DNA of 64,000 nt, from NCBI GenBank assembly GCA_951406725.2, contig OX597840.1, forward strand, positions 24,304,001 through 24,368,000, given 5' to 3'. Origin of the DNA: Octopus vulgaris. Its lineage: Eukaryota. Both the position numbers and the translations under genes were made by a program. Below are positions 1-64,000 of the stretch, in pieces. Under the pieces are notes generated by a model that did not search any database, was not told where the DNA came from, and saw only the letters and a list, made by a program, of their open reading frames with translations. The stretch's first letter is position 1; each line of letters starts with the position of its first letter.

Positions 1-2095
1 GGCAAAGGTGACGCTCTAGATACAAATAACTACAGGGGTATCAAGCTGCTGGATCAGGTAATGAAGGTTACGGAGAGGGTTATAGCCCAACTAATTAGAG
101 AGAGAGTTAGCTTAGATCAGATGCAGTTTGGGTTCGTGCCAGGGAAAAGTACTACTGATGCTATATTCCTGGTAAGACAGCTGCAGGAGAAATACCTAGC
201 CAAAGATAAGCCCCTGTACCTGGCTTTTGTTGACATGGAGAAAGCCTTCGACAGGGTCCCCGATCCCTTATCTGGTGGTCAATGAGGAAACTAGGGATAG
301 ATGAATGGCTAGTGAGAGCTGTGCGAGCCATGTACAGAGACGCTGCTAGTAAGGTAAGGGTTGGCAACGAGTACAGTGAAGAATTCTGGGTAGAGGTTGG
401 GGTCCACCAAGGTTCAGTCCTCAGTCCCCTCCTATTTATCATAGTCCTCCAGGCAATAACGGAGGAATTCAAGACAGGATGCCCCTGGGAGCTCCTCTAT
501 GCTGATGTACTTGCTCTAATTGCTGAGTCACTATCAGAACTGGAGGAGAAGTTCCAGGTGTGGAAGGAGGGTTTAGAATCGAGGGGCCTTAGAGTCAACC
601 TAGCTAAAACCAAAGTACTAATAAGTAGGAAAGTCACAAACGCCTTCAGGTAGATGGCCCAGCTCGATCTGTAGAAAAGGTGTAGGTAGAAACTCTATAA
701 GGTGCACCAAGTGTAAGCTATGGACACATAAGAGGTGCAGCAATGTCAAAGGAAGGCTAACTAGGAAAATAGTTTTTGTCTGTGGCAGATGCTCAGGAGC
801 AATAAACACTGGAAATGTGCAGAGACCAACTTCTACCACGTTTCAGGGAGACAAACCAGAAGTAGTTGATAGCTTCCGCTACCTAGGTGACCAAGTCAGT
901 AGCGGGGGTGGGTGCGCTGAAAGTGTAACTGCTAGAGTAAGAATAGCCTGGGCAAAGTTTAGAGAGCTCTTACCCCTGCTGGTGACAAAAGGCAGACTGT
1001 ATGAGGCATGTGTATGTACAGCGATGCTACATGGTAGTGAAACATGGGCCGTGACTGCTGAGGATATGTGTAAGCTAGCAACAAAAGAAGCCAGTATGCT
1101 CCGATGGATGTGTAATGTCAATGTTCATAATTGACAGAGTGTAAGTACCTTGAGAGAAAAGTTGGACCTAAGAAGCATCAGTTGTGGTGTGCAAGAGAGA
1201 CGTTTGCGCTGGTATGGTCATGTGATGAGAATGGCTGAAGATAGTTGTGTGCAAAAGTGCCACACCCTAGCGGTTGAGGGAACCTGTGGAAGAGGTAGAC
1301 CCAGGAAAACCTGGGACGAGGTGATGAAGCATGACCTTCACACTTTAGGACTCACCAAGGAAATGACTAGAGACCGAGACCTATGGAAGTATGCTGTGAG
1401 TGAGAAGACCCGGCAAGACTAGTGAGACCATAACCCGTGGCCTCTACCTGGTATGTAGCCAGTTGACTTATACATACCTTTCCTTCTTGGGACACAAAAC
1501 TCCACTTGTGAAGACCCGTTGAGGCAAGTGAAAATCAGAATCAAATCAGATATCAGAAGGCAGAACAAAAATCGAAGTCGATCAACATCAATGGAAATTG
1601 CGGCTGTGATACCAGTGCTGGTGACAAGTAAGCGAACCATCCGATCGTGGCCGCCCCGACTGGCCTCCATGCCGGTGACACCTAAGAAGCACCATCCATT
1701 CGTGGCCGTTGCCAGCCTCGCCTGGCCCCCGTGTCGGTGGCACGTAAAAAGCACCATCCATTCGTGGCCGTTGCCAGTGCCGCCCCATCTGGCCTCCGTG
1801 CCGGTGGCACGTAAAAGCACCATTTGTTCGTGTCCGTTGCCAGCCTCGCCTGACCTCCGTGCCGGTGGCACGTAAAAGCACCATCCGTTCGTGGCCGTTT
1901 GCCAGCTCCATCTGGCACGTAAAAAACACTCACTGAACTCGCAGAGTGGTTGGCGTTAGGAAGAGCATCCAGCTGTAGAAACACTGCCAGATCAGACTGG
2001 GCCTGGTGCAGCCTCCTGGCTTCCCAGACCCCGGTCGAACCGTCCAACCCGTGCTAGCATGGAAAACGGACGTTAAACGATGATCATGATGATGA
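1..2095 (+). mobile_element. RTE-clade non-LTR retrotransposon: frameshifted RT region (1-1422) plus 3'UTR ending in (GAT)n
   Basis: Broken ORFs carry QFGFVPGKSTTDAIF, AFVDMEKAFDRV, GVHQGSVLSPLLF, LYADV (decayed YADD), FRYLG, RLRWYGHV and GRGRPRKTW. The 3'UTR has ~62-bp repeats and ends GGACGTTAAACGATGAT. Confidence 0.93.
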
Positions 2096-2172
2096 TATAT
2101 ATACAAATTAAAATCCAGGAAACAGAGAAGTTGCATTAATATAGTTTATTCACTGCAAAAATTCAACATGTA

Positions 2173-2251
2173 CACTTACAGCTGTTTCGATTTTGCTCAA
2201 AAGAAATTCCAATAATTAAAACATTTAATTGGGCAAAATCTCATCAGAGGA
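2173..2251 (-). ncRNA. Hammerhead-ribozyme-like motif of Penelope type; copies at 23932-24010 and 36073-36151
   Basis: Minus strand reads CTGATGA, stem II GATTTTGC...GCAAAATC, GAAAC-AGCT-GTA. Stem III is a palindrome; stem I is weak. Confidence 0.6.
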
Positions 2252-2383
2252 ATGAAAAAGACATATCGTTAGGTTATCACATGTTATTCTTCCAAAACAT
2301 CTCAACAGACTAAAACTTTTTTTTAATTACTAATATTGGTATAAATCTTGACCATTGGGTAACAGGTTGTATAAGGGTAATAA

Positions 2384-3079
2384 TCTTTATATATATAAAA
2401 CTGAGAATGTGTGTCTGTCTGTCTGTGTGTTTCCCTAAAACTTGTGAACTACAGAACCAATTTCATTAGAATTTTACACATGCCTTACTTAGGGTCCATG
2501 TAGTTTCATGGGCAAAAAAAATGTTCAACTTCTTGCCTAGAGCGAGCCCATAGCAATATCATATCTTCTCCACTATTTCAGTATTACATGTTAAAAGTGA
2601 AACAAAAATATTTCTCTATTTTATGTCAGATGCTTTCACTTTAACAATAAAAATAATAATACCAATTGAATTATATGTAGTAAGTAATAATTAAAATCAA
2701 ACTAAAGTATAATATAATCGTAACATACAAAAGTAAAAATAGCATCAATGATTTGAACTTGAATAAGTGGTTTCACATGAATGGGAATAAATTAAAAATA
2801 TAATTAGCGTGCAGAAATGGAATAGTCCAGATGGATAATACAAAATTAAATTAAAGAAAAGACTATTGTCTATAAAGTATACAATGTAGAGAAAAAAGAA
2901 TAGCTAACAATTCCAGTCTGTTATATATTTTGAGTATTGTTATCACTAGCGATATCAAGATATAACTTTATATTTTGCATTTTATGTGTAGATGTATATA
3001 GATATATGTACATGTAATATGTACACATATATACATGCACTAGCACTATGACCCGGCAACGACGGGTCTTTAATGCTAG
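2384..3079 (+). mobile_element. Non-autonomous Helitron; copies at 24142-25335 and 36283-36972
   Basis: A|TC start followed by TATATATAAAA, 3' hairpin GACCCG-GCAACGA-CGGGTC (3050-3068), then CTAG|T; no TSD. Confidence 0.8.
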
Positions 3080-3624
3080 TTGGTAAAAAAATGGTAGATA
3101 GTGAGTTATATTTCTCACTATAATTATTTTATAATGTATCGATTTAATTATTTTTGTAATTTATCTATATCAGTCCAATCAATTTCTTTAACAAAGTTAT
3201 AAATGTGATCACGTTGTTCTCTCATTCATATGATACTATTTTTACTATAACTCACTAATCTAACATTTATTTAATGCGGTTTCGATTCCCAGACCGGGCG
3301 TTGTGTGTGTTTATTGAGCGAAAACACCTAAAGCTCCACGAGGCTCCGGCATGGGGTGGTGGCGATCCTTACTGTACTCTTTCTTCCTGTTTCTTGAGTA
3401 ATGCTGCGATGGACTGGCATCCTGTCCAGCTGGTGGTGTAACACATATGCCACAGAAACCGGGCCCATGAGCCTGGCTAGGTTTGTAAAGGGCGCATAAA
3501 TAAATAAAAATAATAAATATACTGGCATGTAATAAAACTGTGTAAGAGAATAATTTACCACAACTCAATTGCAAGAAGCACTTCCATCAAGTTAAGCTAT
3601 TTATTCGAGAGAATGATTTAATAG

Positions 3625-5280
3625 AGGTGCAGGAGTGGCTGTGTGGTAAGTAGCTTGCTAACCAACCACATGGTTCCGGGTTCAGTCACACTGCAAGGCA
3701 TCTTGTGCAAGTGTCTTCTGCTATAGCCCCAGGCCGACCAAAGCCTTGTGAGTGGATTTGGTAGACAGAAACTGAAAGAAGCCTGTCGTAAATAGATGAA
3801 CATCAATGGAATTTGTATCTCTGTGGTACCAGTGCCGGTGGCACACAAGAAAACCATCCGAACGTGGCCGTAGCCAGTACCGCATCGACTGAACTCCGTG
3901 CTGTAGGCACATAACAAACACCATCCGATCGTGGACGTTCGCCAGCCTCATCTGGCACCTGTCCGAAGACCCGGCAAGACTAGTCAGGCCATAGCCCGTG
4001 GCCCCTACCTGGGACGTAGTCAGTCCACCTGTGCATACCTTCCTTCTTATGACACTTGTGAAGACCTGTTGAGGCAAGTGATAATCTAATCTAATCAAAT
4101 CAAAATAGATGAACATCAATGGAATTTGTATCTTTGTGGTACCAATGTCGGTGGCACACAAGAAAACCATCCGAACGTGGCGGTAGCCAGTACCACATCG
4201 ACTGGCCTCCGTGCTTTGGGCACGTAACAAACACCATCCGATCGTGGCCGTTCGCCAGCCTCATCTGGCACCTGTGTTGGTGACACATAAAAACACCATC
4301 CAAAGACCCGGCAAGACTAGTCAGGCCATAGCCCGTGGCCCCTACCTGGGACGTAGTCAGTCCACCTGTGCATACCTTCCTCCTTATGACACTTGTGAAG
4401 ACCTGTTGAGGCAAGTGTGTGACACTTGTGTAGACCTGTTGAGGCAGAGGCAAGTGTGTGACACTTGTGAAGACCTGTTGAGGCAAGTGTGTGACAATTG
4501 TGTAGACCTGTTGAGGCAGAGGCAAGTGTGTGACACTTGTGAAGACCTGTTGAGGCAAGTGAAGATCAAAATCAAACCAAATCAAAATAGATGAACATCA
4601 ATGGAATTCGTATCTTTGTGGTACCAGTGCCGGTGGCACACAAGAAAACCATCCGAACGTGGCCGTAGCCAGTACCGCATCGACTGGCCTCCATGCTGTG
4701 GCCACGTAACAAACACCATCCGATCGTGGCCGTTCGCCAGCCTCATCTGGCACATAAAAACACCATCCGAGCGTGGCCGTCTGCCAGCCCTGTCTGGCAC
4801 CTGTGTCGGTGGCACATAAAAAACACCATCCGAGCGTGGCCGTTCACCAACCTAGTCTGGCACCTGTGTCGGTGGCACATAAAATCACCCACTACACTCT
4901 CGGAGTGGTTGGCGTTAGAAAGGGCATCCAGCTGTAGAAACACTGCCAGATCTGGCTGGCCTGGTGCAGCCTTCGGGCTCCCCAGACCCCAGTTGAACTG
5001 TCAAACCCATGCTAGCATGGAAAGCGGACGTTAAACGATGATGATGATGATGATGATGTATGTATGTGCATGTGTTTGTGTCTATGTTTGTCCCGCTAGC
5101 ATTGCTTGTCAATCGATGCTGGTGTGTTTACGTCCCCGTCACTTAGTGGTTCAGCAAAATAGACTGATAGAATAAGTACTGGGCTTACAAAGAATAAGTC
5201 CTGGGGTCGATTTGCTCAACTAAAGGCGGTACTGCAGCATGGCCACAGTCAAATGACTGAAACAAGTAAAAGTGAGAGAG
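3625..5280 (+). mobile_element. tRNA-derived SINE (family A) interrupted by a concatemer of RTE 3'UTR fragments (about 3790-5058)
   Basis: SINE head GGAGTGGCTGTGTGGTAAG and tail GACTGAAACAAGTAAAAG flank repeated pieces matching 1405-2095. The paralogous SINE at 25880-26280 is uninterrupted. Confidence 0.8.
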
Positions 5281-5299
5281 AGAGAGAGTAATAGAATTA

Positions 5300-5893
<594 letters not shown>

Positions 5894-8590
5894 TTACTCT
5901 CCTGTGTGAATGTATTTGTGAGTAGTTAAGTTGTGATTTCGAGAGAATGATTTACCACAGATATCACACTGATAAGGTTTCTCTCCTGTGTGAATGTATT
6001 TGTGAGTACTTAAGCTGTGATTATGAGAGAATGATTTACGACAGATATCACAGTGATAAGGTTTCTCTCCTGTGTGAATGTATTTGTGAGTAATTAAATG
6101 ATGATTCAGAGAGAATGATTTACCACAGATATCACACTGATAAGGTTTCTCTCCTGTGTGAATGTATTTGTGAGTAGTTAAGCTGTGATTTTGAGAGAAT
6201 GATTTACCACAGATATCACACTGATAAGGTTTCTCTCCTGTATGAATACGTTTGTGAGTAATTAAATGATGATTCAGAGAGAATGATTTACCACAGATAT
6301 CACAGTGATAAGGTTTCTCTCCTGTGTGAATACGTTTGTGTTTAATTAACTGACAACTTTTAGAGAATGATTTACCACAGATATCACAATGATATGGTTT
6401 CTCTCCTGTATGAATACGTTTGTGAGTGGTTAGGTCACTATTTCTAGAGAATGATTTACCACACATATCACACTGATAAGGTTTCTCTCCTGTGTGAATG
6501 TATTTGTGAGTAGTTAGGTTGTAATTTAGAGAGAATGATTTACCACAGATATCACAATGATATGGTTTCTCTCCTGTATGAATACGTTTGTGTTTAATTA
6601 ACTGACTACTTTTAGAGAATGATCTACCACAGATATTACCATGATATGGTTTCTCTGCTGTATGAATACGTTTATGAGCGGTTAGGTTGCTATTTACAGA
6701 GAATGATTTACCACAGATATCACAATGATATGGTTTCTCTCCTGTATGAATACGTTTGTGAGTGGTTAGGACGCTATTTTCAGAGAATGATTTACCACAG
6801 ATATCACACTGATAAGGTTTCTCTCCTGTGTGAATGTATTTGTGAGTAGTTAAGTGGTGATTATGAGAGAATGATTTACCACAGATATCACAGCGATAAG
6901 GTTTCTCTCCTGTATGAATACGTTTGTGAGTGGTTAGGTTGCTATTTCCAGAGAATGATTTACCACACATATCACACTGATAAGGCTTCTCTCCTGTGTG
7001 AATGTATTTGTGAGTAGTTAGGTTGTAATTTAGAGAGAATGATTTACCACAGATATCACAATGATATGGTTTCTCTCCTGTATGAATACGTTTGTGTTTA
7101 ATTAACTGACTACTTTTAGAGAATGATCTACCACAGATATTACCATGAAATGGTTTCTCTGCTGTATGAATACGTTTATGAGCGGTTAGGACGCTATTTT
7201 CAGAGAATGATTTACCACAGATATCACACTGATAAGGTTTCTCTCCTGTGTGAATGTATTTGTGAGTAGTTAAGTGCTGATTATGAGAGAATGATTTACC
7301 ACAGATATCACAGCGATAAGGTTTCTCTCCTGTATGAATACGTTTGTGAGTGGTTAGGTTGCTATTTCCAGAGAATGATTTACCACAGATATCACACGCA
7401 TATGGTTTCTCTCCTGTATGAATACGTTTGTGAGTAATTAAATGATGATTCTGAGAGAATGATTTACCACAGATATCACACTGATAAGGTTTCTCTCCTG
7501 TGTGAATGTATTTGTGAGTAGTTAGGTTTTGATTCTGAGAGAATGATTCCCCACAGATATCACACTGATAAGGTTTCTCTCCTGTGTGAATGTATTTGTG
7601 TTTAGTTAGGTTTTGATTCTGAGAGAATGATTTAGCACAGATATCACACTGATAAGGTTTCTCTTCTGTATGAATGTATTTGTGAGTAGTTAAGTAATGA
7701 TTTCGAGAGAATGATTTACCACAGATATCACAGTGATATGGTTTCTCTCCTGTGTGAATGTATTTGTGAGTGGTTAGGTCGCTATTTCTAGAGAATGATT
7801 TACCACAGATATCACACGCATATGGTTTCTCTCCTGTATGAATACGTTTGTGAGTGGTTAGGTCGCCATTTTTAGAGAATGATTTACCACAGATATCACA
7901 ATGATATGGTTTCTCTCCTGTGTGAATGTATTTGTGAGAGGTTAGGTCGCTATTTCTAGAGAATGATTTACCACAGATATCACACTGATAAGGTTTCTCT
8001 CCTGTGTGAATGTATTTGTGAGTAGTTAAGTAATGATTTCGAGAGAATGATTTACCACAGATATCACAGTGATATGGTTTCTCTCCTGTGTGAATACGTT
8101 TGTGTTCAATTAACTGACTACTTTTAGAGAATGATTCACCACAGATATCACAATGAAATGGTTTCTCTCCTGTATGAATACGTTTGTGAGTGGTTAGGTC
8201 GCAATTTCTAGAGAATGATTTACCACAGATATCGCAATGATGTGACTTAACCACAATGTGGATGCATTTGTGAATAGCTAAGCTATGATTCTGTGAGAAT
8301 GATTTACCACAGGTATTACAGCGATACAACTCGACACCTGCGTGAATGTGTTTATGTGTGGTCAAACGAACCTTTTCAGAGAATGATTTACCACAGATGT
8401 CACAGTGATAGAGATCCTCTCCTGCATGGAAACATTTGTGAATCGTCTGTTCATCTTTGAGAAAGAAGGACTTGTTGCAGACATCACAGTGAAATGATGT
8501 TTTCTCTTCTTCTGTTTCATCTTCAGTAAAATCAATCCTTAACGACTGTGTATTACAATTAACCTCATTATCACGTAATTCATTTTCCAT
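5894..8590 (-). CDS. Tandem C2H2 zinc-finger protein U1, 898 aa, 31 finger units (2 with Cys-to-Gly loss)
   Basis: Single ORF of 28-aa CDICGKSFS[12 protein letters not shown] repeats after a short acidic N-terminus; no KRAB, SCAN or BTB motif visible. Confidence 0.95.
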
Positions 8591-8667
8591 TATTTTTCTC
8601 CTCTCACCACAAAGTCCAAATGTTTTTCTTTTTTTTTATATTCTATTCCCCAGTTATTTCTGTTGCT

Positions 8668-8865
8668 TGAAATGCTTAGTGGTATTTCGTCTGTCTTTTC
8701 GTTCTGAGTTCAAATTCCACCGAGGTCGACTTTGCCATTCATCCTTTCAGGGTCAATAAATAAAGTACCAGTTTCACACTGGGGTAGATATAATCAACTT
8801 AATCCCTTTGTCTGTCCTTGTTTGTCCCCTCTATGTTTAGCCCCCTAGTGGGCAATAAAGAAATA
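8668..8865 (+). mobile_element. SINE (family C) in the ZNF 5'UTR; inverted partner at about 9980-10195 in the intron
   Basis: GAGTTCAAATTCC B-box-like motif and GGTCGACTTTGCC core; recurs at 16760-17175, 29295-29495 and 42260-42455. Confidence 0.75.
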
Positions 8866-9419
8866 TATATTTCCATCAACTTTAATCATTGTCAATATCT
8901 GAGGGGCTGCCAATTCCTTTGCAATCCAGGTTTAATTAGAATACAGGATTGGTTTTCTTGCACCCATTCCAGGCAGTAAAGTACAGAAATGCTGCTAATA
9001 ATCACACACCCAAAGAAAATCTTTTACAATTCTATAATCGAATTATATAAACAGGGTAATATTTCTTCTGCGTAGCATCTTAGTTTCATCTTAAAGAATA
9101 TATCATATATATTCATGATGTGTTCGATGTAAAATCTTCTTTTATGCTAAATATCCTCTCTGATACTCTGAAATAAAAAAGAAATAATATGAGATATAGA
9201 ATATACTTGAAAAGTAAAGATTAAATAATGAAAATTTTATTACGTTTTTATACTGATAAACTGGAGATATAAACCTTTAGCTGGCCAAATAAACTTTAAC
9301 ATGTCAGTCTGACAAACAAACAAGGAGATTATAAGGTAGTCATGGGATGTGCTAAAAATAATAGCTAAATAGCTCTTAAATCACGCAGCAATTTTAAAAA
9401 TTTCGTTTAGGTTTTTGCA

Positions 9420-9866
9420 CAATCCTATGAATTACAAATTCGCAAGAGTTTTCTAAAAATTCCCAAAAGTTTTGAACCAACAAAGAATTTACGATTTACA
9501 TCTGCTGTTTGTTTGTTGAGCGAAGCGGTCTTCCTCCCAGAGCTTGCAAGATGGAAGAAGTCGGAAACGTGGTCCTTTGCTATTCGTAAGACCCGCAGAA
9601 GAGAAAGCAGGTCAGCCCCCCCCCCCCCCCGAGAGCATCGACGGATGGATGAATGCGCATCCAGGCTCGGCGGTTGCATAGGAAGTTGGGGGACAAGAAA
9701 CAGGAAGAAAGAGTACAACAGGGGTCGCCACCACCCTCTGCTGGAGCATCGTGGAGCTTTAGGTGTTTTCGCTCAATAAACACTCACAACGCCCGGTCTG
9801 GGAATCGAACCCGCGATCCTCCGAATGCGAGTCCGCTGCCCTAACCACTGGGCCATTGCGCCTCCA
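9420..9866 (-). mobile_element. tRNA-derived SINE (family B) in the ZNF intron; paralogues at about 18100-18552 and 30250-30488
   Basis: Minus strand GGAGGCGCAATGGCCCAGTGGTTAGGG (A box) and GGTTCGATTCCC (B box); same family as 47115-47502. Confidence 0.75.
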
Positions 9867-9952
9867 CTTACATGGGCTGTATATGAAATACCAGAGGTTA
9901 TTGTGTTAAAAAGAGCAAGGACTAATGTTTACTTTGAAACGGTTGATGATGA

Positions 9953-9988
<36 letters not shown>

Positions 9989-10215
9989 TGCCCACAAAGG
10001 GATATACAAAGAGGGGACAAACAAGGACAGACATAGGGATTAAGTCGTTTACATCGAACCTAGTGCATAACTGGTACTTAATTTATCGACCCTGAAAGAT
10101 GAAAGGCAAAGTCGACCTCAGTGGAATTTGAACTCATAACGTAAAGACACATGCATTTCGCCCGTCGTGCTAATGTTGCTGCCAGCTCGCCACCTTTATA
10201 TATATATATTTTATT

Positions 10216-10305
10216 TTATTTTATAGAAGGAGTTTCTACAGTACTAGAACTGTTTCATTCAGATGAAACAATTCTAGTCCTGTAGAAGCTCCTTCTATAA
10301 AATAA
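10216..10305. repeat. Inverted repeat with 43-bp arms (foldback); copies near 19036-19126 and 43582-43672
   Basis: Arms 10216-10258 and 10263-10305 are reverse complements with 3 mismatches; loop TCAG. Confidence 0.85.
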
Positions 10306-10372
10306 ATTACTTTACTCTGCTATGTATTGAGTACCTTATTTACTGTGGTTAACCCCGACTCAACCCGGGACC

Positions 10373-10407
<35 letters not shown>

Positions 10408-10506
10408 AAAACGGTAAGATAACAAAAGAAAGAAAGAGACCTCAATATTATGTAAATAGAGGAAATTTATCTATAAAATAATATGTTACATTTACTCAAT
10501 AGTCAA

Positions 10507-10567
10507 GATAAAACTCTGAGTTTCAGATGTCGAAGTGGAAATCCACAACACCATCTCTTCGGTTATC
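10507..10567 (-). ncRNA. Variant hammerhead-like motif in the ZNF intron; copies at 31457-31517 and 43927-43987, 3' half deleted in U2
   Basis: GATAA-CCGAAGA-GATG...CATC-T-GAAAC-TCAGA-GTT-TTATC: 5-bp stem I, U4-to-C core variant, one extra T. Confidence 0.4.
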
Positions 10568-11423
10568 TGGCCATCTGAAAAAAACGCAATGAAAAAATAC
10601 CGTTATATAAAGGGAAATTACTGTATTATAATTCTGCGCACGAAAACCAACGTGCGTACTTATACGTCACTATGGAAACGTACACATCTTCACTCGCATT
10701 TTTCGCCAAATATATACAACCTCATACACACACACATGCGTACCGTAAAAGTTCACACATACGTCTATATACGCACAAACACAAGAAAAACCATACTTAA
10801 AGGTAACAGAAAAAAAAACATAAGGAAGTATACAAAGCATAAAAACCACGTTCATATACGGACATGCCCCTATGCACTCATACACACACACACGCCCATA
10901 TATGTACATACTTGCACATGTTTATATACGCATACATACACACGCATATACAAAAATAGAATATATATATGCCCCCCCCCCCCACAAAAAAAAAGGAAAA
11001 ACGTCTATATATATATGTGCATTCTTATGCCCGCACACACATATATATACATGTATAGACACATATATGTATATACATATATATGCACATACACACACAC
11101 AAAAGTTGGCGATTACAAAGGAATTTCACAAGGATCATATATATAGTGGAAGCCGCTTATTGTGATCATTTCCCTACAGCACAGGCCAACACCTAACAGA
11201 TGACGTTAAACAAATATAAAGTCTGAACCAATTAATTTTGATAACAATAACCGGCTGATAACGTTATCCGCTATTCCGATTGACGGCCACTCCATTCCTG
11301 CCCAGCCTACATCAATACACAACAAACTACGGCATTTCTATAAATCGCAGTATTTGCTATACAACGTCTTCAATCAGATCGTATTCCTCTCCAATATATA
11401 TACATATATATATAATAACTTAC

Positions 11424-11530
11424 CCCTGATGCTTAATAAATAAATAAATATTTATTTACTTTCGATTTCGTCTCCAAAGAATTGAGGAAACGTGACAAGC
11501 CGGAAGTAAGGTGCGTCATGTGACTTAGAC
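11424..11530 (-). promoter_or_regulatory. Putative non-coding exon 1 / core promoter of the ZNF genes with ETS motif CCGGAAGT
   Basis: CCGGAAGT at 11500-11507, 20350-20357, 32484-32491 and 44944-44951, about 80 nt upstream of the consensus donor in near-identical non-repeat sequence. Confidence 0.55.
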
Positions 11531-11705
11531 TCTTTAATATATGAAACCACAAAGAGTGCTGTCGACACAAAACCGAAACTAAGAAGGAAGGGGGAACGTA
11601 ATATTGTTGTTGACTATCACCATGGTTACTGTCTAAGCGGAAGGCGCATGGCTCGGTGGTTAGCGCATCGGGCTATCAATCGCGAGTTAGTGAGTTCGAT
11701 TCCCT

Positions 11706-13897
11706 GGATCTTTTCGTTTTGACTGGCAGATTTTTAAAATAATTTCTCTGTAACTAAACACTTTTAAACTTAAGTACCAGTTACGCACTGGGGTCGATGT
11801 AATCAACTTAATCCCTTTGTCTGTCCTTGTCCGTTCCCTCCTATCTTTTCGGTTTGAACAGCAGTTTTTAACACAATTTCTAGGTAACTAAACACTTTTA
11901 AACTTCGTGTAATGGTAGAATTTGTTACATAAAACATCTTTTTCTCTTGGCTTTCTTGAGAAAATTCTGTAGTTTGTAAGCTACAATTATTGCTGTTGAT
12001 AAACTACGGCAGATATTGTATTCACCTCAATAGACGTCATTGATTGGTTGAAATTGCCGAAATTAAACAACAAATAGCTTACAAGCTACAGAATTTTCTC
12101 AAGAAATCCAAGAGAAAAAGATGTTTTATAAACACATTCTACCAGTATACGAAGTTTAAAGAATAAGTCCTGGGGTCAATTTGATCGACTAAAGGCGGTG
12201 CTCCAGCATGGCCAGTCACATGACTGAAACAAGTAACAGAGTAAAGAGAGATAGCTAGATAAACAGGTAGATAGATAGGTCGGTAGATAGATAGGTATGT
12301 AGGTAGGCAGATAGATAAATAGACAGACAGATAAGATAGATGATAGATAGATAGAGAGAGAAAGACAGACAGACAGACAGATGGATAGACAGAGAGAAGC
12401 ATTTCTTCCTTCGAAAAGGACGATTCTTTTCTTCAGCTTTAAAGCTTCAGCAAAATTGCTTTGAGTGTTCATGTTGGTGGTGGTGGCCATGTTTATAGCA
12501 GTAAGGGTTGTCTTTACTTGTTTGTATCTTCTAAGGCCAGACTGGCAGGTTTCTGTGTGCGTTCAAGCGGAACAACTTCCTTTTCAGACAGATAGATAGA
12601 CAAACAGATAGATAGGGTACTACTTGAGAACAGTGGTCCCGGTGCGCGCACTCGCGCTAGCTAGTCGTGACTAGTCGATCCTACGACTAGCTAGCAAAGT
12701 AAATACTACACAAAATAATTTTTTTTACACAAAGTAAATAATTTTTGTTAAAATAAATAAAACACAAAAACACAAAGTAAGGATCGACTAGTCATGACTA
12801 GCTAGCGCGGATGCACGAGTACGCGCACCGGGACCACTCTTCTCAAGTAGTACCGATAGATAGACAGACAGAGATATGCTATAGAAATAAACTTTGACGT
12901 ACGCACCTTGAAGTTTTCCAGTGTTAAAACTTTCTTTGGAAGTTGCACGTCATCTTCAGCAGGTGCTTCGTGTGTGTGTATGTGTAGACAGAGTACGGCC
13001 GAATGGTCAAGAAGATCCCTTAACAACCATGAGGTCCCTCGTTCTGTCCTACTGCAAGACACTTTCGGCAAATAACACTTTCTGCAGTGTCCAGTTGACC
13101 TGAATGAAATCGGACAGAGGGGAAAGTGCTGAACCCAGGAATTCCAAAGAGGTCAGCTTCGGGTCGCAGAGGTTCTTGTATGATCCCAGCGGAATCCTCG
13201 GCGACTCACGGGAATCCAGGAGCAGGTGATTCAGTTGGTCTTACACCTGAATCCTCTTCGGCGAACGACGGGGATCCACGATGTATGAAAATGTCTGTAT
13301 AGGTATAGATGGAAATGGTGAGGATATTAAGAAATGGTTAATAGCAAAATGTGGGAAATAAAAAAAATTGGAATGGGCAATGAAAAGGAAAACGAAACAG
13401 TGAAAGAAATTATATAACTTTGTTTAAGTAATTTTTTTTAGTCCTTCCTTTTTTCTGAGTTGTGCGTTAGATATGAAATCATTCGTATCTAATTCCGGTC
13501 TCCTAACAATTATCAGTTATAAAGTGGAATTGAACAAGGAATAAAGATTTGTATGAAACTATAGCAGGAAATAAACGGAATTTGCAAGACTGAACGGTTA
13601 ATGGACGAGGGGAAGTAACTCTTCTTTCAACAAAAGTCCTGAATATTTTTATATAGCTTCGGGTTTAAATGACAATTAATTAATTCAACAAATTGTTAGA
13701 AACGATCACAAAAGTACAGCCCCCAAAATTAAATGCAAGAAATTAAACAACAAATAGCTTCCAAACTACAGAATTTTCTCAAGAAATCCAAGAGAAAAAG
13801 ATGTTTTATAAACACATTCTACCAGTATACGAAGTTTAAAAGTGTTTAGTTACAAAGAAATTATTTTAAAAATCTGCCAGTCAAAACAAAAAGATCC
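11706..13897. mobile_element. TIR pair GGATCTTTTCGTTTTGACTGGCAG splitting a tRNA-SINE (head 11642-11705, body from 13898)
   Basis: Right end reads CTGCCAGTCAAAACAAAAAGATCC. The flanks rejoin into a SINE matching the intact copy near 61050; imperfect TSD GATTCCCT/GATTACT. Confidence 0.6.
12616..12854. mobile_element. MITE, Merlin-like; copies at 21772-21979 and 33898-34105
   Basis: TIRs GGTACTACTTGAGAACAGTGGTCCCGGTGCGCG fit the GGNRM start; flanked by GATAGATAG on both sides, inside a GATA microsatellite. Confidence 0.7.
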
Positions 13898-14655
13898 GAT
13901 TACTGGACCATGTTGTGTGTTGTGTTCTTGAGCAAGACACTTTATTTCACGTTGCTGCAGTTCACTCAGCTGTAAAAATGAGTTATGACGTCACTGGTGC
14001 CAAGCTGTATCGGCCTGTAGGGACCTCACTTGGTCCTGCCTGAGATTTGGAACCAAATCCACCCGCTTGTTGCTTGTCAAAACAAGCGGTAAATCCTTTG
14101 TTCAGGCCAAGGGTAGTATAGAAGAGCCGGGGTCACTCATCCGTGGAACGAAAGAAAGATGAGGCAAGCAAGACCTCTTGGTCATCCACTGCCTCAGTCT
14201 CCATCCCCAGCCATCTTGACCTGGTCTTGTAATGCACATATGACAAAGTCACTGAGCAAGTCATTAGCCATTCTTAATGATGACCAAATGGCCCTCATCA
14301 CTTTGACAGGCAAACATAAAAGAAACAGGAAGCAGAATAAATTACAAATATTATAAAAGAATTCTTTTATTAAAAATCACCATCATCATTGTTCGACCGT
14401 GGTCGAGACTTTCATAGTCTTTTCAAATGGCTAATAATGTGTGCGCGCGCCACTACTACACACATTGGAAAGCATTGTACAACCAAGTACTAAAGAAGAT
14501 CTTTCCTCCTCCATGTAACAAAGCTGTTCCCGCTGGACGTCAACCCAGTATTTCTAAGCTACGGACCCAGTGATTTATTGTAAGGTTATCTCCATAGCAG
14601 ATTGCCTTCACTACGGCTAAGGAGCCCTTTCTACCCCATATTAAAAATACCTTAA

Positions 14656-15117
14656 CCCTTTCGTTATTGTATTTCTGTTGAGATGCTCTGTGTTTCTTTC
14701 AATTACTTTAAATATAACAAAGAATTTAGTAAAATAACTAAGTTATCATTCAGCTAGTGTTAGGAACATAACTTGCGACTTAAGGTTTCGTGGAAGATTT
14801 TAATTCAAAACTTATGAAAACAAGACATTTGTACTCAGAGCCAGAGGTGGTTTCAGCTGGGTTGGTATCAAAAGGGTTAAATTAATCATTTGTTAACCCT
14901 TTTGTTACCATATTTCTGTTGAGATGCTCTGTGTTTCTTTCAATTACTTTAAATGTAACAAAGAATTTAGTAAAATATCTTAGTTATCATTAAGCTAGCG
15001 TTAGGGACATAAATTGTGACTAAGGTTTGGTGGAAGATTTTATTTCAGAACTTATGAAAACAAGACATTTGTACTATAGAGCCAGAGGCAGTTTCAGTCG
15101 GGTTGGTAATGAAAGAG
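14656..15117. mobile_element. Two tandem piggyBac-like MITEs (14656-14876 and 14897-15117)
   Basis: Each is bounded by TTAA|CCCTTT...AAAG(G/A)G|TTAA and the two are highly similar. Confidence 0.75.
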
Positions 15118-15749
15118 TTAAGTTATTTCAACAGGGTGGAGATAGTCATATAGATTGTTGATAGGGTGTTTCCACAGTTAGTCTTTCCCATGTGTATACA
15201 TATGTGGTTATATAAGATAAATTTTTTTCAAAGAACTAATTTTGATATTAAGTGTTACTCGTTAATATGAAAACACAGAATAGTTAATTAATATTTTTAG
15301 AGAGATTGATTTCCCGCAGATATCTCGGTAATATGGTTGGTGTCTTGTATGAAAGCGTTTGTGTGTAAGTACATAAGTTACATCTTTCAGAGAATGATTT
15401 CCCACGAAGAGATGGCCATGAGGCATTTGCTTTGCAACCACATGGTTTGGGGGCAGAGTCCCATTAACAGCACCCTAGGCAATTGCCTTCTGTTCCTAGG
15501 CTGACCAATGCCTTGTGGGTAAATTTGTATGAATGTGTTTGACCTCGCTAGCGCTGGGCCCATGTCAAAAGCACCCAGTACACTTTGTAAAGTGGTTGCT
15601 ATTAGGAAGGGCCTCCAGCAATAGAAACCATGCCATAGCAGACAGTAGAGCTGGGTGCAATCCCCTGGCTTGCATGTCAAAAACCGTTCAACACATGCCA
15701 GCATGGAAAACAGATGTTGAATGAGGATGATGGTCAGTCACATAATTTA

Positions 15750-16680
<931 letters not shown>

Positions 16681-17526
16681 CTCTTGACCGAAAATATAAA
16701 TCAGTTCTTAAACTTTCTCAGCTAGATATTTTCATAAGATATTTAACATCACCTCTGGTAGGCTGCGTGCTGGCAGAAACGTTAGCACACCGGGTGAAAT
16801 GCTTGGCGGTATTTCGTTTGCCGTTACGTTCTGAGCTCAAATTCCACCAAGGTCGACTTTGCCTTTCATCCTTTTGGGGTCGATTATATAAGTACCAGTT
16901 ACACACTGGGGTCGATGTAATCGACTTAATCCGTTTGTCTGTCCTTGTTTCTCCTCTCTGTGTTTAGCCCCTTGTGAGTAGTAAAGAAGTAGGTATTTCG
17001 TCTACCACTATGTTCTGAGTTCAAATTCCACCAAGGTCGACTTTGCCATTCATCCTTTCAGGGTCGATAAATAAAATACCAGTTTCACACTGGGGTAGAT
17101 ATAATCGACTTAATCCCTTTGTCTGTCCTTATTTGTCCCCTCTATGTTTAGCCCCCTAGTGGGCAATAAAGAAATAAATATTTCCATCAACTGTAATCAT
17201 TGTCAATATCTGAGGGGGCTGCCAATTCCTTTGCAATCCAGGTTTAATTAGAATACAGGATTGGTTTTCTTGCACCCATTCCAGGCAGAAAAGTACAGAA
17301 ATGCTGCTAATAATCACACACCCAAAGAAAATCTTTTACAATTCTATAATCGATTTATATAAACAGGGTAATATTTCTTCTGTGTAGCGTCTTAAAGAAT
17401 ATATCATATATATTCATGATGTGCTCGATGTAAAATTTTCTTTTATGCTAAATATCGTCTGATAATCTGAAATAAAAAAAAGAAATATTATGAGATATAG
17501 AATTCACTAGAAAAGTAGAGATTACA

Positions 17527-17925
17527 GATCTTTTCGGTTTGAACGGCAGCTTTTCTAGAGGTGTCATATGAAATTGTCACCCATGAGTATGACCCTAGTA
17601 TCAATCTATTGCATTTCAATCTGTTTTAGGGTTAGGGGGAAAGGTACCTTTTTTCTTCACAAATGTAAATAAACCCAATCTGTTTCTTAAACGAGGAACA
17701 TATTCATACGGCACAGAATGATTTTTTTTTACCTCAATAGATGTCATTGATAGGTTGAAATTGAAGAAAAAAAGAACAACAAATATCTTACAAACCATTG
17801 AATTATCTCAATAAAGCCAAGAGAAAATGATGTTTTATAAACACATTCTACCAGTTTACGAAGTCTAAAATGTTTAGTTACCTAGAAATTATGTTAAAAA
17901 CTGCCGTTCAAACCGAAAACATCCC
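17527..17925. mobile_element. MITE present only in the U2 intron
   Basis: TIRs GATCTTTTCGGTTTGAACGGCAG / CTGCCGTTCAAACCGAAAACATC with an 8-bp flanking repeat AGATTACA. Confidence 0.75.
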
Positions 17926-18881
17926 AGATTACATTTTTATACTGATAAACTGGAGATATAAACCTTTAGCTGGCCAAATAAACGTTAACACGTCAGTCTG
18001 ACAAACAAACAAGGAGATTATAAGGTAGTCATGGGATGTGCTAAAAATAATAGCTAAATAGCTCTTAAATCACGCAGCAATTTAAAAAATTTTGTTTTGG
18101 TTTTTCCACAATCCTATGAATTACAAATTCACAAGAGTTTTCTAAAATTTCCCAAAAGTTTTGAACCAACAAAGAATTTACGATTTACATCTGCTGTTTG
18201 TTTGTTGAGCGAAGCGGTCTTCGTCCCAGAGCTCGCAAGATGGAAGAAGTCGGAAACGTGGTCCTTTGCTATTCGTAAGACCCGCAGAAGAGAAAGCAGG
18301 TCAGCCTCCCAGACACCGAGAGCATCGACGGATGGATGAATGGGCATCCAGGCTCGGCGGTTGCGTAGGAAGTCGGGGGACAAGAAACAGGAAGAGTGAG
18401 TGAGAGAAAGTTGGGGCGAAAGAGTACAACAGGGGTCGCCACCACCCTCTGCTGGAGCATCGTGTTATCGCTCAATAAACACACACAACGCCCGGTCTGG
18501 AAATCGAAACCGCGAGTCTGCTGCCCTAACCACTGGGTCATTGCGCCTCCACTTACATGTGCTGTATATGAAATACCAGAGGTTATTGTGTTAAAAAGAG
18601 CAAGGACTAATGTTTACTTTGAAACGGTTGATGATGATGATGATATATATATATATATATATTTATTGTCCACAAGGGGATATACAAAGAGAGGACAAAC
18701 AAGGACAGACATAGGGATTAAGTCGATCACATCGAACCCAGTGCATAACTGGTACTTAATTTATCGACCCTGAAAGATGAAAGGCAAAGTCGACCTCAGT
18801 GGAATTTGAACTCATAACGTAAAGACACATGCATTTCGCCCGTCGTGCTAATGTTGCTGCCAGCTCGCCACATTTATATAA

Positions 18882-18966
<85 letters not shown>

Positions 18967-18967
18967 T

Positions 18968-19038
<71 letters not shown>

Positions 19039-21185
19039 ATTTTATAGAAGGAGTTTCTACAGTACTAGATCTGTTTCATTCAGATGAAACAGTTCTAGTC
19101 CTGTAGAAGCTCCTTCTATAAAATAAATTACTTTACTCTGCTATGTATAGAGTACCTTATTTACTGTGGATAACCCCAACTCAACCCGGGACCTACATAT
19201 ATACATATATATATAAATATATATGTATACATATAGGTGTATATATATTGGTAAAACGGTAAGATAACAAAAGAAAGAAAGAAAGAGACCTCAATATTAT
19301 GTAAATAGAGGAAATTTATCTATAAAATAATATGTTACATTTACTCAATAGTTTCAGATGCCGAAGTGGAAATCCACAACACCATCTCTTCGGTTATCTG
19401 GCCATCTGAAAAAACGCTATGAAAAAATACCGTTATATAAAGGGAAATTACTGTATTATAATTCTGCGCGCGAAAACCCACGTGCGTACGTATACGTCAC
19501 TATGGAAACGTACACATCTTCACTCGCATTTTTCGCCAAATATATACGCATATAAATACAGCCTCAAACACACACACATGCGTACCGTAAAAGTTCATAC
19601 ATACGTCTATATACGCACAAACACAAGAAAAACCATGGTTAAAGGTAACAGAAAAAAAAACATAAGGAAGTATACAAAGCATAAAAACCACGTTCATATA
19701 CGGACATGCCCCTATGCACTCATACACACACACACGCCCGTATATGTACATACCCGCACATATTTATATACGCATACATACACACGCATATACAAAAAAT
19801 GAATATATATATATATATGTCCCCCCTCCACAAAAAAATGGAAAAATACTAAGTAAAAACGTCTATATATATATATATATATATATGTGCATTCTTATGC
19901 CCGCACATATATATATAGACATATATATGTATATACATATATATGCACATACACACACAAAAAAGTTGGCGATTACAAAGGAATTTCACAAGAATCATAT
20001 ATATAGTGGAAGCCGCTTATTGCGATCATTTCCGTACAGCACCTAACAGATGACGTTAAACAAATATAAAGTCTGAACCAATTCATTTTGATAACAATAA
20101 CCGGCTGATAACGTTATCCGCTATTCCGATTGACCGCCACTCCATTCCTGCCCAGCCTACATCAATACACAACAAACTACGGCATTTCTATAAATCGCAG
20201 TATTTGCTATACAACGTCTTCAATCAGATCGTATTCCTCTCCAATATATATACATATATATATAATAACTTACCCCTGATGCTTAATAAATAAATAAATA
20301 TTTATTTACTTTCGATTTCGTCTCCAAAGAATTGAGGAAACGTGACAAGCCGGAAGTAAGGTGCGTCATGTGACTTAGACTCTTTAATATATGAAACCAC
20401 AAAGAGTGCTGTCGACACAAAACCGAAACTAAGAAGGAAGGGGGAACGTAATATTGTTGTTGACTATCACCATGGTTACTGTCTAAGCGGAAGGCGCATG
20501 GCTCGGTGGTTAGCGCATCGGGCTATCAATCGCGAGTTAGTGAGTTCGATTCCCTGGATCTTTTCGTTTTGACTGGCAGATTTTTAAAATAATTTCTTTG
20601 TAACTAAACACTTTTAAACTTAAGTACCAGTTATGCACTGGGGTCGATGTAATCAACTTAATCCCTTTGTCTGTCCTTGTTTGTTCCCTCCTATCTTTTC
20701 GGTTTGAACAGCAGTTTTTAACATAATTTCTAGGTAACTAAACACTTTTAAACTTCGTGTAATGGTAGAATTTGTTACATAAAACATCTTTTTCTCTTGG
20801 CTTTCTTGAGAAAATTCTGTAGTTTGTAAGCTACAATTATTGCTGTTGATAAACTACGGCAGATATTGTATTCACCTCAATAGACGTCATTCATTGGTTG
20901 AAATTGCCGAAATTAAACAACAAATAGCTTACGAGCTACAGAATTTTCTCAAGAAACCCAAGAGAAAAAGATGTTTTATAAATACATTCTAGCAGTATAC
21001 GAAGTTTAAAGAATAAGTCCTGGGGTCGATTTGATCGACTAAAGGCGGTGCTCCAGCATGGCCACAGTCACATGACTGAAACAAGTAAAAGTGTAAAGAG
21101 AGATGGATAGATAAACAGGTAGATAGATAGGTCGGTAGGTAGGCAGATAGATAAATAGACAGACAGATAAGATAGATAGATAGAT

Positions 21186-21255
<70 letters not shown>

Positions 21256-22829
21256 TGGATAGAGAGATAGAAGCAGTTCTTCCTTCGAAAAGGTCGATTC
21301 TTTTCTTCGGCTTTAAAGCTTCAGCAAAATTACTTTGAGTGTTCATGTTGGTAGTGGTGGCCATGTTTATAGCAGTAAGGGTTGTCTTTACTTCTCTGTA
21401 TCTTCTAAGGCCAGACTGGCAGTGTTTGTAGTGAGTGCGCGATTTGAATATAGAGGCACCTACCTCATCTTCGTAGTGACGGAGACCCTCCAGAGATGAC
21501 TAGTCCTTCCTCACAGCCCCGACCCGAGCACTAACGATAGCAGCTGCTAGCCCAAACCCTTAGCGACGTCCTCACACGTCTTCTCACCTCCACGACCCAC
21601 GTTGGAAAGGGCAATTTCCGCTCCCTGCGCACGCCTGACAGCTGACCCCTTCCGCTTGCCCAAACTTCCGGACAACGCACCCAGCTGATGACGTCATCCC
21701 ACAGTTTTCTGTGTGCGTTCAAGCGGAACAACTTCCTTTTCAGACAGATAGATAGACAAACAGGTAGATAGGGTACTACTTGGGAACAGTGGTCCCGGTG
21801 TGCGCACTCACGCTAGCTAGTCGTGACTGGTCGATACTACGACTAGCTAGCAAAGTAAATACTACACAAAATAATTTTTGTTAAAATAAATAAAACACAA
21901 AAACACAAAGTAAGGATCGACTAGTCATGACTAGCTTGCGCGAGTGCGCGCACCGGGACCACTCTTCTCAAGTAGTACCGATAGATAGACAGACAGAGAT
22001 AGACAGGCACAGATATGCTATAGAAATAAAATTTGACGTACGCACCTTGAAGTTTTCCAGTGTTAAAACTTTCTTTGGAAGTTGCACGTCATCTTCAGCA
22101 GGTGCTTCGTGTGTGTGTGTGTGTGTGTAGGCAGAGGACGGCCGAATGGTCAAGAAGATCCCTTAACAACCACGAGGTCCCTCGTTCTGTCCTACTGCGA
22201 GACACTTTGGGCAAATAACACTTTCTGCAGTGTCCAGTTGACCTGATTGAAATCGGACAGAGGGGAAAGTGCTGAACCCAGGAATTCCAAAGAGGTCAGC
22301 TTCGGGTCGCAGAGGTTCTTGTATGATTCCAGCGGAATCCTCGAAGACTCACGGGAATTCCGGAGCAGGGGATTCAGTTGGTCTTACACCTGAATCCTCA
22401 TCGGCGAACGACGGGGATCCACGATGTATAGAAATGTCTGTATGGGTAGAGATGGAAATGGTGAGGATATTAAGAAATGGTTAATAGCAAAATGTGGGAA
22501 ATAAAAAAATTGGAATGGGCAGCCGAAAGGAAAACGAAACAGTGAAAGAAATTATATAACTTTGTTTAAGTAATTTTTTATTTAGTCCTTCCTTTTTTCT
22601 GAGTTGTGCGTTAGATATGAAATTAGATATGAAATCATTCGTATCTAATTCCGGTCTCCCAATAATTATCAGTTATAAAGTGGAATTGATCAAGGAATAA
22701 AGATTTGTATGAAACTATAGCAGGAAATAAACGGAACTTGCAAGACTGAACGGTTAATGGACGAGGGGAAGTAACTCTTCTTTCAACAAAAGTCTTGAAT
22801 ATTTTTATATAGCTTCGTGTTTAAATGAC

Positions 22830-23411
22830 AATTAATTAATTCAACAAATTATTAGAAAGGATCACAAAAGTACAGCCCCTAAAATAACTGCAGGGGTTAA
22901 TCACCGCCTCAAGAACCCAGTTTCCACAAAAACTTTTTGCTGGGAGCTGCACAAAGCCAGATTTCAAGGGAGGGCTGCAATCAGAAAACCACTACTTTCA
23001 AAAACAAACGTTGCAAAGCGTTTAGAGTGGAGTTAAAACCTACGGAATTGGTCCCTAGAGCAGTGGAAGAATGTTATTTTCTAGGACGAGTCATCCTTTA
23101 CCTTATTTCCGACAACCGGCCGAGTATACGTGTGAAGAGAGCCAAAAAAAGCATTTGACCCAGACTGCCTTCTTCCAACTGTTAACCATGGAGGAGGATC
23201 TGTGATGATCTGGGGAGCTATATCTTGGATATCTGCCAGCCCAATGGTTTCCCTTCATGTCAGAATTAATAGTCAAGACTATTTAAGCATTTTATCTGAT
23301 CAAATTCATCCTATGGTAGGGGAACTGTTTCTGGAGAGAAACGCAAGCTTTCAGGATGATAATGCACCAATTCACACGGCTAAAGTTGTCATTGAATGGC
23401 ACGAGGAACAT
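22830..23411 (+). mobile_element. Tc1/mariner transposase fragment; copy at about 34950-35538, stub at about 13650-13730
   Basis: PTVNHGGGSVMIWGAIS and FQDDNAPIH motifs; frameshifted and truncated. Confidence 0.9.
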
Positions 23412-23501
23412 TCATCAACCGTTTGAAAGTAAACATTAGTCCTTGCTCTTTTTAACACAATAACTTCTGGTATTTCATATACAGCAGATCTTTCCTTCTA
23501 T

Positions 23502-23536
23502 GTTTCCGACGAAGAGCTCCGCTCGAAACGTTAAAC
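23502..23536 (+). ncRNA. Minimal Penelope-type hammerhead-like motif; copy at 35627-35661
   Basis: GTTT-CCGACGA-A-GAGC TCC GCTC-GAAAC-GTT-AAAC: stem I GTTT/AAAC, stem II GAGC/GCTC, palindromic ACGT stem III. Confidence 0.5.
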
Positions 23537-24761
23537 CCTCCATCTTTTCTGAGCATCCAATAATACTATATTTGTTCCACGTCCTCGCGTTGTTGTTTTT
23601 TTTTGTGCTTTCTTGTTTAGATTAACTATATATGTATATATAACCGATTGTAGCCGCTGCCAGACTCACCTGGCACCTGTGGCGGTGGAATGTAAAAAAA
23701 AAACCCTACACTCGCGGAGTGGTTGGCATTAGGAAGGGCATCAGGCTGTAGAAACACTGCCAGATCACACTGGGCCTGGTGCAGCCTGCTGGCTTCCCAG
23801 ACCCCGGTCGAACCGTCCAACCCGTGCTAGCATGGAAAGCAATGATCATGATGATATATACACAAATTAAAATCCAGGAAACACAGAAGTAGCATTAATA
23901 TAGTTTATTAACTGCAAAAATTCAACATGTACACTTACAGCTGTTTCGATTTTGCTCAAAAGCAATTCCAATAATTAAAACATTTAATTGGGCAAAATCT
24001 CATCAGAGGAATGAAAAAGACATATCGTTAGGTTATCACATGTTATTCTTCCAAAACATCTCAACAGACTAAAACTTTTTTTAATTACTAATATTGGTAT
24101 AAATCTTGGCCAGTGGGTAACAGGTTGTATAAGGGTAATAATCTTCATATATATAAAACTGAGAATGTGTGCCTGTCTGTCTGTGTGTTTCCCTAAAACT
24201 TGTGAACTACAGAACCAATTTCATTCAAATTTTACACATGCCTTACTTAGGGTCCATGTAGTTTCATGGGCAAAAAAAAAATGTTCAACTTCTTGCCTAG
24301 AGCGAGCCCATAGCAATATCTTCTTCATTGTTTCAGTATTACATGTTAAAAGTGAAACAGAAATATTTCTTTATTTTATGTCAGATGCTTTCACTTGAAC
24401 AATAAAAATAATAACAATTGAATTATATGTAGTAAGTAATAATTAAAATCAAACTAAAGAATAATATAATCGTAACATACAAAAGTAAAAATAGCAATTG
24501 GTATAAAATTGCATCAATGATTTGAACTTGAATAAGTGGTTTCACATGAATAGGAGTAAAGTAAAAATATAATTAGCGTGCAGAAATGGAATAGTCCAGA
24601 AGGATAATACAAAATTAAATTAAAGAAAAGACTATTGTCTATAAAGTATACAACGTAGACAAAAAAGAATAGCTAACAATTCCAGTCTGTTATATATTTT
24701 GAGTATTGTTATCACTAGCGATATCAAGATATAACTTTGCATTTTGCATTTTATGTGTAGA

Positions 24762-25258
24762 CTAGCAGTATCGCCCGGCGTTGCTCAGGTTTGTAAGGGA
24801 AATAACTATATAAGCATTTTTAGAGAGTTACTTCCCTTATAGATGCCAATTCGGGCTTTCTTAGTCATTTCTGTTTTGGTGTCTTCAAGCCATGAAGTCG
24901 TTGTTCTAAAAGAACGCTGGTCTCCTTGACAACGCTTTACGATATTGATTTCCTTACACTCCCTTCCCACAGCTTCACGAGGGAGGGAAGAAGGGGGAGA
25001 AGCAAACAGGTGCAGGTGTGACCATGGGTGCCAACTCCGCCGCCATCGACACGAAAAAATATGCATTAAAATGGAATAAAAAATTGTTAAATTATTTTAA
25101 AAATCGTAGACGCGCCCTAATACTCAGACGGGCTTGATATGAATCACGACTATTAGATACCCGAATTTGGTTAAACTGCACCGCAAAATGTGGGAGTAGT
25201 TAGGAATCTAAATCGAAGGGGACAGACACTCACACAACTACAGTTTTATATATATAGA
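24762..25258 (-). mobile_element. Non-autonomous Helitron nested in another Helitron (U3 only)
   Basis: Minus strand A|TCTATATATATAAAA...CCTGAGCAACGCCGGGCGATACTG-CTAG|T; absent at the paralogous sites near 2990 and 36885. Confidence 0.8.
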
Positions 25259-26320
25259 TAGATGTACATGTAATATGTACACATATATACATGCACTAGC
25301 ACTATGACCCGGCAACGACGGGTCTTTAATGCTAGTTGGTAAATAAATGGTAGATAGTGAGTTATATTTCTCACTATAATTATTTTATAATGTATCGATT
25401 TAATTATTTTGTAATTTATCTATATCAGTTCAATCAATTTCTTTAACAAAGTTATAAATGTGATCACGTTGTTCTCTCATTCATATGATACTATTTTTAC
25501 TATAACTCACTAATCTAACATTTATTTAATGCGGTTTCGATTCTCAGACCGGGCGTTGTGTGTGTTTATTGAGCGAAAACACCTAAAGCTCCACGAGGCT
25601 CCGGCAGGGGGTGGTGGCGATCTCTGCTGTACTCTTTCTTCCTGTTTCTTGAGTAATGCTGCGATGGACTGGCGTCCTGTCCAGCTGGTGGTGTAACACA
25701 TATCCCACAGAAACCGGGCCCATGAGCCTGGCTAGGTTTGTAAAGGGCGCATAAATAAATAAAAATAATAAATATACTGGCATTTAATAAAACTGTGTAA
25801 GAGAATAATTTACCACAACTCAATTGCAAGAAGCACTTCCATCAAGTTAAGCTATTTATTCGAGAGAATGATTTAATAGAGGTGCAGGAGTGGCTGTGTG
25901 GTAAGTAGCTTGCTTACCAACCACATGGTTCCGGGTTCAGTCACACTGCGTGGCATCTTGGGCAAGTGTCTTCTGCTATAGCCCCGGGCCGACCAAAGCC
26001 TTGTGAGTGGATTTGGTAGACGGAAAATGAAAGAAGCCTGTCGTATATACGTATACATATATATGTATATATGTGCATGTGTTTGTGTGTCTGTGTTTGT
26101 TCCCCTAGCATTGCTTGTCAATCGATGCTGGTGTGTTACGTCCCCGTTACTTAGTGGTTCAGCAAAAGAGACTGATAGAATAAGTACTGGACTTACAAAG
26201 AATAAGTCCTGGGGTCGATTTGCTCAACTAAAGGCGGTGCTCCAGCATGGCCGCAGTCAAATGACTGAAACAAGTAAAAGTGAGAGAGAGAGAGAGAGTA
26301 ATAGATTTATCACAGTGTTA

Positions 26321-27033
<713 letters not shown>

Positions 27034-29208
27034 CTATAGCGTGTGAACGTATTTGTGTTTAGTTAGGGTTTGATTCTGAGAGAACGATTCTCCACAAATA
27101 TCACACTGATAAGGTTTCTCTCCTGTATGAATGTATTTGTGAGTAGTTAAGTGGTGATTATGAGAGAATGATTTACCACAGATATCACAGTGATAAGGTT
27201 TCTCTCCTGTATGAATGTATTTGTGTTTAGTTAAGTGGTGATTATGAGAGAATGATTTACCACAGATATCACAGTGATAAGGTTTCTCTCCTGTATGAAT
27301 GTATTTGTGAGTAGTTAAGTGGTGATTCTGAGAGAATGATTTACCACAGATATCACAATGATATGGTTTCTCTCCTGTATGAGTACGTTTGTGAGTAATT
27401 AAAGGATGATTCAGAGAGAATGATTTACCACAGATATCACAGTGATAAGGTTTCTCTCCTGTGTGAATATATTTGTGTCTAGTTAGGGTTTGATTCTGAG
27501 AGAATGATTCTCCACAGATATCACAGTGATAAGGTTTCACTCCTGTGTGAATATATTTGTGATTAGTCAGGTTTTGATTCAGAGAGAATGATTTACCACA
27601 GATATCACAATGATATGGTTTCTCTGCTGTATGAATACGTTTGTGAGTGGTTAGGTTGCTATTTCCAGAGAATGATTTACCACAGATATCACAATGATAT
27701 GGTTTCTCTCCTGTGTGAAGACGTTTGTGAGTGGTTAGGTCGCCATTTCTAGAGAATGATTTACCACAGATATCACAATGATATGGTTTTTTTCCCGTAT
27801 GAATACGCATGTGTGTAGTCAACACAACATTCTGAGAGAATGATTTACCACAGATATCACAGTGATAAGGTTTTTCTCCTGTGTGAATGTATTTGTGAGT
27901 AGTTAAGTTGTGATTATGAGAGAATGATATACCACAGATATCACAATAATATGGTTTCTCTCCTGTATGAATACGTTTGTGAGTGGTTAGGTCGCCATTT
28001 CTAGAGAATGATTTACCACAGATATCACAATGAAATGGTTTCTCTCCTGTATGAATACGTTTGTGAGTGGTTAGGTCGCCATTTCTAGAGAATGATTTAC
28101 CACAGATATCACAATGATACGGTTTCTCTCCTGTGTGAATGTATTTGTGAGTAGTTAAGTGGTGATTTTGAGAGAATGATTTACCACAGATATCACAATG
28201 ATATGGTTTCTCTCCTGTATGAATACGTTTGTGTTTAATTAAATGACTACTTTCAGAGAATGATTTACTACAGATATCACAATGATATGGTTTCTCTCCT
28301 GTATGAATACGTTTGTGAGTTGTTAGGTCGCCATTTCTAGAGAATGATTTACCACAGATATCACAGTGATAAGGTTTTTCTCCTGTGTGAATGTATTTGT
28401 GAGTAGTTAAGTTGTGATTATGAGAGAATGATTTACCACAGATATCACACTGATAAGGTTTCTCTCCTGTGTGAATGTATTTGTGTTTAGTTAAGTCTTG
28501 TTTTCGAATGAATGATTCTCCACAGATATCACACTGATAAGGTTTCTCTCCTGTATGAATGTATTTGTGAATAGTTAAGCTGTGAATATGAGAGAATGAT
28601 TGGCCACAGATATCACACTGATATGGTTTCTCACCTGTATGAATACGTTTGTGACTCGTTAGGTTTTTATTCTGAGAGAATGATTTACCACAGATATCAC
28701 AATGATATGGTTTCTCTGCTGTATGAATACGTTTATGAGTGGTTAGGTTGCTATTTCCAGAAAATGATTTACCACAGATATCACAATGATATGGTTTCTC
28801 TCCTGTATGAATACGCTTGTGAGTGGTTAGGTTGCTATTTCCAAAGAATGATTTACCACAGATATCGCAATGATGTGATTTAACCACAATGTGGATGCAT
28901 TTGTGAATAGCTAAGCTATGATTCTGAGAGAATGATTTACCACAGGTATTACAGCGATACAACTCGACACCTGCGTGAATGTGTTTATGTGTGGTCAAAC
29001 GAACCTTTTCAGAGAATGATTTACCACAGATGTCACAGCGATAGAGATCCTCTCCTGCATGGAAACATTTGTGAATCGTCTGTTCATCTTTGAGAAAGGA
29101 CTTGTTGCAGACATCACAGTGAAATGATGTTTTCTCTTCTTCAGTAAAATCAATCCTTAACGACTGTGTATTACAATTAACCTCATTATCACGTAATTCA
29201 TTTTCCAT
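27034..29208 (-). CDS. Tandem C2H2 zinc-finger protein U3, 724 aa, about 25 fingers
   Basis: Same N-terminus as U1 ([21 protein letters not shown]) followed by 28-aa finger repeats. Confidence 0.95.
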
Positions 29209-30774
29209 TATTTTTCTCCTCTTACCACAAAGTCCAAATGTTTTTCTTTTTTTCTTCTTTTTTTTATATTCTATTCCCCAGTTATTTCTGTTGCTTGAAA
29301 TGCTTAGCGGTATTTCGTCTGTCTTTTTGTTCTGAGTTCAAATTCCACCGAGGTCGACTTTGCCTTTCATCCTTTCAGGGTCAATAAATAAAGTACCAGT
29401 TTCACACTGGGGTAGATATAATCGACTTAATCGCTTTGTCTGTCCTTATTTGTACCCTCTATGTTTAGCCCCCTAGTGGGCAATAAAGAAATATATATTT
29501 CCATCAACTTTAATCATTGTCAATATCTGAGGGGGCTGCCAATTCCTTTGCAATCCAGGTTTAATTGGAATACATGATTGGTTTTCTTGCACCTATTCCA
29601 GGCAGTAAAGTACAGAAATGCTGCTAATAATCACACACCCAAAGAAAATCTTTTACAATTCTATAATCGATTTATATAAACAGGGCAATATTTCTTCTGT
29701 GTAGCATCTTAGTTTCATCTCAAAGAATATATCATATATATTCGTGATGTGTTCGATGTAAAATCTTCTTTTATGCTAAATATCCTCTCTGATACTCTGA
29801 AATAAAAAAGAAATAATATGAGATATAGAATATACTTGAAAAGTAAAGATTAAATAATGAAAATTTTATTACGTTTTTATACTGATAAACTGGAGATATA
29901 AACCTTTAGCTGGCCAAATAAACGTTAACACGTCAGTCTGACACACAAACAAGGAGATTATAAGGTAGTTATGGGATGTGCTAAAAATAATAGTTAAATA
30001 GCTCTTAAATCACGCAGCAATTTCAAAAATTTTGTTTTGGTGTTTGCACAATCCTATGAATTACAGATTCGCAAGAGTTTTCTAAAAATTCCCCAAAAGT
30101 TTTGAACCAACAAAGAATTTATAATTTACATCTGCTGTTTGTTTGTTGAGCGAAGCGGTCTTCGTCTCAGAGCTCGCAAGATGGAATAAGTCGGAAACGC
30201 GGTCCTTTGCTATTCGTAAGACCCGCAGAAGAGAAAGCAGGGCAGCCCCCCCGCCCCTGAGGCTCGGCGGTTGCGTAGGAAGTCGGGGGACAAGAAACAG
30301 GAAGAAAGAGTGAGAGAAAGTTGGGGCGAAAGAGTACAACAGGGGTCGCCACAACCCTGTGCTAGAGCATCGTGGAGCTTTAGGTGTTTTCGCTCAATAA
30401 ACACTCACAACGCCCGGTCTGGGAATCGAAACCGCGATCCTCCGAATGCGAGTCCGCTGCCCTAACCACTGGGCCATTGCGCCTCCACTTACATCTGTTT
30501 TATATGAAATACCAGAAGTTATTGTGTTAAAAAGAGCAAGGACTAATGTTTACATTGAAACGGTTGATGATGATGATGATGATATATATATATATATTTA
30601 TTGCCCACAAGGGGATATACAAAAAGGGGACAAACAAGGACAGACATAGGGATTAAGTCGATTACATCGAACCCAGTGCATAACTGGTACTTAATTTATC
30701 GACCCTGAAAGATGAAAGGCAAAGTCAACCTCAGTGGAATTTGAACTAATAACGTAAAGACACATGCATTTCGC

Positions 30775-31313
30775 GGTTAATATCTAGATCCGCACCCGGT
30801 GGGAAAAATGAGATCCGCACCCGGTGGGAAAAATGGAAACGAAAATGTGTAACAGTTGTAAGGCATCGTATATTAAAGGAATATGACGAAAAAAAAGCGC
30901 GCTGACAAACGGGGGGGAGGGGGCTCGGAAAATTGCCTACGATTTAAAGAAAAATTTACCATCAATTTTCACCATTGTGTTTCTGATTCGCGACCCCATG
31001 TCGAATTTATCGATTTTTTTCAGAACTGGGGGAACTTTTCAAAATTTTCGCTGCGTTAGTTTTGAATTATGACATTGGGCTATGTGTGTGAAATGCGTTT
31101 AAACACCTGTTACACATATTTTTTTCCATTTTTGCCTCTACGGTTGATCCTGGGAATTTCCCGAGCCCCCCCCCCCCCGTTTGTCAGCGCGCTTTTTTCC
31201 CGTCTTATTCCGTCAATATACGATGCCTTACAACTGTTACACATTTTCGTTTCCATTTTTCCCACCGGGTGCGGATCTCATTTTTCCCACGGGTGCGGAT
31301 CTAGATATTAACC
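30775..31313. mobile_element. Long-TIR MITE (about 160-bp TIRs), U3 only, unclassified
   Basis: GGTTAATATCTAGATCCGCACCCGGTGGGAAAAATG... and its reverse complement ending GATATTAACC; no TSD; paralogous flanking sequence is missing. Confidence 0.8.
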
Positions 31314-31349
<36 letters not shown>

Positions 31350-33334
31350 TGGTAAAACGGTAAGATAACAAAAGAAATAAAGAAAGAGACCTCAATATTA
31401 TGTAAATAGAGGAAATTTATCTATAAAATAATATGTTACAGTTGCTCAATAGTCAAGATAAAACTCTGAGTTTCAGATGCCGAAGTGGAAATCCACAACA
31501 CCATCTCTTCGGTTATCTGGCCATCTGAAAAAACGCTATGAAAAAATACCGTTATATAAAGGGAAATTACTGTATTATAATTCTGCGCGCGAAAACCCAC
31601 GTGCGTACTTATACGTCACTATGGAAACGTACACATCTTCACTCGCATTTTTCGCCAAATATATACGCATATATATACAACCTCATACACACACACATAC
31701 GTACCGTAAAAGTTCATACATACGTCTATATACGCACAAACACAAGAAAAACCATGGTTAAAGGTAACAGAAAAAAAAACATAAGGAAGTATACAAAGCA
31801 TAAAAACCACGTTCATATACGGACATGCCCCTATGCACTCATACACACACACATGCCGATATATGTACATACCCGCACATATTTATATACGCATACATAC
31901 ACACGCATATACAAAAAATGAATATATATATGTCCCCCCCCCCCCACAAAAATTGGAAAATACTAAGTAAAAACGTCTATATAAATATATGTGCATTCTT
32001 ATGTCCGCACACATATATACATATATATATATATAAACATAGACATATATATGTATATACATATATATGCACATACACACACAAAAAAGTTGGCAATTAC
32101 AAAGGAATTTCACAAGAATCATATATATAGTGGAAGCCGCTTATTGCGATCATTTCCGTACAGCATTGGCCAACACCTAACATATGACGTTAAACATATA
32201 TAAAGTCTGAACCAATTAATTTCGATAACAATAACCGGCTGATAACGTTATCCGCTATTCCGATTGACCGCCACTCCATTCCTGCCCAGCCTACATCAAT
32301 ACACAACAAACTACGGCATTTCTATAAATCGCAGTATTTGCTATACAACGTCTTCAATCAGATCGTATTCCTCTCCAATATATATACATATATATATAAT
32401 AACTTACCCCTGATGCTTAATAAATAAATAAATATTTATTTACTTTCGATTTCGTCTCCAAAGAATTGAGGAAACGTGACAAGCCGGAAGTAAGGTGCGT
32501 CATGTGACTTAGACTCTTTAATATATGAAACCACAAAGAGTGCTGCTGACACAAAAGCGAAACTAAGGAAGGGGGAACGTAATATTGTTGTTGACTATCA
32601 CCATGGTTACTGTCTAAGCGGAAGGCGCATGGCTCGGTGGTTAGCGCATCGGGCTATCAATCGCGAGTTAGTGAGTTCGATTCCCTGGATCTTTTCGTTT
32701 TCACTGGCAGATTTTAAAATAATTTCTTTGCAACTAAACACTTTTAAACTTAAGTACCAGTTATGCACTGGGGTCGATGTAATCAACTTAATCCCTTTGT
32801 CTGTCCTTGTTTGTTCCCTCCTATCTTTTCCGTTTGAACAGCAGTTTTTAACATAATTTCTAGGTAACTAAACACTTTGAAACTTCGTGTAATGGTAGAA
32901 TTTGTTACATAAATCATCTTTTTTCTCTTGGCTTTCTTGAGAAAATTCTGTAGTTTGTAAGCTACAATTATTGCTGTTGATAAACTACGGCAGATATTGT
33001 TATCACCTCAATAGACGTCATTGATTGGTTGAAATTGCCGAAATGCAAGAAATTAAACAACAAATAGCTTACAAGCTACAGACTTTTCTCAAGAAACCCA
33101 AGAGAAAAAGATGTTTTATAAACACATTCTACCAGTAAACGAAGTTTAAAGAATAAGTCCTAGGGTCGATTTGATCGACTAAAGGCGGTGCTCCAGCATG
33201 GCCACAGTCACATGACTGAAACAAGTAAAAGTGTAAAGAGAGATAGATAGATAAACAGGTAGATAGATAGGTCGGTAGGTAGGCAGATAGATAAATAGAC
33301 AGACAGATAAGAGATAGATAGATGATAGATAGAT

Positions 33335-33384
<50 letters not shown>

Positions 33385-36300
33385 TGGATAGAGAGATAGA
33401 AGCAGTTCTTCCTTCGAAAAGGACGATTCTTTTCTTCGGCTTTAAAGCTTCAGCAAAATTACTTTGAGTGTTCATGTTGGTAGTGGTGGCCATGTTTATA
33501 GCAGTAAGGGTTGTCTTTACTTCTCTGTATCTTCTATGGCCAGACTGGCAGTGTTTGTAGTGAGTGCGCGATTTGAATATAGAGGCACCTACCTCATCTT
33601 CGTAGTGACGGAGACCCTCCAGAGATGACTAGTCCTTCCTCACAGCCCCGACCCGAGCACTAACGGCAGCTGCTAGCCCAAACCCTTAGCGACGTCCTCA
33701 CACGTCTTCTCACCTCCACGACCCACGTTGGAAAGGGCAATTTCCGCTCCCTGCGCACGCCTGACAGCTGACCCCTTCCGCTTGCCCAAACTTCCGGACA
33801 ACGCACCCAGCTGATGACGTCATCCCACAGTTTTCTGTGTGCGTTCAAGCGGAACAACTTCCTTTTCAGACAGATAGATAGACAAACAGGTAGATAGGGT
33901 ACTACTTGGGAACAGTGGTCCCGGTGCGCGCACTCACGCTAGCTAGTCGTGACTGGTCGATACTACGACTAGCTAGCAAAGTAAATACTACACAAAATAA
34001 TTTTTGTTAAAATAAATAAAACACAAAAACACAAAGTAAGGATCGACTAGTCATGACTAGCTTGCGCGAGTGCGCGCACCGGGACCACTCTTCTCAAGTA
34101 GTACCGATAGATAGACAGACAGAGATAGACAGGCACAGATATGCTATAGAAATAAAATTTGACGTACGCACCTTGAAGTTTTCCAGTGTTAAAACTTTCT
34201 TTGGAAGTTGCACGTCATCTTCAGCAGGTGCTTCGTGTGTGTGTGTGTGTGTGTAGGCAGAGGACGGCCGAATGGTCAAGAAGATCCCTTAACAACCACG
34301 AGGTCCCTCGTTCTGTCCTACTGCGAGACACTTTGGGCAAATAACACTTTCTGCAGTGTCCAGTTGACCTGAATGAAATCGGACAGAGGGGAAAGTGCTG
34401 AACCCAGGAATTCCAAAGAGGTCAGCTTCGGGTCGCAGAGGTTCTTGTATGATTCCAGCGGAATCCTCGAAGACTCACGGGAATTCCGGAGCAGGGGATT
34501 CAGTTGGTCTTACACCTGAATCCTCAATGGCGAACGACGGGGATCCACGATGTATAAAAATGTCTGTTTAGTTATAGATGGAAATGGTGAGGATATTAAG
34601 AAATGGTTAATAGCAAAATGTGGGAAATAAAAAAATTGGAATGGGCAGCCGAAAGGAAAACGAAACAGTGAAAGAAATTATATAACTTTGTTTAAGTAAT
34701 TTTTTATTTAGTCCTTCCTTTTTTCTGAGTTGTGCGTTAGATATGAAATTAGATATGAAATCATTCGTATCTAATTCCGGTCTCCCAATAATTATCAGTT
34801 ATAAAGTGGAATTGATCAAGGAATAAAGATTTGTATGAAACTATAGCAGGAAATAAACGGAACTTGCAAGACTGAACGGTTAATGGACGAGGGGAAGTAA
34901 CTCTTCTTTCAACAAAAGTCTTGAATATTTTTATATAGCTTCGTGTTTAAATGACAATTAATTAATTCAACAAATTATTAGAAAGGATCACAAAAGTACA
35001 GCCCCTAAAATAACTGCAGGGGTTAATCACCGCCTCAAGAACCCAGTTTCCACAAAAAATTTTTGCTGGAAGCTGCACAAAGCCAGATTTCAAGGGAGGG
35101 CTGCAATCAGAAAACCACTACTTTCAAAAACAAACGTTGCAAAGCGTTTAGAGTGGAGTTAAAACCTACGGAATTGGTCCCTAGAGCAGTGGAAGAATGT
35201 TATTTTCTAGGACGAGTCATCCTTTACCTTATTTCCGACAACCGGCCGAGTATACGTGTGAAGAGAGCCAAAAAAGCATTTGACCCAGACTGCCTTCTTC
35301 CAACTGTTAACCATGGAGGAGGATCTGTGATGATCTGGGGAGCTATATCTTGGATATCTGCCAGCCCAATAGTTCCCCTTCATGTCAGAATTAATAGTCA
35401 AGACTATTTAAGCATTTTATCTGATCAAATTCATCCTATGGTAGGGGAACTGTTTCTGGAGAGAAACGCAAGCTTTCAGGATGATAATGCACCAATTCAC
35501 ACGGCTAAAGTTGTCATTGAATGGCACGAGGAACATTCTTCAACCGTTTCAAAGTAAACATTAGTCCTTGCTCTTTTTAACACAATAACTTCTGGTATTT
35601 CATATACAGCAGATCTTTCCTTCTATGTTTCCGACGAAGAGCTCCGCTCGAAACGTTAAACCCTTCTTCTTTCTTTCTTTCCTGAGCGTCCAATAATACT
35701 ATATTTGTTCCACGTCCTCGCGTTGTTGTGTTTTTTTTTGTGCTTTCTTGTTTAGATTAACTATATAAATACATATATATATAACCGATCGCAGCCGCTG
35801 CCAGACTCACCTGGCACCTGTGGCGGTGGAATGTAAAAAAAAAACCCTACACTCGCGGAGTGGTTGGCATTAGGAAGGGCATCAGGCTGTAGAAACACTG
35901 CCAGATCACACTGGGCCTGGTGCAGCCTGCTGGCTTCCCAGACCCCGGTCGAACCGTCCAACCCGTGCTAGCATGGAAAGCAATGATCATGATGATATAT
36001 ATACAAATTAAAATCCAGGAAACACAGAAGTAGCATTAATATAGTTTATTAACTGCAAAAATTCAACATGTACACTTACAGCTGTTTCGATTTTGCTCAA
36101 AAGCAATTCCAATAATTAAAACATTTAATTGGGCAAAATCTCATCAGAGGAATGAAAAAGACATATCGTTAGGTTATCACATGTTATTCTTCCAAAACAT
36201 CTCAACAGACTAAAACTTTTTTTAATTACTAATATTTGTATAAATCTTGGCCAGTGGGTAACAGGTTGTATAAGGGTAATAATCTTCATATATATAAAAC

Positions 36301-37696
36301 TGAGAATGTGTGCCTGTCTGTCTGTGTGTTTCCCTAAAACTTGAGAACTACACAACCAATTTCATTAGAATTTTACACATGCCTTACTTAGGGTCCATGT
36401 AGTTTCATGGGCAAAAAAAAAATGTTCAACTTCTTGCCTAGAGCGAGCCCATAGCAATATCTTCTTCATTGTTTCAGTATTACATGTTAAAAGTGAAACA
36501 GAAATATTTCTTCATTTTATGTCAGATGCTTTCACTTTAACAATAAAAATAATAACAATTGAATTATATGTAGTAAGTAATAATTAAAATCAAACTAAAG
36601 TATAATATAATCGTAGCATACAAAAGTAAAAATAGCATCAATGATTTGAACTTGAATAAGTGGTTTCACATGAATGGGAATAAACTAAAAATATAATTAG
36701 CGTGCAGAAATGGAATAGTCCAGATGGATAATACAAAATTAAATTAAAAACAAGACTTTTGTCCATAAAGTATACAACGTAGAGAAAAAAGAAGAGCTAA
36801 CAATTCCAGTCTGTTATATATTTTGAGTATTGTTATCACTAGCGATATCAAGATATAACTTTGTATTTTGCATTTTATGTGTAGATGTATATAGATAGAT
36901 GTACATGTAATATGTACACATATATAAATGAACTAGCACAATGACCCGGCAACGACGGGTCTTTAATGCTAGTTGGTAAATAAATGGTAGATAGTGAGTT
37001 ATATTTCTCACTATAATTATTTTATAATGTATCGATTTAATTATTTTGTAATTTATCTATATCAGTTCAATCAATTTCTTTAACAAAGTTATAAATGTGA
37101 TCACGTTGTTCTCTCATTCATATGATACTATTTTTACTATAACTCACTAATCTAACATTTATTTAATGCGGTTTCGATTCTCAGACCGGGCGTTGTGTGT
37201 GTTTATTGAGCGAAAACACCTAAAGCTCCACGAGGCTCCGGCAGGGTGTGGTGGCGATCTCTGCTGTACTCTTTCTTCCTGCTTCTTGAGTAATGCTGCG
37301 ATGGACTGGCGTCCTGTCCAGCTGGTGGTGTAACACATATGCCACAGAAACCGGGCCCATGAGCCTGGCTAGGTTTGTAAAGGGCGCATAAATAAATAAA
37401 AATAATAAATATACTGGCATTTAATAAAACTGTGTAAGAGAATAATTTACCACAACTCAATTGCAAGAAGCACTTCCATCAAGTTAAGCTATTTATTCGA
37501 GAGAATGATTTAATAGAGGTGCAGGAGTGGCTGTGTGGTAAGTAGCTTGCTTACCAACCACATGGTTCCGGGTTCAGTCACACTGCGTGGCATCTTGGGC
37601 AAGTGTCTTCTGCTATAGCCCCGGGCCGACCAAAGCCTTGTGAGTGGATTTGGTAGACGGAAAATGAAAGAAGCCTGTCGTATATACGTATACATA

Positions 37697-37863
37697 TCAT
37701 CATCATCATCATCATCGTTTAACGTCCGCTTTCCATGCTAGCATGGGTTGGACGGTTCAACTGGGGTCTGGGAAGCCAGAAGGCTGCACCAGGCTCAAGT
37801 CTGATCTGGCAGTGTTTCTACAGCTGGATGCCCTTCCCAACGCCAACCACTCCATGAGTGTAG
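37697..37863 (-). mobile_element. RTE 3' terminal fragment with (GAT)n tail
   Basis: Reverse complement of the element end seen at 1935-2095 and 4893-5058. Confidence 0.85.
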
Positions 37864-38049
37864 TTATTATTATTGTTATTGTTATTATTATTATTCATTT
37901 TGTTCAACATGTACAAGTACGTATGTGTTCAATATTGTTTTATTCAATTTTAGAAAAACTGAAACATGTCATAGACAATTCTAGAACATATTGAATTTTG
38001 TGCATGACTTTTGGCTCATCCTGTATGTATGTATATGTATGTATGTATA

Positions 38050-38130
<81 letters not shown>

Positions 38131-38896
38131 GTATATGTATGTATTTTGGCCTGCTGACTTAGTCAGTAGGGTGGCCTCGTTAGAAAGCTAAAACGATGCA
38201 AAGTGCATTGTGGCTAGCGATGTATAACAGCATTCAACAGTCTGCTCAATCACATGATCATGTGATATATATATATGTGTATGGGACACTGCCTTTGTGT
38301 GTGTGTGTGTGGTGGGAGGAAGAAGAAGCATCCGTTTAGGTGTATATATGCAGGGTTTTTTGGGGAACAAGAATGAAAACGTGTTTGCATGATTAAGTAC
38401 GCACGTGCATGCATGCGTGTGTGCATGTATTTGTGAGTGTGGGTGTGTTAGTCCATATTGATTGTCATGGGGTGGTTTATGTGAGTGTGTAGGTGTTAAT
38501 GTGTATGTGTAAGGGCATGTGCTTGTTTGTGTATACATGCCTCTACATGAAACTGTGTGCAGAGACTGTGTGTATGAGAGACAGAGAGAGAGAGAGAAGA
38601 AGAGGAAGAAGCAATATGTCTTAGTTCTTGGTGTCATCTCCATTCTTTTGTTGATTATATTGGCGGTGCCACTCCATGTTGGTCTTTGACACTCCTTCAC
38701 CCCGTTTTGCAGCCTGTCTCCCGCTGTACATCACAATGATGCAAAGGACAATGGTGACAGCAACCATGCAGAGGCTGACATAGACACGGCTCAAGTCTTT
38801 GCCTTTGTTGATCACTGATATCGAAATGTATTCGGGGACATCTTCAACAGATTTATATTTCTTATGCCAAACCAAAACGCGTTTATCAAAATTAGT
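37864..38896 (-). pseudogene. FAM162: 5'-truncated processed retrocopy of a FAM162 / UPF0389 (DUF1075)-family gene; coding part 38621-38896
   Basis: TNFDKRVLVWHKKYKSVEDVPEYIS...RVYVSLCMVAVTIVLCIIVMYSGRQAAKRGEGVSKTNMEWHRQYN matches the family pattern from memory. Intronless, then about 700 nt of 3'UTR-like sequence, AATAAA near 37940 and an (AAT)n tail; absent from U3. Confidence 0.8.
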
Positions 38897-39646
38897 TTAT
38901 ATATGTATATATGTGCATGTGTTTGTGTGTCTGTGTTTGTTCCCCTAGCATTGCTTGTCAATCGATGCTGGTGTGTTACGTCACCGTTACTTAGTGGTTC
39001 AGCAAAAGAGACTGATAGAATAAGTACTGGACTTACAAAGAATAAGTCCTGGGGTCGATTTGCTCAACTAAAGGCGGTGCTCCAGCATGGCCGCAGTCAA
39101 ATGACTGAAACAAGTATAAGAGAGAGAGAGAGAGTAATAGAATTATCACAGTGTTATGGTTTCTTTCCTGCGTGGATATGTTTGTGAGTAGTTAAGTTAC
39201 CTTTTTGAGAGAAAGATTTTTCACATACATCACAGTGATAAGGCTTCTCTCCTGTGTGAATGTGTTTGTGAGAAATTAAGGTATGGTTCTGAGAGAAGGA
39301 TTTACCACAGATATCACACACGTATGGCTTCTCTCCTGTGTGAACACGTTTGTGTTTGATCAAGACATCGCTCTGTGAAAAAGACTTTCCACAGATATCG
39401 AAGTGATATGGCCTCCCTCCTGTATGAATAAGTTTGTGTTTAGCTAAGTGATGATTTAAAGAGAATGATTTACCACAGATATCACAGTGATATGGCTTCT
39501 CTTTACTATGAATGCGTTTATGAAGATTTAAGTCACCAGCGAATGACTTTCCACAGGTATCACAGTAGCATGCTTTCTCTCCAGTATGGAAGGGTTTGTG
39601 TTTAGTTAAATGTTGATTTTGTGAGAATGATTTACCAGAAATATCA

Positions 39647-39910
<264 letters not shown>

Positions 39911-42172
39911 CTATAGCGTGTGAACGTATTTGTGTTTAGTTAGGGTTTGATTCTGAGAGAACGATTCTCCACAAATATCACACTGATAAGGTTTCTCTCC
40001 AGTGTGAATGTATTTGTGAGTAGTTAAGTGGTGATTATGAGAGAATGATTTACCACAGATATCACAGTGATAAGGTTTCTCTCCTGTATGAATGTATTTG
40101 TGTTTAGTTAAGTGGTGATTATGAGAGAATGATTTACCACAGATATCACAGTGATAAGGTTTCTCTCCTGTATGAATGTATTTGTGTTTAGTTAAGTGGT
40201 GATTCTGAGAGAATGATTTACCACAGATATCACAATGATATGGTTTCTCTCCTGTATGAATACGTTTGTGAGTAATTAAAGGATGATTCAGAGAGAATGA
40301 TTTACCACAGATATCACAGTGATAAGGTTTCTCTCCTGTGTGAATATATTTGTGTCTAGTTAGGGTTTGATTCTGAGAGAATGATTCTCCACAGATATCA
40401 CAGTGATAAGGTTTCACTCCTGTGTGAATATATTTGTGATTAGTTAGGTTTTGATTCAGAGAGAATGATTTACCACAGATATCACAATGATATGGTTTCT
40501 CTGCTGTATGAATACGTTTGTGAGTGGTTAGGTTGCTATTTCCAGAGAATGATTTACCACAGATATCACAATGATATGGTTTCTCTCCTGTGTGAAGACG
40601 TTTGTGAGTGGTTAGGTCGCCATTTCTAGAGAATGATTTACCACAGATATCACAATGATATGGTTTTTTTCCCGTATGAATACGCATGTGTGTAGTCAAC
40701 ACAACATTCTGAGAGAATGATTTACCACAGATATCACAGTGATAAGGTTTTTCTCCTGTGTGAATGTATTTGTGAGTAGTTAAGGTGTGATTATGGGAGA
40801 ATGATTTACCACAGATATCACAATAATATGGTTTCTCTCCTGTATGAATACGTTTGTGAGTGGTTAGGTCGCCATTTCTAGAGAATGATTTACCACAGAT
40901 ATCACAATGAAATGGTTTCTCTCCTGTATGAATACGTTTGTGAGTGGTTAGGTCGCCATTTCTAGAGAATGATTTACCACAGATATCACAATGATACGGT
41001 TTCTCTCCTGTGTGAATGTATTTGTGAGTAGTTAAGTGGTGATTTTGAGAGAATGATTTACCACAGATATCACAATGATATGGTTTCTCTCCTGTATGAA
41101 TACGTTTGTGTTTAATTAAATGACTACTTTCAGAGAATGATTTACTACAGATATCACAATGATATGGTTTCTCTCCTGTATGAATACGTTTGTGAGTTGT
41201 TAGGTCGCCATTTCTAGAGAATGATTTACCACAGATATCACAGTGATAAGGTTTTTCTCCTGTGTGAATGTATTTGTGAGTAGTTAAGTTGTGATTATGA
41301 GAGAATGATTTACCACAGATATCACACTGATATGGTTTCTCTCCTGTGTGAATGTATTTGTGTTTAGTTAAGTCTTGTTTTCGAATGAATGATTCTCCAC
41401 AGATATCACACTGATAAGGTTTCTCTCCTGTATGAATGTATTTGTGAATAGTTAAGCTGTGAATATGAGAGAATGATTGGCCACAGATATCACACTGATA
41501 TGGTTTCTCACCTGTATGAATACGTTTGTGACTCGTTAGGTTTTTATTCTGAGAGAATGATTTACCACAGATATCACAATGATATGGTTTCTCTGCTGTA
41601 TGAATACGTTTATGAGTGGTTAGGTTGCTATTTCCAGAAAATGATTTACCACAGATATCACAATGATATGGTTTCTCTCCTGTATGAATACGCTTGTGAG
41701 TGGTTAGGTCGCTATTTCCAGAGAATGATTTACCACAGATATCACACTGATATGGTTTCTCTCCTGTATGAATACGTTTGTGAGTGGTTAGGTTGCTATT
41801 TCCAAAGAATGATTTACCACAGATATCGCAATGATGTGACTTAACCACAATGTGGATGCATTTGTGAATAGCTAAGCTATGATTCTGAGAGAATGATTTA
41901 CCACAGGTATTACAGCGATACGGCTCGACACCTGCGTGAATGTGTTTATGTGTGGTCAAACGAACCTTTTCAGAGAATGATTTACCACAGATGTCACAGT
42001 GATAGAGATCCTCTCCTGCATGGAAACATTTGTGAATCTTCTGTTCATCTTTGAGAAAGGACTTGTTGCAGACATCACAGTGAAATGATGTTTTCTCTTC
42101 TTCTTCAGTAAAATCAATCCTTAACGACTGTGTATTACAATTAACCTCATTATCACGTAATTCATTTTCCAT
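39911..42172 (-). CDS. Tandem C2H2 zinc-finger protein U4, 753 aa, about 26 fingers
   Basis: Nearly identical to U3 with one extra finger (GNSDLTT) and one extra Glu. Confidence 0.95.
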
Positions 42173-43741
42173 TTTTTTTCTCCTCTCACCACAAAGTCCA
42201 AATGTTTTTCTTTTTTTTCTTCTTTTTTTTATATTCTATTCCCCAGTTATTTCTGTTGCTTGAAATGCTTAGTGGTATTTCGTCTGTCTTTTTGTTCTGA
42301 GTTCAAATTCCACCGAGGTTGACTTTGCCTTTCATCCTTTCAGGGTCAATAAATAAAGTACCAGTTTCACACTGGGGTAGATATAATCGACTTAATCCCT
42401 TTGTCAGTCTTTGTCCCCTCTATGTTTAGCCCCTTAGTGGGCAATAAAGAAATATATATTTCCATCAACTGTAATCATTGTCAATATCTGAGGGGCTGCC
42501 AATTCCTTTGCAATCCAGGTTTAATTAGAATACAGGATTGGTTTTCTTGCACCCATTCCAGGCAGTGAAGTACAGAAATGCTGCTAATAATCACACACCC
42601 AAAGAAAAACTTTTACAATTCTATAATCGATTTATATAAACAGGGTAATATTTCTTGTGTGTAGCATCTTAGTTTCAACTTAAAGAATATATCATATATA
42701 TTCATGATGTGTTCGATGTAAAATCTTCTTTTATGCTAAATATCCTCTCTGATACTCTGAAATAAAAAAGAAATAATATGAGATATAGAATATACTTGAA
42801 AAGTAAAGATTAAATAATGAAAATTTTATTATGTTTTTATACTGATAAACTGGAGATATAAACCTTTAGCTGGCCAAATAAACGTTAACACGTCAGTCTG
42901 ACAAACAAACAAGGAGATTATAAGGTAGTCATAGGATGTGCTAAAAGTAATAGCTAAGTAGCTCTTAAATCACGCAGCAATTTTAAAAATTTGGTTTTGG
43001 TTTTTGCACAATCCTATGAATTACAAATTCGCAAGAGTTTTCTAAAAATTCCCCAAAAGTTTTGAACCAACAAAGAATTTACGATTTACATCTGCTGTTT
43101 GTTTGTTGAGTGAAGCGGTCTTCGTCCCAGAGCTCGCAAGATGGAATAAGTTGGAAACGTGGTCCTTTGCTATTCGTAAGACCCGCAGAAGAGAAAGCAG
43201 GTCAGCCTCCCCGACACCGAGAGCATCGACGGATGAATGAATGCGCATCCAGGCTTGGCGGTGGCGTAGGAAGTCGGGGGACAAGAAACAAGAAACGGTT
43301 GATGATGATGATGATGATGATATATATATATATATATATTTATTGCCCACAAGGGGATATACAAAGAGGGGACAAACAAGGACAGACATAGGGATTAAGT
43401 CGATTACATCGAACCCAGTGCATAAACTAGTACTTAATTTATCGACCCTGAAAGATGAAAGGCAAAGTCGACCTCAGTGGAATTTGAACTCATAACGTAA
43501 AGACACATGCATTTCGCCCGTCGTGCTAATGTTGCTGCCAGCTCGCCACCTTTAGATATATATATATATAAATATTTTATTTTATTTTATAGAAGGAGCT
43601 TCTACAGTACTAGAACTGTTTCATTCAGATGAAATAGTTCTAATCCTGTAGAAGCTCCTTCTATAAAATAAATTACTTTACTCTGCTATGTATTGAGTAC
43701 CTTATTTACTGTGGTTAACCCCGACTCAACCCGGGACCTAC

Positions 43742-43822
<81 letters not shown>

Positions 43823-45474
43823 TAAAACGGTAAGATAACAAAAGAAATAAAGAAAGAGACCTCAATATTATGTAAATAGAGGAAATTTATCTATAAAATA
43901 ATATGTTACAGTTGCTCAATAGTCAAGATAAAACTCTGAGTTTCAGATGCCGAAGTGGAAATCCACAACACCATCTCTTCGGTTATCTGGCCATCTGAAA
44001 AAACGCTATGAAAAAATACCGTTATATAAAGGGAAATTACTGTATTATAATTCTGCGCGCGAAAACCCACGTGCGTACTTATACGTCACTATGGAAACGT
44101 ACACATCTTCACTCGCATTTTTCGCCAAATATATACGCATATATATACAACCTCATACACACACACACATGCGTACCGTAAAAGTTCATACATACGTCTA
44201 TATACGCACAAACACAAGAAAAACCATGGTTAAAGATAACAGAAAAAAAAACATAAGGAAGTATACAAAGCATAAAAACCACGTTCATATACGGACATGC
44301 CCCTATGCACTCATACACACACACACGCCCATATATGTACATACCCGCACATATTTATATACGTATACATACACACGCATATACAAAAAATGAATATATA
44401 TATGTCCCCCCCCCTCGCTAAAAATGGAAAAATACTAAGTAAAAACGTCTATATATATATATGTGCATTCTTATGCCCGCACACACACATATATATAAAT
44501 ATAGACATATATATGTATATACATATATATGCACATACACACACAAAGGTTGGCGATTACAAAGGAATTTCACAAGGATCATATATATAGTGGAAGCCGC
44601 TTATTGTGATCATTTCCGTACAGCATTGGCCAGCACCTAACAGATGACGTTAAACAAATATAAAGTCTGAACCAATTCATTTTGATAACAATAACCGGCT
44701 GATAACGTTATCCGCTATTCCGATTGACCGCCACTCCATTCCTGCCCAGCCTACATCAATACACAACAAACTACGGCATTTCTATAAATCGCAGTATTTG
44801 CTATACAACGTCTTCAATCAGATCGTATTCCTCTCCAATATATATACATATATATATAATAACTTACCCCTGATGCTTAATAAATAAATAAATATTTATT
44901 TACTTTCGATTTCGTCTCCAAAGAATTGAGGAAACGTGACAAGCCGGAAGTAAGGTTCGTCATGTGACTTAGACTCTTTAATATATGAAACCACAAAGAG
45001 TGCTGCCGACACAAAAGCGAAACTAAGAAGGAAGGGGGAACGTAATATTGTTGTTGACTATCACCATGGTTACTGTATAAGCGGAAGGTGCATGGCTCGG
45101 TGGTTAGCGCATCGGGCTATCAATCGCGAGTTAGTGAGTTCGATTCCCTGGATCTTTTCGTTTTGACTGGCAGATTTTTAAAATAATTTCTTTGTAACTA
45201 AACACTTTTAAACTTAAGTACCAGTTACGCACTGGGGTCGATGTAATCAACTTAATCCCTTTGTCTGTCCTTGTCTGTTCCCTCCTATCTTTTCGGTTTG
45301 AACAGCAGTTTTTAACATAATTTCTAGGTAACTAAACACTTTTAAAGTTCGTATACTGGTAGAATGTTAGTTAGTTAGTTAATGTTAACTAACTAACCAA
45401 CTAACTAACAAATTTGACCTAATTTGCAATTGGGGTTGCTAATAAATCATTTGGATAATTTTTGGTGTTTAATA

Positions 45475-46420
45475 ATCAGAATTCTTTTCTGTTTGGATTC
45501 CAAGTCAATTTTTTTCCACTCTAACGTCTAATTTGATTAATTTTCAAGTTTTAAAAACATGGTGTCTAAATTGGGGCAAAATGAGTCTTTTGGTCTTTCA
45601 TTCGACCTAGATATTTTGATTAAATTTTTTTTTGCATTTCTGTTCTCTCTGGTGTCCAAGAATGGATATTGTTTGTATGAGTCTCAGAATTCTTTTCTTT
45701 GTTTGGATTCCAAGTCAATCTTTTCCCACACTTAATTCGATTAATTTTCAAGTTTTAAAAAAATGATGTCTAAATTGGGGCAAAATGAGTAATGACTAAT
45801 TTCACCAAATTCTTCTCTTGAATTGCATCGTTTGCAATCATATTGGGAAGAGAGTCGCTCCAGTGAATCGTCAAGAAGCTGTAGAGAATTATTTTATGAT
45901 TTTTTAAAATTTAGTTGAATTCCGTTAATTTCATATCATTTGCCATTTTTTACAGACTGTCTTTCATTTGACCAAGATATTTTAATTAAAATTTTTTTTG
46001 CATTTCTGTTCTCTCTGGTGTCCAAGAATGGATATTGTTTGTATGAGTCTCAGAATTCTTTTCTCTGTTTGGATTCCAAGTCAATCTTTTCCCACACTTA
46101 TGTCTAATTCGATTAATTTTCAAGTTTAAAAAAAATGTCTAAATTGGGGCAAAATGAGTAATGACTAATTTCACCAAATTCTTCTCTTTAATTGCATCGT
46201 TTGTAATCATATTGGGAAGAGAGTCGCTCCAGTGAATCGTCAAGAAGCTGTAGAGAATTATTTTATGATTTTTTAAAATTTAGTTGAATTCCGTTAATTT
46301 CATATCATTTGCCATTTTTCACAGACTGTCTTTCATTTGACCAAGATATTTAAAATCTTTGTTGCATTTATGATCCCTCTGATATCCAAGAATGGATATT
46401 GTTTGTATTATGAGTCTTTT
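45475..46420. repeat. AT-rich tandem repeat, period about 365-370 bp, about 2.5 copies
   Basis: GTCTTTCATT(C/T)GACC(T/A)AGATATTT recurs near 45594, 45959 and 46328. Confidence 0.8.
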
Positions 46421-46460
46421 TCAAATGTAATTCTTGAAGAATGAAGAAGGAAATTTACAT

Positions 46461-46626
46461 AAGCGCAGGAGTGGCTGTGTGGTAAGTAGTTTGCTAACCA
46501 GCCACATGGTTTCGGGTTCAGTCCCACTGCGTGGCACGTTAGGCAAGTGTCTTCTACTATAGCCTCGGGCCGACCAAAGTTTTGTGAGTGGATTTGGTAG
46601 ATGGAAACTGAATGATGCCCGTCGTA

Positions 46627-46688
<62 letters not shown>

Positions 46689-46893
46689 TGTGTGTGTGTC
46701 TGTGTTTGTCCCCCTAGCATTGCCTGACAACCGATGCTGGTATGTTTATGTCCCCGTTACTTAGCAGTTCGGCAAAAGAGACCAATAGAATAAGTACTGG
46801 GCTTACAAAAGAATAAGTCCCGGGGTCGAGTTGCTCGATTAAAGGCGGTGCTCCAGCATGGCCGCAGTCAAATGACTGAAACAAGTAAAAGAG
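46461..46893 (+). mobile_element. SINE family A, full length with internal (TA)n/(TG)n
   Basis: Same head and tail as the copies at 25880, 51665, 53230 and 61875. Confidence 0.85.
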
Positions 46894-47114
46894 TATTATA
46901 GTGGTTTACTCATTTTGCCCCATTCTCAAAGAGAACGGCGACAATTTTCTGAAAAAGTGTTTTGGTTATGTTATCAGGTTTTAAAATGCATTTAAAGAAT
47001 GTCATTTGTTTAACTGATATAATTTTTGTAAGGTTGTGAACATTTTTGAAAAATACCCGCAGTAAAAATACCCCGTGAAGTCCCGCCCGCTTCTCTATGT
47101 TATGTAATTTGTGC

Positions 47115-47502
47115 GTGGAGGCGCAATGGCCCAGTGGTTAGGGCAGCGGACGCGCGGTCGTAGGATAGCGGTTTCGATTCCCAGACCGGGCGTTGTGAGT
47201 GTTTATTGAGCGAAAACACCTAAAAAGCTCCACGAGGCTCCGGCAGGGGATGGTGGTGATCCCTGCTGTACTCTTTCACCACAACTTTCTCTCACTCTTA
47301 CTTCCTGTTTCTGTTGTACCTGTATTTCAAGGGGCCGGCCTTGTCACTCTCTGTGTCACGCTGAATATCCCCGAGAACTACGTTAAGGGTACACGTGTCT
47401 GTGGAGTGCTCAGCCACTTGCACGTTAATTTCACGAGCAGGCTGTTCCGTTGATTCGGATCAATCGGAACCTTCATCGTCGTAACCGACGGAGTGCTTCC
47501 CA
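47115..47502 (+). mobile_element. Full-length tRNA-derived SINE family B with 11-bp TSD
   Basis: A box TGGCCCAGTGG, B box GTTTCGATTCC; TSD GTAATTTGTGC at 47104-47114 and 47503-47513. Confidence 0.85.
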
Positions 47503-47906
47503 GTAATTTGTGCAATATTTAAAAATGAGATATGAATTCTTTCATGCTGGGTAAATACAATAATCCGGTAGACTTACACATCGTGCCTTGTGTTTGCAAG
47601 CAATCCTTCCGGCTCGAATACTCCCGGGTGGTTTTGTTTGGAAATCCATATTGCTGGTCTGTGTGAAAAACACAAGGAAAACAAGATGTTGGATGCAAGA
47701 AGTGGAACGAGAAAAGAAACGGAAAAAGCAAGAAAGAAATCCGAGAGTTGCGTCCCTTCGTCCATCGAGGCCAGAGTAAATTCCGTCTCTTGTGGAACAA
47801 TAAACCAGACACACACACAAACACGCGCGCATTCACAGACACTGACACGCACACACACACACACACACGCACACACGTACAAACACACACCATACGCAAA
47901 TTCTCT

Positions 47907-48708
47907 GGCAATCTTTCGTCTCTAGTAGACCTTTCCGTCGATTTCCGTAAAAAACTTCTTTTTTTTTTTTACATATGGGCTTGAGGGAACTTTTGAAGTA
48001 ATGAGAGCGAAAGAGACTAAGAGAAAGCGATTGTATGACGAGGGAAGTTCTTTTGAAGTTACCGTGCATGGGAAGCATTGATGTACATGTGTGTGTGTGT
48101 GTGTGTGTTTGATGGGGTGTGGGTAGACAGACAGTATGTTGTGTAAGTGAAGTGCTTCTGTTAGTGTGTGTGAAGAGACAGAGAGAGTAATGAGTGAAAG
48201 AGAGAGATAACCGAAATTTTTTACTCGGAGTATGTGTATATGTCTTTCTCTTTAGTCTTGTACTTGTTTCAGTCATTTGACTGCGGCCATGCTGGAGCAC
48301 CGCCTTTAGTCGTCGGTCTCTTTTGCCGAACCGCTAAGTGACGGGGACATAAACACACCAGCATCGGTTGTCAAGCAATGCTAGAGGGACAAACACAGAC
48401 ACACAAACATATACACACACATACACATACATATATATATATATACATATATACGACAGGCTTCTTTCAGTTTCCGTCTACCAAATCCACTCACAAGGCA
48501 TTGGTCGGCCCGAGGCTATAGAAGAAGACACTTGCCCAAGATGCCACGCAGTGGGACTGAACCCGGAACCATGTGGTTGGTAGGCAAGCTACTTACCACA
48601 CAGCCACTGTATGTATATTACTTCAAAAGTTCCCGCAAGCCCATATGTAAAAAAAAAAAAATTTTTATGGAAATCGACGGAAAGGTCTACTAGAGATGAA
48701 AGATCGCC
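47907..48708. mobile_element. Merlin-like MITE with a nested minus-strand SINE A (about 48245-48608)
   Basis: About 95-bp TIRs starting GGCAATC and ending GATCGCC; 8-bp TSD AATTCTCT at 47899-47906 and 48709-48716. Confidence 0.8.
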
Positions 48709-48789
48709 AATTCTCTTATTTCTTTATACGTTTCAGCCCAAAGGCCGTGGCCATGCTGGGGCACCGCCTGTTTATTCATCTTTTCAATG

Positions 48790-50508
48790 GCCATTCTTAT
48801 GAGATCAGCTTTCGGTGAAGAAGGGAGTTCGAAACTGCGATATAAGTTCTTCCAGGACCTCCTGCTGTCCAAAGTCCTGGATGAACCTATATCGCAGTTT
48901 TGGACAGCAGGAGGTCAAGTTGTTCCTTGACAACCCCATAAAGATCCTTCAGATGGTTTTTGGCAAGGCCTTAAATAGCTGTGGGCCCTTGAATCCCAGC
49001 CTATTGCTGTACATGGCCCTCACTCTAGACAGGACAGCTGGGACTTTTAGAACCGTACAGTGACGTCCAGTTTGAAGGTGTCAAAGTTTGGTGCCAATTC
49101 CTGCAGGATTTTCCGTACATATACCCCTGCATACCTCTGTAAGAGTTAGCACTTCCTTCTCTAAGCTTAGATTCGAAATCGAATCCAAGAATCATCGGTC
49201 GTCAAAAACCACTGCATCTATTGGCGCGAAATTTAAAGATCCTTTGTTCTGTCAAAAAGTGATCGATCATCTCCTTTTAACCTGCGACCTCAGCCATGTC
49301 AGACGAAGTTCAACTGGACAAGTGCTGACTTACTTAAGTAGTAACTCTGTTGCAGTATGTCTATCTTGCTAGCTGTTTCAAATATTATAAATACAAGGGA
49401 AAAACAGAGAAAGAAACACAATCGGAGCTAACACACCAGCAGACACCCCGCGTTTTGGAGACGACAGAGAAAATGCCTACAGGCTACTGTTTCGAATGAT
49501 TCACGCACACACCCACACACACAAACATATTCATCTTTATTATGTGCTCTATATAAGCAATGCGTAGCATTTGCTTACAATTGTATGTAGTGTATTTATA
49601 ACCCATGGAAATAAATCCCTTTTTAATCACGAAACAATTTATGTATTTATTAATACACACACACATCCACTACACCTCTTTTGTCTTTATTCCAGGGAGT
49701 AGAGTCACAGCTCTTTCAGTCTCTCCCAGAAGCTTAGCTCTTCCCTTCACACAACCTTCCTGGTGTAGTCCCATTGAACTGCCTCGAGTTCTGCAATTAA
49801 TTTGAATCTGTGAGATGATTACAGCCGAGAGCAGTAGTCCAGACAGCTGAGTAAAAAGGTTCTCTGTAGAACCAGCAAAGTTTTCTGGTCCCTTGTTTGG
49901 AAAGTTCTTAGGGTTCATCTAGCCAATAGCCCACACATTGCCACTATTTTGGTGATATATAGGTGGAATAAGGAGGCATCGTTGCTCATATCAATCACCA
50001 GACCAAACACTGAAACAGTTAGAGTTAGGGTTAGGGTTAGCGGTTAGGGTTAGGGTTAGGTTAGAGTTGGGGTTAGGGTAAGGGTTAGGGTTAGCGGTTA
50101 GGGTTATAAATGGTTAGAGGTTAGGGTTAGGGTAAGAGTTAGGGTTAGGGTTAGGTTAGAGTTAGGGTTAGGGTTATAAATGGTTAGAGGTTAGGGTTAG
50201 GGTTATAAATGGTTAGAGGTTAGGGTTAGGTTAGAGTTAGGGTTAGGGTTATAAATGGTTAGAGGTTAGGGTTAGGGTTATAAATGGTTAGAGTTAGGGT
50301 TAGGGTTATAAATGGTTAGAGTTAGGGTTAGGGTTATAAATGGTTAGAGGTTAGGGTTAGGGTTGCTTCTCCTCTTAGCCAAAAGTGTCGTTGTTGTGGC
50401 TTCTGAACACCAATTAGCAGGTAACCAAGGGCTTGGAATTCCCTTGCATTAAATTGCATGCTGTTTTTCTCGGTCCATTTACATATGGCATTTAGCTCTT
50501 TCTGCAGA
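48790..50508 (-). mobile_element. Old CR1/L2-type LINE RT C-terminal relic, interrupted twice
   Basis: Manual translation: LQKELNAICKWTEKNSMQFNA (about 50505-50445); IDMSNDAS...LRTFQTRD...LDYCS...ELEAVQ...SFWERLKEL*LYSLE (50005-49690); GFKGPQLFKALPK (about 49000). Several stops. Confidence 0.7.
50018..50364 (+). repeat. Interstitial telomeric array (TTAGGG)n with 7 TTATAAATGG variant spacers
   Basis: Read directly from the sequence. Confidence 0.95.
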
Positions 50509-50604
50509 AGGCAGATTCCCCTCTCAGGCCTAGTTGCAGCGGTCCTTCAGTTTTTCTAAGCCCTGTAAAAGAACTCGAAAGGTTGGGCCGCCAGCCAGGT
50601 CTTT

Positions 50605-51000
50605 CATGACTGTATGCGTGTGTGTGTGTGACTGTGTGTGTGTGTGTGTGAGAGAGACTGTGTGTGTGTGTGAGACTGTATGCATGTGAGTGTTTGTGTG
50701 TGTGTGTGAATGTGTGCATATGTATATGTGTGTGTGTGTGAATGGCCATGTGTGTATGCATGTGTATGTTTGTGAATGTGTCTGTGAGAGTGTGCATGTA
50801 TGTGTGTGTGTCTGTATGTTTGTGTGTGTGCATGCATGCATATGTGTGTGTGTGTGTCAGTGTGTGTGACTGTGTGTGTGCATGTATGTGTGTGTGTCTG
50901 TATGTTTGTGTGTGTGCATGCATGCATATGTGTGTGTGTGTGACTGTGTGTGTGCATGTGTGTGTCTGTGTGTATGTGTCTATGTGTATGCCTGCATGTA
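50605..51000. repeat. Degenerate (TG)n compound microsatellite
   Basis: Read directly; source of the spurious His/Thr and Cys/Val ORFs. Confidence 0.9.
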
Positions 51001-51472
51001 CACCAGATTTCGTCTCCGTTTCTCTCTTTTCCTATTTTTCCTTCCTTATCTTTAATCTACCCCGTGGGGTGGATGCGGATCCCCTCTCCTCCCCTCCCCT
51101 CCCATCTCCTTTCTCCATCTATTTTCCTCTCACCTCTCCCTCCTACCTCCTCTCTCTCCCCCCTCTCTGTATCCTGCCTCTTCCAATTATAAAAGCATCG
51201 CTTCTCATGCATTTTTCTTTGTCACCTAATTTATTATTCATCACGAATTCCGCCGACTAAACACTAATTAACATCAATTAAACATTTGCACAAGGCCAAG
51301 ACCATAATTATCATTTGCAAATCTTAATTTATCTGCCCAATTTAGTTTTTCTTCCCCAATTATTTTTGTGTCTTTTTTTTTAGCATTAAATATAATACCA
51401 GCAGATAAGAAACCATTTTGTTGCAGATTGTACACACAGACAGACACACACATGCACATGTGTGTGTGTGTT

Positions 51473-51513
<41 letters not shown>

Positions 51514-51597
51514 GTATATATATATGCATGTATACATACATACATATACAAAGATATCTCAAAAATAAATAGAGACCCCTCATTGTATATGTATATT

Positions 51598-51664
<67 letters not shown>

Positions 51665-51667
<3 letters not shown>

Positions 51668-53375
51668 CGTAGGAGTGGCTGTGTGGTAAGTAGCTTGCTA
51701 ACCAACCACATGGTTCCGGGTTCAGTCCCACTGCATGGCACCTTGGGCAAGTGTCTTCTGCTATAGCCCCGGGCCGACCAATGCCTTGTGAGTGGATTTG
51801 GTAGACAGAAACTGAAAGAAGCCTGTCGTATGTATGTGTGTGTGTGTCTGTGTTTGTCCCCTTAGCATTGCTTGACAACTGATGCTGGTGTGTTTATGTC
51901 CCCGTTACTTAGCGGTTCGGCAAAAGAGACCGATAGAATAAGTACTGGGCTTACAAAAAAGAATAAGTCCCAGTGTCGATTTGCTCGACTAAAGGCGGTG
52001 CTCCAGCATGGCCGCAGTCAAATGACTGAAACAAGTAAAAGAGTAAAAAGAGAGATATATGTGTGTGTATAGTGAAGGCACGTGGCTTAGTGGTTAGGGG
52101 CATTCAGCTCATGATCGTAAGGTCATGGGTTCAATTCCCAGTCGCAGATTGTGTCCTTGAGCAAGACACTTTATTGCTGGAACACTGCCTTCAAGTCGAG
52201 CAAATCGACCCCAAGACTTATTCTTTGTAAGCCTAGTACTTATTCTATCAGTCTCTTTTGCTGAACCACTAAGTTACGGGACGTAAACACACCAGCATTG
52301 GTTGTCAAGCAATGCTAGGGGTACAAAGACAGACACACAAACACACACATGCATATATATATATACATATATATGATGGGCTTCTTTCAGTTTCCGTCTA
52401 CCAAATCCACTTACAAGGCTTTGGTCAGCCCAAGGCTATAGTAGAAGACACTTGCCCAAGGTGCCACACAGTGGGAATGAACCCGGAACCATGTGGTTGG
52501 TAAGCAAGCTACTTACCACACAGCCACTCCTGCGCCTATAGATATTTTTTTATTCTTTTACTTGTTTCAGTCATTTGACTGCGGCCATGCTGGAGCACCA
52601 CCTTTAGTCAAGCAAATCAATCGCAGGATTCATTCTTTGTAAGCCCAGTACTTATTCCATCAGTCTCTTTTGAGTTACGGGAATGTAAACACACCAGCAT
52701 CGGTTGTCAAGCAATGGTAGGAGGACAAACAAAACACACACACACACACACATACATACATACATACGACAGGCTTCTTTCAGTTTCCATCTACTGAATC
52801 GACTCACAAAGCTTTGGTCGGCCCAAGGTTATGATGGAAGACAATTGCCCGGAACTGAACTACGTGGAACTGAATCTGGAATCATGTGGTTGGTAAGCAA
52901 GTTACTTACCACATAGCCACTCCTGTGCCTATATATATATATATTTTTTTTTTTTTTTTGTACTTGTTTCAGTCATTTGACTGCGGCCATGCTGGAGCAC
53001 CGCCTTTTGAGTACAGCAGGGATCACCACCTCCTGCCGGAGCCTCGTGGAGCTTTTAGGTGTTTTCGCTCAATAAACACACACAACGCCCGGTCTGGGAA
53101 TCGAAACCGCGATCCTCCGACCGCAAGTCCGCTGCCCTAACCACTAGGCCATTGCGCCTCCACATATATATATATATATATATACACTTTATATATATAT
53201 ATATACACACTTTATATATATATATATATAGGCGCAGGAGTGGCTGTGTGGTAAGTAGCTTGGGCACCTTGGGTAAGCACCTTGGGCAAGTGTCTTCTAC
53301 TATAGCCTCAGGCCGACCAAAGCCTTGTGAGTGGATTTGGTAGACGAAAACTGAAAGAAGCCTGTCGTATATATG

Positions 53376-53406
<31 letters not shown>

Positions 53407-53857
53407 TTGTGTGTCTGTGTTTATCCCCCTAGCATTGCTTGACAACCGATGCTGGTGTGTTTACGTCCCCGTCACTTAGCGGTTCGGCAAAAAGAAACCG
53501 ATAGAATAAGTACTGGGCTTACAAAGAATAAGTCCCGGGGTCGATTTGCTCGACTAAAGGTGGTGCTCCAGTATGGCCGCAGTCAAATGACTGAAACAAG
53601 TAAAAGAGTATATATATATATATATATATGTGGCTGTGTGGTAAGTAGCTTGCCTACCAACCACATGGTTCTAGGTTCAGTCCCACTGCGTGGCATCTTG
53701 GGCAAGTGTCTTCTGCTATAGCCTTGTGAGTGGATTTGGTAGACGGAAACTGAAAGAAGCCTGTCGTATATATGTATATATATGTATGTATGTATGTGTA
53801 TGTATATGTTTGTTTGTCCATCTAGCATTGCTTGACAACCGATGCTGGTGTGTTTAT
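51665..53857. mobile_element. Dense cluster of family A and B SINEs in both orientations
   Basis: Plus copies at 51665-52050, 53230-53608 and 53628-53857; minus copies at 52185-52537, 52550-52930 and 52960-53162. Confidence 0.8.
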
Positions 53858-54988
53858 AAATAATAATAATAATAATAATAATGAAATTATTGTATACAGT
53901 GCTCAGGTGCACCACAACTTGTCAGAAAGTGCATATAAAGTACATGCAGTAGTGTAGAAATGTCTGGGTGTATGGAGGGGAGAAAATCAAGTGTAGTGTT
54001 GGCGAATCTCAGGAAGCATGGAAGTTTTGAAGGATGCAGTGCTCCGACAACTAACAACCGATGTCGGCAGTTTGTTCCATGCTTCAGCAACTCTCAGCGT
54101 GAAAAAATGTTTCCTGAAGTCATGGGAGCTGTGCTGTTTTCTTACTTTGTAAATATGTCCACGGGTGTTAGATGGGTGGAGTTTGAAGAGGTGCTCAGAG
54201 TTATTGTTTGTGCGATGGTTGATAATTTTATGGGTGTCTGCCAAGTCAGCTGCCAGACGTCGGAGTTTCAATGTGTCCATGCCCAGGGAGGTAAGGCGTT
54301 CAGGATATGGCAAATGCCTGATGGAGGGTATTCTTTTGGTTGCACGTCGCTGAACAGCTTCCAGATGATTGATGTCCTGGGCAAGATAGGGGCTCCAGAC
54401 CGGCGATGCAAACTCCAGGTGAGGTCTTACCATAGCTATATGCAGCCGCAGATAGATAGCCGGAGAGCGGCTCACAAAGGATTTGGTGAGTGATGCCAAG
54501 ACACCCTCAGCCTTCTTGACAATTTTAGCGATGTGTTTTGTCCAACGCAAATCGCTGTCGACAATAACACCCAGGTCACGTTCACATGAAGACTTTTTGA
54601 GACTAGTGTTGTGGAGGGAGTAGGTGGACGCTGGGTTTCTCCTCCCAAAATGCATGGTGGTACATTTGTCCACAGCCAGCTTGAGTTGCCAGTCCATGAT
54701 CCACTGCTGCATTGTGTCCAGGTCTGCTTGCAATAGAGATCCATAGTGTATAGGATTTGACCTCTTTATTTCGAGGTACAGCTTGATGTCATCTGCATAT
54801 TTCAGCACTGTGGCATTCTTTAAGTTGGCATCTATGTCATTAACATATGCAACAAATAAAAGGGGGCCAAGAACAGATCCCTGCGGCACACCAGATGTCA
54901 TCTCATAGGGTGAAGAGTGCTGTCCTAGAACTGTGACAACCTCTTTTCGGCCGAAAATAAAGGACTTTAACCAGTTATAGAGTTCGTC
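53858..54988 (-). mobile_element. 5'-truncated CR1/L2-type LINE with an uninterrupted RT C-terminal ORF (53987-54901), inserted in a SINE
   Basis: SGVPQGSVLGPLLF, YADDIKL, ERDLGVIVD, VRPHLEFASPVWSP and FFTLRVAEAWNKLP motifs; (ATT)n tail; the SINE resumes near 54989. A related 3' stub lies at 56065-56162 (+). Confidence 0.93.
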
Positions 54989-55152
54989 TGTCCCCGTTAC
55001 TTAGCGGTTCAGCAAAAAGAGACCGATAGAATAAGTACTGGGCTTACAAACAATAAGCCCCGGGGTCAATTTGCTCGACTAAAGGTGGTGCTCCAGCATG
55101 GCCGCAGTCAACTGACTGAAACAAGTAAAAGAGTAAAGAGAGTATATATATA

Positions 55153-55630
55153 CAGAGGTTGGACAAAATAATGGAAACACCTTAAAATTTCAAACAGATT
55201 TATTTTAATATGGGGTAAGACCGCCTTTGGCAGTAATTACAGCTTGAATTCTACGAGGTATGGACTTGTACAAAGTTTTAATTGTTTCCAAAGGAATTTT
55301 TGTCAATTCTTCAGCTAAAACAGTCTCTAGTTCTTGTATTGATGATGGTGGAGGATATCGACTCTTTACTAGTTTTTTCTAAAATGCACCAATGTTCAAT
55401 AATATTGAGATCTGGGGACTGTGGTGGCCAGATAAGATGTTCAACTTCACTAGAATGTTCCTCGTGCCATTCAGTAACGACTTTAGCTGTGTGAATTGGT
55501 TCGTTATCATCCTGAAAGCTTGCGTTTCCCTCCGGAAACAGTTCCACAACCATAGGATGAATTTGATCCGATAAAATGCTTAAATAGTCTTGACTATTAA
55601 TTCTGCCATGAAGGGAAAGCATTGGGCAGC
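55153..55630 (-). mobile_element. Tc1-type transposon 3' end with TIR
   Basis: TA|CAGAGGTTGGACAAAATAATGGAAACACC terminus; FQDDNEPIH...WPPQSPDLNIIE. Confidence 0.9.
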
Positions 55631-55926
55631 ACAAGAGTATAACAGGGGTCGCCACCACTCCCTGCCGGAGCCTCGTGGAGTTTCAGGTGTTTTCGCTCAA
55701 TAAACACAACACACAACGCCCGGTCTGGGAATCGAAACCGCGATCCTCCGACCGCGAGTCCGCTGCCCTAACCACTGCGCCATACAGCCTCCACTGCTGC
55801 TGTTGTTGTCACAAGTACTGCTGCTGCTGCTGTGTTTTCCAGTCAAACTTAAATACCGTCGACTCAACATTATAACCACCCCGTTTATATACACACTACG
55901 ACCAGATATTTCCATTTATAACAACC

Positions 55927-56016
55927 ATGGTTCTAAACGTTGACTACAACTACCTGGGGTCCAGTGGCATGAAGGTTTCCAACATATGCTTTGGCGCCCT
56001 AACTTTTGGCGCTACT
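55927..56016 (+). CDS. Aldo-keto reductase (YajO/Tas-like branch), coding exon 1
   Basis: ACCATGG start context; MVLNVDYNYLGSSGMKVSNICFGALTFGAT then GTAAGT (phase 0). Confidence 0.88.
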
Positions 56017-57740
56017 GTAAGTAAACCCCGTTTTTACACCTTTATTCATTCATCAACTCCCATCCTCATGCTTTCCGAAATCCGTCGAAACTACACCTGA
56101 TTATATATGCACTTTAGATGAGTTGTAGTGCACCTGAGCACTGTACACAATGTTTATTATTATATCCTAACATATTCTAAGCATCCCTAATAATAACGAT
56201 TATAGTAACTTATCGAACTTGGTAAGAAAACCACTAATTTACTATGACGATGGCCTTTACATGGTTACTACTTTCTTTTCGACACCCCCGTAGCAATGTG
56301 AATGTACAGCCCGAAGTTTTAGTGTCATTTTACAATACATTCCTTTTGTTTGGGGCATACCTTCAACAGGTATTCATACACGAACATGCATTTTAGGTGT
56401 GACCCAAACAATAGGGAAATATGTACAAGAGTTTATATACATATTAAGAGAGAGACACAAATTTCGTTTGTTATAATACTTTAAACAGGTTATTGTACGT
56501 CACGCTCGGGGGGGGGGGGGATATTAAGAGCAACACCAGGTATGTTTGAGTTATTAGCGTAAACATGTTTTTATACCTGAAAATAAAAATAAAAACAAGA
56601 TGTACAATCAGAGGTAGATATAAAGTCTCTCTGAGTTATCCCTGAGCCGTTTTCAAATATAAGACACCCCCTCAAAAAACAAAGTATATCATAACCTACC
56701 TACCTACATACCTATGCACCTACCTGCTTACCTACCTATTTGCCTACTTAACTACCTACCTACTTATCTCTCTACTTACCTACCTATCTCTCTACTTAAC
56801 TACCTACCTCTCTACTTACTATTGATACAAGGGTGTTTTATGTTTGTAAAAAATCTCAGCATCCCCCCCCCATTCATTTTTCTTTTTAATTATAAATATT
56901 TTCCTTTCAAATAACGAAGCAGTTAGGTTTCTAGTAGTCCTCGCTGTCCCATTCAGGTGAAGTGGAGAGGCTAAGGGGCGAAACGCTACTGACCCTGAGA
57001 TACCGGCTGATGATAACACAAAGATTTCTAGCACTGCGATGGATTTAAGAGCTTGCAAAATCTCTTAGTAGCTTCTGCAGTTTCTATGTGGGACAAAGCG
57101 CTTCTGATGATTAATTCACCTACCCCACAGACACACACACTCCTTTTAGCTAGGGGTAAATGAAGTATAATGTCTCACCCCTAACCTTAAGCTATATTCA
57201 CTCCCCTCAGGAAAAATTTATCGCATTGCCCAGTCCAGGAGCCTGCGATATCGCGAGCATGAGTATAGTACACAACCCCAATCTCTAGGCCTCCACCCAT
57301 ATGTTATACTACTCGTACACACAGTATTATGTGACATAGGACACACACACACACATGCGCGCAGTATTTGATGGCATAGGACATGCCAGGCATATTAGAC
57401 ACAGCCCTTATTAAATGGGGAAGCTAAGATGTATGGTTATATAGTAGCCTCAGTGTCACCTTGATAAAAGCTTCCCATGGGGCTGACCGCTCAGCCAGCC
57501 AGCTACTCTGCTTCCCCAATTTCAGCAGTGCTTAGCCTAAAATACATTATCTTTAAACAAACCTATCATCACATTAAACTACTTAACAATACAAAAGCAC
57601 TTCAGTTGTAACAGAAAACCTTATTGTTTGTACAGTCAATAGAAAAGCTGAACTTTACTTTCATTTAACATAAACATGTACGTCTTTTAGGACAGAGTTC
57701 AAGATTTTGCTGGAAAATTCCTAAATTAACATAAACATTT

Positions 57741-59370
57741 ATCATCATCATCATCATCATCATTTAGCGTCCGCTTTCCATGCTGGCATGGGTTGGACGG
57801 TTCAGCTGGGGTCTGGGAAGTCAGAAGGCTGCACCAGGCTCTCCAGTCTGATCTGGCAATGTTTCTACAGCTGGATGCCCTTCCTAACGCCAACCACTCC
57901 ATGAGTGTAGTGGGTGCTTTTTACGTGCCACCTGCACAGGTGCCAGGCGAGGCTGGCAAACGGCCACGATCGGATGGTGCTTTTTACGTGCCACTGGCAC
58001 AGGGGCCAGATGAGGCTGGCAACGGCCATGATCGGATGGTGCTTTTTACGTGCCACTGGCACAGGGGCCAGATGAGGCTGGCAACGGCCATGATCGGATG
58101 GTGCTTTTTACGTGCCACTGGCACAGGGGCCAGATGAGGCTGGCAACAGCCATGATCGGATGGTGCTTTTTACGTACCACTGGCACAGGGGCCAGATGAG
58201 GCTGGCAACGGCCATGATCGGATGGTGCTTTTTACGTGCCACTGGCACAGGGGCCAGATGAGGCTGGCAAACGGCCACGATCGGATGGTGCTTTTTACGT
58301 GCCACTGGCACGGGGGCCAGATGAGGCTGGCAAATGGCCATGATCGGATGGTGCTTTTTACGTGCCACTGGCACAGGGGCCAGATGAGGCTGGCAACGGC
58401 CATGATCGGATGGTGCTTTTTACGTGCCACTGGCACAGGGGCCAGATGAGGCTGGCAAACGGCCACGATCGGATGGTGCTTTTTACGTGCCACTGGCACA
58501 GGGGCCAGATGAGGCTGGCAAACGGCCACGATCGGATGGTGCTTTTTACGTGCCACTGGCACAGGGGCCAGATGAGGCTGGCAAACGGCCACGATCGGAT
58601 GGTGCTTTTTACGTGCCACTGGCACGGGGGCCAGATGAGGCTGGCAAATGGCCATGATCGGATGGTGCTTTTTACGTGCCACTGGCACAGGGGCCAGATG
58701 AGGCTGGCAACGGCCATGATCGGATGGTGCTTTTTACGTGCCACTGGCACAGGGGCCAGATGAGGCTGGCAACGGCCACGATCGGATGGTGCTTTTTACG
58801 TGCCACTGGCACAGGGGCCAGATGAGGCTGGCAAACGGCCACGATCGGATGGTGCTTTTTACGTACCACTGGCACAGGGGCCAGATGAGGCTGGCAATGG
58901 CCATGATCGGATGGTGCTTTTTACGTGCCACTGACACAGGGGCCAGATGAGGCTGGCAACGGCCATGATCGGATGGTGCTTTTTACGTGCCACTGGCACA
59001 GGGGCCAGATGAGGCTGGCAACGGCCATGATCGGATGGTGCTTTTTACGTGCCACTGGCACGGGGGCCAGATGAGGCTGGCAAATGGCCATGATCGGATG
59101 GTGCTTTTTACGTGCCACTGGCACAGGGGCCAGATGAGGCTGGCTACGGCCATGATCGGATGGTGCTTTTTACGTGTCACTGGCACAGGGGCCAGATGAG
59201 GCTGGCAACGGCCACGATCGGATGGTGCTTTTTACGTGCCACTGGCACAGGGGCCAGATGAGGCTGGCAAACGGCCACGATCGGATGGTGCTTTTTACGT
59301 GCCGCTGGCACGGGGGCCAGATGAGGCTAGCAACAGCCACGATCGGATGGTGCTTTTTACGTACCACTGG
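57741..59370 (-). repeat. RTE 3' end whose 62/63-bp UTR unit is expanded to about 23 tandem copies (AKR intron 1)
   Basis: Unit GGTGCTTTTTACGTGCCACTGGCACAGGGGCCAGATGAGGCTGGCAA(A)CGGCCA(T/C)GATCGGAT spans about 57913-59370 and adjoins the (CAT)n RTE tail. Confidence 0.9.
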
Positions 59371-60849
59371 TAGCTATTTCTTCTACTTTAAAAAGGGACT
59401 CCCAGAAAAACCAAAATACTTGAAAACATATATATATATATATATAAATTGATAAATAAATAAAATATATACATACATATATGTACGTACCTACCTCTAC
59501 ATGTATATATACATGCATATATGGGTACAGGACACCAAAAAAACGTCGAACACAATGAGAAACGAAAACATAAACACAAAACCAAGGAACTGGACATTTT
59601 TCTTAAACAACGAAAAAATAGAGTACAGGACAAATAACACAAGGAAAATTCCCCTTCTTCAGTCACCATGGTTTCATCTACTCTGCGTTTCGAAGGTCAT
59701 ATCCTGTTAAACCTGCCAACACATGCCAGCATTGAAAACCAATGTTAAATGAAGATAATTACACAAACGAGAGCCAGAATGATTAACTAAAAATTCAAAC
59801 CTGAGCTTCTATTATAATTTCTAAAGTGTCAATGTTCCAAATATTTGTATTTAATCCCATGCTCAAAATATTTTGTTTGAATTGTATCTTTTCAGTGCAA
59901 AATATGGAATTGTATAAAGTAATTAGCAAAGACAATTAATTCACTGAATATTGTTGCATTCCAATCCTTTATTTTTTTTTTGTATAGACAACAAAACAGT
60001 AATTCTTGTGAATCTGAAGAATGGTTTGGTGCCAGAGATATATCGGATAAAACAACCCTATTTTAAAACCATTTCTATTCATCCCATTGCTGCCAAGGAG
60101 TTTTTGGTGGAGATGAAGCCATGTGGTTAGAAGTTTGCTTCCAAACCACGATTCCTGGTTCAGTCCCACTGCACAGCACCTTGAGCAAGTATCTTTTACT
60201 TTGGCCCATGGCTGACCAAAACCTTCTGGATTTGGTAGGCAGAAATGATTCTTTCGGAGAAAGTATATCAAAATTAAGTTTTCGTTCAGCAATTCTTTAA
60301 TAATTTTTCAGCAGAATATGGTGGGTGTGTTAGAACTTCCTGATCAAACTCTTGAATAAAATTGGACAGAGGGGAATTGATATGGCAGTCTAGTCTTTTA
60401 TTTAATACCCACACTGTGTCTATGTATGTGTGTATATATACACGCACGCACAAGCATACCCCCAAAAATGCATAGACATTAGTAATTTAGCTGAAAAAAT
60501 AATTGAAAACAAATTTCTTTACTGAAATTACTAAACAAATATTTTCAATTTTGATGCACTGTCTCTGAAATACAGCCAAGAGAAACTGAAAGAAGCTTGT
60601 CAAAAGGTAATAACCTGAAGGTGCTATATTAGAATATGGCAGGTGTGTTAGAATTTCCTAACCAAAAACTCTCGAATGTTCCGCACAGTGAGATTGAAAC
60701 CGGGAACCATGTCATTGCCGAGTCAACTTCTTAACAACTTTATTCTTAATGTTTAGTTCTTTTTTCTTTATCAGTACTTGACAAAAATTAATGAACTGTT
60801 AATTAATTTTAAGGTCTAATTTTGCTAAATTGTATTTTTTTGTTGATAG

Positions 60850-61001
60850 GATGAAAAAAGTCATCGACCAGGTCAGTTGGATCCCACAGGTTCATATCAA
60901 CTCCTTGACCGTTTTGCCGAATGTGGTGGCAACTTCATTGACACAGCAGATGTCTACACGAACCGTCAGTCAGAGACAATTGTTGGTAATTGGCTCAGCA
61001 G
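60850..61001 (+). CDS. Aldo-keto reductase exon 2 (catalytic Asp and Tyr)
   Basis: TAG| [50 protein letters not shown] |GTAGG; phases 0 and 2 fit the neighbouring exons. Confidence 0.92.
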
Positions 61002-61049
61002 GTAGGAATATAGTTTTCTGTATAAAACGTTTCTGTATAAATCTAATTT

Positions 61050-61710
61050 GTGGAGGTGCATGGCTCAGTGGTTAGAGCGTCGAGCTTACGATCGTGAGGT
61101 TGTGAGTTCGAATCCCGGACCGAGCTGTGTGTTGTGTTCTTGAGCAAGACACTTTATTTCACATTGCTCCAGTTTACTCAGCTGTAGAAATGAGTTGCGA
61201 CGTCACAGGTGCCAAGCTGTATCGGCCCCTTTTGCCTTTCCCTTGGATAACATCAGTGGTGTGAAGAGGAGAGGCTTGTGTGCCTACGTGACTGTTGGTC
61301 TTCCATTATCAACCTTGCCCAGACTTGTGCCTGGGGGGGGGGGGGGTAACTTTCTAGGTGCAATCCCAGGGTCAGTCATGGCCGAAGGGGGTCTTTACCC
61401 TTTACCCTCTGTACATATGATGGCATGGAGAGGTGAGGCTGATATGTATGGGCAACTGCTGGTCTTCCATAAACAACCTTGCCTGGACTTGTGCCTCAGA
61501 GGGGAACATTCTAGGTGCAATCCCACGGTCAGTTATGACCGAAGGGGGTCTTTACCCTATGTACATAGGATGGTGTTGAGAGGAGAGGCTGGTATGCATG
61601 GGCAACTGCTGGTCTTCCATAAACAACCTTGCCCAGACGCCCAGACTTGTGCCTGGGAAGGTAACCTTCTAGGTGCAATCCCACGGTCAGTCATGACCGA
61701 AGGGGGTCTC
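61050..61710 (+). mobile_element. tRNA-derived SINE with a triplicated ~150-bp 3' segment
   Basis: A box TGGCTCAGTGG, B box GTTCGAATCCC; GGTCTTCCAT...AACCTTGCC...CCGAAGGGGGTCT occurs three times. Confidence 0.75.
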
Positions 61711-62036
61711 AAGTCAATAAATCTAATTTAACAGAAGTCAATGTTTGGGGCTGTTTGTAATTAATAATACCGTCACTGGGATTACTAAAGTAAGGTAGCT
61801 CAACTGCAGATTGTTAAGGGACGACATAATTATCTGTGAACCTGATGTCAATTCAAACCAATAAAACGTTCCTATAGGCATAGGAGTGGCTGTGTGGTGA
61901 GTAACTTGCTTATCAATCACATGGTTCTGGGTTCAGTCCCACTGCATGACACCTTGGGCAAGTGTCTTCTACTATAGCCTCGGGCCGACCAAAGCCTTGA
62001 CAATGGATTTGGTAGACGGAAACTGAAAGAAGCCCA

Positions 62037-62083
<47 letters not shown>

Positions 62084-63188
62084 CTGTCCAACCCATGCTA
62101 GCATGGAAAACGGACGCTAAACGATGATGATGATGATGATATATATATATGTGTGTGTGTGTGTCTGTGTTTGTCCCCCCCAACATCGCTTGACAACCGA
62201 TGCTGGTGTGTTTACATCCCTGTAACTTAGCGGTTCGGCAAAAGGAGACTGATAGAATAAGTACTAGGCTTACAAAGAATAAGTCCTGGGGTCGATTTGC
62301 TTGACTAAAGATGGTGCTCCAGCATGGCCACAGTCAAATGACTGAAACCAGTAAAAGGGTAAAAAGATATATAAATCATAATTTGACAGAAGGAAGTGTT
62401 TGGTGTTGTTTGTAATTGATAATACTGTAATTAGGATTACAGCTTATCAGTTGATAGTTAAGCCAACATCCTCATTTAATGTCTGTTTCCCATGCTGTCA
62501 TTGGTTGGACGGTTTAGCAGGAGCAGGCAACCAGAAGATTATGCCAAGCTCTAATGTTCACTTTGGCATGGTTTCTATTGTTGAATGACTTTCCTAATAC
62601 CAGCCACTTTACTGCATGTATGGGGTGCTTTTTTTTTTTTTGCCATCCCACCAACACTATCTGGTGTGCCTGCCCCTGGTCCTGCTCAGTTTTTCTTCGA
62701 GTGAGCTTACTGCAGTCATTCTCTTTTGACGGCTGTAGCTCAAATGCAGCATGTATGCCATAAACATCCTCTTGCCACCAATGAGCGCAGGTTCGCTGCT
62801 CATAAGGAGCTGCTGGCTAGAAAGCATGCGGACTGAGGTCACCCTGCAGCTCATAAAATTATGGAACCCGAGGGAAGCGACATCAGCTCCATGCTAGTGG
62901 ATGAGGGGTTAAAGTATGATTGAAGGGTGGGGGAAGGGCTGGGTCTTATAGAGGAGCTGTATGGTTACTCCCATTCAGAAAAAAAAAGGGGTCAAGAACA
63001 ATCAGTTGGAGATGTTGAAGATGAGGTGTTCAGGTGGCCCCTTAAGGCCTAAGCTGAGTAGAAGTGGGTGGGTAAGGGTTTTGAAAGATTGTGCGGAGCA
63101 ACATGTCTGTGTGTGTGTGTCTGTCTGTGCGTCTCTCTCTGTGGGTGTGTACACGCGTTTATGTATTTTTGTTTTTAATTTTTCTTAG

Positions 63189-63351
63189 TAAAGAAAGGAG
63201 CAGGTATGTTATCGCCACTAAGGTCCGGGTCAACACCAACCCCAACGACCCGACCGACGTCAATGCTGTTGGGCTCAGTCGTAAACACATTGTGGCCGGC
63301 TTGGAGAAGAGTCTTGAGTGTCTGCAGACCAATTATGTGGACCTTTATCAG
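63189..63351 (+). CDS. Aldo-keto reductase exon 3 (catalytic Lys); the gene continues past the window
   Basis: TTTCTTAG|T then [14 protein letters not shown]...[27 protein letters not shown]|GTAAGT; phase 2 matches exon 2. Confidence 0.92.
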
Positions 63352-63614
63352 GTAAGTCCCCACTTACTATAATGCACACACATTCAAATTTTGTAGGGAG
63401 GAGTTAGAATAGCATAGAAAGGATAAAGTATCCGTAGTAGTTATTTAGTCCAGTTAGATCCGATCTTAGCTGGCCAGTGATAAAACACATTCCAAACAAG
63501 ACCACCCTGTCTTGTTTTCAGGAATAGTCTACAAAATGGGCCGGAAAGTTCCTGGCTTAGGGATAAATGAAAATAGAGGAGGATCAGTTAATTATGATTT
63601 TATTCAACATATTC

Positions 63615-63877
63615 CCCGACTGGTCTCCGTGCCAGTGGCACATAAAAAGCACCATTTGATCGTGGCCATTTGCCAGCCTCGTCTGGCACCTGTACCAGTG
63701 GCACGTAAAAAGCACCCACTACACTCATAGAGTGGTTGGCGTTAGGAAGGGCATCCAGCCGTAGAAACATTGCCAGATCAGACTGAGCCATGGTGCAGCC
63801 TCCTGGCTTCCCAGATCCTGGTCGAACCGTCCAACCCATGCCAGCATGGAAAGCGGACGCTAAACGATGATGATGAT
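63615..63877 (+). mobile_element. RTE 3' UTR fragment with (GAT)n tail
   Basis: Matches 1860-2095. Confidence 0.8.
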
Positions 63878-64000
63878 TCCCCTCTCAGATTCACACACTT
63901 ATTACAGTGGTCCTTGAGTTTTTCTAAGCCCTGTATAAGAACTTGGAAAGACGGGTCTCCATCTAGGCCTTAGAGAAGAGTCTTGAGTGTTTGCAGACCA

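Follow-up and report, generated by a model that had tools for sequence, protein, structure and literature searches.

Retrotransposons of the LINE type that recognise the 3′ end of their own RNA are thought to be poor makers of retrogenes, because cellular RNAs must first gain a 3′ segment of the LINE (PMC4476161). In the L2 system of the eel, the tail of UnaL2 alone is reported to suffice for mobilisation in trans, with priming starting in the terminal repeat (PMC1636434), and the terminal repeats of RTE elements have been proposed to be linked to target choice (PMC6007223). Several kinds of chimera between cellular RNAs and LINEs have been described. The RTE-tailed SINEs of platypus (snoRTE/PlatSINE1) and hagfish (SINE1-1_EBu) have a cellular RNA head and a LINE-derived tail with a microsatellite end, and their dispersed copies are of uniform chimeric structure (PMC7245038, PMC3747384); RTE parts in SINEs are also treated in PMC5786205. 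SVA_F1, with exon 1 of MAST2, and chimpanzee pt_SVA_D6, with exon 1 of STK40, comprise 84 and 94 copies, respectively, and are described as one first exon spliced onto an existing element that is moved by the poly(A)-recognising L1 (PMC6139936). The U6/L1, U6/L2, U6/RTE and MINE/WEIRD-MGL chimeras are reported as independent events with full-length 5′ RNA and varying LINE breakpoints (PMC4476161, PMC2104539). Outside mammals, CR1 and Tx1 are said to sustain retrocopies in a 2026 preprint whose main text is silent on RTE (10.64898/2026.06.26.734816), and recent RTE activity has been reported in octopus (PMC9115989, PMC13282606).

Here we describe a small, young SINE-like family of Octopus vulgaris with a host mRNA as its body. 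Its first member was recognised in a stretch of 64,000 nucleotides of contig OX597840.1, hereafter the window. No mRNA-headed family with an RTE tail and no FAM162 retrocopy was found in the literature searched, which consisted mainly of the main texts of freely accessible papers.

The insertion in the window and its parent gene

Reading of the sequence revealed a 1,202-nt insertion on the minus strand of the window, in which a spliced FAM162-like mRNA is followed by a LINE tail and the whole is bounded by a 3-nt target duplication. The coding part (38621..38897, minus strand; FAM162-like, DUF1075) is 5′-truncated and has no start codon. It covers residues 56-146 of the 146-aa parent protein and the stop codon (38623-38621, minus strand), and a profile search matched its frame to Pfam PF06388 with an E value of 1.9e-25. 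The exon 2/3 junction lies at 38823/38822 (minus strand), where the 4,227-nt parent intron has been removed. Only the proximal part of the parent 3′ UTR is present (37864..38620, minus strand), and the whole mRNA-derived part differs from the parent reference by 12 substitutions when low-complexity runs are excluded. The UTR includes the left part of a MITE-like element (37864..38023, minus strand), the right part of which is replaced by the LINE tail. Inside this MITE are an AATAAA (37944-37939, minus strand) and an (AAT/AAC)n run (37864..37895, minus strand) that contains the fusion junction common to all family copies. The tail consists of the last 147 nt of an RTE-like LINE 3′ UTR (37717..37864, minus strand), is of the older-wave type, near the tails of long-ORF elements, and ends in a (GAT)7 terminal repeat (37696..37716, minus strand), which is likely the priming site of reverse transcription. 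The target duplication, ATA, has its 3′ copy at 37695..37697, overlapping the last GAT, and its 5′ copy at 38898..38900 (both minus strand); it sits within a TA microsatellite and is therefore weak as a target site duplication.

The insertion is hosted by a dispersed repeat (37517..39135, plus strand, borders approximate), which we take to be SINE-like and which is split at its internal TA/TG microsatellite. An empty site exists in a paralogous zinc-finger (ZNF) unit, U3, at 26058..26060. Units U3 and U4 are 98.2-99.1% identical on both sides of the insertion, U3 is without all 1,202 nt, and in the comparison 3 nt (ATA) are common to both sides. The C2H2 zinc-finger frame of U4 (39911..42235, minus strand) is on the strand of the insertion, and its stop (39911) is 1,014 nt upstream. 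An earlier note on this DNA had proposed a single RNA-derived insertion of spliced mRNA and LINE tail, absent from U3 near 26058 and lying about 1 kb downstream of the U4 stop in sense orientation; the minus-strand reading, the loss of the intron, the one 3-nt duplication, the empty site and the measured distance bear this out. From this arrangement the note supposed that the copy may be co-transcribed with the ZNF gene; with its start codon missing, the copy itself is likely inert.

The surroundings hold further insertions. Unit U1 carries, at 3790-5056 (plus strand), another insertion in the same microsatellite internal to the presumed SINE, here a piece of LINE 3′ UTR in opposite orientation, and one microsatellite site has received two separate insertions in the paralogous units U1 and U4. 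Tandem C2H2 zinc-finger units occupy window positions 5308-8635, 26394-29337, 39154-42235 and 15901-16707; U3 and U4 have in common a TAG that cuts the zinc-finger array, with more fingers in a later frame. A reverse transcriptase (RT) fragment of another LINE type lies at 53987-55000 (minus strand; RVT_1, E 1.7e-18).

A search of the genome with the coding part gave nine matches, namely two exons on contig G000:C21 and seven intronless copies, the window copy included. On this contig the parent gene is divided into three exons by introns of 4,645 and 4,227 nt, both with GT-AG borders, and its frame codes for 146 aa, which confirms the loss of introns that had been supposed. At the parent locus in the assembly there is no LINE tail at the junction position. 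The parent (AAT)n run is internal to the MITE-like element, which has 35-nt terminal inverted repeats that are 80% complementary, and the AATAAA and the AAT-rich stretch are retained in most related MITE copies. Parent transcript contigs from three RNA-like runs (so termed by guess, backed by contigs crossing exon junctions) extend at least 850 nt past the junction position. The junction is therefore inside the UTR and is not a poly(A) site, as the earlier note had held it to be; the AATAAA is that of the MITE. A contig of run X10, the only one that bridges the parent junction site, has the parent length and no insertion, and leftover lengths in runs X1, X2, X6, X13 and X19 are also compatible with a plain parent allele. 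Just past the junction, parent and LINE both have TACA. The earlier note had named two situations that would speak against its reading, an intronless parent already followed by the tail and an RTE piece with a target duplication of its own; because the parent has introns and no tail at the junction, neither was encountered. A 435-nt copy of the distal parent 3′ UTR was found without a tail at G000:C12:69153986-69154418 (L154; 90% identical). Its 3′ end is near a parent AATAAA, and it is possibly an older ordinary retrocopy.

The dispersed family and its partner LINE

The same FAM162-like mRNA/LINE-tail junction occurs in at least 32 copies on 19 contigs, among them the window copy. The last 141 nt before the (AAT)n run were used as the UTR query, and 40 of the 499 candidates were scored. 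Identities were 96-100% in 29 (the parent and 28 copies) and about 80% in 11 (related MITEs), and among the 40 scored the tail starts at the same junction base in 28/28 non-parent copies. A genome search with the exact 19-mer of the junction gave 31 occurrences, as against one for the reversed control, and led to six further places, of which four are shorter members, one is ambiguous (L048) and one is an older separate tail (L049). The count of 32 adds these four to the 28 found by UTR and is a lower bound that leaves out L049 as well as L048 and L161, both of which may be very short members. Against at least 32 tailed copies stands one tail-less FAM162 retrocopy, the older piece of distal UTR.

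All family copies terminate in (GAT)n, as do the LINEs, and the longest GAT run has 3-13 units among the 29 copies measured. The 5′ ends range from parent position 1 to 1224. A TA-type microsatellite follows in 13 of the 32 copies, and apparent target duplications are short and often ambiguous. Beyond common repeats, no 5′ or 3′ flank abutting the junctions is common to the family copies, and we found in them no poly(A), no second target duplication at the mRNA/tail junction and no 3′ transduction of flanks of the parent or its neighbour. Copies are up to 1,438 nt long. The longest (L029) begins in exon 1, 110 nt upstream of the ATG, and is without either intron; a private frameshifting deletion marks the only copy that extends to parent position 1. 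Two copies, L023 (G000:C3:168.62 Mb) and L026 (G000:C32:0.868 Mb), have an ATG and an intact 146-aa ORF, the L023 protein being identical to that of the parent, and judged by their reading frames they are candidate retrogenes. A second, independent copy of young type (L012, G000:C27:24378887-24379500) lies in the same ZNF region, 11 kb past the window end and 37 kb from the window copy. In L032 (G000:C16:57906156), which has the same junction, about 90 nt of tail before the GAT repeats are missing, either by later deletion or by priming without the 3′-most part. About 400 nt upstream of the L026 insertion, a long inverted repeat is centred on an ATC/GAT run (L006:2400-2700, G000:C32).

Two age classes can be told apart. 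In a young group of 10 copies, private substitutions amount to 0.20% (12/6,019 sites); in the remaining 22, which include the window copy, they amount to 0.73% (71/9,672). At the site of L029, contigs of X19 and X2 leave the flank for sequence that does not resemble the element; this insertion is therefore absent in both. In X19, a DNA run, one contig extends over each exon junction by 30 letters, a single letter less than the bridging rule demands. Its depth is 103, as compared with 13-18 for single-copy contigs, although depth does not equal copy number, and it suggests that intronless FAM162 copies are also present in the X19 sample.

Linkage between markers of body and tail extends over the junction and speaks for a source that was already fused: G932 occurs in 7/7 young-type and 0/10 other copies, and A1232 accompanies T10 in 5/7 as against 4/25 copies. 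There is also mosaicism. All four combinations, each seen at least twice, were found for 30 pairs of sites within the body, within the tail and between both, and three tail variants occur in every combination among the 21 older copies; the three sites that vary in the older family tails vary among ordinary tails as well. Allelic recombination at the parent locus would produce mosaic bodies. For mosaic tails, sequence must have been exchanged with further tails, either through gene conversion or because the RT, guided by homology, switched templates from LINE RNA. At positions 1219 and 1222 the copy-type letters are also found in transcripts of the parent in X2 and X13, and the copies therefore derive from ordinary parent haplotypes. 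Family-specific SNPs were tried as proof of one origin and rejected, since 1219 and 1222 failed and 1174 is polymorphic among parent transcripts.

The partner LINE is represented in the window by a broken 3′ part (1..2100, plus strand) with an RT, a PHD-like finger and a 3′ UTR bearing the same tail and GAT repeats. We treat it as RTE-like from its C-terminal motifs, from the label in the earlier note and from the RTE activity reported in octopus (PMC9115989, PMC13282606). One related element (L184) has a 966-aa frame that combines, as in the RTE clade, an AP endonuclease (Exo_endo_phos_2, E 2e-5, below the curated cut-off) with an RT (RVT_1, E 1e-32); its 5′ end is interrupted. Its tail shows 93% identity to the tail of the young copies; from the most frequent older type it deviates at 1/14 key sites. 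Of the exact matches to the tail, 26,817 continue past the junction base into the upstream letters of the LINE and 198 do not, so the junction base is no hot spot of breakage; 198 is about the number that even 5′ truncation would give. Elsewhere, some plain tails that break at this base are embedded in (AAT)n or (ATT)n runs, such as L127 and L049 in (AAT)n. In 60 of the 198 places, picked mostly by a shared upstream triplet, no second family of mRNA and tail was found at this breakpoint. The folding of the tail is not above that of shuffles (z 0.08). The 3′ UTR of the LINE contains a unit of ~62 nt (window 1600-1920), of which more than 20 tandem copies occur at window 57730-59380. In L100, L102, L125 and L168, tails stand head to head with their own inverted copy and resemble twin-priming or fold-back products.

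The source of the tails is one LINE sub-lineage. Within one difference of a 9-site type are 30/31 family tails as against 17/90 ordinary ones (Fisher p 3e-15, for copies that are not independent). Of 115 non-chimeric tails examined, one agrees with the young type at the 13 key sites. This one, C21:32044138-32043991, has the orientation of the parent gene and lies downstream, 5.1 kb from the parent junction, with an AATAAA directly after its GAT run, and differs from the young type at three positions, of which two are CpG transitions. A segment of 85 nt from the young tail has 13 matches in the genome, comprising eight known members, two too short to tell and three ordinary tails, and 0/30 sampled tails are free of other changes. 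Since the match was noticed post hoc, and 0/114 other tails match and the 40 kb examined hold two same-strand tails as candidate neighbours, we put the probability of a chance match at about 1-5%. The young tail would thus point to an allele of the parent gene as its source, although the allele itself was not seen.

Origin of the fusion

The fusion most likely pre-existed in a source RNA that was copied repeatedly by the RTE-like LINE, as a SINE would be. On balance we favour a history in which all copies were made by the RT of this LINE from the transcript of a tail-bearing parent allele, and a later exchange founded the young wave. A 5′-truncated LINE end would have inserted into the (AAT)n run of the MITE in the parent 3′ UTR, and the tail-bearing allele would have been transcribed from the parent promoter and spliced. 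The LINE protein, if it depends on its tail as is assumed here from other clades, would then bind the tail, prime in the GAT repeats at TA-rich targets and continue into the mRNA until it dissociated. The mosaic copies would stem from recombination with normal alleles of the parent and with different tails; a single unchanged source is insufficient because of the combinations of tail variants among the 21 older copies. The young-wave tail may have been acquired by exchange with the downstream LINE end, either by conversion or by a 5.1-kb deletion between direct repeats. Neither the assembly nor the contigs of eight runs, which skip the junction as a repeat and drop rare alleles, showed a parent allele with the tail. 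Splicing of the UTR to a downstream tail was considered and rejected, as there is no GT-AG at the junction. That the working protein-coding gene is itself the master of the family, having captured a tail and later swapped it for that of the LINE end nearby, and has seeded polymorphic retrocopies in two waves, a few of them with an intact ORF, is a reading we offer tentatively, at slightly less than an even chance.

The parent is without a tail in the assembly and in the contigs examined, and the source could instead have been a dispersed full-length master, perhaps with daughters, that arose by one founding template switch or by insertion of a tail into an earlier retrocopy and is now missing from the assembly or unrecognised. 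The TACA microhomology at the junction fits a jump, template switching of an RTE-clade LINE has been reported for U6 (PMC4476161), and subfamilies with linked markers are present; such a master can be absent from the assembly because insertions are polymorphic. We nevertheless regard it as rather unlikely. No copy has a common foreign 5′ flank, none extends past parent exon 1, and the sole copy that reaches position 1 has its private frameshift. The resemblance between the young tail and the LINE end near the parent, and the four-gamete patterns in the mRNA part, are left unexplained. The earlier note had supposed that, at the window insertion itself, the RT jumped from the RTE tail to a cellular mRNA. 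The common, UTR-internal junction without poly(A), at a base that is no hot spot of breakage, gives no support to this; a template jump would have to be confined to the founding event. Independent jumps from LINE RNA to normal FAM162 mRNA, directed to the same base each time by microhomology or an RT pause, would account for mosaic bodies and tails and for the missing source allele, and switch hot spots have been reported for MINE/WEIRD chimeras (PMC2104539). They are improbable in view of a junction that is internal to the mRNA, the rarity of tails broken at its base, the lack of a second family in the 60 places inspected, family tails that are not a sample of the LINE pool, a young tail type nearly confined to the family, and the linkage of body and tail.

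Duplication of one locus at the DNA level, or a poly(A) retrocopy followed by a separate LINE insertion, might be suspected from a target duplication of just 3 nt in a TA microsatellite, and microsatellites are frequent landing sites of LINE ends. Both are scarcely credible and were rejected: the copies have no introns, vary in 5′ end and GAT length and stand in unrelated flanks, the junction has neither poly(A) nor a second target duplication, and U3 is without the whole 1.2 kb.

Significance and comparison with known systems

The family represents the gain of a LINE tail by a cellular RNA at an early, countable stage, with one junction, about 32 copies and two age classes, and further marked by at least one insertion missing in other samples and by a possible donor of the tail next to the parent. 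How the mRNA of a host turns into a SINE-like element becomes testable. Such families may be lost when repeat libraries are cleared of host-gene contamination, a step that PMC13282606 describes. The suggestion in the earlier note that a tail-specific LINE makes retrocopies does appear to hold for this host gene, but a template jump at this insertion is not supported. The search that the note proposed, for other mRNA ends joined to the tail, had a positive outcome for the FAM162 fusion itself and a negative one for a second family at this breakpoint in the 60 places inspected. If the gene is indeed the master, any gene with a young RTE tail ending its UTR could behave alike, and retrogene formation would be generally open to tail-specific LINEs.

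L1 processed pseudogenes likewise combine intron loss, 5′ truncation, dispersal and few intact ORFs (PMC3747384). In the FAM162 family introns are removed, but the mRNA 3′ end has no poly(A); there is instead a LINE tail with GAT repeats, target duplications are very short, and copy number would depend on the captured tail. The U6 and MINE/WEIRD-MGL chimeras likewise place a cellular RNA 5′ of a 5′-truncated LINE end, in the same orientation and in one insertion (PMC4476161, PMC2104539), and the window copy similarly joins two RNAs directly, in the same orientation, within one pair of direct repeats. In contrast to these products of template switching, with their full-length 5′ cellular RNA and differing LINE breakpoints, the FAM162 family has a fixed junction and an RNA that is cut internally at its 3′ end and truncated at varying 5′ points. 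In SVA_F1 and pt_SVA_D6, too, a host mRNA was fused once and then amplified (PMC6139936). The FAM162 family differs from both in having a whole coding mRNA and only 147 nt of LINE tail, with no GT-AG at the junction and no poly(A).

The family is also like the RTE-tailed SINEs of platypus and hagfish. The family has a 3′ end in common with an autonomous LINE, the microsatellite end of that LINE and a uniform chimeric structure in all dispersed copies. It departs from a strict SINE in that its 5′ part consists of protein-coding exons and not of a Pol III head derived from tRNA, 5S, 7SL or snRNA, and in being neither short nor non-coding, given its longest copies and the 146-aa ORFs of L023 and L026. 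The FAM162 family has as its head a spliced, protein-coding Pol II mRNA without a small-RNA promoter, and it comprises ~32 copies of up to 1.44 kb, two with a full ORF, whose source is likely the host locus itself.
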